Of a DNA stretch of 64,000 nt, positions 1-64,000 are shown one piece after another. The notes beneath the pieces were generated by a model. The model ran no database searches and was not told the origin of the DNA. It saw only the letters and a program-made list of their open reading frames with translations. How positions within the stretch are numbered: position 1 is the first letter of the stretch; each line of letters starts with the position of its first letter. The stretch is from a phage, in NCBI GenBank assembly GCA_024614665.1, contig GCA_024614665.1_4861.1; one strand, 5' to 3'. Position numbers and translations under genes: made by a program.

Positions 1-199
1 ACACCAGTTTGCCGCCGTTGATGGCCGTGTCGCGAACAAGACGTGCCATCTTACGCAACTCTACGGTCACATCGCCGCGGATAGCCGTGCTTGCGGTAGT
101 GGGATTTAACCATTGTTCATGGCCAGGTGCCACAATATACAGAATAGCACCTTCTTTGTAATACTGTTTTACCATTGTTTCAAATTCATCTTGCGTCAT
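1..199 (-). CDS. hypothetical protein, N-terminal part only (gene runs off the window start)
   Basis: ATG at 199..197 preceded by GAAGGAG; frame stays open down to position 2 (MTQDEFETMVKQYYKEG...); absent from ORF track because no stop lies inside the window. Confidence 0.5.
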   Translation of the reverse strand, partial: MTQDEFETMVKQYYKEGAILYIVAPGHEQWLNPTTASTAIRGDVTVELRKMARLVRDTAINGGKLV

Positions 200-212
200 G
201 TTAAATACTCCT

Positions 213-947
213 TCAGTAGTTTAGCTTCTCAGAGACTTCTTTACGGATGCGACACATCACCACCATCGCACCATTCGGAATTTGGCTCACGCAGTTATCC
301 GTGTAAAACTTACCTTCACACAGATAAAAGTCCAGACACATGGCATCGGTCAGCTCGTGCCACAGGGTGCCGAAACCATACTGCCAAGGGCCGGAATGAA
401 CGACATCGTAATCGCCATCAGTTATGCCAAATGCGGCAGTAGCGGAAGACCACAGTGTTGAGGAGGTGGTATAAGTGTCATACCAGTAACCGAGCAGTCG
501 ATGGTTACGACGTATCTCAGCTAACCGCTCGTACATTGGGATGAATACGTCCTCCACTTGCGTGACAAAATCAGCCAGCATCAACTTTTCCGTGAACCAC
601 TCGATCCACGCAAAGATTTGTTCTTCAACGTCTTGCTGGCTTAACCCCGTGGCAGTAATGCCTTCTTCGTAGGAGTAACCTTCGTAGACGTCAACAACAT
701 TAATCTCTACATGTTCTAGCGTGAACAACCGTTCGGTGTTGATGCAGTCGTACATCTCTTGTAACCACGCAGTGAAGACTTCTATACAGACGTTGATGGC
801 TGTATACTTGAACTCGTCACGCAGAGGATACCACTGTGGGTTATCCTTTAGTTCGTTCTTCGCGAACGCGGGCCAATGCTTTTCGAACAACGCTTCAAAG
901 AACTGGGGCGTGAGGTTTAAAAGCACTGGCACTTCGACTTTAAGCAT
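213..947 (-). CDS. hypothetical protein (244 aa)
   Basis: ORF track; ATG start with AAGGAG upstream; stop TGA overlaps the RBS of the downstream gene. Confidence 0.6.
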   Translation of the reverse strand: MLKVEVPVLLNLTPQFFEALFEKHWPAFAKNELKDNPQWYPLRDEFKYTAINVCIEVFTAWLQEMYDCINTERLFTLEHVEINVVDVYEGYSYEEGITATGLSQQDVEEQIFAWIEWFTEKLMLADFVTQVEDVFIPMYERLAEIRRNHRLLGYWYDTYTTSSTLWSSATAAFGITDGDYDVVHSGPWQYGFGTLWHELTDAMCLDFYLCEGKFYTDNCVSQIPNGAMVVMCRIRKEVSEKLNY

Positions 948-1000
948 CGTGAATAAATTCTCCTTAAGGTTACGTCCCTGTAGATAATATCTATCTCAGA

Positions 1001-1741
1001 TTACTTTAAGAGATGCAAGAAGCGTGCTGCCTGTTCTGTAAAGTGAAAATACTCGATGGTATCAGGTTCGTCCGAGTGAATGTCATCCGGGTCCAGCAGG
1101 TAGCCCGAGATATCATCCGTTAAAACCCAAGCGTCCCCTTGCAGGAAAATACCCATCGGTTTTTCTACCACGGGCATCACTAAGTCCGAATAAGAGTTAC
1201 CTTCTGCTACCCTTACAATGTCTACACACGGGTCAACAATATACAGGTTGCAGAGACTGCGATCTTTAAGACTGCGATGAAACATCGCTCGATCGTACCA
1301 AATAACCTGAGAACAATTATCTTCGTCACCCGCCACATCGACCAACTCTGTCCAGAAACGATGTAAGAACCAGTTCAACGCACCGGTTATTAGCTCGTTC
1401 GGTTTCAGCATTCTAACGTGTTCGTCGTACAACTCTTCCATTGTCCAGATTCGACACTGCTCACGATCGATTGTCGGTAGGGGAGGTATTTGCGGCGGGA
1501 CTTGTTTAGGCATCGGTTCATCACATCTTGCATTGTAACGCGCAATTGTTTCGGTAACCAGCTCTGCCACAACATCACAAGCCGCTTCAAATCCCCACTT
1601 GTACAACACGTCGTAATCTTCCATGGGCGCAGCACCGAACTCACGGTTCGTTGCCATCCACGACATCCATCCGTATTGCTCCACACAGTTAATCAGACTT
1701 TGTGTGTGGAGCGTGAGCGATTCACTCACGACTCGCAACAT
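1001..1741 (-). CDS. hypothetical protein (about 246 aa)
   Basis: ORF track 1001..1801, start moved to the internal ATG (MLRVVSES...) that directly follows the TAA of the upstream gene; the longer ORF would overlap that gene by 59 nt. Confidence 0.5.
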   Translation of the reverse strand: MLRVVSESLTLHTQSLINCVEQYGWMSWMATNREFGAAPMEDYDVLYKWGFEAACDVVAELVTETIARYNARCDEPMPKQVPPQIPPLPTIDREQCRIWTMEELYDEHVRMLKPNELITGALNWFLHRFWTELVDVAGDEDNCSQVIWYDRAMFHRSLKDRSLCNLYIVDPCVDIVRVAEGNSYSDLVMPVVEKPMGIFLQGDAWVLTDDISGYLLDPDDIHSDEPDTIEYFHFTEQAARFLHLLK

Positions 1742-1742
1742 G

Positions 1743-3257
1743 TTACACCTCTTCTTCTCGCAGTATGCGACGGTTTGCGTAATACGCACACCACAACCCA
1801 TGATACTCTTTACCGATATAGATTAAGAAGTAACGGATGTAGTATTTTTCAGGACGACACACCGCGATGTAATAACGGCCTTCCGGTTCTTTAATACGGT
1901 TGATTTCCGTACGCGATGGAATATCGATGCCGCGAGTCAAAATAACCGAGACAGGTCGTTTACCCATCGGAAAGTCAATCTTTAACGTTATTGACTTATC
2001 GACGCTACGGTAGTATTCCTTGACAGGTTTACCTTTGTCGTCGAATAGCAAGTCGGTAATGTCGTTTAAGACATAACCCTTTTCCTGATGCAGAACATCT
2101 CGCAACGTTGTAGCGAGTTCGTCACGAATATCCAGCGCACGGTACGACAATAAGGGCGGGCGAAGCATTCTGGAGATGGCCAGGTCTTCAAAGAACCAGA
2201 CATTGGAATCTTCTCCACTGAAATGCATCTTGTCTGCCGGTAATCCATCACCTGCCACATCAACGAACTTCTTACGTTTAACGAACTCATTGTTAACAAC
2301 ACCGATTGGATCATACTGCCGCATCTTCGGTGTATCTTTCCATGCCAGGGCGGCGTGGGTGTTTACAATCGTGTAGATGTTATCCCACGGTTGTTTAGTG
2401 AACATTACGGAAAAGTGTGCATCAGGAATCATTTTCCCAATAAACACCAAGTCGTCCTTGTTCTTTGCATGGTTACCACCAAACATGTAATAGAAAGTTT
2501 CATCTTTCACTTTTACAGTAGGATGGTCCTCGTTCACCAACGGATAGCAATATTTAACCGTACAAATCGGCGGATATGCCGCAAGGTTCATCCCAGCGGC
2601 GATGGGCTCGGGTTCCGCGGATGCAGGCAACTCATCTTTCGACCAGTACGGCTGATATGGAACGCCGTCGTTGGTCGCAGTGATAGCTGAACCTTTTCTA
2701 GCCAATTCGTCCGCCCGGTCGTTACCGTAGTGGCCGGAGTGTCCTTTGATTTTGATAACCTTAACACCCCGTCCTTCTTTTTTCATCTGCTGTTTGATTT
2801 CCCAGATACGAACAATAAGTTCTTTGTTCGCCAGCGGAGTACCGTCAGCACGAACCCAACCACGTTTATGCCAGCCGTCTATCCACTCGTTAAAAGTGTT
2901 TACAACGTAACTGGCATCCACGTAGATGATATAGTTCTTCGCGCGGAAGGGTGCGTTCTCAAACAACGTGATGAAGGCGATTAACTCGCCCACATCTGAG
3001 TAGAACTCTTTCGGAACGGGAATAACGGCGTCGACAAATTGAACGGTGTCCGGCAACTCCGGACACTTCACATCCTGCGGCACTTTTTTGTATCCAACAG
3101 TGGTAATCCGTTCTGAAACACCCGGATGGCTATAAGCCTGACTGTCTTCCAAATCTCCGTTGTTGAATAAATAACCATGAATACCAGCCCCCGAACCTTT
3201 CGGGGACTCAGTATGACTACCATCGGTATAAATAACCGCTACGTCGACGTCTTTCAT
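1743..3257 (-). CDS. RNase H (type 1) fold protein with about 300-aa C-terminal extension of unknown function
   Basis: N-terminal VIYTDGS, WIDGWHKRGW, IKGHSGHYGNDRADELARKG match RNase HI catalytic and substrate motifs; GAGGAG RBS; start overlaps stop of upstream gene (TAATG). Confidence 0.75.
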   Translation of the reverse strand: MKDVDVAVIYTDGSHTESPKGSGAGIHGYLFNNGDLEDSQAYSHPGVSERITTVGYKKVPQDVKCPELPDTVQFVDAVIPVPKEFYSDVGELIAFITLFENAPFRAKNYIIYVDASYVVNTFNEWIDGWHKRGWVRADGTPLANKELIVRIWEIKQQMKKEGRGVKVIKIKGHSGHYGNDRADELARKGSAITATNDGVPYQPYWSKDELPASAEPEPIAAGMNLAAYPPICTVKYCYPLVNEDHPTVKVKDETFYYMFGGNHAKNKDDLVFIGKMIPDAHFSVMFTKQPWDNIYTIVNTHAALAWKDTPKMRQYDPIGVVNNEFVKRKKFVDVAGDGLPADKMHFSGEDSNVWFFEDLAISRMLRPPLLSYRALDIRDELATTLRDVLHQEKGYVLNDITDLLFDDKGKPVKEYYRSVDKSITLKIDFPMGKRPVSVILTRGIDIPSRTEINRIKEPEGRYYIAVCRPEKYYIRYFLIYIGKEYHGLWCAYYANRRILREEEV

Positions 3258-3976
3258 TATTCTCCTCGCAACTGCGGTGGAATGTATTCACCTGTGCACA
3301 TTTCGCGGTGGGCTTCTAACATGCGCTCGAAGCCGTACGTACGCGCGACCAGGGCCAAATGATAGATGCGTGCCGTAGAATACGCTTCCTTCGCAGCATC
3401 AAAGCTAGCGTTATGCTCGTACGCTTCTTTGCCACGGGTCCAATGGTGCGCTTCTGCGTGCCAGTTAGGTTCCAGGCCAAACGCATATGCAATACGCTCT
3501 GCAGTCCGGTCAGAGTCCAATATAGAAAACTTGCGGTACTTGCCCGGCGGGATATCGCACTGCGCGAACGCGTTCATCAGAATTGGAGCATCGAAATCGG
3601 GACCGCGCATGGTGATAACCATTTTCACGTTGCCCAGATCATCCAACCATTTTTTGGCCGCCCACAGTGCTTCTGGCAGTGGCGTGGTCCCAGAAAACGC
3701 TTCAACACGTGCTTTCTCGCTCGGTGCGTATTCGGGGTCGCCTTTACCTTCCCAATAGCCGACCGTTTGTGGATCGATGTAGAAGATTTCTTTTGCTTTT
3801 GCATCGTTAGGGTCGATTTTGTGGTAACACGAACCGATCATTTTCATTGTCGGAACATCGAATGCCACGTTTGCCAACGTTAAGATGTAGGCATCTGGAC
3901 GTAAAGCCAGGGTCTCTAAGTCTGTACCAACAACCACGGTTGGTGTTAAAACAGGCAGAATTTTAGGATAGGTCAT
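3257..3976 (-). CDS. DEDDh-family 3'-5' exonuclease
   Basis: Exo I VVGTDLETL (DxE), Exo II GPDFDAPIL, Exo III HNASFDAAKEAY (H-x4-D); GGAGAG RBS. Confidence 0.65.
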   Translation of the reverse strand: MTYPKILPVLTPTVVVGTDLETLALRPDAYILTLANVAFDVPTMKMIGSCYHKIDPNDAKAKEIFYIDPQTVGYWEGKGDPEYAPSEKARVEAFSGTTPLPEALWAAKKWLDDLGNVKMVITMRGPDFDAPILMNAFAQCDIPPGKYRKFSILDSDRTAERIAYAFGLEPNWHAEAHHWTRGKEAYEHNASFDAAKEAYSTARIYHLALVARTYGFERMLEAHREMCTGEYIPPQLRGE

Positions 3977-4020
3977 TTCAACTCTCCACGAGATTATATA
4001 TCACACTATTAACTATTAAC

Positions 4021-4060
4021 GTAAAAAAGGAAATCCCTCTTACCCGAAGGTAAGAGGGGA
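4021..4060 (-). terminator. intrinsic terminator
   Basis: hairpin CCCTCTTACC-CGAA-GGTAAGAGGG followed by a T-run on the minus strand, downstream of 4065..4544. Confidence 0.6.
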
Positions 4061-4064
4061 ATTT

Positions 4065-4544
4065 TCATTGCACAAGGCAACTACTTCTGTGCCGTTCGTA
4101 GGCACGATTAAAAGACACTCTGTCTTCGCGATAGCCGCGAATGAGAGACTTAATCTGTCGTGACAAATCACGACTAATGTCTTGAGGGCTACGAGAACCA
4201 GGGTCGAGATATATCCCAGTGGGTATATCATGAAGAGTGGGGCGAATAAACTCTTCACAAAGCGGTGCGGCCATCGGGGTGCGCCACCCCTTAGCTTCTG
4301 CGTAATTGTTCAACGACTTAGCGTACAGATAAACGTAATAAGCATAAGCGTTCACATCCGCAACAAACATTTTCCCTGCCAGCTTTTTCGCCTCAGGACT
4401 GTTCCCACCGACATAAACTGGTGGGTGTTCTAAAGGACGAAAAGGCCAATCTCCGGTTGAGGAGTAATCTGGGTCTACGTGACGGATGACCCCAGGGCAT
4501 CCTGTCAACAATAGCACCAATATCGCCGCCAAAAATAACTTCAT
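4065..4544 (-). CDS. lipoprotein (possible o-spanin or exclusion lipoprotein)
   Basis: N-terminal MKLFLAAILVLLLTGC with lipobox LTGC; starts 10 nt after the preceding membrane-protein gene. Confidence 0.55.
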   Translation of the reverse strand: MKLFLAAILVLLLTGCPGVIRHVDPDYSSTGDWPFRPLEHPPVYVGGNSPEAKKLAGKMFVADVNAYAYYVYLYAKSLNNYAEAKGWRTPMAAPLCEEFIRPTLHDIPTGIYLDPGSRSPQDISRDLSRQIKSLIRGYREDRVSFNRAYERHRSSCLVQ

Positions 4545-4553
4545 GTATGCTCC

Positions 4554-5069
4554 TCATGGATTATTAAGCGTACTGATAATCTCCTGTCGGAAATCATTTG
4601 CCTCCTGCGACCCTACCGGGCGAGAAGCGGCCTGGTGTTTCTTGGCAGGTGGGCTAGACGGATTTAACGGTGCCGGCGGTGTTACCGGCTTGGGTTCTAC
4701 AGGCGGAACCGCGGCCCCAGTGCCTGTTCCTGTTGGAGATTTGGTACCATCATATGGCGGTCGAGAACCCAGGCACGTGAAGAGACGATCGTACAACTTA
4801 TTGTTCTCCACTTCGCCGTGATCGGACTTCTCTTTTAGCTCCTTATAGGATATCTCCAGATACTGAGTACGCGATTGAACGCTAACCAGTGTGTGGTATT
4901 GAACAATATAGGCATATGAGACAAATGCAGAGAACGCGATCAGTGCCACTATCACTAGTGTCACTATTTTCCCGGCTCGTGTTACTTTCTCCCCCTCGCC
5001 CGGTTTAAATGCTTCCCACAGTATCTGTAAGAATGGAAGCAGTTTGAAAACTGATGCTATCATGCTCAC
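4554..5069 (-). CDS. membrane protein with Pro-rich C-terminal region (possible i-spanin)
   Basis: hydrophobic segment IVTLVIVALIAFSAFVSYAYIV; Pro/Thr-rich tail PPVEPKPVTPPAPLNPSSPP; ORF track. Confidence 0.45.
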   Translation of the reverse strand: MSMIASVFKLLPFLQILWEAFKPGEGEKVTRAGKIVTLVIVALIAFSAFVSYAYIVQYHTLVSVQSRTQYLEISYKELKEKSDHGEVENNKLYDRLFTCLGSRPPYDGTKSPTGTGTGAAVPPVEPKPVTPPAPLNPSSPPAKKHQAASRPVGSQEANDFRQEIISTLNNP

Positions 5070-5087
5070 CTCGGAGAGTTTTTAATT

Positions 5088-6467
5088 ATGTATGATTTAC
5101 AAGGCTTTATTCAAATAGCGGCTCTGATTGATAATGGCCCTGGCAACACCGCTCCGGTAGGTGAGTTGTCTGAGCTGTCATATTCGTTCGCTAAAAGCAA
5201 GCAGTATTTTACTAAAGAAAATCTGCAGGTGGAACTGGTTGCTTTTACTTCTAAACGTGACGAGTTGCCTATTAAGACCCCGGCCGTCTTTAGCGACCAC
5301 GTTCTTACTGTTTCCCAATGGATCTACCAACAGTCTATCCTTGGCAACTTAAGAAACGACGAAGTTGAATTCCAGCGTTTGCTGTTGGGGCAATTTAATA
5401 GTGTCATCAGCGGTGTTCAGTCTGGCGCGATGATTCAGACTAACAGTAACTGGTTCCCACGTTGGGTCAGTTGGAAACTTGAAACCACAGCAGATAAAGT
5501 CGAAGACCCATCTGATGTGAATAACCAGATTATTCTCTGGTTTGCTGATGAAGATTTCAATCAGGACTATACCGGATTTGAAATTGAAGTCCAAATGCCG
5601 ATATTACCGGTTGATACTTTCTTGGCTGTGAAATCTGTAGTCGAAAAGGCAATGGAAGGGTTCAACCTTCCGGATCACCATAATAAGATTAACGAATTAG
5701 CTGACGGTTATCCGTACACTAGCCTGATTACTAACATCTATACTTGGCACGACCAGGAAGACTTTGATTCCACCCTACCGATACCGATGTCGGCTATCAT
5801 CTACGGACGCGCGGGTCGTAACCCGAGCAGAATTAAACAAGCGTTACGTGATTACATTTTGGCAAACTCCAGTTTTACTGTGGCGTTGGGTGTCAAGGTG
5901 TTCCCAGAAATCTTTACGACCACCAAGTTCACAATTGTTCCCGGTTGGTCAATTCGTGGGATTCCAAATGAGGAAGATGTTGCGGCATTATACTCGCCGA
6001 TTCTCCCATATGATTTCTGGGTCAAAGCAATCTCCCGATTTGGGGAGTGGACTGTTCAAACCATTACGGAAAAAAATAGTGGAGCAATCTCAACTCCAAC
6101 TACCGATGTAACGGATTTACCGTCCATCTATAAATCACTAAACGCTGTAGTTATCGCAGGCCCTGAAAACGATTCACGCAAAACGACCCTGCACGATACG
6201 ATTCCCGACTACGCATTAATCGGCACTAACAATGCAGATATTGCGAGAATGTCGAAGAAAACCACCGAGTGGCTGGACCTGTTCTTCCAGGCGTTAATCG
6301 CAGCGGAAGAGTATCACCCACATTCCACCCCGCTGGATATCGTGAAGCTCGTAGACGACGTTGATCCTAATGTTTACTTCTACGTCTTCGAATTCGATAA
6401 CGTGGAGTATCGTGTCTTGGCCCGCAAAGCTGTTTGGGATGTCCCTGCGGTAGAGCCAGAAGCCTAA
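5088..6467 (+). CDS. hypothetical protein (459 aa)
   Basis: ORF track; GGAGAG RBS; plus-strand island inside a minus-strand region. Confidence 0.65.
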   Translation: MYDLQGFIQIAALIDNGPGNTAPVGELSELSYSFAKSKQYFTKENLQVELVAFTSKRDELPIKTPAVFSDHVLTVSQWIYQQSILGNLRNDEVEFQRLLLGQFNSVISGVQSGAMIQTNSNWFPRWVSWKLETTADKVEDPSDVNNQIILWFADEDFNQDYTGFEIEVQMPILPVDTFLAVKSVVEKAMEGFNLPDHHNKINELADGYPYTSLITNIYTWHDQEDFDSTLPIPMSAIIYGRAGRNPSRIKQALRDYILANSSFTVALGVKVFPEIFTTTKFTIVPGWSIRGIPNEEDVAALYSPILPYDFWVKAISRFGEWTVQTITEKNSGAISTPTTDVTDLPSIYKSLNAVVIAGPENDSRKTTLHDTIPDYALIGTNNADIARMSKKTTEWLDLFFQALIAAEEYHPHSTPLDIVKLVDDVDPNVYFYVFEFDNVEYRVLARKAVWDVPAVEPEA

Positions 6468-6477
6468 GGAGGGTTAA

Positions 6478-7101
6478 ATGGCACAACTGTTGCCTAATAC
6501 GCCTCAGGTTAACCTTGAGGGGTTGTTCAAGGTTAAGGCACCTTATACGTTGCCAGATAAAGTGATTTACCGTGTTGACGCGGTACAGAACTTTCCGAAG
6601 CTCCAACGTAATAATATTGACGTTTATAGCAAGTATTATAAACCCGTCGGCCTAACTCGTGACGACTATATCAGCGACGCTAATGTCGAAGCTTCGATTG
6701 TAACATTAAAGTCGAGGGACGGTCAAGTCTACGAGTTGCCTGATACGTACATTGAGACGTATCCCGGACTGAACGGGTTAAATTATAGACGCAATGTTGT
6801 GGTTATTGACCTGGCATTAATACCCGAATACGTCGACGTCACACTGCTAACGAACGACCTGAAAAGCATTTTAGAACGCGGTTTAGGAATCGATGCACGT
6901 GTGGACATCACATCGATGGATTACGAAGGGACGGTGACGGAAGAAGAACACTTGCAAATGGAAGCGGTGCGTAAAGCCAAAATCCGTGAGCAGGTTCCTC
7001 TGACAGAACAAGTTGCAACACTCACTAAGCAGAATCAAGAACTGCAGGCGTTGAATGATGCGATGTTGAAAATCCTGAAAGATAACGGGTTAACAAATTA
7101 A
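6478..7101 (+). CDS. hypothetical protein (207 aa), C-terminal coiled-coil-like
   Basis: ORF track; AAGGAGGG RBS; followed by bidirectional terminator. Confidence 0.6.
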   Translation: MAQLLPNTPQVNLEGLFKVKAPYTLPDKVIYRVDAVQNFPKLQRNNIDVYSKYYKPVGLTRDDYISDANVEASIVTLKSRDGQVYELPDTYIETYPGLNGLNYRRNVVVIDLALIPEYVDVTLLTNDLKSILERGLGIDARVDITSMDYEGTVTEEEHLQMEAVRKAKIREQVPLTEQVATLTKQNQELQALNDAMLKILKDNGLTN

Positions 7102-7152
7102 AGAAAAAAAGAACTACCTACTCCCTTGGGAGTAGGTAGGCTTTTATTTTTT
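7102..7152. terminator. bidirectional intrinsic terminator
   Basis: A-run, hairpin CTACCTACTCCC-TT-GGGAGTAGGTAGG, T-run; between convergent genes ending at 7101 and 7159. Confidence 0.7.
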
Positions 7153-7158
7153 ATCGCA

Positions 7159-8292
7159 TTATTTACCGACGATGTCGCGGACCATTGCTTTGATTGTGGC
7201 AGCAGTACGTTTCTTTTTCGGCAGCTTGCGGATTTCCGCGTACAGTTTATCCAGGTTCAGAGTTTTCTGTACCTGAGCAACAATCTGCATTTGCTCTTCG
7301 TCGATTTTCACTTCGACGGTCTGCTCCTGCATTTTGCCCAGTTCCTGAATCACACTGGCAACCGACACCGGATAAGCTGTTGATTTTGGACGTTCGATAC
7401 CGAGGGTAACAAAGATTTCGTCGTCAATAAACACATTTTCGATATCAGCCAAGTTTTCCAGAATGATTTCATCGTGGTCTTCATCTTCTGACGCATTCGG
7501 ATATGGACGTTTGTAGGTGTAATCCCACACGTCATAGCCGAGTTTATCTGCGAGTTGTACGAAACCTTCCCAGGTTACTTCGCCGGGGTTGATAGTCTGA
7601 CCACGGAAACCAGGGTTGGCCGTAAAGACTTTCACCCAGTCGATGTTTGCGATGCTGCGACACTCTTCCAGCGGCGCGTAACGATCTCCCACTTCGTCAT
7701 TGTCAGACTCTTCAACATGCTCTGCTTCACAACGCTCGAAAGTAACTGAGTGTGGTTTACCGTCACCGAAGATAACGGAGGCAGAACGCCAGTCTTCGAT
7801 AGTCCACTGGACATGAGTCAAATCAATGTAACAATGCCCAACTTTAACACGACCTCGTGGGGCACTTACTGGTTTAATCAGTTCACCTGGTTCGAAGAAG
7901 AATTCGTCAGAATGTGCAATGGCATACCAGACACCATCAACACCTTCAACGAGAATAGACCAGTTATACGGCGCATGGCAACTTTGGAAAGCTACGCCCA
8001 GCATACTTCCCCAACGGTCATCTGGCGAATATTTCAGCGGCGGTAGGTTATCAAACTGAAGAGTTTGAGAAGAAAGGCACAACTTATTACGCAGGTGCGG
8101 CAGCGGCAGATAAGCCTCCACATTGTTATCGAACAGCGCATTGTAAAGATCCGGGTTGATAACACCGGTGCCAGTGACGTGTTGTGCAATCAGAGCTTCG
8201 GAATATGCACGAAAACCTTCGTAGCTAAGCACATACGCACGGTTACGTACTACACGAGCCATATCTTCGATTACGGAAATTGGAAATTGCAT
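7159..8292 (-). CDS. hypothetical protein (about 377 aa)
   Basis: ORF track 7159..8316 begins with TTG; first ATG (MQFPISV...) at 8292 has AAGGAC upstream. Confidence 0.55.
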   Translation of the reverse strand: MQFPISVIEDMARVVRNRAYVLSYEGFRAYSEALIAQHVTGTGVINPDLYNALFDNNVEAYLPLPHLRNKLCLSSQTLQFDNLPPLKYSPDDRWGSMLGVAFQSCHAPYNWSILVEGVDGVWYAIAHSDEFFFEPGELIKPVSAPRGRVKVGHCYIDLTHVQWTIEDWRSASVIFGDGKPHSVTFERCEAEHVEESDNDEVGDRYAPLEECRSIANIDWVKVFTANPGFRGQTINPGEVTWEGFVQLADKLGYDVWDYTYKRPYPNASEDEDHDEIILENLADIENVFIDDEIFVTLGIERPKSTAYPVSVASVIQELGKMQEQTVEVKIDEEQMQIVAQVQKTLNLDKLYAEIRKLPKKKRTAATIKAMVRDIVGK

Positions 8293-8351
8293 GTTAATAG
8301 TCCTTATAAAAGTCAATGGTATTTTCAGATGATTAGTTACTGCTGTAAAAA

Positions 8352-8618
8352 CTAGTTACGGTCGGAATTAAAGACGTGCCAGGTACTACGCCAGCGAAAG
8401 AATCGGGTCATGAAACCACGCACGTGGTAGCCTGAGAACAACATCCAGATCGTGAGAAAAAGCTGCGCCCATGGAGTGGTGAGTTCCATCAAATGTGCGA
8501 CTATCGCACCAACTATCAACATTACCGTGGAGAATAACAAACCATACATCATCGGAATGTTGTGGCTATAGTGTTTCTCCATCCAGTAGAGAAAATTTAT
8601 TAAACGTTTCACGAACAC
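8352..8618 (-). CDS. small membrane protein (2 predicted TM segments), start uncertain
   Basis: hydrophobic stretches LLFSTVMLIVGAIVAHLM and LFLTIWMLFSGY; no convincing RBS for any candidate start. Confidence 0.35.
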   Translation of the reverse strand: MFVKRLINFLYWMEKHYSHNIPMMYGLLFSTVMLIVGAIVAHLMELTTPWAQLFLTIWMLFSGYHVRGFMTRFFRWRSTWHVFNSDRN

Positions 8619-8619
8619 A

Positions 8620-8668
8620 CATCCAAGAATTAAATAAAAGGTGGTCAGACCCGAAGGTCTGACCGTTA
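8620..8668 (-). terminator. intrinsic terminator
   Basis: hairpin GGTCAGACC-CGAA-GGTCTGACC with T-run on the minus strand after 8670..9263. Confidence 0.55.
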
Positions 8669-8669
8669 A

Positions 8670-9263
8670 TTACGCATCGGCCTCAAAGAACGGCTGGTTT
8701 GGTACCACTGCGTATTCGAGCACGAACAGATGTTCTGGGGCATCTTCTGCTCGCCACAGTTTGTGACACGTTGCCAGTTTTTCCAGGATGGTCAGCCAGC
8801 TGAGTTGGCAAAACGCACGATCGCCGAAGAACAGTTTCTGCAGTGCAATTGACACATCCATATACGCCTGTTTGAAGTCGAGCCCTTTATCGTAACCTGC
8901 CGACTGTCGCCAGGTCAGCACGAAACCTGCTTCGGTTTCGTTAATTGCTGGACGTAAACCACAAATCCACATCAGTGCCAGATTAACGTTCCAGTCGAAT
9001 TCGATACCTTCGTCTTCGTCATCACCAAACGCCGCGTTTAACGCGTCGTAGAAACCGTGGTTCTCTGCGAACCATTCGCCGTACTCAACGTAGACCGGTG
9101 CTTCGACAGCCTCCCCATCGACTTCACCGATAGGGCGCTCTACATAGTTCGGGTTGGTTTGAACGTGTTCCGCACCCGCGCGAATCAGTTCGTAGACATC
9201 TTTGGCGGTGATTTGTGCGGCTGTTTTAAGACCTGGATACCAGGGGCGTGTTACGAGTGTCAA
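8670..9263 (-). CDS. hypothetical protein (197 aa)
   Basis: ORF track; TTG start with AGGAG RBS, overlapping the stop of the upstream gene. Confidence 0.5.
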   Translation of the reverse strand: MTLVTRPWYPGLKTAAQITAKDVYELIRAGAEHVQTNPNYVERPIGEVDGEAVEAPVYVEYGEWFAENHGFYDALNAAFGDDEDEGIEFDWNVNLALMWICGLRPAINETEAGFVLTWRQSAGYDKGLDFKQAYMDVSIALQKLFFGDRAFCQLSWLTILEKLATCHKLWRAEDAPEHLFVLEYAVVPNQPFFEADA

Positions 9264-9982
9264 AGCAGTGCTCCTTTCATGATGGTGTTATTTGCCAGTA
9301 ATGTACCGGCCGCAGGTGATATTTTGGTGTACAGCGTATCCCAGATTTTCTGAAGTTCAGCGACGCGTTGGTCGTGGTCTTCCTTCGCAAAAGCAAGCTG
9401 ACGTGTTTCAGCTTTCGGTGGCGTCATTTTCGCACCGTAGAATGCTGCGTCTTTTCGGTAACTGGCCATCCAGCGTTTCCCGACCGGTGATTTCTTTTTA
9501 ATCATCGCAACAGCAGCACTCTCACCGAAGCGGTAGCCTAATGCGATTTCGGCTGTGCTCGGCTTGCGTTTGAGTTGTTTCGTCAGATGATCCTCGATGT
9601 GTTTCATGTAAACAGCAGCAAGCTGTACAGCATATTTCGGTTTATTAAGGTCTGCGTTCTTTGGGATGTTAAGTTGTTTCCCATACAGACGTATCATGGA
9701 GCGTTTAGTGCCTGTCGTCATTTGGACAACACTACTAGCACTGCTCGATTTATTCTTACCCACGTTTTTATTAAAACGGGATTCACGGTAAATAGTGGTC
9801 GCAAGCATCCCGGCGTGTACACCTTGCTTTTGAGATGCGGAGACGATGAGAGGTTTAATCTCATTGAACTGGTCCTGGATAAGGACAAATTCTTTTTGAT
9901 GTTTGTTACTGGTGGACTGGTAAGAAGCGTTGCTGTTGAATGTGGTCACTGCTACCAGAAGAAATAAAATGGTGCGAAACAT
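9260..9982 (-). CDS. secreted lytic transglycosylase (SLT-domain) protein
   Basis: signal peptide MFRTILFLLVAVTTFNSNASYQ; SLT-like YRESRFN...SSSASSVVQM...AVYM; ATG at 9982 with GGAGA RBS (ORF track extends to 10021). Confidence 0.6.
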   Translation of the reverse strand: MFRTILFLLVAVTTFNSNASYQSTSNKHQKEFVLIQDQFNEIKPLIVSASQKQGVHAGMLATTIYRESRFNKNVGKNKSSSASSVVQMTTGTKRSMIRLYGKQLNIPKNADLNKPKYAVQLAAVYMKHIEDHLTKQLKRKPSTAEIALGYRFGESAAVAMIKKKSPVGKRWMASYRKDAAFYGAKMTPPKAETRQLAFAKEDHDQRVAELQKIWDTLYTKISPAAGTLLANNTIMKGALL

Positions 9983-10080
9983 GGATGTTCTCCAAATGGA
10001 TTTATACTTTTCCGTTCCCAATCCGGGAAGACGGCGCGGACGGCATTGTGCTCCTTTGTAATGTGCCCTGATAATAATAT

Positions 10081-10581
10081 CTATTTGAAACTTTTTGGGA
10101 TGATTTTCTCTGCTTCCCTCAGCAGGGTGTCTGGTAAATAGAATCGATAAGTCTGCTCCGTGTGCTGTAGTCGTTTCTGTAAGTGTATAAAGATTTCCAA
10201 TCGCTCATGGTAACGTAACCAACCGTTAGCCATCCCTAGGGGCGGTATCGCAATCCCTCCTTCTAAGTCTTCCCCTAGTCGCGCCAGCGCATCAATGCCG
10301 GACGTGACATAGTAAATCTGCGATTTATAGCGAAAATGGGTTTTAGTAGGAAGGAGTATTACCCCTTCCTCAGGATAACAATAGACCTCACCGATAACGA
10401 TTTGCTCTTTACGACATTTCTGGCGATAGTCGTTATAAAGCGATGGGAAGCGTTCTCGGCACGCCAAGGCAATGCCCCTTCCCATCGCACCAACACAGTT
10501 AACTGTAACGACCTTGAAGCGCTCAGGCGCGTTAAACAGGTCGTGGGAGATAATAGCCTCGTCGATCAGTTCGAGTGACAT
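10081..10581 (-). CDS. macro domain protein, DarG-like (ADP-ribose processing)
   Basis: VVTVNCVGAMGRGIALACRERFP and IAIPPLGMANGWL match macro-domain phosphate-binding and catalytic loops as I recall them from DarG-type antitoxins. Confidence 0.7.
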   Translation of the reverse strand: MSLELIDEAIISHDLFNAPERFKVVTVNCVGAMGRGIALACRERFPSLYNDYRQKCRKEQIVIGEVYCYPEEGVILLPTKTHFRYKSQIYYVTSGIDALARLGEDLEGGIAIPPLGMANGWLRYHERLEIFIHLQKRLQHTEQTYRFYLPDTLLREAEKIIPKSFK

Positions 10582-10780
10582 CTATTGCCATACCCCATTG
10601 TGAAATAACCGGAGACTGAAGCAGCGATTCCAGCTCAGTAAGAACTCTGGCTTTTGCTTCTTCGCGCAACTTACGGACTTCCGGATCAGGTTTGCCTGCG
10701 CCCAAATATTGGGGTTCTGTCTGCGGGGTAGGGAAACCACAGAAAGAACTAACCATTATTCCGATGATTGTTTTTTGCAT
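10532..10780 (-). CDS. small hypothetical protein (82 aa)
   Basis: ATG immediately after TAA of upstream gene with AAGGAA RBS; 3' end overlaps macro-domain gene by 50 nt. Confidence 0.4.
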   Translation of the reverse strand: MQKTIIGIMVSSFCGFPTPQTEPQYLGAGKPDPEVRKLREEAKARVLTELESLLQSPVISQWGMAIDVTRTDRRGYYLPRPV

Positions 10781-11203
10781 TTAGCTATTCCTTTTCGCCC
10801 AGGCATGTACCGCTGACTCGAAACCTTCGTGTTCGATACCGAGCCGTTTCATTGCCAACATAGTGTTGAGGCTATTCGTAATTTCTTCACGGTAGCGATG
10901 GTCATCCATCTTACGCCAACACTTCTCCGGGTCAACGCCTAAACGCTGGAGTAGATACGCCTCACGCACCATACCAGGCCGCCAGAATTTAGGGCGGGTA
11001 ATCGCGATTTCAATCATGGGCGTCATGTCCAACGTGTGGGCGAGAATACTAACCGGCGTTTCCCCAACTTTATCACGTAGCGCTAAACGTAACCACCACT
11101 GAACATTTGCTTTGGTTTCAGGTAACAGGTCGTAGAATAAGGCTGTTTCTTCTTCTGATAAATGATCGTATAGTGATTTTGTTTCGCGAATAGCGGTAAC
11201 CAT
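10781..11203 (-). CDS. hypothetical protein (140 aa)
   Basis: ORF track; AAGGAG RBS. Confidence 0.55.
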   Translation of the reverse strand: MVTAIRETKSLYDHLSEEETALFYDLLPETKANVQWWLRLALRDKVGETPVSILAHTLDMTPMIEIAITRPKFWRPGMVREAYLLQRLGVDPEKCWRKMDDHRYREEITNSLNTMLAMKRLGIEHEGFESAVHAWAKRNS

Positions 11204-11214
11204 TTTAATGCTCC

Positions 11215-11478
11215 TTAGGGTAAAGTTGCCTCCCAGTCGTAACGGTGAGGCTCAGGCAGCGTACCAAGCGCTGCTTTAATACACGTACTCAGCGGAGTAT
11301 CATCGAACGCAACACGCCCGATAGTACCCACGTTGATGTGTTTTGGATTTACGGGTAAGAACTCCTTCACCCGCTCGTACTCAGCCCAACAGATATCGGT
11401 GTTTAAAGCTGAAAACCCAGGACGGTGAAACATAAATAGCACTCCTCGCGTAAAAATACCCCACTCATAGTGAGGCAT
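11215..11478 (-). CDS. hypothetical protein (87 aa)
   Basis: ORF track; ATG start. Confidence 0.45.
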   Translation of the reverse strand: MPHYEWGIFTRGVLFMFHRPGFSALNTDICWAEYERVKEFLPVNPKHINVGTIGRVAFDDTPLSTCIKAALGTLPEPHRYDWEATLP

Positions 11479-11503
11479 AATCGTAAGGAGTGCTAAAACA
11501 GGA

Positions 11504-11992
11504 CTATGCTACCGCAGTCCTTAAAGGTTCATCTGCTTCCGCAGGAACCTGCTTCGTAAATTCAAGCCATTGTCCGTCTGTAGAGACGGTCTTGCCAAAG
11601 CCGCGAGCGGTAAAGAACGCAATACCAGCTTCCTGGCAAGCGTATATTCCCCCATGCGCACTGGTGAACCGTTCATTCACATCAAGCGCATCAAAAATCT
11701 GCGTCATCGTTTTGCGACGGCGTGCCATTTCGGACACGAACATCGTACGAATCTTCAGAACCCCGGCGATTACGCGATAGAGACAGTAACCAATAGGGGT
11801 GCCCCCTTCCAGAGCAACGCAAGCACGGTTCCCCGCCAACAGTTTCTCCAGAGTGAGGTTCGGAATCTCACCTTTTTCGATATGGAGTATGGTACGTTGG
11901 TGGTTCAGAAATTTATAATGCAGCCCCAACAGCTGTTTATTTTGTGCTTCCGTTAAATCTGAGGATGAGGTAAGAATGACAATTTCGGCCAT
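11504..11992 (-). CDS. hypothetical protein (about 162 aa), weak acetyltransferase-like resemblance
   Basis: ORF track 11504..12025 begins with TTG; ATG (MAEIVIL...) at 11992. Confidence 0.5.
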   Translation of the reverse strand: MAEIVILTSSSDLTEAQNKQLLGLHYKFLNHQRTILHIEKGEIPNLTLEKLLAGNRACVALEGGTPIGYCLYRVIAGVLKIRTMFVSEMARRRKTMTQIFDALDVNERFTSAHGGIYACQEAGIAFFTARGFGKTVSTDGQWLEFTKQVPAEADEPLRTAVA

Positions 11993-12645
11993 GAGCTGAA
12001 TTCCTAAGTGAGCTTTCACCTGCAATGAAAGCGTGTGACGAAGAATTGCGTTTGTGTTTTCTTAAGTTTACCGGTAAAGCTTAGCGGTGTATACCGCCAC
12101 AGATGAAGACCAGTTCTCTATCGGAACTATGTCTTTAATCAGCAACGACGTTTTCAACGTCGTGATGCTGAGGTAACCTTCCGTCGCCACATTCGCTCAT
12201 GGCGCTTCTGATTACCACGCCAGTCTTCCCCGACTGTACGTGAAACTGCAAAATCATCCGGCCCGCAGACTTCCGCGATGTCTGCTAAAAGGTTCTTTGA
12301 AGACCCTATAGCCATCCCCACGCTAGAAAGAACGATACGCCGGGTTGGCTCGGCCGCCCCTAAACCCACGACCACGGGATCAGAGACTGTTTCACTGCTA
12401 CATGTTGTTTCTCCCACTTCGTAATTACCCTCCTGTTAAAACCAACCTTGCGTCAATGCAAGGATTGCGCCTAGGGCGTATGCGCCTGCTCCTAGTATCA
12501 GGCTACAGACGATACACCCAATCCATTTCACTAAAATAGCCACGTTACTACAAACGCTCCGATTGCGCAAACGATAAACGTGATACCAACATCTGTCCAG
12601 GTGGCACCGTCATACGCACCCGTTGCAATCATCGCCGCGTTGACA

Positions 12646-12849
12646 CTATTCACGACTGTCATAAGCCGGGTCCCTTAAACGTGGGGGCTTGCTCCACAGA
12701 TTACCGAAGTAAACCCCTTCTAAGAACACCAAAACAACTAATCCCCAAAAGGCAGGCGTGGCACGAGACAAGAAAATACCCAGCAGCACCGCAGTGTGCA
12801 TTACCACAACTGCCCAAAACTTTAAACGTCGCGGTTTACGTGTTGCCAT
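12646..12849 (-). CDS. small membrane protein
   Basis: MATRKPRRLKFWAVVVMHTAVLLGIFL...; part of a chain of overlapping small hydrophobic ORFs. Confidence 0.3.
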   Translation of the reverse strand: MATRKPRRLKFWAVVVMHTAVLLGIFLSRATPAFWGLVVLVFLEGVYFGNLWSKPPRLRDPAYDSRE

Positions 12850-12936
12850 GGAATGCCCATCCTTTCGTGCGGATAATCCAATCCCAGGCACCACGAATTA
12901 ACCACAGCGCAATACCGGTTAGTACAATACCTTCGA

Positions 12937-13128
12937 TCATGACCGTTCCCCTACATCTCGCCACTCACAACGTGTGTCGAACAGACGTTCTTTAAGAGCA
13001 GCAGCTAAATAAACAACCGCAGCGATAACCACTACGGTTGCACAAAAGGAGAGGTACAGTACCATCACAACAAACTGAAGGAACTGAAAACCCCACCAAG
13101 CCCATAAGCGCCAACCTTTATGATGCAT
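12937..13128 (-). CDS. small membrane protein (63 aa)
   Basis: ATG with GAAGGGG upstream; WRLWAWWGFQFLQFVVMVLYLSFCATVVVIAAVVYLAAAL; overlaps the end of the Rad50-like gene by 11 nt. Confidence 0.35.
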   Translation of the reverse strand: MHHKGWRLWAWWGFQFLQFVVMVLYLSFCATVVVIAAVVYLAAALKERLFDTRCEWRDVGERS

Positions 13129-15628
13129 ATTTGATTATTACCCCTTCGTTATAAACCGGTGGAAGCGTTACACCTTCTGGCTCGACGACACAGTAGGTGG
13201 CTTCGTTAAGTTTAGAATGAACTTCCGCTTCATGCGAAACGACCAGTAATTGAGAAAACTCTCCCGACAACGCCAACGATTTAATGAAGTTAACTAATCG
13301 GTTTTTGTGTTCTTCATCCATGCCTTCAGATGGTTCATCCAATAACAAAGGATAGTTTTGTAAACCAAGCGCTTTATACGCCGTTAAACGAAACATCATG
13401 TTAAAGATAATACGCTGTGCTTTTGAACCTTTCTTCACATCCGGTACCAGTTCTACATGGTCTTTTAATCGCACAGGGAACGTGTAGTCCAGATCCCCGT
13501 CGGTTAGATCGCACGGAATAACCTGCATCGGATATGCCCACACCATTTCGATATACCGATTCATTAAATCCATGATGCGGGTAATCGCAGCGTAGAAGTA
13601 ACGTCTCAGTAAACCTTTTTCAGGAGAAACCGCATTAATAATCAGTCTGGCATGGTGGTGTTCTTTGAGCAACTCAGCTTGCTCTTTTTCCAGTTCCGCT
13701 AAACGTGCAATAGCCCCTTCCATTTGACGAAACCGTTCACGAGCTGAAGTATACGCATCGAGCTTCGCTTCGCGGCGGTTTAACAACTCACGAACTACGA
13801 CGTTGTTAACGGAGATGTTCATTTCCGATACCAGATGTTCGTAGCCCTTTTGGAAACGTTCGATTGCTTCTTTGGTTTGTTGCAGTTGGGTGGTTTCGCG
13901 TTCCAGCTCATTGGCTTGTCTGCGGTATTCTATCAGTCGACGGTTAGCCCCGTCTAGTTGTGAACGGATATGTTCAATTTTCTGGCTCAGAGCACCATCA
14001 ACATTACCTACTGCGGCAACAGCCTCTTGCCATTCCCGTTCCGCTGTTGCAAGCTTCGCTGATTGACGCAGATACATCATGGCCGAATCTAACTCTTCGG
14101 TAAAGGCACGTGCAATGGCACCATATCGATCCCGCGCCGTGGTGAAGATATCCAGCTCCTGTAGTTTACGGAAAAACAAACCGACAACGGGATGATTGGA
14201 ATACGACATGACAATTTCGCGAATCGTACGTAGGCTACGGACGTCCTCTTCAATCTCTTTGCGGTCACGCAAAAGACTATCCATTTCGTCTTTCAGCTGT
14301 TTTTTCCAACCTTCATTATCGTTGATGGCCTTTTCAATTTCAGGTAACGACTTACGAATCCCAGGACGGAAACGGTGGTTACACTGTGGACAATCAACTT
14401 CTGCAGTTTCTAAGAAGTGTTGACGGTCGTGGTATAAACCGTGTAGCACATTCTCACAACGTTGCAACTTTTCAGATAGACCCGCAGAGGTTAAATCCAT
14501 ACCCTGTAAACGCTTCTCTAACGCTCCTAGGCGCTCTGTTGTCTTTAACTGGTCCAGATGCATGGACAACGGTAAATTCCAGTTACAGGCGTCGTTTAAC
14601 GCGTTCTGAATGCTATCCACGTCGATGCGGGTACCTTCAAACAGAGCCGGGAACATCCAGTTCTGTTGGAACGTTGCCAGTTCCTGTTTTAAGCTGTCGA
14701 TTGTTTGTTTTAGACCGGTATGGTTACGCATCAGATACGCTTGACGCGACTCCTCATCCAGTAGCTGTGACAACTCTTTATTGTACATGTTGCATTCAGT
14801 TTCAGCGGAGGCAGCTTGCTCACGCCAGGCAACCACACGACTTTGAAACTCGTTAATCAGTTCGTCAGAAGGCAGAACGCCATAACGTTCCATAATGAGT
14901 TTTACAGCCGGTTGCAACGAAGCAATGCGTTTCCGGATACTGTCAACCGAAACAGCGTTATCTAAACCGGGCCTTGCTTCAATTGTGCGGTTTAATTCTT
15001 GAAGCTCAGCATCGAGTTCTTTCAAACGAACTTCTAAACGTGCACGATCTTCTTCATCGTCAACGACGCGCATTTTTGCTTCGCCGATTTTTCGTCCGGT
15101 GTGTTCGATGGCCCCGCTTAAACTGGAAGCGAGTTTACGCAAACGTCGATAGCAGCCAACAACGTACGTCAGATCAGATTCTGACATTAACGTAAACCAT
15201 TTACGACGAACTTCGGTAGTGGCGTCAGTTAATAAGGTCTCACCATTAATTAACTCTTTGATTTCTTTGGTGATTCCGGTTAATTGCTCCACCATGGAGT
15301 TGTAAACTTTGGCGTTTACCGAGTCCACAATGGGGACGCCTTTGGTGATATTGAAAATACTACAAGACAAAGAAGACCCACGTCGCAGGACTTCAAACTT
15401 AAGACGGTCGTCCCCGACTAACGCGTAGTTAGTGTAAGAACCACCTTCACGGAATTCAGATTTTGCTGGAGCTAAGGGGAGAAAAACAGATAGGAGGCTT
15501 GTTTTACCGCAACCATTCCCACCAAGGATAATGGTAACGGTTGATTTAAGGGTGAAATCAAACGTTTCGATTTCATGTAACCCCATGCCGGTAAATCCTT
15601 TCAAAATGATACGTTCGACCTTGAGCAT
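13118..15628 (-). CDS. Rad50/SbcC-like ATPase with zinc hook
   Basis: Walker A GGNGCGKTS at N-terminus; long coiled-coil middle with CPQC hook; C-terminal LLLDEPSEGMD (Walker B/D-loop) and VVSHE (H-loop); GAAGG RBS. Confidence 0.8.
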   Translation of the reverse strand: MLKVERIILKGFTGMGLHEIETFDFTLKSTVTIILGGNGCGKTSLLSVFLPLAPAKSEFREGGSYTNYALVGDDRLKFEVLRRGSSLSCSIFNITKGVPIVDSVNAKVYNSMVEQLTGITKEIKELINGETLLTDATTEVRRKWFTLMSESDLTYVVGCYRRLRKLASSLSGAIEHTGRKIGEAKMRVVDDEEDRARLEVRLKELDAELQELNRTIEARPGLDNAVSVDSIRKRIASLQPAVKLIMERYGVLPSDELINEFQSRVVAWREQAASAETECNMYNKELSQLLDEESRQAYLMRNHTGLKQTIDSLKQELATFQQNWMFPALFEGTRIDVDSIQNALNDACNWNLPLSMHLDQLKTTERLGALEKRLQGMDLTSAGLSEKLQRCENVLHGLYHDRQHFLETAEVDCPQCNHRFRPGIRKSLPEIEKAINDNEGWKKQLKDEMDSLLRDRKEIEEDVRSLRTIREIVMSYSNHPVVGLFFRKLQELDIFTTARDRYGAIARAFTEELDSAMMYLRQSAKLATAEREWQEAVAAVGNVDGALSQKIEHIRSQLDGANRRLIEYRRQANELERETTQLQQTKEAIERFQKGYEHLVSEMNISVNNVVVRELLNRREAKLDAYTSARERFRQMEGAIARLAELEKEQAELLKEHHHARLIINAVSPEKGLLRRYFYAAITRIMDLMNRYIEMVWAYPMQVIPCDLTDGDLDYTFPVRLKDHVELVPDVKKGSKAQRIIFNMMFRLTAYKALGLQNYPLLLDEPSEGMDEEHKNRLVNFIKSLALSGEFSQLLVVSHEAEVHSKLNEATYCVVEPEGVTLPPVYNEGVIIKYAS

Positions 15629-15679
15629 GTTTGCCTTCTAATGAGAAAGTATTAGTCGTTCATATCCAAAAGGTCATGC

Positions 15680-15713
15680 GTAAAAAAGAAGAAATGGAAC
15701 CCCGAAGGGTTCC
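15680..15713 (-). terminator. intrinsic terminator
   Basis: hairpin GGAACCC-CGAA-GGGTTCC with T-run on the minus strand after 15725..16351. Confidence 0.6.
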
Positions 15714-15724
15714 AGAGAGGAGAG

Positions 15725-16351
15725 TTATTGCGGAATAAACTTACGGTGTCCGAGTGATTCCCAAAAACTATCGGTGCGCTCTTTGGTTAATTCATACCAC
15801 GCACGCCCGGCATCAGAATCGACAACCTTTAACGTTTCAGTAAGCAGGAATTTGAACAGTTCAGCGCTACGACCGGGTGCTACACCGTCGAGATATATCG
15901 GAATTAAATAACCGGTTTTGATTTCTTCGTACGGTTGCGATTGGTGCTGACCAACAACCCAGGCGTCAGCCGCGCTACCGACCAAAGTGGTGTTTACAGT
16001 TAACTCATCAGAAATCCAGTTAACGGTATCAGCCATTATTGAATCGCCATTGACGTAGAAGAAAACTAAACGTTTAGGTTGCTCCACCGAACCGGCCAAA
16101 TCTAATGCAGTAGTTCCGGTGAAGATCGTATTATTGGGATTACGTTCTGCAATAGGTAGAGCAAACCACGCTTCGAGCTGTTCCCAGCTACGCGGCAGTG
16201 CTTCTTTAAACCACTTCACCAATCGCGGGTATTCCAGAAACCCTTCTACCTCTTCTTCCATCAGATTGATACGCAGTTTGGTATCCTGACGATTCGCTTT
16301 CTGACATGTCACCATGTCATCGATGAAACGAATCAGGGTAATTTCGTTCAT
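15725..16351 (-). CDS. hypothetical protein (208 aa)
   Basis: ORF track; followed by hairpin terminator. Confidence 0.6.
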   Translation of the reverse strand: MNEITLIRFIDDMVTCQKANRQDTKLRINLMEEEVEGFLEYPRLVKWFKEALPRSWEQLEAWFALPIAERNPNNTIFTGTTALDLAGSVEQPKRLVFFYVNGDSIMADTVNWISDELTVNTTLVGSAADAWVVGQHQSQPYEEIKTGYLIPIYLDGVAPGRSAELFKFLLTETLKVVDSDAGRAWYELTKERTDSFWESLGHRKFIPQ

Positions 16352-16365
16352 GTTTAATCCTTCTT

Positions 16366-16397
16366 CAACAAAAAAAGAAGGTAGCCCGTAGGCTACC
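16366..16397 (-). terminator. intrinsic terminator
   Basis: hairpin GGTAGCC-CGTA-GGCTACC with T-run on the minus strand after 16406..16906. Confidence 0.6.
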
Positions 16398-16405
16398 TCT
16401 CGTAT

Positions 16406-16906
16406 TTACAGCCCCATATGCATAAGGGAAATGATAGGGACTTTTCGGCCACGTATCATTGCATACGGTTCGTACATTTGTGCGTTAGTTTCGAATAACT
16501 CACAGGCCGGAATACGATCGCCGGTAGAGAGTTGTAAGACTTCGATTTGGTCGCCCCAGAAGTTATTCACTAATACGTGGTCGACAGTGTTGTCTTCACG
16601 ACCTTCAGGGGTTTTGCAATAAGTGGCGGCATCGTACCAACCTTTGCGGTATACTTCATAACCCGCGTGAAGCATCCGGTAGTACGGACGCAGTTGTGGG
16701 GCATTCAACGCAGCATCTAGCCACTCGCTGTGAATGCTGTTAATCAACACGGTCGCTTCTTCTGGCCACTCGCTGCGGTTTAGGGTTAACTCGCCTAACA
16801 GCTTTAACTTCCAGCCAGTGGAAAGAATAGCGCGGGTACGTTCTGGATTGACGTTCATCTGAGTAAAGAAAGTAGAACGAGTATCGTCAAGAATGTTCAT
16901 GTTCAT
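16406..16906 (-). CDS. hypothetical protein (about 166 aa)
   Basis: ORF track 16406..16972; start moved to ATG (MNMNIL...) with AAGGA RBS because upstream codons lie inside a terminator hairpin. Confidence 0.5.
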   Translation of the reverse strand: MNMNILDDTRSTFFTQMNVNPERTRAILSTGWKLKLLGELTLNRSEWPEEATVLINSIHSEWLDAALNAPQLRPYYRMLHAGYEVYRKGWYDAATYCKTPEGREDNTVDHVLVNNFWGDQIEVLQLSTGDRIPACELFETNAQMYEPYAMIRGRKVPIISLMHMGL

Positions 16907-16924
16907 TTGCTTAGTCCTTACGAG

Positions 16925-16977
16925 TAATAGTCGATTAAAAAGGACCCTGCGGCTATGTGTTGGGGATATCACCGCAG
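16925..16977 (-). terminator. intrinsic terminator
   Basis: stem CCCTGCGG / CCGCAGGG with long loop, then T-run on the minus strand, after 17036..17419. Confidence 0.45.
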
Positions 16978-17035
16978 GGCCAAAGTGAGATGGGTCGTCA
17001 TCTCACGTTATAACATCTGTCTGAAAACTTTTCGG

Positions 17036-17419
17036 TTACTGGTCGAGCGCTACTGAACCACGCACCACTCCTTGCTGTTCAATAACCAGGAGGCGTTGTT
17101 TGGTTTTCGTATTGTAAGCGAGCGACGCGCGAAGCGTCGGGTCGCACGTTATTGTCTCTACTGGCACAATCTCTTGTGCCTTTGAGTTCAACAAAAAGTA
17201 GTAACCTGCCGGACAAGTTTCCTCGCCCTTTGCGTGGACCAGGATGTACTCGTCGTGCCGGCTGACTTCTTCACATCTACCATCATCCCCAGTACAGACT
17301 TCGAACGAAGGCGGGTTGTACTGATACGGTGTGCCTGGTAGTAAATCTTCTACGCTAGTTGTAGCTGAAGCAGAAGCGGTAAAGAACACCGCCACGATAA
17401 TACCCATAAATCCACGCAT
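17036..17419 (-). CDS. small secreted protein (signal peptide, 4 Cys)
   Basis: MRGFMGIIVAVFFTASASA / TT cleavage-like site; ORF track. Confidence 0.6.
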   Translation of the reverse strand: MRGFMGIIVAVFFTASASATTSVEDLLPGTPYQYNPPSFEVCTGDDGRCEEVSRHDEYILVHAKGEETCPAGYYFLLNSKAQEIVPVETITCDPTLRASLAYNTKTKQRLLVIEQQGVVRGSVALDQ

Positions 17420-17432
17420 GTTGTTTCCTTAC

Positions 17433-17843
17433 TTAAAAGTCGAGTTTATTGATGCCTACGTTTTTCTTAATCGTAGGGTCATACATGATAACCGTCAGGG
17501 CATTATCACCTGGGTCGCGAGTAAACTCAGCAACGGCTTCACCACTGCAGGCCTGGTTATCATTATAGTTCATGGTTTCGGCTTGCCCGGTTGCCATGTT
17601 AATAACCCCGTATTCCGGGTCGCCACATGCGACGCCGCCCATCGTTTTCACTAACAGGTAACGGTTGTTATCGGACATCGCAACGATCTGGCAGCTACCG
17701 CCTTGTACGTCAGAGTTCTGGCACCAGAACTGGCCGCCGTATTCGTGATCGTTAACAACTTTTGGTAACTCGATACTTCCAGCACGAGCGAAGAAGCTAA
17801 TGGCCAGAGTAGCAAGTAAAACTGGTAATAAAAAATGTTTCAT
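17433..17843 (-). CDS. small secreted protein (signal peptide, Cys-containing)
   Basis: MKHFLLPVLLATLAISFFARA / GS; ORF track. Confidence 0.6.
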   Translation of the reverse strand: MKHFLLPVLLATLAISFFARAGSIELPKVVNDHEYGGQFWCQNSDVQGGSCQIVAMSDNNRYLLVKTMGGVACGDPEYGVINMATGQAETMNYNDNQACSGEAVAEFTRDPGDNALTVIMYDPTIKKNVGINKLDF

Positions 17844-17865
17844 AATAGCACCTCAATTTTTTGAG

Positions 17866-18357
17866 TTATTCTGAATAGTCGATTGTTTTGATAGTTTCCA
17901 TACCGTAGTACATAGCGATGGAGGCCAGAGTTTTGGTATCCGGTCGCTGTACAAAACCGGCCCTGAAATCTTTGCTGCAAATTTTCTCCACTGATAGTTC
18001 ATCACGATTAGGGATAAGCCATAACGCGTCACCGTTGTGACGGTCGACTGCACCCCACCAACCACCTGGGCAATCTTTATCGCCCGGACGGTGTACGATA
18101 GCGACACGTCCGTTGAAGGATATGTCAACTACACGACACTGTTTCTTAAGCAGCTTACGCGCATTGCACCAGAACGGCTTATCATTAAGATTGATGGTGC
18201 GGGTATATGCTGGAATGCTGCCGTTAATACTGCCCTGGAACCCGCTGAATTCGTCAGCGCGTGCCTTAGAAATCCGTAGCCCAACAACAAGTGCCATCAA
18301 CAGCACAGTAAAAAGCACCACTTTGGCCAAGTGGCGATTAACGTTATTGCATTTCAT
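17866..18357 (-). CDS. small exported or membrane-anchored protein
   Basis: ORF track 17866..18402; start moved to MKCNNVNRHLAKVVLFTVLLMALVVGL with GGAG RBS; overlaps upstream gene stop by 14 nt. Confidence 0.5.
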   Translation of the reverse strand: MKCNNVNRHLAKVVLFTVLLMALVVGLRISKARADEFSGFQGSINGSIPAYTRTINLNDKPFWCNARKLLKKQCRVVDISFNGRVAIVHRPGDKDCPGGWWGAVDRHNGDALWLIPNRDELSVEKICSKDFRAGFVQRPDTKTLASIAMYYGMETIKTIDYSE

Positions 18358-18745
18358 TTTTAATATCTCCACGATTAAGGGTGATGCGACCGACGAGCAC
18401 ATCGTTGTGATAAAAACTCACAGCAACCAGATCTGGCAATTCCAACGGCGATACACTGACCGAGGTGACTTTTGGTTGATTGCACGATATGTCGATTAAT
18501 CGCTGATACATTTTCAATTTCTTATCAGCGATAACCAGCCCTGTGCAGTTCTTACCGTCCGTCAGTCTGTAGATTTGTAACTGTTCGACCTCACGCATCA
18601 GTTCCGGTTTTTCATTCGGTGCAATGGCATAATCCGAATCAGCTGATGTGTATTCAGTCACGTCTGGCTTATCGAAAGCATAAGTTGCTGCAATACCACA
18701 TGCGGCCAGAACTACTACTGCTTGTAAGAACTTCTTGATAGTCAT
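18344..18745 (-). CDS. lipoprotein
   Basis: MTIKKFLQAVVVLAACG with lipobox LAAC; ORF track. Confidence 0.6.
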   Translation of the reverse strand: MTIKKFLQAVVVLAACGIAATYAFDKPDVTEYTSADSDYAIAPNEKPELMREVEQLQIYRLTDGKNCTGLVIADKKLKMYQRLIDISCNQPKVTSVSVSPLELPDLVAVSFYHNDVLVGRITLNRGDIKNEMQ

Positions 18746-18767
18746 GTTTTGCTCTATAGTCGATTGG

Positions 18768-18800
18768 TTTAAAAAAGAATAGGCTACCCGAGGGTAGCCA
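18768..18800 (-). terminator. intrinsic terminator
   Basis: hairpin GGCTACCC-GA-GGGTAGCC with T-run on the minus strand after 18851..19438. Confidence 0.6.
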
Positions 18801-18850
18801 GTTGAGTTAATCTCTTAACTCTCACCTAGGTAATATATATCTGAGATATT

Positions 18851-19438
18851 TTACAATGTGAAGGTTGTGTTAAGAATACGAAAACCCAATGCTCGCTTAG
18901 CGATTTGCATATTTGCAGGCGTGAAGTCCACCAGTTTGATTTGAACGATCGATAAATCGTAAAGCTTGTGAAGCACTTCGATTTTGTGCCGCCAATCTGT
19001 TTTTTGGTGCAGCTCTATCGTCGTTGGTATCTCGCCTAGTCTCGGCAACTGTGCCCCAAGTAAACGATGATGGACTTTACCGTTTATAGTTGGGGTACCT
19101 TCCGTAACCATCAGTCGTGCATCGATGTAGTTATTTCGCTTAGCGTACTCCATAAAAGTTTTGACATTTATCTTTTCCTCGTATAGAATGCTGCGAAAGT
19201 ATTCGTAAATGATGTGTCCTGCCTCCCTACCGCTTTCCGAGTCTGGAATAACCTTATCGATGAAAATCGCAGAGACCACTTCGCTCCGACGCGAATGCAT
19301 TGTAATGACCCTATCCCCGTGCTGTGCGGCAGTTAATAATCCACTCACATCAAGCCCCACCGGAAACAAGCCACGACTACGCATTACGTGCAGGTCTTCT
19401 AACTTGTTCTCTTGCAGTCGTAAAATACGTTCTGTCAT
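18851..19438 (-). CDS. hypothetical protein (about 195 aa)
   Basis: ORF track begins with GTG at 19447; ATG (MTERIL...) at 19438 with GAGGTG RBS. Confidence 0.55.
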   Translation of the reverse strand: MTERILRLQENKLEDLHVMRSRGLFPVGLDVSGLLTAAQHGDRVITMHSRRSEVVSAIFIDKVIPDSESGREAGHIIYEYFRSILYEEKINVKTFMEYAKRNNYIDARLMVTEGTPTINGKVHHRLLGAQLPRLGEIPTTIELHQKTDWRHKIEVLHKLYDLSIVQIKLVDFTPANMQIAKRALGFRILNTTFTL

Positions 19439-19469
19439 ATACCACACCTCAAATTAATTTGAGTTAAGT

Positions 19470-19512
19470 GTAAAAAATAAGAGGACTCCAGTAACCCTCG
19501 TGGTTACTGGAG
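19470..19512 (-). terminator. intrinsic terminator
   Basis: hairpin CTCCAGTAACC-CTCGT-GGTTACTGGAG with T-run on the minus strand after 19518..20045. Confidence 0.6.
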
Positions 19513-19517
19513 ATAAA

Positions 19518-20045
19518 CTACACACTCAACGTTTCAATGAATTTGATGCGCGCTGGGTGAAATGTGTGATAAACAGTTACCGGCGTGTGCGCGCCTTCTG
19601 CTGCGTGTATTGCACCATCGTATCCGTTCAGCAATAGATGGTCGTATATCGTACTGCAGTTATACGCCACCGATGCCCACAGAGGTAACTTGTCAAACTC
19701 TTTAGGGTGTTGGTGGTAAACCTCCATCAAACCCTTTTCAGGATGACGCTCTCGGATACGCTCCCACTCATTTGTTTCAATGAGCAAGTTCCCTTTCTTC
19801 TGTGCAACAGTCTGGTATTGGTGCGGGGAGAGAATCTCGCGGAAATTACCGATATCGACGAACGGGTCAGTAGGATCGTTGATAAACGGATTGGTGATTT
19901 CCAAAGAAACGTGGTTGATTAGCCAGCTGGGATTCGCTTTAACAATTTCAGCAGGGACATCGATGTCTTTATAGACAACTTGAGAACGTGAAAGGTTAGC
20001 CTCAACAAACGGCTTATCAGTAACAATATAACCTTCGAGTTTCAT
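19518..20045 (-). CDS. hypothetical protein (175 aa)
   Basis: ORF track; start overlaps stop of upstream gene. Confidence 0.6.
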   Translation of the reverse strand: MKLEGYIVTDKPFVEANLSRSQVVYKDIDVPAEIVKANPSWLINHVSLEITNPFINDPTDPFVDIGNFREILSPHQYQTVAQKKGNLLIETNEWERIRERHPEKGLMEVYHQHPKEFDKLPLWASVAYNCSTIYDHLLLNGYDGAIHAAEGAHTPVTVYHTFHPARIKFIETLSV

Positions 20046-20608
20046 TATAAGGCTCCTTTAAAGTGGTATGTCATGCTTTCCACGAGGTGAGAAGTCTGGC
20101 TTTCAAAGAAGTGTAAAACGGGTTCGAGCGGTACACCACCGAGATTATAAATAGTGACGTCCTGCTTTAATCCCGCATTAATTTCACTAAGAAAAGACTC
20201 GATTGCCTGTTCGCTGTTCGTTGTGGAGAGGGTGATCGTTGTTTCACCCTCTTCGCTAAAGCCTGACGCATCTTGTAAACGTAAAACAGTTGGCACAGTT
20301 TTACTAATACGGATGTCTGGCGGAAGGATGACCTCCAATTGTGGCGTACGTACTTTACGCGCAAGGTAATTAACAAACAGATTGACATCAAGCTCACTGA
20401 CTCCGCAGCAAATGCAGTTTAGAACCGTTGCCAAATTCGTTGTCTTCCGTTCAAAAATTCCCTTGATCTGTTTAGCTTTATCGCTGTAAAGGAACACCAG
20501 TAGTTGGTCGGGATTATCTGGTAAATCCTTTTCCACTCCCTCCCATTCCGGATCGTCGCGGACATGTTCTTGCCAGATATCGTTACGTATTTCTAACAAG
20601 CGGAACAT
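20045..20608 (-). CDS. hypothetical protein (187 aa)
   Basis: ORF track. Confidence 0.6.
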   Translation of the reverse strand: MFRLLEIRNDIWQEHVRDDPEWEGVEKDLPDNPDQLLVFLYSDKAKQIKGIFERKTTNLATVLNCICCGVSELDVNLFVNYLARKVRTPQLEVILPPDIRISKTVPTVLRLQDASGFSEEGETTITLSTTNSEQAIESFLSEINAGLKQDVTIYNLGGVPLEPVLHFFESQTSHLVESMTYHFKGAL

Positions 20609-20617
20609 ATACCCTCC

Positions 20618-21199
20618 TTACGCAACGTAAACCGCGCGATGGTTGCGGAAGCCGTGTTCTTCGGTAAGGTAGCGGGCGTAGGTGTGTTCAATAGACGGAG
20701 TATAACAAAGCAGATGCAGTTCCTGCCCTTCAGCTAGGCCAGGCAACATCACACTCAACCAGTCCATTCCACCGTTCTGTTGAAGCATGTCTTGAGTTAG
20801 CGTTAGCGGTTGAACAATATGTTCCGGACTGCTATCGTCTTCACTTTTTGTAAAACGAAGAATTCCCGGACGAGAACCCTCCACCAGTACCGTGCGCGGT
20901 AAGTCAAACGCGACCACTTTCGCTTTCTGTTCGTAGGACGACTTATAACGACGTAGTAGTCCAATATCGGTATCCAGTACGGTAGCCATCACGTTATACA
21001 ACATCACAAGACGGCCGTCGTTGTCGTTAGTGACATGTTTTACGAACACCAACATCGGAATACCTTCGCGTTGGAATACCACGAAGTCTGCTTCTTTGTA
21101 TTTCTCGCAACCTTCTACTACCTGTGGGGCTTTCACGCGATAGCGGCGGGTCAGTTCTTCGTAGTTCATTTCATGTTGTTCAATAATTGGTTGTGGCAT
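20618..21199 (-). CDS. hypothetical protein (193 aa)
   Basis: ORF track. Confidence 0.6.
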   Translation of the reverse strand: MPQPIIEQHEMNYEELTRRYRVKAPQVVEGCEKYKEADFVVFQREGIPMLVFVKHVTNDNDGRLVMLYNVMATVLDTDIGLLRRYKSSYEQKAKVVAFDLPRTVLVEGSRPGILRFTKSEDDSSPEHIVQPLTLTQDMLQQNGGMDWLSVMLPGLAEGQELHLLCYTPSIEHTYARYLTEEHGFRNHRAVYVA

Positions 21200-21218
21200 G
21201 GTTATATACTCTTTACGG

Positions 21219-21250
21219 TTAAAAAATAAGAAGGGGGTACAAGACCCCCG
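21219..21250 (-). terminator. intrinsic terminator
   Basis: hairpin GGGGGT-ACAAG-ACCCCC with T-run on the minus strand after 21260..22498. Confidence 0.5.
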
Positions 21251-21259
21251 ATGACGAGA

Positions 21260-22498
21260 TTACAGTAAACGCAAATCTGCGACAAACAACAGTTGACGGC
21301 CGTACTTAGTCACTTCTTTCCAGCCATTGTTAACACCCCATTTGATGATAGCGTCGTAATGCCACTGTTTCAGTTCGCTGGTACCCCACGCATCCCGTAC
21401 CGCCTTCGCCGACATCAAATAAGCAGGTTCGGCAACGGAGCGCATTTCAGAATCTGGCAGGCGAGAAACAACGGAACTGTTCACGCGCCGCAGCGTTCCT
21501 GACACTTGTATCCAGAACGCAGGCGATATTGTATTTGTCGGTCGACAGTCAAATACCCACGCCGTGTCATTTTCACTGGCCGGGGTCTTGCGTTTATAGA
21601 TGCTTAACAGTATTTCTGACTGGATAACTTCGCGGAAAACAGCAAGAAGAGCGACGACTTTCTCATTAACCACCTCACCCTTTTCGACCTTATAGTAATC
21701 TTTAAGGTTTCCTGGCTCTGTTATCGGCATTACTGACCAAACATCGGCGTCTAACATCTCACCGAAATAATGGTTAGCGTTTTCATCAGATGTCCAGAAC
21801 ATCGTATTACCGTCATTGGCAGTGGTGACTAGATCACGCAGTGCTTCCTTGGTGTCTTCGTCAATTTCCACAGGTTTGGCTGCTTCACGCGGTGCGTTTT
21901 TCGTGTAGAATCTGCGCTTGCTTACCGCTCTATTCCATACGGTAGTAATTTGGTACGCAGTGAATTCGGGGAACTGCTGCACCAACACTTCCGCATCAAC
22001 ATCGAGTCGCTCTGAATTAAAGTTTTGTAATTTCTCATTAAACCCTGTATTCAGCTCTCCGCCAGTCCACCAGTTGCTGTCGCTTAGTGCAGGCATGTCA
22101 GGTGTTAACTCGAACACCGGTTTACCGGTCAGCAGAGTAAGAATGTAGTGCACCCACATTGTGTTACCCTCAGCAATGGCGCGTCCGATGTTTTGATTAC
22201 CCGATAGGTAAGTTACTCGCGAATCCCCTTCGAACGTCATGGTTAACTCAACCCACGGCGCTAAGTCGGAGACGTGGTGGCCTAAACGGCACTTTACTTC
22301 CCCTTTGTCAAGCAGACGCTTTTCAACAACGGTTGAGAGCTTTTGTGGCAGGCACGCACAATCCTGCCACGTTACGTCGCTGTAAGCCATACTCCGAATA
22401 TTGAACTGCATTCCCAACAGTACAATTGAGTTAGTAATTACTGCATTAAAGAATGCTTCTTTCGGTGTCTGGTAAACTAATTCGTATTCGTTATACAT
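21260..22498 (-). CDS. hypothetical protein (412 aa)
   Basis: ORF track; followed by hairpin terminator at 21219-21250. Confidence 0.65.
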   Translation of the reverse strand: MYNEYELVYQTPKEAFFNAVITNSIVLLGMQFNIRSMAYSDVTWQDCACLPQKLSTVVEKRLLDKGEVKCRLGHHVSDLAPWVELTMTFEGDSRVTYLSGNQNIGRAIAEGNTMWVHYILTLLTGKPVFELTPDMPALSDSNWWTGGELNTGFNEKLQNFNSERLDVDAEVLVQQFPEFTAYQITTVWNRAVSKRRFYTKNAPREAAKPVEIDEDTKEALRDLVTTANDGNTMFWTSDENANHYFGEMLDADVWSVMPITEPGNLKDYYKVEKGEVVNEKVVALLAVFREVIQSEILLSIYKRKTPASENDTAWVFDCRPTNTISPAFWIQVSGTLRRVNSSVVSRLPDSEMRSVAEPAYLMSAKAVRDAWGTSELKQWHYDAIIKWGVNNGWKEVTKYGRQLLFVADLRLL

Positions 22499-22618
22499 TT
22501 GGTATTTCCTTTAAAGTACACTAAAGTGACCAAAAACTGTTACTAAAGAACAGTTGGTGTTTAAGCGACTGTGGGTTTATACACAATGCTCACTAAGATG
22601 ACATCTATCTGTAAAAAC

Positions 22619-22936
22619 TTAGTATACGACCAGGACGACGCAGTCATCGATAGCCAGATTCAGTAATGAGTAGTCGTTACTTAACCGCTGGTAACGCATC
22701 CCTTTTTCAAACTGACTTAATTGTTCAGTCGGCATGGCGTATACCGCGCTTTGCACTACTCCCGTAAACAGTTCGTCGTAGAACTGGTCTACTTCCCCGA
22801 CTTTGTAAAAGCGCATTCTTTGATTGTTAGCAAAGACGCTGTCTAGCTTCCCGTTACTGGCTTTCTGTAACGCAGTAAAGGCACTGTCTGCATCATTACG
22901 CTCTAATGCACTTTTAATGGTTTGAAATAAAGACAT
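22619..22936 (-). CDS. hypothetical protein (105 aa)
   Basis: ORF track; first gene of the minus-strand block, divergent from 23117. Confidence 0.55.
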   Translation of the reverse strand: MSLFQTIKSALERNDADSAFTALQKASNGKLDSVFANNQRMRFYKVGEVDQFYDELFTGVVQSAVYAMPTEQLSQFEKGMRYQRLSNDYSLLNLAIDDCVVLVVY

Positions 22937-23116
22937 GGTACTGCACTCCTCGTTAGGTTAAAAGTCAAGGTCAACTACAAAAAGGATGTCGGTATCCTAC
23001 GGATACCTCCGTTTATGTTCGCATCCAATACATAAACCCCCTTACCCCCGTACTCTCCTCGATTGTCAAACGATGAGATCGAAACGTAAAAAAGTGTAGT
23101 ATGAGAGGAGGGTGGT

Positions 23117-24049
23117 ATGAACAAATCTAAGTCAGGGTTGCACATCTTCTCGATAGGTATCGTCGCGGAAGATAAACCTCGTGGTGCCACTCGAGTTAAA
23201 GTCATCCCTATCGAAGTTAACTTTATTAATCCAACAGCTGTCGATGCAACAGAGACGCCTGTAGAGAAGCAACACAACAGTTTAAGTGGTACTGACAACC
23301 TTACTGTAAAGCAAGGTAATGCCATCACTGCAAAATGGATGAAGTCCAATAGCAACCGGGTTAACCCTCCGGATGTGAAAAAAGAAGACTATGTAAGAAT
23401 CTGGCGTATCGGTGAAACCGATATGTACTTCTGGGAAGATTTAAACAACAGTAACGTTAAGCGACTGGAAGATGGGGTATATGCCTGGTCTGCTGACCCA
23501 GTAAACCAGATGGCCGATGACCTCTCTAACGCCTACGTACTGAATATCTCCCCGATGGATGGTCACATTACCTTACGTACCAGTATGACCAACGGTGAGA
23601 AAAATGCGTATTTGCTCCAGCTGAATACCCGTGACGGACTTTGCCAGTTAGTGGATGACGAAGGGCGTAAGTTCTACCTCAATTCTCCGGAGGATGACTT
23701 AGGGTTTGAAAACGCCTGCCGGTCGAAGATTAATATCAATAAAGAGGACGCTTTCATTTATGCTAAACGTTCTATTAATCTCGAGACAAAGACGATTAAC
23801 GAGAAGTGCGAAACTCGCAACTCTACAGCGTCGAAAAACATGGCATGGACGACTGAAGACTGGAAGACCACATGCCCAACGAATCTATTTACCGGTAACC
23901 TGGAAGTAGGTAAGGATTTCCTCTATAACGGCAAGGGTGAGGGTAAGGGCACATTCACAGTTACCGAATCGGTTATCGGCGGCATCACCTTTACTCTTCA
24001 CGTACATACTGGCCATGGTCCGGGCAACGACACCAGTACACCTCACTAA
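23117..24049 (+). CDS. hypothetical protein (310 aa), possible virion spike or needle-like protein
   Basis: GAGGAGGG RBS; C-terminal GITFTLHVHTGHGPG (HxH-type motif); function not established. Confidence 0.6.
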   Translation: MNKSKSGLHIFSIGIVAEDKPRGATRVKVIPIEVNFINPTAVDATETPVEKQHNSLSGTDNLTVKQGNAITAKWMKSNSNRVNPPDVKKEDYVRIWRIGETDMYFWEDLNNSNVKRLEDGVYAWSADPVNQMADDLSNAYVLNISPMDGHITLRTSMTNGEKNAYLLQLNTRDGLCQLVDDEGRKFYLNSPEDDLGFENACRSKININKEDAFIYAKRSINLETKTINEKCETRNSTASKNMAWTTEDWKTTCPTNLFTGNLEVGKDFLYNGKGEGKGTFTVTESVIGGITFTLHVHTGHGPGNDTSTPH

Positions 24050-24209
24050 GTTATTTACGTGTGTGGGGTATAATGTGACAATAAACCCCTAACTGTAACG
24101 ATAACCCGAATCGCTTGTACACAGTTAGCCACTTTTTTCGCACAAAAGCCGGTTTATTGTCAACTAACTTACGAGTCGGGGCAGTTAATATGCCTCGTAG
24201 TACAAGTAG

Positions 24210-24236
24210 TTGAACATAGGGTTCTTCTGCTATCAT
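24210..24236 (+). promoter_or_regulatory. candidate sigma70-like promoter for the DUF1471 gene
   Basis: TTGAAC - 15 nt - TATCAT, about 20 nt upstream of the ATG at 24257; spacer is shorter than optimal. Confidence 0.3.
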
Positions 24237-24256
24237 TTGTTAATGGAGATAAGTAA

Positions 24257-24466
24257 ATGAGCATTCGTGAAATCACCGCAGGCAGCGACGTTTCTGGTCT
24301 GGTAGAAGCAGGCACCGTTCAGGTTTCTGGACTGAGCACCGTTACCGAAGTTACCGAAGCGCTGGCTAAAAAAGCCGAAGCTGAAGGCGGCGTAGCATTC
24401 AAAGTTACCGCTTGTGGCGGCAACAACAAAATGTTCGGCAACGCGATCTATTACGTAAACGCGTAA
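24257..24466 (+). CDS. DUF1471 (BhsA/YdgH/McbA-like) domain protein, 69 aa, no signal peptide
   Basis: GTVQVSGLSTVTEVTEALAKKAEAEGGVAFKVTACGGNNKMFGNAIYYV matches the DUF1471 pattern as I recall it; GGAG RBS; flanked by a strong terminator. Confidence 0.6.
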   Translation: MSIREITAGSDVSGLVEAGTVQVSGLSTVTEVTEALAKKAEAEGGVAFKVTACGGNNKMFGNAIYYVNA

Positions 24467-24480
24467 TCAGCCTGCAGGCA

Positions 24481-24537
24481 AAAAAAGATATAGGTACCCT
24501 ACTCCCAACGGGAGTAGGGTTTACCTTTTATTTTTTT
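24481..24537. terminator. bidirectional intrinsic terminator
   Basis: A-run, hairpin ACCCTACTCCC-AAC-GGGAGTAGGGT, long T-run; between convergent genes ending 24466 and 24528. Confidence 0.7.
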
Positions 24538-25790
24538 CTTGCTTTGTAGCGATGCATTTCAACAAACGGCTTACCCCAAGCCCCGAAAGGCCCGACGATT
24601 GCCTGCGCGTCGTTTACCAAATTCTGGTTATACCAACGTGCGTTCCCCAACAAAAAGTTTTCCCGGTCGAAGAATGTGGTATTGAAAACCCACTCCCCTT
24701 CTTCCCAGGTCGGCCAGTACCCTACACATTTACCAATACGGTTAAAGATAGGACCTAGCGTTTTCTTCCCATCTGGGTCAGTTGGGTCTTTTAAATAGAA
24801 CCGGCCCCAGATAGCGTTGTGGCTTATTCCGTGAATCTCTTTTTCGAGATACGGGTTGTCTATCGTAAAGATAAACGAGGATTCGTGCGTCAGCAACGCT
24901 TTTAACGTTTCTGAGTTACGAATACGTTGAACGGACGTAGGCGTACTTAAATCACCTACACCGATGGCGTCCCAATCGTAATAGCGACGGGTTTCCAATA
25001 CAATCTTCGCCACGCTAAGGTTTGGCAGACTCAGCATAATCGCACGGTCGCTGAAATAGCCCTGCGGTGGCAACCAATGCAGAATACCCCCGATGACGAA
25101 CCCAACGGTTTTCCCTGTAATGGAATCGGGTAAGGTCAACATTAACGAAGAATAGTAATCTCGCGTAGTATCGAGTTTGTTCATCGTTAAACCGGATATG
25201 GGGTAGGTCTTTACTTTACCGATGTTTGCCATCACCAGACAGCCGATGTCAGGTGTATTGGCACGCCGCACGATGTTACCAGCGCCAGTTAAGCGAACAC
25301 CCACTGGGTCAGATTGGTGAGGTACCCATTGACCGTTGATGTTGTACAGTACCCCGGTACGGTATTTCTCTTTCCACTCATCGTCGCAGACTACAACAAC
25401 GTCATGTGCATCATCAGGATTGAAGTCCTGAGTGTAATGGTACCCAGGAGGGCATAGGTGCGTTTCTACGGGCACATCTGCATTAATAGACTGGTAGTGT
25501 GCCTCAACGAATTCGAGCTTCGGTAGGCCCTTCCCAAGCGTTGGAATCGCGATTCCTGACTTGGTGTTTAACCAATCTTGCAACGTGTCCGTACGGTTTT
25601 GTAAATCTGCCAGGTGATACTGGCTATAGAAGGTATATTCAGCACCTAGTGCTTCTAGTCCTACTTCGAAAAAGTGGTAGTTAGCACAAAGGGTATTTAA
25701 GGGCTGCGTGACATCGATGGTTCCCCAAGTTCGGGTGTCTCGAGAGAAGCCAAAAGCGCTGTCGGCCCGCACTTGATAAGCAGTAGTCAC
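24528..25790 (-). CDS. hypothetical protein (420 aa)
   Basis: ORF track; GTG start with GAGGAAA RBS. Confidence 0.55.
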   Translation of the reverse strand: MTTAYQVRADSAFGFSRDTRTWGTIDVTQPLNTLCANYHFFEVGLEALGAEYTFYSQYHLADLQNRTDTLQDWLNTKSGIAIPTLGKGLPKLEFVEAHYQSINADVPVETHLCPPGYHYTQDFNPDDAHDVVVVCDDEWKEKYRTGVLYNINGQWVPHQSDPVGVRLTGAGNIVRRANTPDIGCLVMANIGKVKTYPISGLTMNKLDTTRDYYSSLMLTLPDSITGKTVGFVIGGILHWLPPQGYFSDRAIMLSLPNLSVAKIVLETRRYYDWDAIGVGDLSTPTSVQRIRNSETLKALLTHESSFIFTIDNPYLEKEIHGISHNAIWGRFYLKDPTDPDGKKTLGPIFNRIGKCVGYWPTWEEGEWVFNTTFFDRENFLLGNARWYNQNLVNDAQAIVGPFGAWGKPFVEMHRYKARKK

Positions 25791-25857
25791 TGGCTGTTTC
25801 CTCTAAGGATTCGGGTCATAGTATGAACTCGACGCCCTCAGAGAAAAGGAGTGTAAA

Positions 25858-28800
25858 ATGGCTGTCGTCCCTGACCCGCACTATCAAGAACCGGGGAATA
25901 TGCAGACCGGTGAAGCGGTAACGCCGATCGGTACTAAGTACCGGATGCTGTTCCCCGCACACGCCCCCTTTTATACCACATCCCTGGTGGTCAAGAGTGG
26001 CGGCAAGAAATTAACATTAGGTGATGATTACGTCATCACCCATGCGTACGTTACGGGCATGGCCCGCACTGGTCATGTTTGTCACGGCGGCGTGTGGATT
26101 ACCAACCCGAAATATCAGAGTGGCTTTACACTCGATTACCATGCAATTGGTATCGGTGAAGCCACTGCAGAAATGATCGCCGCAGAACGAGAAGCGAATA
26201 AAGATCGCTATCCTGTAGACTGCCAATGGGATAACGTCATTGGGGATTTATATTTCCCACCGGTCGATATTAAGTTCGACTGGGAAAACTGGCGTGGTGA
26301 ATCCGAACTGATGGAAGCGATTGCCGAGATCGGACAGAAGATCGCGACATTACCACCGATACCCGATCCGATGGCAAATAACACCGCAAAATACGTTGAT
26401 AACGATTTAGTTGAACCGAACTTTACGTACGATAACGCCGGTGGCTTCGTTACTAATACGAACAAAGCTGACCAGTATAGCACCTTAGGGTCAAGGACGT
26501 ATTCTCTTGGTGACTATAAGTTCCAGGCAACGTATACATTACCAAGTTACTACTCGACAACCACTACGCCGTACTGGTGGTTCACGCTAATCGGGTACTG
26601 GGGATCGCCTTTCCGCAAGGCAACGCTTGAACTTGTTAACGGTAACACTTTCCGCTTCCTAATTACCTACGACTCGTTTGACAAAAAAGAAACGTTCGTC
26701 TGGGCAACTTTGCCGGTTGGGATTGATTTCTTCAAGAAGCCTTTTACAGTTACCATTGACCGTAAACGTGCGGCCCGCACCATCGAATTGACTATTACGC
26801 AGGATTCGAAGGTCGTTTTACACTCGCTGATGGATATGAATAATCCACCGGCAGAGTTTGCGACCAGGTTTACACAACTGGGTATTGCGTCGACGCTGGA
26901 TCGCAATACGGACTTCCGTTTCCGTCACATCAGCAGCATCGGCGATAAAGTGTCTTTTAGGGCTCTTCCAGGCGCAGTCATTGAGGCCCCTGATGGCTCA
27001 GATGTACTATCGATACTCAAAAAGTATCACGCATTAGTTGACCAACTGTACCGAGGCGCGCCAGCGCACGCGCACGTGCCGCGCAAGGATAACCCACATC
27101 GCGATTCGTGGGGTGCAATCCGTGCTTTGGAAAATAACGGTATTGCTTCGGACGCGACACTGGTATACGGAAAAACGCAACCGCAGCTGACAGATTACGT
27201 TAACAATCTGTTGCCGAAACTGTCAACGCTGGCGAATAAGCTTTTGCGTTTACCGGCGGCTGCACAGTCTATCAGCGGCACGTTCGGCATGAAGCCTGGC
27301 CTGACTTCGATAACGTCAGCAGTGGGTACCGATGAGTCTGAAGGCGTGGGTGCGCAATTCACGGTTGACCCGAGGGTTATCCGTTTTATTGGACGCGATT
27401 CGCAAACCGTTAACGCCGGGAACAACCCGATCACATGGCAAGGCGGTGCTAACCAACTCATCCTTTATCCGGATTCCCGTGGATTGGAGTTCAACGGTAA
27501 GAAACTGTTGGACCCTACTACGGTCGGGCCGTATTTGCCGGGTAACGAGTCAGGTGGCGATGGACTGTTTTACGGAACTTCCACAGCTACTGTAACCATT
27601 AACGGTAACGGTATTCAGTCTGTTCCGTTTATTTGTACCTTTGTTCCACCGGAGTCCGATGACCTTGGCCTGATGGCTGTCCGTTTGTTGGCTACTGAAT
27701 TCGGCGATCGTGAGGACTTGGCCGCAACGCCGGCACTCATCAAGAAATTGGATCAGCAGTTTACGGGCAAGTTGGTTGCCGTTAAATCGTACATCAACGA
27801 CATGCCACTGACGAGTTCTATTTACATCGATAAAACTAACTTTGGCTTATCGAACGTACAGAACGTCCCAGATGTACAATTGCCGATTTCCCCGCTCCAA
27901 CAAGCTGAGCTGGACAAGTATGCAGTCGTCGGTCACAAACACACTTCTGCTGCGTTCGGGATTAAGCGTGCAACAACGACGGAGTTCGGTTTAGTACAGT
28001 TCGGCACCGCGGTTGACGATGCCACGCTGGCATTAGACGGCGGTGTGGTCATCCGACAGGCGGACGCCATCACAGAGATAGAGAAGGTTGCGAAGACGGT
28101 CGACTCTGGTGCTGCAATCGACATTATTCGTTACGGTTTACCCGGCACAGATATCATTGAAAACGGCATCACTTACACCGACTGGATGGTTACTATTAAA
28201 GCGAACGATTATTTCGTTGGTCGCGAGTACAAAGTACCTCTTTCCACATTTAACTTGGCGGAGCTATTCCCAGCAACGCACGAGGATGCTGAGTTTGGCG
28301 TGTATGTTGACGTGGCAGGCAACGATGCTAAGTATATTATCTACGAAAATCCAAATACGGCAGAAACTGAGACGATGACCAAAATAGGTTCCATCATCAC
28401 CAGTGAAACCGGTGTGGTGTTTGTAGAAATCCGCAACGTGACGCGTTTAGGTGAGTTCCGTGAATTAGGCGAGCATATCGAGGATGATAACGCCCATATT
28501 CGTCGGGGTATGACGCAAGCTGAATTCGGATTTACTTACGGTACGGGCGGGCCTGTGTGGTCCACGGGTGCACCGGGTACAAAACGTATAGATGCTGATT
28601 GGCGTTACGCGCAGGCTAACAGCTATACGCCTATGTTGGAAGCGGACTACGATCCGGCTGCTGACAAATGGACGTTTAAAACAACCAGTTTATCTGTAGC
28701 CGATTATCGTTTTGTCCACAACACATTCCCGATGTTCCAGAATAACGGCATTACCGCGACGTGGACACCTTTAACCGCAACAGCGGACAGTGTGCTAGAA

Positions 28801-29562
28801 ACGGTAATTGGGTGTTGCCATCACTCGGCCACGTTCATGCACCGTATTTCTGTACTCGTCGCACGCACCGCAGGGCGTATTACCACTCCAGGCGGCGTGA
28901 GCACGTATGCGGGAATCGCGGTTAACTACGGACGTGCTGCACAGGTTGTTATTGGCCTGAATGGTGTCACTGGTTCTGGCCGAGACTGGACGGCACTTAA
29001 TCCATCGGTGCGTTTCAGCCACACGCGAACAGCGGACGGTATTTCGTTCGAGGGAACGATTAACATCGATTCCAAAACGATTAACTTTGAGTTGACGCTA
29101 ACCGCGACAACAAAGACGCTGAAATACACCTTGCAGTCGACCGGCGAGTCGTGGACTGAAGATTTGTCTACCCGTCTCCGTCCTGACTATATTGACTTGA
29201 CGAAACTGATTACCGATCCGAGTACGCCGATTTATCACGGCATGGGTGGTTTGTTTAGTTCCGACACAGAAGTGCGTTTGACCTACGCTAACCTGAACAC
29301 GATGCCGACAAAGAATCGTTATTACGCCACGTTCCTTGATTATGCGATTAACTATTCCGGCTTAAACCGCGCAAGATTCTTTACTGGCGTGGTGGAAGCA
29401 GGTTCAACGATTAATGAGATGAACAGCGAGATGTGCAACTATTCATACAGTTCGTTCCGACCAGTGGATACAGGTAAAATTCCGCCGGCGGCACACCCAT
29501 CCAAGATGATGACGTTCAATCCGCAAAACACGTCAGGTCGAACACTTATTATTCGTGATTAA
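25858..29562 (+). CDS. tail fibre-like protein (1234 aa)
   Basis: AAAGGAG RBS; tail-fibre-type repeats (ATTTEFGLVQFGTAVDDATLALDGG); shared N-terminal module with the next three genes. Confidence 0.75.
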   Translation: MAVVPDPHYQEPGNMQTGEAVTPIGTKYRMLFPAHAPFYTTSLVVKSGGKKLTLGDDYVITHAYVTGMARTGHVCHGGVWITNPKYQSGFTLDYHAIGIGEATAEMIAAEREANKDRYPVDCQWDNVIGDLYFPPVDIKFDWENWRGESELMEAIAEIGQKIATLPPIPDPMANNTAKYVDNDLVEPNFTYDNAGGFVTNTNKADQYSTLGSRTYSLGDYKFQATYTLPSYYSTTTTPYWWFTLIGYWGSPFRKATLELVNGNTFRFLITYDSFDKKETFVWATLPVGIDFFKKPFTVTIDRKRAARTIELTITQDSKVVLHSLMDMNNPPAEFATRFTQLGIASTLDRNTDFRFRHISSIGDKVSFRALPGAVIEAPDGSDVLSILKKYHALVDQLYRGAPAHAHVPRKDNPHRDSWGAIRALENNGIASDATLVYGKTQPQLTDYVNNLLPKLSTLANKLLRLPAAAQSISGTFGMKPGLTSITSAVGTDESEGVGAQFTVDPRVIRFIGRDSQTVNAGNNPITWQGGANQLILYPDSRGLEFNGKKLLDPTTVGPYLPGNESGGDGLFYGTSTATVTINGNGIQSVPFICTFVPPESDDLGLMAVRLLATEFGDREDLAATPALIKKLDQQFTGKLVAVKSYINDMPLTSSIYIDKTNFGLSNVQNVPDVQLPISPLQQAELDKYAVVGHKHTSAAFGIKRATTTEFGLVQFGTAVDDATLALDGGVVIRQADAITEIEKVAKTVDSGAAIDIIRYGLPGTDIIENGITYTDWMVTIKANDYFVGREYKVPLSTFNLAELFPATHEDAEFGVYVDVAGNDAKYIIYENPNTAETETMTKIGSIITSETGVVFVEIRNVTRLGEFRELGEHIEDDNAHIRRGMTQAEFGFTYGTGGPVWSTGAPGTKRIDADWRYAQANSYTPMLEADYDPAADKWTFKTTSLSVADYRFVHNTFPMFQNNGITATWTPLTATADSVLETVIGCCHHSATFMHRISVLVARTAGRITTPGGVSTYAGIAVNYGRAAQVVIGLNGVTGSGRDWTALNPSVRFSHTRTADGISFEGTINIDSKTINFELTLTATTKTLKYTLQSTGESWTEDLSTRLRPDYIDLTKLITDPSTPIYHGMGGLFSSDTEVRLTYANLNTMPTKNRYYATFLDYAINYSGLNRARFFTGVVEAGSTINEMNSEMCNYSYSSFRPVDTGKIPPAAHPSKMMTFNPQNTSGRTLIIRD

Positions 29563-29574
29563 GGAGATTTTTGA

Positions 29575-32500
29575 ATGAAAACGTATCCTTACGATCCTCG
29601 GGGTGTAAATCCCGAGTGTCACTTCATCGAGGAACGTATCATCGACTCCGACAATCCTAACGATCGGGTGGTGATGCTAGATCATCGCCCGTTTTTCGAA
29701 GGATTGGTGGTAACGCTCGCCGGCTCGTCCATACCGCTTACCCGCGGGACGGACTATGAGCTGGAGTATGCTTTAACACCGTTGGACGACTCGGTGACGA
29801 CCCCGGTGTTCTGTGGGGTGCATCTTATTAACCCTAAACTGCGTGGTGCAGTGGTCTTTGAAGGCCAGATGCTCGGGGGTACGTTTTACAGTGGTCTGAT
29901 TGAGATGTTGGATGAGCTAATTAAGGCTCTCAACAATCCAACGGCTGCAGATTGGCTGCTTTTAGGTAATCGACCTTCCCTGTACCCAGCCACCCCTGCA
30001 GCGGTAGCTTGGTCAGACATGCTGAATAAAAAGTATGTTGCCTCTGCAGTGCATGATGTGGAGTTAGATGCCGGGGCGGCCAACGAGCAGATTCGTGAAA
30101 AGCTTACCGAGCTGAAAGATACGGTTCTGGCCTTAGGAACTGAAATCGCCACATTTAACTACCCCGGACACATTGCGTCCACTAACCCTCATGGGACTAC
30201 CGCGGCGCAGGCCGGTGCGCATCCTGTCAACCTGAAAACGCCAGATACTTTCCTGGCGTACGGAAAGACGTTGCGTCAGTTAACCAGCGAGGTCCGTGCA
30301 CTGGGTCTGCAGCAATCGGATATCGACAAGTACATTTCTAAATGGGTATCGAAAGAATCCAAAGGGGTGTTTAATGCGACGATATCTGGTACTCGTGCCC
30401 TGTTCCGTTCTCCTGCTGGCGAATCTGAAATTGTGTTCTCTGCTGAGGCTTTCACTCTTAAATCTAATGGCTCTGTTGTGTTGGCGTGTGGGTATGCCGA
30501 TACTACTGGAACCGTCCGGTTTATGGAGTGGAAAGCAGGCATCAATACATTACGTATTGAGTCGACTGGCAGTGCCTTGGGGATGGATAAGCTGACGCTT
30601 AACGGAACAACGTTGCTGACCACCACCGCTCTCATGGGCTATCAACAAGACCCTGGTGCCGGCGGTGGTACCGGCGGTGGTACCGTTGACCCGGATGACA
30701 ATAAACTGTACATTAGCGGGGTGAACGGCATTACTTTCACGGGTAAAGGGTCAAAAGCCGATCCCGTCGCCGGGAAGGTCACAGCCAAGCCAGCGACGAC
30801 CTCTGAACCCGGCGTTGTGACGCTAACTGATAAGCCGAGCGATGTAGTCAAAGGACAAGCAGCCACCCCAGCTTCGCTCTTACCGTACGAGGGTGATCTG
30901 TCTTCGTACGTCAGGAAGACAACACTGCTGAATAACCAGCCGATGGACACTGGTAGCCGAACGCTAACGAAAAAGGATTTGGGTCTGGACTTGGCTGATA
31001 ACACAGCTGACGTCGATAAACCACTTTCTGATTCGTTGGCAGAAGCAGTTACTGGTCTTAGTGATAAAGGCCACCATCACAACTTCGCCGATTTACAGAT
31101 CCCAACGGCTTCTCAAACAGTTCCCGGTATCGCTCGATATTCTACCAACCTAAATAGCTTGTCGGATAATCGCGGCGTTACCCCGAACGTACTGAACGAT
31201 TTGTCAAAACGTTTAGACGTAGTTGCAGCTGCGCTAGCAAACGCGAAAGAGGACACCGTGACCGATTTTGCCGCTGTGCGCGGTAAGACTTGGACTGTGG
31301 GGTCTTCACGTACCACCCTCGCCGTAACGGATTTGAATTATTTCTATCTGTTAAATGGTGCACGTAAAGAGGGGACGGTATCCGGTTCGATAGACCTGCA
31401 AACCACGCCGATGTTCCAGTGGTTCTCTCCAGATAACCGTATGGAAAGAACGTGGCAGAACGCGGTAATCAATACCGGTGCCGGTATTGATTTTAGTGGG
31501 TTTGAGGTTGCCGTCCCGGAAACGGACTACGGTGCCCAGATTGGTTTAACGACAACCGGAATGGGTGATTTGTCGGTCGTTAACCTCTTGGCGAAAACGT
31601 GGGTTCGTTGCGACTCTGGTAAGCTGCGGATTTGGGTTCGTGGCGGTGGTGCTGTTTCTGTTTATCTAGACGGTGAAATTATCGCTGCGGGTATTACAGA
31701 AGCGGGGTATCTGGAGGCGACTGTCAAGGAGGGGTGGAAGCAACACTGCTTAGCATTCCGTGCCGAGTGTAACGATAGCGCTAAAGCAGCCGCAATTCGT
31801 TTCACAATTTACGACGGTGACTTTGCGGTTGGGGCCTCGGATAAAAACACCAAAGTTGCCCGCCTGCAGGAGTTTGTTAAGACACCGAATGGTTTAAGGC
31901 ATTACCTCTATGTGAACATGATAACCGATGCGTTATATTCGCGCGCCGAACCTATTGTGGACACGGATGGTATTAACCTGGAGCGCGGGTACATTGGTTA
32001 CATTGATGTGCCCGAGACGGGATTGGTTGCAGGTACGACTTACGAGTTTGAAACGACGTTTGATTTTGGCATGGCGTCCGAACTTAAACGGCACTTCGAA
32101 ACACGTCTGGCGCACGGAGTGAGTAATACCGACTGGTCGTTGACGGATAACCCGAAAATGCTGCCGTTGAATAAGGTTGATCCGTTACCTAAACAATGGC
32201 TGTACGCGTATCCAACTAACCCGTCAGTTTCTGGGGATAACCTCGTTCGTTTAGATCGTGGGTTATTTGATTATAAATTCGTAAGTGCCACCTCGCTCAC
32301 GATTCTTCTTGCGGCGGTTGTTTCCACTGAAAACGCGTCCCCGTATTGCTGGTTTACACCAAGCAACCCGAAAGAAAATGGAATGGCGACATTCGAGGGT
32401 TCGGTGGTAATCGACACTGATTATCCTGAAGTCCCAAAAACCTCGGACGTCGAAGTTTCATTAAACTTCATGGCCCCTTCTGCTGATGGGAAAGGTAAAA

Positions 32501-33717
32501 CCAGAGTTCTGCAGTGGAGTAATTCCAAGACCAGTTTAAACTGTGGCTTTATTGCTGCGCCGTACGATAAACCAACCGGAAGAATTGCCAGCACACAATC
32601 CAGCGTTACTAATACGCTGGTTGATGCTCCTCGTGTAATCAAGAGCGTGGAAGTTCAGTCGCCTGACTGTTTAGACTATCTCCCGGTTTCAATCGCTAGC
32701 GAGTTCGCAGCCATTGGTTCACGCTGGCTTATTCGTTATCGCTATATTGTTGATACGCAGATACTGCGAATATCGACGATTAGTAAGATAGGTGGCCAGG
32801 CTTCGGCAACTGTTCGTGAGATAGAATACGACATTCCGTTTGACGCGATTGATTATTTTAAAGGTGGCGCTTTATCGATTAGTGTTACTGGCATCGAAAC
32901 TGGTGAAGGCGTCACAATCAACCACGGTTTGATGGACCCCTCCACAACAGAAGTAGATTTAAATCGTTTCCATTATCTACGCTCATTATTTGAGTCGTAT
33001 ATTGAGCGTTCTCCAGACACCCAGTCTTCTGGGCATGAGGAGATGTCGATATCAACCGTCACGTTCGCGAACTTTGGAGATAACGTCGATAACCCGGTTA
33101 CGGAATACATCACGTTGTCTGCTGCAGGCGAGGGTTATCCGGAACTTGCACCGAATGGTAAACTCCCTGCACCGTTTTACAAAGGACTGCAGAAACGTGG
33201 TGCTCCGCTACTTGAGTCGGCTCCTACAGACTATACGTCTAACGGTGGTGAATGGAAGTACGGCTTTATGCGGGCTTATCGCCCAACTCAAAATGAGCGT
33301 TTTGTGTCGGTAAATGGGACAATGCTCTCTAACTACCCTGGATACATCATCGTGGGTAGTGAGAAAATTCCGGGTAATGTTATACCTTTCAGTGCATCGA
33401 CAACAGCTGTTCAGATATCTGGGACTCTTGCCCGCACGAAACCGATGCAGCCAATTCACATCGTGTTCGTGCCTCCGGAAGGTTCTGTGCCGCCACTGCA
33501 AGCGAAGTTCACTATTAATGGTGTGGGCAGTAGTGGTAATCCGTTGTTCGTGATTACTGAAACGACACCGGTGGAACTTCGCACAGGTGGCGAGACGGTC
33601 CTCATTGAGAAGCGTAATCCATTCCACATCCCCACCAGGACATGGGATTGGATTTTACAAACGTTGGATACTGAACGTAGAAACGAAGGCAACAACTCGG
33701 GTGAGTGGGCCTCTTAG
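29575..33717 (+). CDS. tail fibre-like protein (1380 aa)
   Basis: AAGGAG RBS; ATTSEPGVVTLTDKPSDV and GIARYSTNLNSL fibre-type motifs; Gly-rich GAGGGTGGGT linker. Confidence 0.75.
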   Translation: MKTYPYDPRGVNPECHFIEERIIDSDNPNDRVVMLDHRPFFEGLVVTLAGSSIPLTRGTDYELEYALTPLDDSVTTPVFCGVHLINPKLRGAVVFEGQMLGGTFYSGLIEMLDELIKALNNPTAADWLLLGNRPSLYPATPAAVAWSDMLNKKYVASAVHDVELDAGAANEQIREKLTELKDTVLALGTEIATFNYPGHIASTNPHGTTAAQAGAHPVNLKTPDTFLAYGKTLRQLTSEVRALGLQQSDIDKYISKWVSKESKGVFNATISGTRALFRSPAGESEIVFSAEAFTLKSNGSVVLACGYADTTGTVRFMEWKAGINTLRIESTGSALGMDKLTLNGTTLLTTTALMGYQQDPGAGGGTGGGTVDPDDNKLYISGVNGITFTGKGSKADPVAGKVTAKPATTSEPGVVTLTDKPSDVVKGQAATPASLLPYEGDLSSYVRKTTLLNNQPMDTGSRTLTKKDLGLDLADNTADVDKPLSDSLAEAVTGLSDKGHHHNFADLQIPTASQTVPGIARYSTNLNSLSDNRGVTPNVLNDLSKRLDVVAAALANAKEDTVTDFAAVRGKTWTVGSSRTTLAVTDLNYFYLLNGARKEGTVSGSIDLQTTPMFQWFSPDNRMERTWQNAVINTGAGIDFSGFEVAVPETDYGAQIGLTTTGMGDLSVVNLLAKTWVRCDSGKLRIWVRGGGAVSVYLDGEIIAAGITEAGYLEATVKEGWKQHCLAFRAECNDSAKAAAIRFTIYDGDFAVGASDKNTKVARLQEFVKTPNGLRHYLYVNMITDALYSRAEPIVDTDGINLERGYIGYIDVPETGLVAGTTYEFETTFDFGMASELKRHFETRLAHGVSNTDWSLTDNPKMLPLNKVDPLPKQWLYAYPTNPSVSGDNLVRLDRGLFDYKFVSATSLTILLAAVVSTENASPYCWFTPSNPKENGMATFEGSVVIDTDYPEVPKTSDVEVSLNFMAPSADGKGKTRVLQWSNSKTSLNCGFIAAPYDKPTGRIASTQSSVTNTLVDAPRVIKSVEVQSPDCLDYLPVSIASEFAAIGSRWLIRYRYIVDTQILRISTISKIGGQASATVREIEYDIPFDAIDYFKGGALSISVTGIETGEGVTINHGLMDPSTTEVDLNRFHYLRSLFESYIERSPDTQSSGHEEMSISTVTFANFGDNVDNPVTEYITLSAAGEGYPELAPNGKLPAPFYKGLQKRGAPLLESAPTDYTSNGGEWKYGFMRAYRPTQNERFVSVNGTMLSNYPGYIIVGSEKIPGNVIPFSASTTAVQISGTLARTKPMQPIHIVFVPPEGSVPPLQAKFTINGVGSSGNPLFVITETTPVELRTGGETVLIEKRNPFHIPTRTWDWILQTLDTERRNEGNNSGEWAS

Positions 33718-33728
33718 GACGGACTGCC

Positions 33729-33795
33729 TACGGGCGGGTAGTCCGTAGGTAAACCGCCCTTCCGTTATTGGGAGGGCGGTCTCCGTTTTATTACA
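33729..33795 (+). terminator. tandem hairpins / intrinsic terminator after tail fibre gene 2
   Basis: CCTACGG-N9-CCGTAGG then ACCGCCCTTCC-N7-GGAGGGCGGT followed by CTCCGTTTTATT. Confidence 0.55.
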
Positions 33796-33812
33796 GATTA
33801 GGAGTGTTTGCA

Positions 33813-36800
33813 ATGCCGAGAGAAGATGCGGCGCAGTTTAACGGTACGCTCAGTACCGCTACTTACCCGAACCGTTATTCGGCGGTCATTCCCGTCGAAG
33901 CACCGTTCTATCGCATCGGGTTAACGTTAACCGTTACCGATAAAACAACCGGAACCAAACGCAAGTTAATAGAAGGTCTTGATTATTTCTTAGGACATTA
34001 CTTCCAGGAATTAGCCGAGGCTGAGAACGATGCAATATACGGCAGCATAATGCTGCTGAACGCCACAGAGGTAGAATACGAGTTGTTGTCGGTTGGTCGA
34101 CAGTATCGCATCCCTGCTTCTGAAATCGGCAAGTATCTGGTTAAGACAGATATGAAAGACCCGCGTAACTGCGATTGGTCTGAGCTGATGAAATATCCGC
34201 CGATTATCTCGCCAATCGACCCGCCAAAAGACCTCGAAGAAGCGATTCTTCGCGATGAAATCGTAAAGGCGTTGGAAGATATCCGTCTGGGTATTTTAGA
34301 GCGCGCCCACGAGCTGGATGAGGCTTTTGCCGAAGTTACCGATTTGATTTATCAGAACGGTAAGCAGGTGTTTGAAGATGAGATGTATCAGCACCACCTG
34401 GTTAAAAACGCACACGGTTACACCTGCGGTGATATTGGCGCTCTCCCGGTACTCGGCAAAGCCGTAGATGCGACTAAGGCATTCGGACGTACCCTGGCAG
34501 AGCTAGTGACGTTAATGTCTACCAGCGGCATCCAACAGAAACACGTTGACATGCTTCTGGATAATACCCTGGGTGATTTACTGGGCCGTATGCGTGTTCT
34601 GAATAACGACGCGATTACGTTCCAAACAACGTCTGGTCACGTTATCAGCATGAAGGGTGAGAAGTTCATCATCACCTCGACAAAACCGCTGGTATTAAAA
34701 GCTGACCAGGATAACAACGAACCGGGTATCGCTACGGAGTTCAGTGCTGGTCTGAACACGCTTTGGGTTCACTCGGGTAAAGCAGGTGACAAGTGGGGCG
34801 ATTATGATGCGGGTGTGCTTGCACCTGTGTATAATAGCGTGTATCTCGTTACACCGGATATGGTTAAGATGTACTTGACCTCGGTGAAGATACTTCCAGC
34901 AAACGCCTACTTCAAGTCCAGCGACACGTTGAAGATTTATGGCTCTGGTAAAGAAACAAACAAAGTTTACATGAATGCGGAGCTGCCTGCAGCAACCACA
35001 ACTGTGCAGGGTTTGTTTGCGATTACTAACCTTTCGGCGTCCGCTGCATCGTCCACAGCGATTTCCCAAAAAGCTGTTACTGACTTGAAGAACAAACTCG
35101 ACGGATATGTGGACGACACGTATACGGTCAACGGCAAAGGGTTTGTGTTAGACGAAAACGGTCAAATGCATTTAACCTTAACCGCGTCGGATTTCGGTAT
35201 TGAGAAGATGAACAATACCGGGCCGCTGGAGAAACCGGTTACTAATGCGTTGCGCACCGTGCTATCAGGCAAGGCACTCTCAACACACACCCACACCATT
35301 GCTGATCTCGATGACGTGCCGTACGCATCCACATCTGTTACAGGTTTGGCTAAACTGTGGGATGCTATTGACACCACAACAGATAAGATGGTTACTGCCC
35401 GCCAGGGTTTCTTGCTCGAACAGAAGATCGGTACACTGAACGACAAGATTGCTACGTTGTTGCCAGCATGGACCGTTGGCGGATCGTCGTACGGTAACAA
35501 TAACTTCTTGCCTATACCTGTCCAGGGGAACTACGAAGGGTACACCAAAAACCAAACTTGGCAAAAAGGACTGGCGCGTTACGAGGCTGGTAAGGTTTAC
35601 TCGTTGCGTAATGGTTCCAACGGTAACGCCCCTGCTGACTGGGCTATCTATTACGCCTATGCTGATGTGTCGCCAAGCAATACGCTGGAAAATATGCAGC
35701 AGACGTCCGTACGTTATCACCCCGCTGGAATGTCGGCGTATCCTGGGGTGAATCTGGTTGCTATTCTGATTACCGGTACAGATGCAATGATCTGCTTAGG
35801 CAGTGACGGTGCGTATTACCTGGTCATCTTTGACGGCACCATTGACCATGCAAAACATCATCGTGTTGTTAAAGTTTACTTGGGCGATTACCGAAATGGT
35901 AACGCGGCCGGTGTGATTACAACCGCACCATGGGTTGCCGATCCATCAACAAACGATTTGATCGTTTGCAACGATCGGGTTTATCTGCTCCGTACTGTGC
36001 TTACCTCCGGTGACTATTTCGTGAGTATGCGTAGCATCGCACTCGACGAACTTAATCTGGGTGGTAGCAACACGTTTGTGGCGGATGTGTTAACGGGTGG
36101 GATGTTAACGTCGGGAGATAATATCTACTTGCGTCAGGGTCAGAAACGTTCTGATACAGATGTGTTGGTAGCGCCAGTAACACAAATCTACGCAGACGCA
36201 TCGGCGAAGTGGAATAGTGCGCGAAATTTCGTCCATGGTCCGGAATGTAATCACGCGATTGCTGTGGATGGGCTGAACTTTCGTGTTGGTTTAACGCCAA
36301 CAGTCTGGTTTGCTTCTACTACAGGGCAAACTATTAACTTTAAACAATGGGTGTCAAGCTTTGTTGTTGATTGCAGTTCAATGACGGTAACGCTGGAAGG
36401 GGCTGATCGATTCCCTATTGTGGCTGATCTTACCGCGGTTCGTTATAACGGTGGTGCTGAGATTGGGATTCCGAGCTGGAAGTGGGGCGAAGGTCAAGCT
36501 AATAACCGAACCTTTGCAACATCGCAAGACAAGTATATTGTTTCGCAAGGACTTTCAGGCGATCGCGACCTAATGCCTTATGTCAGGATTACAACGTTAG
36601 ATGACGGTGTGAGTTGGTACGAGTACCTGTCGTGCGACTACAACTTCACTGCCAGAAGTTTTAGTGCGGTAATGTTAAACCAAGGACGTGGTTCTATCTA
36701 CGAGCTGGGTATGGCGTATCCGCTGACTCTGGGAGCGAATTCCAGACTTATCTGGTTGTCACAACCGCGTACCCGTTTGGCAATTGAAGTTGAGTTTGAT

Positions 36801-38996
36801 CCGAACACCACTTACTCAGGTAAGGCGGGGTATGGCCCAACTAACAATCGTCGTGTAGTAGATTCTATCACGTATGAGAATCTGTCGCAGATGTGCCACA
36901 TTGTTACACCGGCGTCGCCTGGTACAGAGTTAAACGGCTGGTATTGCACAGGACCAGAAACATTCCCTTACCACAACGTTTCCGGCACTTTCACGATTCA
37001 TGCCGATCGATTGACGCTGTCACAAGCTGAATGGAATAAGATGAAGCAGATGATCATCGACGGAGCACCGGCAGGCGCTGCGAATGGTTATGCTTCGGAA
37101 TTTATCCTTGCTGCAAATAACGCAGGAAAGGCATTGTTTTCCGTTTGGTTCATCGGCATCGGAACGGCCACACCGCTCACATTAGCACAAGTAGCATGTA
37201 CACGTACTGTGAACAATGTTAACGTGTTAGATATCTACTACTTTACACTGAAACCAACAATCAGCAACGGGCAGGTAACATTCCCCGCAGCGATATTGGC
37301 ACTGTTTGACTTCTATAACAACCTCGTCTATGGCTTGAACTATGCTACGTTGGGAGAGATAACGGGAGGAAAAACACGCCGGCCGGGACAACCTACCATG
37401 GTGTCGGTAGATGGTACGCAGTTCGGGTTGTATCTTCCACACACGTTAACCTTGCGCCAAATTGGCGACTTGGGTGCGCTTAACTACGGTGTCGGTCTTA
37501 CGCTGTCTAATGGTACCTGGACGCGTTCTTCTGCCCCGCGCGGCATTGGACGCATGGCACCATCACACACTCCAGTCAGCCCAGCTTATCTGGCTCATCG
37601 TGATCAGGTGATGCTACACAACTCATCTCTCGACTACGTCTATTGTGGTGGTATCGCAATGTCGTCGAGTGATTTTGTCGCGGCTCCTAATTTTAGTGGC
37701 CCGACTGAATCGGTCGTCATTGCTGGTGTGGAAACAGCCGAAGGTTGGCTGGTATATGTGACTGAGGAAGTTAACCTGCGTTTCGGCTCGAGCACTTATA
37801 AGCTGCCTACGTGGTATATTGACCTCAGCGCAGCGTTTCCAACAAACCATCAGAACCGGACATTCTACCTGCACGCCAAGGTAGAAAATGGTACACCGAA
37901 GTACGTAATGGACGTGATTCAACATCCAGACACTGAAACGGAACTCTATATCGGGTATGTTAAAACGGGCTCGTCGCGAGTCGTCGAGACTAATGTCGAA
38001 CATGTTAAGCGCTTGGGTGCGGTGAAACAGCTGTTGGAACACGCAGCAGTTGAGAATAAGCACGATGTGGAAGTGGGAAGGGATGCAGCAACGGGCAGAC
38101 TGGCACCATTACGTAAAGAAGCGATGGGTCCTTTGTCTATCGATGGCAAGAAAGGCTATCTGGATAGTCAGTTGCTTTATACCGTATCTGACGCACAGCG
38201 TCGCGGTAAAGCGATGGTGTCCAAACGTTTCGAAGGCTTGAAAACCTTGCCGGTGTTTACTCAGGCAAACAAGTCGGGGGCGTTTTGGAAACATCCTACA
38301 ACAATTGCGACGGTAACGGCCGATGAGAACGGTGAAGCGGCATCGTTGGGAATGGAGTGGGTAGGTATTCCAACGCCCGCCTTCTCTCCGACCACAACAT
38401 ACGCGATGGTGATGATACAAAGTAAATTCGTCGTCCCAGGTACACCTGGAGTGGAAACAACCTTTAATGTCAACATCGCCCCATGGGAGACGGTAGAAAT
38501 GTTTTTCTACAACGTCGAGGCGGAAGGTAAGGATGTTAACATTGATGAAAGTTCAGAACTGTTAACGCCGAGACCACATACCGTGTATCACGAACAGCAC
38601 TCTCTGCCCGCAGGCGTGCCATGTACGTTTACTTTCGTTGGTGTGTTGAGTTCCTCAGCGCTTGAGATGGCCAACCAGCATATTTGCTCTTGGCTTTTCA
38701 CGGACGCGGGGGGACTACCAATCACCACCGATCTTTCGGATAGTAAGATTCAAATCTTTCCAGCGGCGGGAGAGACCAACGGCACACCAGTTGTTTTTAA
38801 CAGCCGTAGCTACACGTTTGTGGATGTGGCGGGTGCAATTCCGGTTGTTACCACGGGCGCTCAGGGTTTATACCCACCACCGATCGTGGCGTGGGATGGC
38901 GATGATCTTACGTTAACGATTGCGCACGATTGGGTGAACGAGAGAGGATGGCAACAGGCTAATGTTATCCAGGTCAATCTTATGTTCCGTACCTAA
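33813..38996 (+). CDS. tail fibre-like protein (about 1727 aa)
   Basis: ORF track 33768..38996; start moved to ATG (MPRED...) with AGGAG RBS because upstream codons lie inside terminator hairpins; ATTTVQGLFAIT and STHTHTIADLDDV motifs. Confidence 0.75.
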   Translation: MPREDAAQFNGTLSTATYPNRYSAVIPVEAPFYRIGLTLTVTDKTTGTKRKLIEGLDYFLGHYFQELAEAENDAIYGSIMLLNATEVEYELLSVGRQYRIPASEIGKYLVKTDMKDPRNCDWSELMKYPPIISPIDPPKDLEEAILRDEIVKALEDIRLGILERAHELDEAFAEVTDLIYQNGKQVFEDEMYQHHLVKNAHGYTCGDIGALPVLGKAVDATKAFGRTLAELVTLMSTSGIQQKHVDMLLDNTLGDLLGRMRVLNNDAITFQTTSGHVISMKGEKFIITSTKPLVLKADQDNNEPGIATEFSAGLNTLWVHSGKAGDKWGDYDAGVLAPVYNSVYLVTPDMVKMYLTSVKILPANAYFKSSDTLKIYGSGKETNKVYMNAELPAATTTVQGLFAITNLSASAASSTAISQKAVTDLKNKLDGYVDDTYTVNGKGFVLDENGQMHLTLTASDFGIEKMNNTGPLEKPVTNALRTVLSGKALSTHTHTIADLDDVPYASTSVTGLAKLWDAIDTTTDKMVTARQGFLLEQKIGTLNDKIATLLPAWTVGGSSYGNNNFLPIPVQGNYEGYTKNQTWQKGLARYEAGKVYSLRNGSNGNAPADWAIYYAYADVSPSNTLENMQQTSVRYHPAGMSAYPGVNLVAILITGTDAMICLGSDGAYYLVIFDGTIDHAKHHRVVKVYLGDYRNGNAAGVITTAPWVADPSTNDLIVCNDRVYLLRTVLTSGDYFVSMRSIALDELNLGGSNTFVADVLTGGMLTSGDNIYLRQGQKRSDTDVLVAPVTQIYADASAKWNSARNFVHGPECNHAIAVDGLNFRVGLTPTVWFASTTGQTINFKQWVSSFVVDCSSMTVTLEGADRFPIVADLTAVRYNGGAEIGIPSWKWGEGQANNRTFATSQDKYIVSQGLSGDRDLMPYVRITTLDDGVSWYEYLSCDYNFTARSFSAVMLNQGRGSIYELGMAYPLTLGANSRLIWLSQPRTRLAIEVEFDPNTTYSGKAGYGPTNNRRVVDSITYENLSQMCHIVTPASPGTELNGWYCTGPETFPYHNVSGTFTIHADRLTLSQAEWNKMKQMIIDGAPAGAANGYASEFILAANNAGKALFSVWFIGIGTATPLTLAQVACTRTVNNVNVLDIYYFTLKPTISNGQVTFPAAILALFDFYNNLVYGLNYATLGEITGGKTRRPGQPTMVSVDGTQFGLYLPHTLTLRQIGDLGALNYGVGLTLSNGTWTRSSAPRGIGRMAPSHTPVSPAYLAHRDQVMLHNSSLDYVYCGGIAMSSSDFVAAPNFSGPTESVVIAGVETAEGWLVYVTEEVNLRFGSSTYKLPTWYIDLSAAFPTNHQNRTFYLHAKVENGTPKYVMDVIQHPDTETELYIGYVKTGSSRVVETNVEHVKRLGAVKQLLEHAAVENKHDVEVGRDAATGRLAPLRKEAMGPLSIDGKKGYLDSQLLYTVSDAQRRGKAMVSKRFEGLKTLPVFTQANKSGAFWKHPTTIATVTADENGEAASLGMEWVGIPTPAFSPTTTYAMVMIQSKFVVPGTPGVETTFNVNIAPWETVEMFFYNVEAEGKDVNIDESSELLTPRPHTVYHEQHSLPAGVPCTFTFVGVLSSSALEMANQHICSWLFTDAGGLPITTDLSDSKIQIFPAAGETNGTPVVFNSRSYTFVDVAGAIPVVTTGAQGLYPPPIVAWDGDDLTLTIAHDWVNERGWQQANVIQVNLMFRT

Positions 38997-39043
38997 CAGA
39001 TAGCGCTATGGGGCAAGGAAGCCCCAATCAAAGGAGTTTGGCA

Positions 39044-40246
39044 ATGGCCGAAATCATTTATCAGTACCCGCTCGACCTTACCGGGACATTAACGTCGAAC
39101 GCCGTTACGCGGCGTATTACGTTAGGTTCTGGTAAAGTTAACCGGGCTTTTGCATTTCCTGACGGAGCTTTCTACGCGGATACTTTCCGCTTAGCGGCTG
39201 CGAACAAACCGGGTGTCTACCCGTACAAACGTGGTACAGACTACGAGCTGATTTTTGCACATACTGCATATCAGAAAATGACCAAGAACCGCGAAGTGGT
39301 CATGGGTGTGGTGGTAACTAACTCGGCCATTCCTACAGATATCGAAGTCTCTGCGCAAGTCGTTGGTGGTTTTCAGTCTGCGAACGTCGAAGGCATCCGA
39401 CAAGCGATTGCGTCGTTGAAAATTGAAGACCGCGTGGTGGACTTCAAGGATCTTCGGAACGTACCCGATACGTTCCCGTCCGCACCGACGTATAAAGACC
39501 TTGGCGATATCTACGGTTTTGAGTACATCATTACCGTGCTCGCGGGGATTAAAGATGCGATTAACTCCGGCTCTGCAGTACAGCTGGAAGAAATTAAAGG
39601 TATTCTGGACGGTCTGAAAAACGACTTCCTCGATGCCTTAAATACCCACATCAACGCCGAAGGTAACGTACACAATCTCGACATTCATCAGGTTAATGGC
39701 CTGACGGAGACGGAGATTCGTGCTCTGATTCAAAGTGTACAGACTGCCATTGACGCCACTATCAGAGATATCGGCGACTTAAGAGCAGCAGACACGGCGT
39801 TGGGGCAACGCATCGATGCAGTTGTGGCTTCGTTAGCCGCGTGGAACGACCAGCTTAATGTAGTTGCTCAAAATTACCAGAAAATGTCGTTAGCATTAGC
39901 TAACCTTAATTCTCTGGTGTTGCAATTACAGAAGAAGGTTAATGATCTTCAGTCTGCGCTGAATGAAACAAATCAGCGTGTCACGGATCTTGAGAATCAA
40001 GGCAAAGACTTCCAACAGCAAATTGATAACCTGCAAGGACAAATCAACAGTCTTAAAACTCAGGTTGTAAACAACACCAACGCAATTTCGCAGGCAAACC
40101 AGAATCTGGCGAACCATGCGGCTGCGGATAACCCACACCCGAATTACCTCCATAAACAGTATGGCGGTGTTGTGCAGGCTGCTGTTCACGTCAACAACAA
40201 CCTCACCTCGCGCGACGATGTTCAAGCTGAAGCGGGTACTAAGTAA
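39044..40246 (+). CDS. tail fibre-like protein with C-terminal coiled coil (about 400 aa)
   Basis: ORF track 39008..40246; ATG (MAEIIYQ...) with AAGGAG RBS; shared N-terminal module (GTDYELIFAHTAY); heptad-like Q/N/L-rich segment. Confidence 0.7.
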   Translation: MAEIIYQYPLDLTGTLTSNAVTRRITLGSGKVNRAFAFPDGAFYADTFRLAAANKPGVYPYKRGTDYELIFAHTAYQKMTKNREVVMGVVVTNSAIPTDIEVSAQVVGGFQSANVEGIRQAIASLKIEDRVVDFKDLRNVPDTFPSAPTYKDLGDIYGFEYIITVLAGIKDAINSGSAVQLEEIKGILDGLKNDFLDALNTHINAEGNVHNLDIHQVNGLTETEIRALIQSVQTAIDATIRDIGDLRAADTALGQRIDAVVASLAAWNDQLNVVAQNYQKMSLALANLNSLVLQLQKKVNDLQSALNETNQRVTDLENQGKDFQQQIDNLQGQINSLKTQVVNNTNAISQANQNLANHAAADNPHPNYLHKQYGGVVQAAVHVNNNLTSRDDVQAEAGTK

Positions 40247-40253
40247 CTTGTTT

Positions 40254-40300
40254 ACGAGCCGGACTATGTTTATGGACATAGTCCGCTCGTTCTACTTTTT
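40254..40300 (+). terminator. intrinsic terminator between tail fibre module and Cys-rich peptide genes
   Basis: long imperfect hairpin ACGAGCCGGACTATG...CATAGTCCGCTCGT followed by TCTACTTTTT. Confidence 0.6.
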
Positions 40301-40311
40301 AAGGAAGCGTA

Positions 40312-40704
40312 ATGGCGATATCTATTAAAGACGTCAGAAACCGCGTCCAGATAGTCGAAGCTAACATGGCGACAGGCCCCCGTATCGACGCGCAAGTGGC
40401 CTCTAAAGCCCATAACGCGGCAGACCGATTTGGGGGTTGGACGAAAACACAGCTAGATTGCGGCGGGACATGTTCTTGGACGTGCTCTAACGGTTGCTCG
40501 CATGGCTGTTCGAGCTGTTCAGGAAGCTGTTCTGCTTCTTGTATCGGTAGCTGTTCTTCGACGTGTGGCGGTAACTGTTCTGGTTGCTCTGGTTGTTCTG
40601 GTGGTTGCAGTAGTAGCTGTACCGGTAACTGCACAGGTGGTTGCGGTGGCTCTTGTTCCGCAAACTGCTCCGGGGCCTGCTCCGGCGGCTGTTCAGGTCG
40701 CTAA
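40312..40704 (+). CDS. Cys-rich repeat peptide 1 (130 aa), candidate radical-SAM substrate
   Basis: AAGGAAG RBS; about 50-aa leader-like N-terminus then core with Cys every 4th residue (CSNGCSHGCSSCSGSCSASC...). Confidence 0.7.
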   Translation: MAISIKDVRNRVQIVEANMATGPRIDAQVASKAHNAADRFGGWTKTQLDCGGTCSWTCSNGCSHGCSSCSGSCSASCIGSCSSTCGGNCSGCSGCSGGCSSSCTGNCTGGCGGSCSANCSGACSGGCSGR

Positions 40705-41110
40705 GGGGGATTAAATGGCAATTGGATTAAAAGAACTGAATAACCGATTAAACACGATCGATGCAAACGCTCTAAAGAATACCACGAATGTGCAAAACTA
40801 CATTCGCAATAAAGCTACGAATAACGCCGACTTGTTCGCAGGTCAAGGCCGTTCGCACTATGACTGTGGTGGCACATGCTCTTTTAGTTGCTCGAGTTGT
40901 TCTGGCGGATGTACTGGGTCTGCGACAGGTGGTTGTGGGTCGACTTGTTCGGCAAACTGTGTATCAGGCTGTAGCAGCAGCTGCACGGGCTGTAGCTCTT
41001 CGTGCTCTGGTGGTTGTAGCGGCACGTGCACAGGCAGCTGTTCTGGGGGTTGTGGTAAATCCTGCTCCGCAAACTGCTCAGGTGCGTGCTCTGGTGGTTG
41101 TTCAGGTCCT
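40480..41110 (+). repeat. periodic Cys-codon region encoding the cores of Cys-rich peptides 1 and 2
   Basis: 12-nt (4-codon) periodicity of TGT/TGC; Ser and Gly codons vary synonymously between repeats, so periodicity is at protein level. Confidence 0.6.
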
Positions 41111-41119
41111 AACTCCTAA
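40715..41119 (+). CDS. Cys-rich repeat peptide 2 (134 aa), paralog of peptide 1
   Basis: AAGGGGGA RBS; conserved leader and DCGGTCS core entry; same C-terminal CSANCSGACSGGCSG ending as peptide 1. Confidence 0.7.
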   Translation: MAIGLKELNNRLNTIDANALKNTTNVQNYIRNKATNNADLFAGQGRSHYDCGGTCSFSCSSCSGGCTGSATGGCGSTCSANCVSGCSSSCTGCSSSCSGGCSGTCTGSCSGGCGKSCSANCSGACSGGCSGPNS

Positions 41120-41134
41120 CTGACGGAGGCTTAT

Positions 41135-41341
41135 GTGATCAGTCTCAAGACTATTCGAAACCGTCTCGTTACGGCAGAAGGCTACATTACAACCGCGCAG
41201 GCAAACAACTATATCGCTAACCAGGGCACCGTGTCAACCACGAACAACCTGGCTGGTTTACCGCTTTCTCACTATAACTGTAATGGTGGGTGTAGCTGGT
41301 CCTGCAGCGGAAGCTGTAGCCGTGGAGCGGGGAATCGATAA
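41135..41341 (+). CDS. Cys-rich repeat peptide 3 (68 aa, short paralog)
   Basis: GTG start with GACGGAGG RBS; leader related to peptides 1 and 2; short core NCNGGCSWSCSGSCS. Confidence 0.55.
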   Translation: MISLKTIRNRLVTAEGYITTAQANNYIANQGTVSTTNNLAGLPLSHYNCNGGCSWSCSGSCSRGAGNR

Positions 41342-41363
41342 CAGAAAACGTTCGGAGTATTAA

Positions 41364-42251
41364 ATGAAAAACGATTTGCATCTTGCGTATAAAACCACAT
41401 TCAACCACCCGCTGCATCTATCTTCCCCAGATTCGGTGCGTGCACACCTCGCTGACAAAGTCAGACTGATTGCACAGATTCCTGGTGAGTGGCCAAAGGT
41501 TCGTGGTCGCTTCTTGACCGACAAGAAGAACTACACCGTAGAAAATACGTTTAAGATCCGTGATATGGTTGCAGAGGCCATCGTTATCTTTAACGGCGAT
41601 GGTAACTCTCGCGGCGTGTTGGTTGACGGTAAGTATTTCTTCAGTGAAGGGATTCTGAACAACAGTGTCGATTTAGAACTGATGTTTACACCGTTTGACG
41701 AACTCGAAGCAAAACCGATGGCGCGCCGTTGGTGGAGTCCGGACTATCTGGGCTCGTTCCCTTACTACTTTGTACTGGTACCTGCCGATACGGAAACGTA
41801 TTTCGACACCGAACCGTACATCGATATCGAGGGATATAAAGAACTCGGCATCACCCGTTTAGCGGACATGATGGCGTATAGCTATAAGTTCGTGTGGGAT
41901 AAAAAGCGTTCTGTCTGGTATGCGCTGACTGACGATTTTGAAATCACCAAACGTATTCGTAAGCCGTGGATGCAACACCTGGTTCAAACCCGATATGGGG
42001 ATTACCCGGCGACAGAAGCGGATTTGAGTAAGCTGGTAAGCTTCCTCTTAACGAAGGTGGATTTAACGAAAGAAGAAGCAGAAGCTGTTTCTGAGATTCG
42101 TAGTCGTTCGGTTACGTTGGCCGATTTGAAACGCTTGAACGAAAGACATGCCGACCTGAACAAAATTTTAGCTGCCTATCACGACCCGATGTTACTGGTG
42201 CCTGGCGCTAATGTAGACGAAGATCCTTTATTCGCCATTGATTATATTTAA
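41364..42251 (+). CDS. hypothetical protein (295 aa) within the radical-SAM cluster
   Basis: ORF track; co-directional, tightly packed between precursors and radical-SAM genes. Confidence 0.6.
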   Translation: MKNDLHLAYKTTFNHPLHLSSPDSVRAHLADKVRLIAQIPGEWPKVRGRFLTDKKNYTVENTFKIRDMVAEAIVIFNGDGNSRGVLVDGKYFFSEGILNNSVDLELMFTPFDELEAKPMARRWWSPDYLGSFPYYFVLVPADTETYFDTEPYIDIEGYKELGITRLADMMAYSYKFVWDKKRSVWYALTDDFEITKRIRKPWMQHLVQTRYGDYPATEADLSKLVSFLLTKVDLTKEEAEAVSEIRSRSVTLADLKRLNERHADLNKILAAYHDPMLLVPGANVDEDPLFAIDYI

Positions 42252-42273
42252 AAATATACTGGAGCAACCTGCA

Positions 42274-43188
42274 ATGACAGATCAAGTAGAATCCAGGATC
42301 TCGTCTGAACTGTACGACAAACCGTCAATTCTGTCGGTTGTCGCAACTTCTAAGTGTAACTTAGACTGTAGCTTCTGTGGAGGGGCTTATTACATGGATA
42401 GAGAAGATACTTCTCGTGAGTTTCAACGTGAAGAGATTCTCTCGATTTTAGAGAAGAATCCGGATATCGGTGAAATTCATTGGACGGGCGGTGAGCCGCT
42501 GTTAGCGCAGCGCAAGATTGAAGACTTCGTGAACGAGTTGAAGGAGTCTCATCCGAACCTCCGTCATCACATGTACACCAACGGTTTAAAGATGCGTAAA
42601 TCACATCTGCCGTTGCTGAAACAGTTCGACCTTATCTTTGTGTCCATTGACGGCTACAAGAAGTCGGAACGTCCGTTTATGAACTTTGTAAACGGTGGTA
42701 ATCACGAAGCGCTGGAAGTGCTGTACGAGCTGGACAACTATTACACCTGGGGTGTGATGACGCGTGACCAGTTAGGTGATAAACGCTGGTACGAAGATTT
42801 CATCGAGCTGCACCGAGCAATCTATCATTACCGTCCAGGTGGTATGTCGTTGCTGTTTGATGCGATGATGCCGAAACCGTTATCGCCAGACCACGTCATG
42901 AACTTCATGTACGGGTATTGGAAAATACTCGACAATATCGAACGCCTTAACATGCAGAACGATTCTGAGTGTGGGCTTGCGATCAGTAAAATGTTCGATA
43001 CTGAGTGCAACACGTGCAGTGAAGTGCTGTGGCTTAACGCCGACGGTACGCAGGAGCAAATTCAGAACGCCCCAGAGATATTGGAAGTCGGCTGTAATCG
43101 CCTGGCGCGTTCTATCGGCGTTGATGCGTATAACTACATCAACCGTGTAATTTCTGCTAAGCGTAAACGGGCGGCGAACAATGAGTAA
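42274..43188 (+). CDS. radical SAM enzyme (about 304 aa)
   Basis: CNLDCSFC (CxxxCxxC) near N-terminus; GGEPLL; C-terminal Cys cluster (ECGLA...ECNTCSE...GCN); ATG with CTGGAG RBS (ORF track starts 42238). Confidence 0.75.
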   Translation: MTDQVESRISSELYDKPSILSVVATSKCNLDCSFCGGAYYMDREDTSREFQREEILSILEKNPDIGEIHWTGGEPLLAQRKIEDFVNELKESHPNLRHHMYTNGLKMRKSHLPLLKQFDLIFVSIDGYKKSERPFMNFVNGGNHEALEVLYELDNYYTWGVMTRDQLGDKRWYEDFIELHRAIYHYRPGGMSLLFDAMMPKPLSPDHVMNFMYGYWKILDNIERLNMQNDSECGLAISKMFDTECNTCSEVLWLNADGTQEQIQNAPEILEVGCNRLARSIGVDAYNYINRVISAKRKRAANNE

Positions 43189-44509
43189 CAGCGAACAGCA
43201 AATCCAGTACACACCACGCACGTATCAGGTTGTGACTAACCTGTCATGTAATCTGGACTGCGAATACTGCTACGAGCGTAAATATCCTCGTAACAACAAA
43301 GTAGCAGACGTGATTGATTTTATCCACGCTTGTTTCGAGCGTGATAAAGATATCCCGAACGTTGAGGTCATCATCGATATCATCGGTGGTGAGCCGTTCA
43401 TGCAGCCTAAACTTCTTTTGGCGGCCTTTGAAACCGCAGAGAAGTTATGCGCAGAACACAATCGCCCGTATATGTTCAGTATCTCCACGAACGGTACACT
43501 TCTGGACCGTCCGCTGAACAAAGAAATTATCGAGCGCTGGAAAGACAAACTGTCTATTGGGGTCTCCATCGATGGTTTACCTGAAGTCCATGACAAATAT
43601 CGTATCTTTACCACGACGCGTGAAGGGTCGTACGAAGCTGCGGTACGCGGTTACAATTATCTGAAGAGTGTTGGCATCGCTGAATTAGGCGTAAAGGCGA
43701 CGTTTACGATCGATACATTGCCGCACTATGCCGCCAGCATGAAATCGTTAATTGACATGTCCGGCGGTGGTACCATTTCTGGTAACGTAACGTACGAAGA
43801 TATCCTGCCGCGCCATATGGCGTTGGATATCGCGAACCAGATGATGGACGTGATGGACTACTGGATTGAGAAGGGTCTGCACACCAACCCGCGTAACACG
43901 ATTACACACATCATCCCGGATGGCCTGAACTTTATGGCAACTTGGGACCCGGATTGGCGTGACAAACTCTTACATGACGACTCTGTTCGTCTCGACCCAG
44001 AACGCCTGAAACCGTACTGCGGTACGTTGACGCACATGACCTGTCTCGGCTTTGATCGCAAGATTTACGGTTGTAACCGTTTCATGTCCACGGTAACTTC
44101 CCGTTCTGCTGTAGCAGAACTGGTCGGTCGTGAGTTTGTGAGCCTGGACGGTGGTAAGTTGTTAGAAGAGATTCAAACACAGTACACCAACTACCCAGAA
44201 ACCTGTTTAGGGTGTCCGATGAAACACAGTTGCGGTAGCTGCGCAGCAGCATCGTACGAAAACGGTGAAGGTACACTGGAAGACCGTAAAGCGTATCACG
44301 CCGAGCGTCGTCAGTGTGGTTGGACTACTGCGAAGCTGATGGCGGCGGAATATTGGTATCAGAAAACTGGTACGACCCGCGCATCAGATTTGCATGATAA
44401 ATCCATGTGCTATTGTTCACGTTGTGTACGCCAACGTGCTGAAGCAGAAAAATTACAAAACGGAGCCCAGAATGAAGTCAATACTGATTCACAATTTTAC
44501 GAAGCGTAA
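43181..44509 (+). CDS. radical SAM enzyme with SPASM-like C-terminal domain (442 aa)
   Basis: CNLDCEYC (CxxxCxxC); IGGEPF; C-terminal CLGCPMKHSCGSC resembling the SPASM auxiliary-cluster motif; start overlaps stop of preceding radical-SAM gene by 8 nt. Confidence 0.8.
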   Translation: MSNSEQQIQYTPRTYQVVTNLSCNLDCEYCYERKYPRNNKVADVIDFIHACFERDKDIPNVEVIIDIIGGEPFMQPKLLLAAFETAEKLCAEHNRPYMFSISTNGTLLDRPLNKEIIERWKDKLSIGVSIDGLPEVHDKYRIFTTTREGSYEAAVRGYNYLKSVGIAELGVKATFTIDTLPHYAASMKSLIDMSGGGTISGNVTYEDILPRHMALDIANQMMDVMDYWIEKGLHTNPRNTITHIIPDGLNFMATWDPDWRDKLLHDDSVRLDPERLKPYCGTLTHMTCLGFDRKIYGCNRFMSTVTSRSAVAELVGREFVSLDGGKLLEEIQTQYTNYPETCLGCPMKHSCGSCAAASYENGEGTLEDRKAYHAERRQCGWTTAKLMAAEYWYQKTGTTRASDLHDKSMCYCSRCVRQRAEAEKLQNGAQNEVNTDSQFYEA

Positions 44510-45038
44510 ACTGCACTTGGTCGATCGCTTCCTGCGCAAAAGCAAGCTGTACAATGTGCACGCAATTGTGGCAGGGGAAGACTTCACTGATGAAATCCAA
44601 AGCCTGTTGATTAAATACGGGCTGAATGTGATGATCCCGGTCTACTGCGTTGAGAAAGGACACGAGTCTGTCGCGGAAATCGAAAAGCGCAACCCCGGCT
44701 TTGAGAAGCGACTGCTTGCATACCCACGCCACAAAATCGAACTGCTACGTCACTCTATTGATGAAGCCAGTCCTGAAAGTTTAGTGGCTTTGGGCTTGTC
44801 TTTCCCGCGGATGCGTATTCGTAACTTACGCTCCAATAACCCGGTTGACGCTTATTACACAGAGCGTCAAATCTTCGAAGAACACCTGCTCCCGCAGTTG
44901 GAAGAAGAAGAGCAACACAACATTTCTCTGTTGTGGGCCGGTAACCTCGATCAGGACTTCCAGATGCTGGACTTCGGTTTGTTGTTAGAACTTGGCCTGA
45001 TTGAGGAGGACGAATGTCTGTTACTGACAAAAGCTTAA
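44472..45038 (+). CDS. hypothetical protein (about 188 aa)
   Basis: ORF track 44394..45038; ATG (MKSILIH...) with ACGGAG RBS; overlaps 3' end of SPASM gene. Confidence 0.5.
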   Translation: MKSILIHNFTKRKLHLVDRFLRKSKLYNVHAIVAGEDFTDEIQSLLIKYGLNVMIPVYCVEKGHESVAEIEKRNPGFEKRLLAYPRHKIELLRHSIDEASPESLVALGLSFPRMRIRNLRSNNPVDAYYTERQIFEEHLLPQLEEEEQHNISLLWAGNLDQDFQMLDFGLLLELGLIEEDECLLLTKA

Positions 45039-45685
45039 CGAACGAAGAGATCCGCGCCCGTTATTTCCAGCGTGATTTGCCGATTGATCGTCACGGTAAT
45101 TTCATGGAACGAATCGGTGCGCAGGATCAGGGCCGTACAGGCTTTTGCGCTCTGCTCCATTATCATCTCATCGAAGGGATGTCTGATAAAGAAGCCCTGG
45201 CACGCATGAAGCTGTATGAGATGTCGGAGATTGAAGCTAACTTCACATTGAAACGCACGAAAGAGTTTATTGCTAATGTGCTGGAGATTGACCTCGACGA
45301 AATTCGCGGGAATCTGAAATCTACCGCACGTTACATTTACGAAGACGTGCAGAAGATGCTGTTGGAGCTTGACCACCGCTACGAAGATGAGCGTCATGGT
45401 TATATCGAGTTTGAAGGTAGTCACTTTCAAGCCGATGAATCGTCGCGTACCATCCTCGGTCAATACATTCAGGCAGATACCGCACCAGAATACTGGCTCG
45501 ATACGCTGAATACTAAGCACAGTCCGTTTACAGTAGCCCAATGTAAAGCGTTGCTGGCCGCTATTGTTGCACGTGACCAAGTGTTGCACTCAGCAATGGC
45601 AGATAACAAACGCCATATCCGTGAGTTAGCTGAAAAGCGCGATTACACTGGATTAAAAACATTGTCCGAATCTCTCGGCATTTAA
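45014..45685 (+). CDS. hypothetical protein (223 aa)
   Basis: GAGGAGG RBS; followed by bidirectional terminator. Confidence 0.6.
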   Translation: MSVTDKSLTNEEIRARYFQRDLPIDRHGNFMERIGAQDQGRTGFCALLHYHLIEGMSDKEALARMKLYEMSEIEANFTLKRTKEFIANVLEIDLDEIRGNLKSTARYIYEDVQKMLLELDHRYEDERHGYIEFEGSHFQADESSRTILGQYIQADTAPEYWLDTLNTKHSPFTVAQCKALLAAIVARDQVLHSAMADNKRHIRELAEKRDYTGLKTLSESLGI

Positions 45686-45687
45686 GC

Positions 45688-45745
45688 AAAGAAAATAAAG
45701 GCCCTACCTCCCTTCGGGGAGGTAGGTACCTTATTTTATTTCTTA
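45688..45745. terminator. bidirectional intrinsic terminator closing the radical-SAM cluster
   Basis: A-rich run, hairpin CCTACCTCCC-TTCG-GGGAGGTAGG, T-rich run; between convergent genes ending 45685 and 45766. Confidence 0.7.
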
Positions 45746-45765
45746 GAAACTACTAAGTTGTTTTG

Positions 45766-46293
45766 TTAAACGAATCCGTCCAGTTCACCGTTGGTGGTGC
45801 TCAGGTCAGTTTTAACGATTGGCTGCGTTACAGTATAAACTGCAGGGCTGCCAGGTCGGTATTTAATGTGGCCTGATTTCACCTTAACAGTGATGACTTT
45901 CTCACCACTGCTGCCGTCCACGCGTTTAATGATGAGTTCAGACAATGCAAACGCATCTTCCGTTTTACCGGCGGCAATTAGATCTGCGTTGACAAAAGCA
46001 AGCACTTCTTCATCGGTATCCCATTCTGCCTGGTCAGCGGTAACTGCCTTCTCACCGATGATGTCCGATAAATTGAGGCGGGTATAATGCAGCTCTTTCA
46101 CGCCAGTAAAGTTAGCGGATTCCGCGGTGGCGGTGATGGTGAGATTGGTGTTGCGAGTGTCTCCAGAATCTGCTGGTGAATAGTCAGCAACAGCGCCGAA
46201 TGTAACGTCAGCAGCAGTTAACGGACTAGGCAGTCCGCTGTTTGCAGCATTAAACAGCGCGACGAGTTGGTCTTTTGCAGAGATGACTGCCAT
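45766..46293 (-). CDS. short family-A paralog (175 aa)
   Basis: AAGGAAA RBS; LHYTRLNLSDI motif and C-terminal TNGELDGFV shared with long family-A proteins. Confidence 0.6.
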   Translation of the reverse strand: MAVISAKDQLVALFNAANSGLPSPLTAADVTFGAVADYSPADSGDTRNTNLTITATAESANFTGVKELHYTRLNLSDIIGEKAVTADQAEWDTDEEVLAFVNADLIAAGKTEDAFALSELIIKRVDGSSGEKVITVKVKSGHIKYRPGSPAVYTVTQPIVKTDLSTTNGELDGFV

Positions 46294-46420
46294 GGTTGTT
46301 TCCTTATAGTAGGTTTGTGGTGCATACTAAATCGTTCTAAAAAAAATACATAGTGGGCTTAATATGACAGTAAAGTTGACTGTTAAACGAGAAAATTATT
46401 TACCACTGAAAGGATACCTT

Positions 46421-64000: not shown

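Follow-up and report, generated by a model that had tools for sequence, protein, structure and literature searches.

The window analysed here, a stretch of 64,000 nucleotides, comes from an SPN3US-like jumbo Salmonella phage. Three of its ORFs, which the initial annotation had described as unknown proteins embedded in a radical-SAM cluster, correspond to SPN3US gp165, gp162 and gp161 (98-100% identity). The features of the locus are as follows.

39008..40246, + strand: gp167, a 412-aa coiled-coil tail virion protein; ORF identical to SPN3US gp167
40254..40290, + strand: stable hairpin followed by a U-run, 3' of gp167 and ahead of the first Cys-repeat gene; dG -23.7 kcal/mol, z -4.47
40312..40704, + strand: Cys-X3-repeat protein A, 130 aa, 21 Cys; phrog_6085, E 9e-40
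40715..41119, + strand: Cys-X3-repeat protein B, 134 aa, 20 Cys; phrog_6085, E 3e-41
41135..41341, + strand: short Cys-repeat protein C, 68 aa, GTG start, GGAGG RBS; phrog_6085, E 2.7e-24
41364..42251, + strand: gp165-like protein, 295 aa, ATG start, first of the three ORFs; obligatory core partner of the radical-SAM pair
42274..43188, + strand: radical-SAM enzyme 1, gp164, 304 aa; PF04055, E 1e-15
43181..44509, + strand: radical-SAM/SPASM maturase, gp163, 442 aa; TIGR04115 and PapB matches
44472..45038, + strand: gp162-like protein, 188 aa, second of the three ORFs; putative radical-SAM (beta/alpha) core remnant
45014..45343, + strand: N-terminal domain of gp161 (about residues 1-110), the third ORF, which runs to 45685 (223 aa); module-specific, with invariant motifs
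45374..45625, + strand: C-terminal DUF4376 domain of gp161 (residues 121-204); Pfam PF14301, E 8.6e-9
45703..45726, both strands: bidirectional intrinsic terminator with a 10-bp GC-rich stem and T-runs on both strands; dG -25.7 kcal/mol, z -4.45

The three ORFs were borne out at the positions and lengths initially given, all on the + strand, and the overlap of about 38 nt claimed between gp162 and the SPASM gene measures exactly 38 nt. The longest ORF for gp162 begins upstream, at 44394; we nevertheless take 44472 as the true start, because all 22 aligned gp162 homologues (22/22) open at that position with MK(S/P)xLI and a GGAG lies 8 nt 5' of it. The gp162 and gp161 genes overlap in turn by 25 nt, with GAGGAGG upstream of the ATG at 45014. 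Compared with its SPAsTU orthologue, gp165 has a dN/dS of 0.030 and gp162 one of 0.070, and gp161 gives a pN of 0.13 vs a pS of 0.82; length and order of all three ORFs are kept in homologues down to 30-40% identity. gp165, gp162 and gp161 are real genes, beyond chance ORFs. Their products are acidic and soluble, and no transmembrane segment was found in any of them.

The suggestion that these genes share a transcription unit fits the layout, since the genes between 40312 and 45685 all point in one direction, lie close together or overlap, and are bounded at either edge by a hairpin or terminator. The upstream hairpin is terminator- or attenuator-like (0 of 200 shuffles folded equally well in RNA folding) and delimits the module on its 5' side; the downstream terminator ends both the module and the convergent gp160 gene. 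Directly 5' of the block in all SPN3US-clade loci lies gp167, a protein detected in SPN3US virions and given no 'Head' label there (PMC5694885, Suppl. Table 1). The upstream neighbours gp167-gp170 are virion proteins and candidates for baseplate or tail fibre.

Looking at the two enzymes, the CX3CX2C motif begins at about residues 23-28 in both. The gp164 cluster motif, CNLDCSFC (residues 28-35), depends on the start at ATG 42274, which is preceded by GGAG; the SPN3US annotation begins 40 codons later, and the motif is lost. The most conserved gene of the block is gp163 (61-83% identity), whose best NCBIfam match is TIGR04115, 'CXXX-repeat target family' (E 3e-36, 125.6 bits vs a cut-off of 350), followed by PapB, NF047865 (E 1e-32, residues 22-357, 113.6 bits vs a cut-off of 340).

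In the SPN3US clade the three Cys-repeat proteins are free-standing small ORFs (130, 134 and 68 aa), all three unannotated. Protein A has an N-terminal region of about 49 aa ending in ...NAADRFGGWTKTQLD, followed by CGGTCSWTCS..., and scores 18.5 bits against TIGR04114 (cut-off 20); its orthologues occur in all clade loci, though they are unannotated in SPN3US and SPAsTU. The 'gp166' call of SPN3US (window 40788..41123) is another frame over the protein B gene. Protein C, whose C-terminal end reads ...CNGGCSWSCSGSCSRGAGNR, is the best conserved of the three (53-92% identity), and short equivalents were also seen in the more distant contexts L026 and L029. Phage substrates have in common a pre-repeat motif, N-A-x-x-L/F-x-G-x4-Y-D/N/R | C-G/N-G-x-C-S-W. 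In L033 and L036, proteins that match several PHROG tail-fibre families end in the Cys-repeat domain, as do larger upstream proteins in L145, L146 and L031; the module comes after a central fibre J or tail-fibre gene in L031, L035, L145 and L146, and in L026 and L029 it lies among nucleotide-metabolism genes, away from tail genes. The Cys-repeat domain is thus tied to phage tail fibres. The list of 86 SPN3US virion proteins lacks gp161 to gp166 (PMC5694885, Suppl. Table 1); for the Cys-repeat proteins this absence is uninformative, since the published mass spectrometry relied on an annotation that does not include them.

We then considered whether the three genes are co-conserved with the radical-SAM genes. 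Relatives of gp165, sought by an exhaustive HMM profile search, were present in only 49 clusters (representatives), and those of gp162 and gp161 were sought, non-exhaustively, through shared words or patterns. About 12 architectures were read (L026, L029, L031, L033, L035, L036, L025, L032, L143, L145, L146 and the SPN3US clade). Throughout the contexts examined, among them non-syntenic phages and two contigs from bacterial MAGs, radical-SAM genes lie next to the gp165 relatives, as the initial proposal of co-conservation had it, and no homologue of the three proteins was found outside a radical-SAM setting in the contexts read, the search for gp162 and gp161 being non-exhaustive. Wherever upstream sequence exists in these contexts, a Cys-repeat domain is encoded just 5' of the gp165-type module. 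Across 24 loci of the SPN3US clade the eight-gene block keeps its order, even where identity falls to 30-40%. Elsewhere the gene order is altered (L033, L143), the gp165-like gene is in duplicate (L145) or both radical-SAM genes are fused (L146). Three independent lineages have gp162 after the SPASM enzyme; in L026 and L029 its homologue is directly 3' of the SPASM gene (E about 1e-15), and start and stop codons of the two genes overlap in all lineages. As L026 and L029 sit among nucleotide-metabolism genes, the linkage goes beyond mere shared synteny. Conversely, gp165, gp162 and gp161 are all missing from 79 other SPASM loci, about 9 of which are bacterial-type CXXX-repeat loci. Homologues of gp162 and gp161 were undetected in the most distant modules, where several contigs end too early to tell, and a partial ORF 3' of the SPASM gene in L035 matched neither; only gp165 is therefore truly universal in the modules. 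Co-conservation is thus strongly borne out by these gene neighbourhoods, and the three proteins belong functionally with the radical-SAM genes.

The absence of any recognised motif, noted at the outset, holds for gp165 and gp162, which have no Pfam, NCBIfam or PADLOC match, and fails for gp161. For gp165, structural modelling confidently predicts a new fold. A canonical RRE fold was rejected, the fold being different. The protein has no Cys at all, and no conserved catalytic residue, nucleophile or metal ligand was found across its family. It is probably a non-catalytic subunit for substrate docking or presentation, and leader or substrate recognition is a plausible role for it. The modelled gp162 looks like a remnant of a radical-SAM (beta/alpha) core: its top structural neighbours and weak profile matches are radical-SAM cores, and it lacks the Fe-S cysteines, the whole beta1/CX3CX2C segment and the SPASM part. 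Its gene is predicted to be translationally coupled to that of the SPASM enzyme, and we propose that the protein is an auxiliary (pseudo-enzyme) subunit. By sequence, gp161 combines a module-specific N-domain bearing the invariant motifs PIDRHGN and CALLHY with a tail-fibre-chaperone domain, DUF4376 (36.3 bits vs a cut-off of 25). DUF4376 also forms the C-terminus of Alteromonas phage V22 gp27 and A5 gp9, both proven chaperones, and of the H-fibre chaperone of Campylobacter CJIE1. A weak match to phrog_2837 'tail protein' was also obtained, and no sequence match to TfaMu or to a solved structure was detectable. A separate protein of 93 aa, encoded at the same position in L029 and L030, matches residues 14-88 of gp161 (E 4e-5).

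Since the three genes always accompany the radical-SAM pair and a fibre-tip Cys-repeat domain, they are most likely helpers in the maturation of a host-recognition fibre. We consider it probable that gp165, gp162 and gp161 are soluble non-virion accessories that form, with gp164 and gp163, a portable maturation cassette for the Cys-X3-repeat domain; the binding partners, the chemistry and the presence of the product on the virion are those we infer. The substrate would be the phrog_6085 Cys-X3-repeat domain, a C-terminal tail-fibre tip in many phages. gp165 would bind the conserved pre-repeat segment and offer the Cys-rich tail to the enzymes, doing an RRE-type job by an unrelated new fold, and gp164 and gp163 would install radical-SAM cross-links, presumably Cys-derived thioethers by analogy with PapB-type enzymes. 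gp162, made in a fixed ratio with gp163, could be a non-catalytic partner or substrate holder, and gp161 a fibre-assembly chaperone whose N-domain grips the Cys-rich tip while DUF4376 drives oligomerisation. If true, this would be an undescribed chemical maturation of a phage host-recognition fibre; no description of the system was found in the searchable literature.

The locus could also be read as a classical RiPP cluster: several small precursors join a conserved N-terminal region of about 49 aa to a Cys-rich core that is hypervariable, SPASM-type enzymes come next, and the best matches of the SPASM enzyme are the peptide maturases TIGR04115 and PapB. The Cys-repeat proteins would then be leader-plus-core precursors of a diffusible peptide (antibacterial, signalling or anti-defence), with gp165 for leader recognition or as leader peptidase and gp162 and gp161 for export, immunity or tailoring. 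The location outside tail genes in L026 and L029 and the fact that Cys-repeat proteins have never been reported from virions agree with such a cluster. However, no module gene in any context carries a peptidase, transporter or immunity signature or a transmembrane segment, and gp165 has no conserved catalytic residue; the protease, export and immunity roles proposed initially are thus unsupported, as no peptidase, transporter or defence family matched and gp165 offers no catalytic-type residue. Moreover, the 'core' is fused to the C-termini of long tail-fibre proteins in L033, L036, L145 and L146, where leader removal or export would be senseless. Because this core is a tail-fibre domain elsewhere and gp161 carries a fibre-chaperone domain, our view of the locus changed: it is probably not a classical diffusible-peptide cluster, and we hold that explanation to be unlikely.

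It is equally doubtful that gp162 is an active enzyme adding a further modification, for instance by hydrolysis or transfer on a partial TIM barrel. Ser66 and Lys88, invariant across three lineages, could be catalytic, Asn8, Thr10, Lys25 and Glu61 are nearly so conserved, and the gene is coupled to the maturase; yet the protein resembles radical-SAM cores without their catalytic element, the Fe-S loop, it matches no family model, its KRNPGFE motif belongs to the SPN3US clade and is not retained in L026 and L029, and no homologue was detected in more distant modules. The regular spacing of 20-21 Cys within about 80 residues would also suit a metal- or Fe-S-binding, metallothionein-like domain that is not cross-linked, and the accessories might be metallochaperones or cluster-delivery factors, given that radical-SAM/SPASM enzymes require several Fe-S clusters and that gp162 resembles a radical-SAM core. 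This is very unlikely: gp165 is Cys-free, no cluster motif of Cys or His is retained in any of the three proteins, the one Cys of gp162 that is invariant within the clade is absent in L026 and L029, and dedicated SPASM maturases beside CXXX repeats are classed as peptide-modifying. Finally, the confinement of homologues among cultured phages to one clade with largely colinear genomes could mean that the three genes are unrelated neighbours held by general SPN3US-like synteny. This is effectively refuted by the gp165 relatives beside radical-SAM genes in about 11 non-syntenic contexts, some reordered, by gp162 and the gp161 N-domain accompanying the module into L026 and L029, by the overlapping start and stop codons, and by the genes just 3' of the block, which are rearranged within the clade while the block itself is intact.

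The maturation cassette that we favour shares features with several known systems. CXXX-repeat systems (TIGR04114 peptide, TIGR04115 maturase, PF27846), defined by bioinformatics, likewise have tandem Cys-X3 repeats beside a radical-SAM/SPASM maturase; the phage Cys proteins reach TIGR04114 at 17-18.5 bits, and PF27846 is weak on the L027 homologue. In contrast, gp163 stays far under the TIGR04115 cut-off, the module also has another radical-SAM enzyme as well as gp162, gp161 and the gp165 family, all of them absent from the bacterial-type loci sampled, and the phage substrates have a distinct pre-repeat motif and are fused to or beside tail fibres. Within CX3D/E motifs, PapB-type maturases join Cys by a thioether to another residue, at its beta or gamma carbon. 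PapB is the second-best match of gp163 and the substrate Cys again occupy every fourth position, whereas the phage partner residues are mostly Ser, Gly or Thr instead of Asp/Glu, and counterparts of gp165, gp162 and gp161 exist only on the phage side. The His-Xaa-Ser system (peptide HxsA, radical-SAM enzymes HxsB and HxsC, small protein HxsD) also combines two different radical-SAM enzymes, small accessories and a substrate with short-period repeats, and gp163 matches HxsB (E 5e-21) and gp164 HxsC (E 6e-12), both far under the cut-offs; the repeat chemistry differs, and the three phage proteins gave no HxsD-like match. gp162 recalls the pseudo-radical-SAM proteins (TIGR04347 'pseudo-SAM/SPASM protein') in its core without cluster cysteines beside true radical-SAM enzymes, but it is much shorter (188 aa) and does not match the TIGR04347 model.

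Like the DUF4376 fibre chaperones V22 gp27, A5 gp9 and CJIE1, gp161 joins a C-terminal DUF4376 to a lineage-specific N-domain, and it is non-virion and encoded 3' of fibre-type genes. These chaperones have been likened to TfaMu, and in the two-domain Tfa plan the N-domain varies and holds the fibre tip, and the C-domain is conserved and serves oligomerisation. Unlike in classical fibre/chaperone pairs, four maturation genes separate gp161 from the Cys-repeat (fibre-type) genes, and L029 has the N-domain with no DUF4376 attached. In other RiPP pathways the RRE binds the substrate and presents it to the enzymes; the job proposed for gp165 would resemble that of a PqqD-like RRE, keeping hold of the unmodified substrate region on behalf of a radical-SAM maturase that itself lacks an RRE.

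The three open reading frames that the initial annotation had picked out inside the radical-SAM (rSAM) cluster were found with exactly the coordinates and sizes it gave, and were matched to gp165, gp162 and gp161 of the jumbo Salmonella phage SPN3US. The 5.4-kb region is 98-99% identical to that of Seoulvirus Salmonella jumbo phages, among them SPN3US, SaP7 and SEGD1, and is organized as follows.

40254-40290, stable hairpin followed by a U-run, 3' of gp167 and 5' of the first Cys-repeat gene (z about -4.5)
40312-40704, + strand, Cys-repeat protein, 130 aa
40715-41119, + strand, Cys-repeat protein, 134 aa
41135-41341, + strand, Cys-repeat protein, 68 aa, GTG start
41364-42251, + strand, gp165, 295 aa
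42274-43188, + strand, gp164, first rSAM enzyme
43181-44509, + strand, gp163, rSAM/SPASM maturase
44472-45038, + strand, gp162, 188 aa
45014-45685, + strand, gp161, 223 aa
45703-45726, strong bidirectional terminator, 3' of gp161 (z about -4.5)

The overlap of gp162 with the SPASM gene (43181-44509), proposed at about 38 nt, is exactly 38 nt. A longer gp162 frame starting at 44394 was rejected as a real gene because all homologues begin at MK(S/P)xLI, which corresponds to position 44472, and because a GGAG ribosome-binding site lies 8 nt upstream of that position. The gp161 start lies 25 nt before the end of gp162 and has GAGGAGG in front of it. When compared with the orthologues of the related phage SPAsTU, gp165 and gp162 gave dN/dS values of 0.030 and 0.070, respectively, gp161 gave a pN of 0.13 and a pS of 0.82, and the rSAM genes gave similar values (0.05-0.08). 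These low ratios mean that gp165, gp162 and gp161 are real genes under purifying selection. An unsupported 184-aa antisense frame (45035-45589, - strand) lies wholly within gp161 and is probably a by-product of sense-strand composition. Several of the GenBank records LR5359xx (Salmonella phages SPFM1 to SPFM22) match the region only as about 40 short pieces, with predicted proteins that are scrambled versions of gp165, gp162 and gp161; this fragmentation looks like the result of indel-rich assemblies and not like biology.

The initial annotation had also placed the three frames in the same transcription unit as the rSAM genes. The sequence is consistent with this, since the hairpin at 40254-40290 and the terminator at 45703-45726 bracket the block. 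The hairpin stands between gp167, an abundant virion gene, and the first Cys-repeat gene, and may serve in transcript attenuation or processing. A scan for sigma-70 promoters was uninformative, with fewer sites than in shuffled sequences; the phage has its own RNA polymerases. Beyond the terminator, gp160 to gp157 (45766-48204), which comprise DUF7941 paralogues and a DUF1353 protein, vary in order and orientation across the clade (comparison with L003-L024), whereas the Cys-repeat/rSAM block is fixed. One of these genes, gp157 (47563-48204, - strand), is called a tail assembly chaperone in RefSeq but a head protein in the SPN3US mass-spectrometry table.

The Cys-repeat genes are missing from public records or mis-framed in them. 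The SPN3US gene annotated as gp166 (window 40788-41123) is a different frame laid over the second Cys-repeat gene, and in SPAsTU nothing is annotated between gp167 and gp165. The Cys-repeat frames were therefore absent from the search database, which put their products out of reach of the published SPN3US virion proteomics. The annotation of gp164 in SPN3US starts 40 codons late (window 42394), with the loss of the cluster-binding motif CNLDCSFC; the true start is the ATG at 42274, which has a GGAG upstream and agrees with all orthologues.

Each Cys-repeat protein starts with a conserved stretch of some 49 aa, after which every fourth position is a Cys, for instance CGGTCSWTCSNGCSHGCSSCSGSC. 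With 20-21 Cys and a period of 4, the 130-aa and 134-aa proteins are confirmed as tandem Cys-X3 repeats. All three proteins belong to phrog_6085; the TIGR04114 repeat model scored 18.5 and 17.1 bits on the Cys-repeat proteins, just below its cut-off of 20, and PF27846 is recorded, weakly, on the homologue from L027. An HMM of the N-terminal regions, built with a shared docking motif in mind, had no other match in the window.

We then looked at the conservation of the module. The order gp167, Cys-repeat genes, gp165, gp164, gp163, gp162, gp161 was the same in all 24 SPN3US-clade loci compared, which were taken from GenBank, IMG/VR and Logan assemblies and whose proteins are in some cases no more than 30-40% identical. 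Because such an order could by itself be synteny, the gp165 alignment was used for an exhaustive profile search of 1.84 billion proteins. No more than 49 cluster representatives came out, the distant members being of 230-390 aa with the C-terminal half in common. The genomic context was looked up for nine distant members, and bacterial genomes were scanned in addition: the SPN3US-clade gp165 profile had no relative in the species-representative prokaryotic genomes (genome_contigs), and a tighter alignment of the distant members found two contigs from metagenome-assembled genomes (MAGs).

Genomic contexts of distant gp165-like genes (L-numbers are the contigs compared)
L026 and L027, 76-kb phage contig with nucleotide-metabolism genes and GroEL: two long and one short Cys-repeat genes, gp165-like, rSAM, SPASM, gp162-like, 70-aa ORF
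L029 and L030, non-tail neighbourhood: order as in L026, the last gene being a 93-aa protein matching the gp161 N-domain only
L031, 3' of a J-like central fibre gene: Cys-repeat protein, gp165-like, rSAM
L033 and L034, short contig: Cys-repeat-tipped tail fibre, rSAM, gp165-like, SPASM
L035, small phage: tail fibre, small Cys-repeat ORF, gp165-like, two rSAM genes
L036, short contig: Cys-repeat-tipped tail fibre, gp165-like, rSAM
L025 and L032, short contigs: gp165-like, rSAM; L025 with an upstream Cys-repeat ORF
L143, short contig: rSAM, 158-aa ORF, gp165-like, rSAM
L145, Synergistaceae MAG: J, 122-aa ORF, Cys-tipped 475-aa protein, rSAM, two tandem gp165-like genes, SPASM
L146, bacterial MAG: tail fibre, Cys-tipped 257-aa protein, gp165-like, fused rSAM-SPASM of 672 aa

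In every context that was read, rSAM genes adjoin the gp165-like gene, and a Cys-repeat domain is found immediately upstream wherever the contig extends far enough in that direction. Homologues found consistently outside any rSAM setting would have pointed to unrelated functions; as all gp165 contexts read, whether from the clade, the distant members or the MAG contigs, contain rSAM genes, no such case was encountered for gp165. The evidence is narrower for gp162 and gp161, whose relatives, in non-exhaustive searches, come from the clade and from L026 and L029: pattern scans of IMG/VR with both alignments returned only the same jumbo-phage contigs, and tblastn of gp161 against GenBank phages gave only SPN3US-clade matches. 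As a converse check, 79 metagenomic loci were collected with a SPASM alignment; they carry other, mostly generic SPASM enzymes, and about nine of them encode bacterial-type CXXX-repeat peptides. None contained a homologue detectable with the gp165, gp162 or gp161 profiles. The initial annotation was right to place the three proteins in the rSAM system.

Some of these loci have features of their own. Both rSAM enzymes of L146 (7554-9572) are fused into one 672-aa protein, and in L145 (5782-7402) the gp165-like gene is present as a tandem duplicate (296 and 251 aa). Further genes of the 76-kb L026 contig (3684-4868 and 8633-8854 among them) code for a third, different rSAM protein of 394 aa, for a member of the Acb2/Tad1-hairpin family and for a GroEL-like chaperonin. 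Bacterial-type CXXX-repeat peptides were seen beside SPASM enzymes in the metagenomic loci L063, L067, L069, L070, L071, L081, L083 and L098, and their leader regions differ from those of the phage type; they make a useful set for comparison with the phage module.

The AlphaFold2 model of gp165, computed from 41 homologues, is confident (pLDDT 90.2, pTM 0.86). In it, residues ~57-187 form a beta-rich middle and residues 191-272 a helical C-terminal portion, and as modelled the protein is a new fold. By structure or profile comparison, it does not show the winged-helix fold with a three-stranded sheet that marks a canonical PqqD-like recognition element (RRE). The wide family keeps a helical motif of hydrophobic and charged positions, (R/K)-h-A-D-Y-x-(R/K)-L-I-x-F-L-L-x-K-V-x-L-T-x-E-E, and in its alignment no enzyme-like pattern of Ser, Cys, His or Asp is conserved. 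gp165 itself lacks both Cys and membrane segments, and does not appear in the SPN3US virion protein list. In gp164 and gp163 the CX3CX2C motif starts at about residues 23-28, so that neither enzyme has an N-terminal recognition domain. We infer that gp165 docks the substrate for the rSAM enzymes without being a catalyst itself.

gp162 has no Pfam match (PF04055 included), and its family contains no CX3CX2C or variant [4Fe-4S]-binding motif; the sole invariant Cys within the clade, C182 near the C-terminus, is lost in L026 and L029. A partial (beta/alpha)6 barrel core is nevertheless recognizable. Among the sub-threshold matches of the gp162 profile to 8,150 ORFs, 2% of which are radical-SAM, rSAM ORFs took 8 of the first 10 places and 16 of 24 (hypergeometric p 1e-12 to 4e-22). 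In the best match (E 0.0066), residues 31-98 of gp162 align with the section of the core that runs TNG...SxDG. With control profiles, rSAM ORFs filled 0/10 (gp165), 0/10 (wide gp165 family) and 2/10 (gp161) of the top positions. From this enrichment we conclude that gp162 is a remote remnant of the radical-SAM core without the beta1 and Fe-S loop segment. The signal is remote only, and a recent duplication of gp164 or gp163 was rejected, the hhalign probability being below 1% against both families. Since Ser66 and Lys88 are invariant, a catalytic role of gp162 may be considered. In all three lineages gp162 begins before the SPASM gene has ended, with an overlap of 37-41 nt in the clade and of 1 nt in L026 and L029, an arrangement that suggests co-translation with the SPASM enzyme at a fixed ratio.

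Residues 121-204 of gp161 match Pfam DUF4376 (PF14301) with 36.3 bits for a gathering cut-off of 25, and the domain is precomputed on 13 of the 14 aligned homologues. DUF4376 is described as the C-terminal domain of chaperones that fibre maturation requires in Alteromonas phages V22 (gp27) and A5 (gp9) and in Campylobacter CJIE1 prophages, and has been likened there to TfaMu, whose variable N-domain binds the fibre tip and whose conserved C-domain drives assembly (PMC7289586, PMC10579305, PMC7882524). The N-terminal part of gp161, about 110 residues with the invariant motifs PIDRHGN and CALLHY, is homologous to the 93-aa protein that stands alone at the corresponding place in L029 (E 4e-5). 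Given this homology and the DUF4376 match, gp161 looks like a fusion of a module-specific domain to a generic fibre-chaperone domain. It is the last gene of an operon opened by the fibre-type Cys-repeat genes, with four genes in between.

The phage Cys-repeat domain (phrog_6085) is more than a small peptide. It forms the end of an L033 ORF that is 533 aa or longer and matches PHROG tail fibres 12 times, of a 438-aa protein with many tail-fibre matches that is preceded by a 1147-aa fibre (L036), and of proteins of 475 (L145), 257 (L146) and 221 aa (L031) whose genes come directly after J or after a different tail-fibre gene; in L035 a 575-aa tail-fibre protein precedes a small Cys-repeat ORF. 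In all of these the repeats are preceded by a conserved segment, N-A-x-x-(L/F)-x-G-x4-(Y/F)-(D/N/R) followed by C-(G/N/S)-(G/N)-x-C-S-W. In lambdoid phages the place after the central tail fibre gene J is taken by the genes for the side fibre (stf) and its chaperone (tfa). In SPN3US the module is preceded by gp170, gp169, gp168 and gp167, of which the first three are baseplate or tail-fibre candidates, gp167 being found in the virion without the 'Head' label (PMC5694885). On the basis of these tail-gene neighbours, 7 of the 9 informative contexts count as tail-fibre contexts, the exceptions being L026 and L029. An arrangement of two long and one short Cys-repeat proteins is kept from the SPN3US clade (window 40312-41341) to two unrelated phage contigs (L026, 9034-9995; L029, 120-1116), the short protein having about 68-79 aa, a single short repeat block and the ending CSW..(S/A)G.R. 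The three chains would thus perhaps co-assemble, and might do so as a heterotrimer.

Leader recognition, protease or export, immunity and additional modification had been put forward as candidate roles. The roles of leader peptidase, exporter or immunity protein find no support, for the wide gp165 alignment has no conserved catalytic-type residue, and no transporter domain, membrane segment or match to a peptidase, transporter or defence family was found in the three proteins; the maximum 19-residue hydropathy does not exceed 1.35 in gp165, gp162 or gp161. PADLOC matched none of the three proteins, and the rSAM enzymes showed no more than generic similarity there, at the level of viperins; comparison of the three family profiles with solved structures gave nothing significant. 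A literature search on SPN3US, Erwinia jumbo phages and CXXX-repeat/RiPP topics, with thin coverage of subscription journals, returned no description of the module, and the supplement of the 2023 SPN3US mass-spectrometry paper makes no mention of its gene names. The system is probably better described as one of fibre-tip maturation than as one producing a diffusible peptide.

The picture with the best support is that of a portable cassette, with an invariant core made of the Cys-repeat domain, a gp165-like protein and two rSAM enzymes, a shell, found in three lineages or more, that consists of gp162 and the N-domain of gp161, and DUF4376 as an addition in the SPN3US clade. By analogy with PapB-type enzymes, the reaction would be thioether formation on the Cys-repeat domain. 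As a tentative proposal, to which we give somewhat less than even chances, several phage lineages (SPN3US-like jumbo myoviruses and siphovirus-like phages or prophages) would staple a Cys-X3-repeat domain at the fibre tip by RiPP-type rSAM chemistry, with gp165, gp162 and gp161 as a docking, maturase and chaperone machine, and the triad of two long and one short proteins could form a cross-linked heterotrimeric tip.

If this is true, it would be the first radical-SAM peptide maturation on a virion structural or receptor-binding protein. Tail-fibre assembly would include a post-translational step of a new type, and the finding would extend the role of rSAM peptide maturases beyond small diffusible natural products to the building of virus particles. 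The 'radical SAM' genes of SPN3US-like and Erwinia jumbo phages would be explained. The CXXX-repeat rSAM substrates, orphans for more than 10 years, would gain a tractable model in a culturable Salmonella phage with amber mutants, and the gp165 and gp162 families would be defined requirements for reconstituting the reaction. Three conserved genes that are missing or mis-framed in GenBank would be flagged, and a heavily cross-linked, Cys-rich fibre tip could be of interest for engineering stable receptor-binding proteins.

With regard to known systems, the best match of gp163 is the maturase of the CXXX-repeat system (TIGR04115, E 3e-36), but its 125.6 bits are far below the equivalog cut-off of 350; PapB is also among the best matches, again well below cut-off. 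The canonical bacterial-type CXXX-repeat loci (about nine sampled) differ in having no relatives of gp165, gp162 or gp161. Altogether, the system is akin to radical-SAM systems with Cys-repeat targets, and what is new in it is two accessory families, gp165 with its modelled new fold and gp162 as a pseudo-radical-SAM protein, together with an unexpected link to tail fibres.

Follow-up and report, generated by a model that had tools for sequence, protein, structure and literature searches.

A conserved phage module with paired radical-SAM enzymes that probably modifies cysteine-repeat domains of tail-fibre proteins

We describe a conserved four-gene phage module which most likely uses a pair of radical-SAM enzymes to modify the C-x-x-x repeat domains of tail-fibre proteins. 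It comprises a cysteine-repeat protein, a gp165-like protein, a short radical-SAM enzyme (enzyme A) and a longer, SPASM-type radical-SAM enzyme (enzyme B), and was analyzed in a 64,000-nucleotide stretch of phage DNA (contig GCA_024614665.1_4861.1), hereafter the window. Radical-SAM enzymes that mature peptides are known from the natural-product pathways of bacteria, and to our knowledge the post-translational chemistry of virion proteins has so far consisted mostly of proteolysis and autocatalytic cross-links. If our reading is true, a two-enzyme fibre-tip module would extend to viral structural proteins the type of chemistry that produces RiPPs, the ribosomally made, post-translationally modified peptides, and could account for the rigidity or resistance of some receptor-binding fibres. 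It would also affect host-range engineering, since a fibre gene alone would then be insufficient for transplant. Full-text literature searches returned no description of the module.

Two distinct radical-SAM enzymes

The window comes from an SPN3US-like Salmonella jumbo phage, with 99.4% identity to Salmonella phage SaP7 (Seoulvirus SPN3US). Two radical-SAM ORFs of 304 and 442 aa had been proposed from the sequence, and the ORF list bears them out: enzyme A (SPN3US gp164) occupies 42274..43188 and enzyme B (SPN3US gp163), the second ORF of the pair, 43181-44509, both on the + strand. The reading frames indeed overlap by 8 nt, the stop of enzyme A and the start of enzyme B lying within ...AACAATGAGTAA..., and this arrangement is kept partly among relatives, with an identical 8-nt overlap in Erwinia phage Asesino and gaps of 10-12 nt in its place in CR5 and Kwan. 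Tight adjacency of the two genes is found in all 25 module loci but L033, where gp165 lies between the enzymes. Two observations support the ATG start of enzyme A at 42274: a GGAG Shine-Dalgarno sequence lies 9-10 nt ahead of it, and homologues start at the residue matching this position. Public annotations of SPN3US and its relatives mis-place the gp164 start. An in-frame TTG is present further upstream, at 42238.

Both proteins carry the two motifs ascribed to them in the original prediction, CxxxCxxC and GGEP. As located by script, these are CNLDCSFC at residues 28-35 and GGEP at 72-75 in enzyme A, and CNLDCEYC at residues 23-30 and GGEP at 69-72 in enzyme B. Against Pfam Radical_SAM (PF04055; threshold 29.5 bits) enzyme A scored 58.6 bits and enzyme B 55.6 bits. 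In the family alignments the catalytic motifs of enzyme A are invariant, and the radical-SAM motif cysteines of both enzymes are invariant or nearly so. Since the Pfam threshold is passed and the motif cysteines are conserved to this degree, the cluster motifs of the two enzymes are not due to chance. That the two enzymes are distinct was likewise confirmed, as the profile-profile alignment of A with B covers the radical-SAM core only (residues 16-205), their C-terminal domains being unrelated.

For enzyme B, the predicted C-x2-C-x5-C-x2-C motif was found by script at residues 342-354 (CLGCPMKHSCGSC). It does not, however, end the protein's cysteine pattern as had been stated, because an invariant Cys379 and a clade-specific CxCxxC at 410-415 lie beyond it. 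Altogether eight auxiliary cysteines (280, 288, 298, 342, 345, 351, 354 and 379; window 44018-44317) are invariant or nearly so in the family alignment of 32 sequences. As the criterion for SPASM we used seven or eight C-terminal cysteines including C-x2-C-x5-C-x3-C, two auxiliary [4Fe-4S] clusters and a match to a curated model. In enzyme B the last spacing of the motif is C-x2-C, as against the canonical C-x3-C; the SPASM model TIGR04085 scored 26.6 bits against a cut-off of 27, over model positions 1-86 of 93, and the Pfam SPASM model PF13186 gave no match to enzyme B. Judged by its sequence, the C-terminus of enzyme B shows a SPASM-type cysteine pattern, in agreement with the SPASM-like domain originally proposed.

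The short C-terminal cysteine cluster noted earlier in enzyme A corresponds to three conserved cysteines at residues 245, 248 and 274 (window 43006-43095). A twitch domain was defined as a truncated SPASM domain, with a cysteine-flanked beta-hairpin followed by a helix and with one auxiliary cluster. In the predicted model of enzyme A (pLDDT 87.6) a beta-hairpin at 251-262 (strands 251-254 and 260-262) lies between the cysteines, and residues 275-281, right after Cys274, form a helix; this suggests that the C-terminus is twitch-like. When scanned alone, it matched no Pfam or NCBIfam model.

The closest curated families of enzyme B are the CXXX-repeat maturases of TIGR04115 (125.6 bits; cut-off 350) and the ranthipeptide maturase PapB (NF047865; 113.6 bits, cut-off 340), both scores lying below their cut-offs. 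TIGR04115 ranked first and PapB second for 32 of 32 members of the enzyme B family, and the best PDB sequence match of enzyme B was CteB. The top sequence matches of enzyme A were mixed and included TIGR04084, a tungsten-cofactor maturase, PapB, HxsC, viperin and MoaA, with QueE-type and NrdG matches also seen; NF033640 reached 40 bits against a cut-off of 170, over the core only. The predicted model of enzyme A has its best PDB fold matches in CteB and then SuiB, and matches anaerobic sulfatase maturase as well. A cofactor or nucleotide role of the MoaA, QueE, viperin or NrdG kind was considered as the primary explanation for enzyme A and rejected, since those matches span the shared core only. 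Profile searches had been named in the original prediction as its test, with placement of both proteins in families such as cofactor biosynthesis as the outcome that would speak against it. As enzyme B is nearest to peptide maturases and not to cofactor families, this is not what we observed. The expectation of a peptide-maturase affiliation was borne out for enzyme B, while enzyme A has no specific family match, and only synteny and fold connect it with peptide modification.

Small cysteine-rich genes at the end of a tail-fibre operon

Upstream of the module, the + strand (25858..40246) encodes four tail-fibre or baseplate paralogues in a row, 1234, 1380, 1742 and 412 aa in length. They have a common N-terminal domain, all four match phrog_2163, and the last two are SPN3US gp168 and gp167. 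Homology of gp167 and gp168 to the phiKZ virion proteins ORF134 and ORF145 has been given (PMC5105663 supplement), and the tail-fibre basal complex includes phiKZ gp134, the counterpart of gp167 (PMC13250141). The module forms the end of this tail-fibre operon, following the four paralogues.

Three cysteine-repeat ORFs lie 1.1-2.9 kb upstream, on the strand that carries enzyme B. They are real genes which are mis-framed or missing in GenBank, as indicated by their third-codon-position substitution bias, their Shine-Dalgarno sites and their conservation in four genera. Cysteine-repeat protein 1 (130 aa; 40312..40704, +) is preceded by an AGGA Shine-Dalgarno sequence and not annotated in SPN3US. 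Its N-terminal domain, about 49 aa long, is followed by 21 cysteines at C-x3/C-x2 spacing (residues 50-127), and the last residues are CSGGCSGR. The protein matches phrog_6085 (E 9e-40) and, weakly, TIGR04114 (18.5 bits; cut-off 20). Compared with phage STsAS its substitutions number 16/7/68 at codon positions 1/2/3, and its frame is kept in four genera. Cysteine-repeat protein 2 (134 aa, 20 cysteines; 40715..41119, +; phrog_6085, E 3e-41) gave corresponding counts of 13/10/74, and the SPN3US 'gp166' (window 40788-41123) is an alternative-frame call on top of it. The third is a short paralogue of 68 aa with a GTG start and a GGAGG Shine-Dalgarno sequence (41135..41341, +; phrog_6085, E 2.7e-24). 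It has the N-terminal domain and the head motif (HYNCNGGCSWSCSGSC) of the larger two and four cysteines only; its substitution counts are 5/3/27, and orthologues occur in most of the SPN3US-like phages examined. Because these genes were unannotated or mis-framed, past proteomic searches could not have detected the cysteine-rich proteins. Tryptic sites are nearly absent from the repeat domains.

The remaining gene, between the cysteine-rich ORFs and enzyme A, encodes the gp165-like protein (295 aa; 41364..42251, +), the third conserved partner of the module, which has an orphan fold. Radical-SAM maturases of this kind bind the substrate peptide by a domain termed the RiPP recognition element; domain and profile screens of gp165 detected neither such an element nor a functional clue.

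Conservation of the module and nature of its substrate

Both enzymes and gp165 are present in 25 of the 25 loci whose enzyme B shows at least 31% identity, which fits the earlier suggestion that two maturases stand for two chemically different or sequential steps. The repeat ORF was found in 23 of these 25 close-relative loci and not in L031 and L032; the L031 sequence is cut close upstream. In 77 of the best 80 viral loci encoding a relative of enzyme B, a C-x2-3 repeat ORF lies no more than a few kb away, and in all but one of them it shares the strand of the adjoining enzyme gene. In the species-representative bacterial genomes scanned, the two-enzyme module was not found; the matches were many unrelated radical-SAM enzymes and only some ten CXXX systems with a single enzyme.

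The C-x-x-x repeats are preceded by a head motif, N-A-x-x-L-x-G-x5-Y-x-C-x2-3-C-S-W-[ST]-C, which keeps an aromatic residue, usually as C-S-W-[ST]-C. In distant loci the repeat domain together with the head motif forms the C-terminus of proteins of 250-570 aa that have tail-fibre N-termini. The repeat protein of L007 passes the Pfam tail-collar fibre model PF12571 (24.2 bits against 23), that of L027 matches tail-fibre PHROGs at E 1e-55, and that of L033 is collagen-like with weaker tail-fibre matches, while the L004 gene follows closely after one for a GpJ-like tail protein. For the window's own repeat proteins of 68-134 aa the link to the fibre is their operon context. From the fusions in other phages we infer that the SPN3US-type proteins, which are free-standing here and are not among the virion proteins reported so far, sit on the fibre.

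These observations bear upon what the cysteine-rich proteins are. In the original prediction they were the precursors of the two maturases; the link between enzymes and cysteine-rich ORFs stood (77/80 loci), but the proteins are better seen as fibre or fibre-associated domains than as leader-core peptides. A classical diffusible RiPP, that is, a cleaved and released toxin, bacteriocin or anti-defence peptide acting outside the virion, would account for three small proteins (68-134 aa) whose conserved N-terminal region of about 49 aa could be a leader, and the nearest characterized relatives of enzyme B do make RiPPs. We hold this to be quite unlikely, as no protease or exporter was recognized among the window operon genes screened, nor adjoining the module in L004, L005 and L007 according to precomputed Pfam matches. 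Furthermore, the genes are part of a tail-fibre operon, and the C-terminal position of repeat domain and head motif on fibre-type proteins of 250-570 aa is unlike a leader-core peptide.

It could also be argued that the repeats constitute a metal- or iron-sulfur-binding structural domain which stays unmodified, and that the enzymes act on some other fibre protein, on a nucleotide or on a cofactor. Dense Cys-Gly-Ser repeats do look like metal-binding proteins, and viperin, MoaA and QueE-type enzymes are among the sequence matches of enzyme A. We consider this very improbable, since the association of the enzyme B family with a C-x2-3 ORF is near-absolute (77 of 80 viral loci) in very different phages, the nucleotide-enzyme matches of enzyme A span the common core only, and the top fold matches are peptide-modifying enzymes. 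Modification of the repeat domain by the paired enzymes is the reading that we prefer and follow below.

Relation to known systems

The nearest curated system is the NCBIfam pair TIGR04115 and TIGR04114 ('radical SAM peptide maturase, CXXX-repeat target family' and 'Cys-rich repeat-containing protein'; Pfam PF27846). Similar to this system, the gene of the SPASM-type enzyme B stands beside one for a protein with a cysteine at about every fourth residue, and the true TIGR04115 systems that we found are also mostly on viral contigs. The scores, however, set the module apart: against the cut-off of 350 bits, individually scanned clade relatives of enzyme B reach 144-153 and enzyme B itself 125.6, whereas 367-497 bits are reached by true members in neighbouring viral systems with a single enzyme, and 297 by one related enzyme. 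In true TIGR04115 loci a single enzyme is encoded, gp165 is absent and the head motif is S-S-C-R-G-A-C-S-G-L-C. The module described here has a second radical-SAM enzyme and gp165 in addition, and its head motif, N-A-x-x-L-x-G...C-S-W-T-C, stands on tail-fibre proteins. The literature yielded no biochemical data on TIGR04115 or on the module.

PapB and CteB form cysteine thioethers in cysteine-rich peptides. PapB combines a radical-SAM core with SPASM, an arrangement that enzyme B probably shares, and positions 12-319 of the 330-position PapB model align with residues 22-357 of enzyme B. CteB, the SCIFF/thermocellin thioether synthase (PDB 5wgg/5why), has the same core and SPASM arrangement as PapB; among solved structures it is the best sequence relative of enzyme B and the best fold match of enzyme A. 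In contrast to both, enzyme B has no N-terminal recognition domain, as its CxxxCxxC begins at residue 23. Their substrates are short peptides, whereas those predicted to be modified here are 20-cysteine arrays, carried by proteins that reach 570 aa. A longer and a shorter radical-SAM enzyme encoded with a short-repeat substrate are also found in HxsB/HxsC (TIGR03978/TIGR03977). HxsB matches enzyme B at 75.1 bits (cut-off 370) and HxsC enzyme A at 45 bits (cut-off 268), but the repeat there is H-x-S and not C-x-x-x, with no phage or fibre context, and the likeness is an analogy of architecture, not membership.

In anaerobic sulfatase maturase (TIGR03942; PDB 4k36-4k39) the SPASM fold holds two fully ligated auxiliary clusters, and both enzymes of the module are related to it in sequence and in fold. 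A chemistry other than cysteine cross-linking has to be weighed, be it an oxidation of the type carried out by this maturase or another reaction: formylglycine formation from cysteine or serine, epimerization, or an aromatic cross-link at the invariant Trp/Tyr of the head motif. The eight conserved cysteines of enzyme B would allow two fully ligated auxiliary clusters as in the sulfatase maturase; the fold match ranked second for enzyme A is SuiB, which cross-links Lys and Trp; and the head motif retains its aromatic residue. We nonetheless judge such chemistry to be unlikely. The sulfatase-maturase model scored 57.3 bits with enzyme B and 34.4 bits with enzyme A against a cut-off of 349, inspection of the three cysteine-rich proteins found the C/S-x-P/A-x-R motif in none of them, no sulfatase gene lies nearby, and the closest curated families target cysteine repeats. 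The sulfatase-maturase role was already considered unlikely in the original prediction, and these scores agree with that view. A mixed outcome may also apply, for example with the head motif as the target of enzyme A and the repeats as that of enzyme B.

Proposed mechanism

By analogy with PapB and CteB, thioether cross-linking is the most likely chemistry of the module; the proposal extrapolates from relatives for which the enzymes score below the family cut-offs. Judged by gene context, the substrate is most likely the C-x-x-x repeat domain behind the head motif, carried in other phages at the C-terminus of tail-fibre proteins and in SPN3US-like phages on the three small proteins whose genes stand last in the tail-fibre operon, next to the enzymes. 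Enzyme B, with its radical-SAM cluster and two putative auxiliary [4Fe-4S] clusters, would act repeatedly along the array and most probably make links from cysteine sulfur to carbon. The three-cysteine auxiliary site of enzyme A would leave one iron free for a substrate thiolate, and enzyme A would carry out a second, different step, while gp165 might present or chaperone the substrate. The expected product, located at or on the fibre, is a covalently laddered domain that would withstand reduction and proteases. In its complete form, the proposal is that the enzyme pair and its orphan-fold partner ladder the distal-fibre C-x-x-x domain by thioether-type links, which would make it the first enzymatically cross-linked virion fibre, with three overlooked virion or fibre-tip proteins as the SPN3US products. 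This full version we put forward tentatively, as a possibility that is somewhat doubtful in its entirety. Amber mutants and proteomics are available for SPN3US, an established genetic model.

Downstream genes and annotation

Two further genes share the operon with the enzyme pair downstream, a gp162-like gene (44472-45038, +) and a gene for a gp161-like DUF4376 protein (45014-45685, +), with matches to phrog_7988 and phrog_8169 and to Pfam DUF4376. Relatives of both were matched by phmmer in loci L012-L025 exclusively; since they are kept in the SPN3US-like clade only, they are probably not core to the module. A bidirectional intrinsic-terminator-like hairpin (45703..45726, assigned to neither strand; 10-bp stem with 7 GC pairs) closes the + strand fibre operon. 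An Rfam scan found no RNA families in 38000-47000, and a promoter scan showed no enrichment of sigma-70 promoters (5 sites observed against 8.7 expected). The latter is as expected of a phage with RNA polymerases of its own. A practical gain of the analysis lies in annotation, where three conserved genes that are missing or mis-framed and the mis-placed start of gp164 can now be corrected in SPN3US and its relatives.

Two radical-SAM enzymes

Across 40000-45700 the window shares 99.4% identity with Salmonella phage SaP7 and 99.1% with SPN3US (genus Seoulvirus), a phiKZ-related jumbo phage of 240 kb; the two radical-SAM genes are already annotated in public records. As originally predicted, enzyme A (42274-43188, 304 aa, SPN3US gp164) and enzyme B (43181-44509, 442 aa, gp163) are encoded by two ORFs overlapping by 8 nt, which are shared in AACAATGAGTAA. 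The predicted motifs were also located, namely CNLDCSFC (residues 28-35) and GGEP (72-75) in enzyme A, and CNLDCEYC (23-30), GGEP (69-72) and C-x2-C-x5-C-x2-C (342-354) in enzyme B, and both proteins passed the Pfam Radical_SAM threshold. In the SPN3US, STsAS and CR5 records gp164 begins at an internal Met past the CxxxCxxC (window 42274-42396), giving a protein of ~260 aa from which the radical-SAM motif is therefore missing. ATG 42274 is the correct start, supported by a GGAG Shine-Dalgarno and by homologues that start at the same residue. Profile-profile alignment of A with B was limited to the core (residues 16-205); since the core alone aligns, the two are genuinely different enzymes, as had been claimed, and both are apparently active.

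In an alignment of 32 enzyme B homologues (identity down to 31%), the three radical-SAM cysteines and eight more (280, 288, 298, 342, 345, 351, 354 and 379) were invariant or nearly so. Full ligation of two auxiliary [4Fe-4S] clusters, as in SPASM enzymes, requires eight cysteines. The isolated C-terminus scored 26.6 bits with the curated SPASM model TIGR04085, marginally under its cut-off of 27, over 86 of 93 positions, and was not matched by the Pfam SPASM model; 'SPASM-like', the term of the original prediction, is thus fitting for what is a predicted two-cluster SPASM-type domain. Of the curated families, TIGR04115, for CXXX-repeat target maturases, and PapB, the ranthipeptide maturase, scored highest with each of the 32 sequences; the window protein reached the cut-off of neither (125.6 bits against 350 and 113.6 against 340, respectively). 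Anaerobic sulfatase maturase, a role already considered unlikely, and cofactor enzymes scored far below these peptide-maturase families. Among solved structures, enzyme B's best match is CteB, a thioether synthase. Members of the jumbo-phage clade carry an extra C-terminal tail with CxCxxC (residues 410-415; window 44408-44506), most of which is missing from shorter distant homologues, and several of them, including the window protein, end in SQFYEA.

The catalytic motifs of enzyme A are invariant in its family alignment, where the conserved C-terminal cysteines are just 245, 248 and 274. In the confidently predicted model (pLDDT 87.6) Cys248 and Cys274 flank a beta-hairpin and Cys274 leads straight into a helix, a topology like that of a twitch (truncated SPASM) domain. 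Its top fold matches were CteB, SuiB and anaerobic sulfatase maturase, followed by viperins; profile searches with the whole protein and with the C-terminus alone assigned it to no curated family. Enzymes of this class are known to bind a substrate cysteine through an auxiliary cluster that has an open site, and the three-Cys site of enzyme A would leave one iron free, open to a substrate cysteine.

Distribution of the module

Distant enzyme B homologues (32-39% identity) in a Deferribacter abyssi prophage (L004), a 213-kb phage contig (L005/L006) and a 140-kb contig (L007) all lie in a full set with a cysteine-repeat protein, a gp165 homologue and a short A-like radical-SAM enzyme. In IMG/VR at least 489 viral loci carry a relative, and in 77 of the best 80 a run of at least five C-x2-3 units was found within a few kb, with one exception on the same strand as the adjoining enzyme gene. 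These loci fall into two architectures. The two-enzyme module (25 loci: L004, L005, L007, L012-L033) has an enzyme B at least 31% identical to the window protein, whereas in the single-enzyme system (58 viral loci, L034-L091) identity is 24-27%. Enzyme A and a gp165 homologue are present at all 25 module loci and absent from single-enzyme loci; a cysteine-repeat ORF was found at 23 of 25 and 57 of 58, respectively, none being found at L031, which ends close upstream, and L032. TIGR04115 scores (cut-off 350) were 125.6 for the window protein and 144-153 for three other module enzymes scanned, against 367-497 in four of five single-enzyme loci and 297 in the fifth. The repeat domain is headed by N-A-x-x-L-x-G-x5-Y-x-C-x2-3-C-S-W-[ST]-C in the module and by S-S-C-R-G-A-C-S-G-L-C in the single-enzyme system. 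True TIGR04115 systems occur very frequently on viral contigs; the scan of species-representative bacterial genomes yielded ~10 single-enzyme systems only and no two-enzyme module. The gp165 family (295 aa in the window, 41364-42251) accounts for just 49 cluster representatives in a set of 1.84 billion proteins, and its confidently predicted structure found no match in PDB and its own orthologue alone in a viral structure library.

Several variations were noticed. In the TIGR04115 systems (L034-L091; e.g., L073 3929-5431) the cysteine-repeat proteins reach 600 aa, have their own conserved N-terminal domain in common and include one run of 379 residues; L059, L081 and L089 each hold more than one cysteine-repeat gene or enzyme gene copy. 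At L024 (4117-7981), a metagenomic relative, a second full-length enzyme A copy lies between two cysteine-repeat genes. Enzyme A of L005 (3080-6001; same as L026) has 472 aa with an additional C-terminal half, and is preceded by two short enzyme A-like fragments that look like duplication remnants. Proteins of several SPFM-series Salmonella phage records (P0081-P0084, P0136, P0139, P0142-P0147) match enzymes A, B and gp165 over short stretches only, which looks like frameshifts due to sequencing or assembly errors.

Cysteine-repeat genes and their annotation

Three cysteine-repeat ORFs precede gp165 in the window, at 40312-40704 (130 aa), 40715-41119 (134 aa) and 41135-41341 (68 aa), with 21, 20 and 4 Cys, respectively, after a conserved N-terminal part of ~49 aa. 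The spacing is mostly C-x3, with Ser/Thr (77% of units) at X1, Gly (57%) at X2 and Ser, Gly or Thr at X3. All three have a good Shine-Dalgarno and match phrog_6085. Substitutions relative to the 80% identical phage STsAS, by codon position 1/2/3 of the cysteine frame, were 16/7/68, 13/10/74 and 5/3/27, a signature of purifying selection, and the frame is also kept in Derbicusvirus, Wellingtonvirus and Erskinevirus phages. The three ORFs are real genes. They are missing or miscalled in SPN3US (GenBank and RefSeq), SaP7, CR5, Kwan, Asesino and STsAS: some records call nothing, and others annotate the wrong frame or opposite strand (SPN3US gp166, window 40788-41123; two SaP7 ORFs; CR5_157; Kwan gp183). 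The gp166 protein is not in the published table of SPN3US homologues (PMC5105663), and owing to the misannotation the products of 40312-41341 were undetectable in published SPN3US proteomics.

Proposed tail-fibre substrates and function

At distant module loci the repeat-bearing proteins are, by their profile matches, predicted tail-fibre proteins. That of L007 clears the Pfam tail-collar fibre model, that of L027 matches tail-fibre PHROGs (E 1e-55), that of L033 is collagen-like with weaker tail-fibre matches, and that of L004 has weak phage-tail-repeat matches with a GpJ-like tail protein just upstream; at L005 a T4 gp13-like neck protein precedes it. All these proteins carry the repeat domain at their C-terminus. 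Four consecutive large ORFs of the window (25858-40246; 1234, 1380, 1742 and 412 aa) share an N-terminal domain (phrog_2163) and form a fibre/baseplate paralogue family like phiKZ gp131-135; the module ends their operon, followed by a strong predicted terminator. The phiKZ counterparts are virion proteins (PMC5105663), and gp134, the gp167 homologue, is located in the tail-fibre basal complex (PMC13250141). We infer that the small SPN3US cysteine-repeat proteins sit on the fibre.

Enzymes A and B are co-inherited with gp165 at 25 of 25 module loci and with the cysteine-repeat fibre domain at 23 or more. We propose that enzyme B would cross-link the repeat cysteines, probably via thioethers, that enzyme A would carry out a second step and that gp165 would handle the substrate. 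The repeats could instead yield a diffusible RiPP, or be a metal-binding domain to which the enzymes are unrelated, but the fusion to fibre proteins and the co-occurrence speak against both, and we disfavour them. A third rival, less probable than thioether formation, is that the enzymes make formylglycine, epimerise residues, install an aromatic cross-link at the invariant Trp or catalyse some other reaction. CXXX-repeat maturase systems already exist as in-silico families that are experimentally uncharacterised; relative to the searchable literature, the variant with two enzymes and gp165, its phage-only distribution, its tail-fibre substrates and the misannotation of substrate genes and gp164 start appear to be new.

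In the gap that separates gp167 from the first cysteine-repeat gene, CGGACTATG ... CATAGTCCG (40261-40300) forms an imperfect hairpin, and the sequence after it is rich in T; this element may be an attenuator tuning expression of the module.
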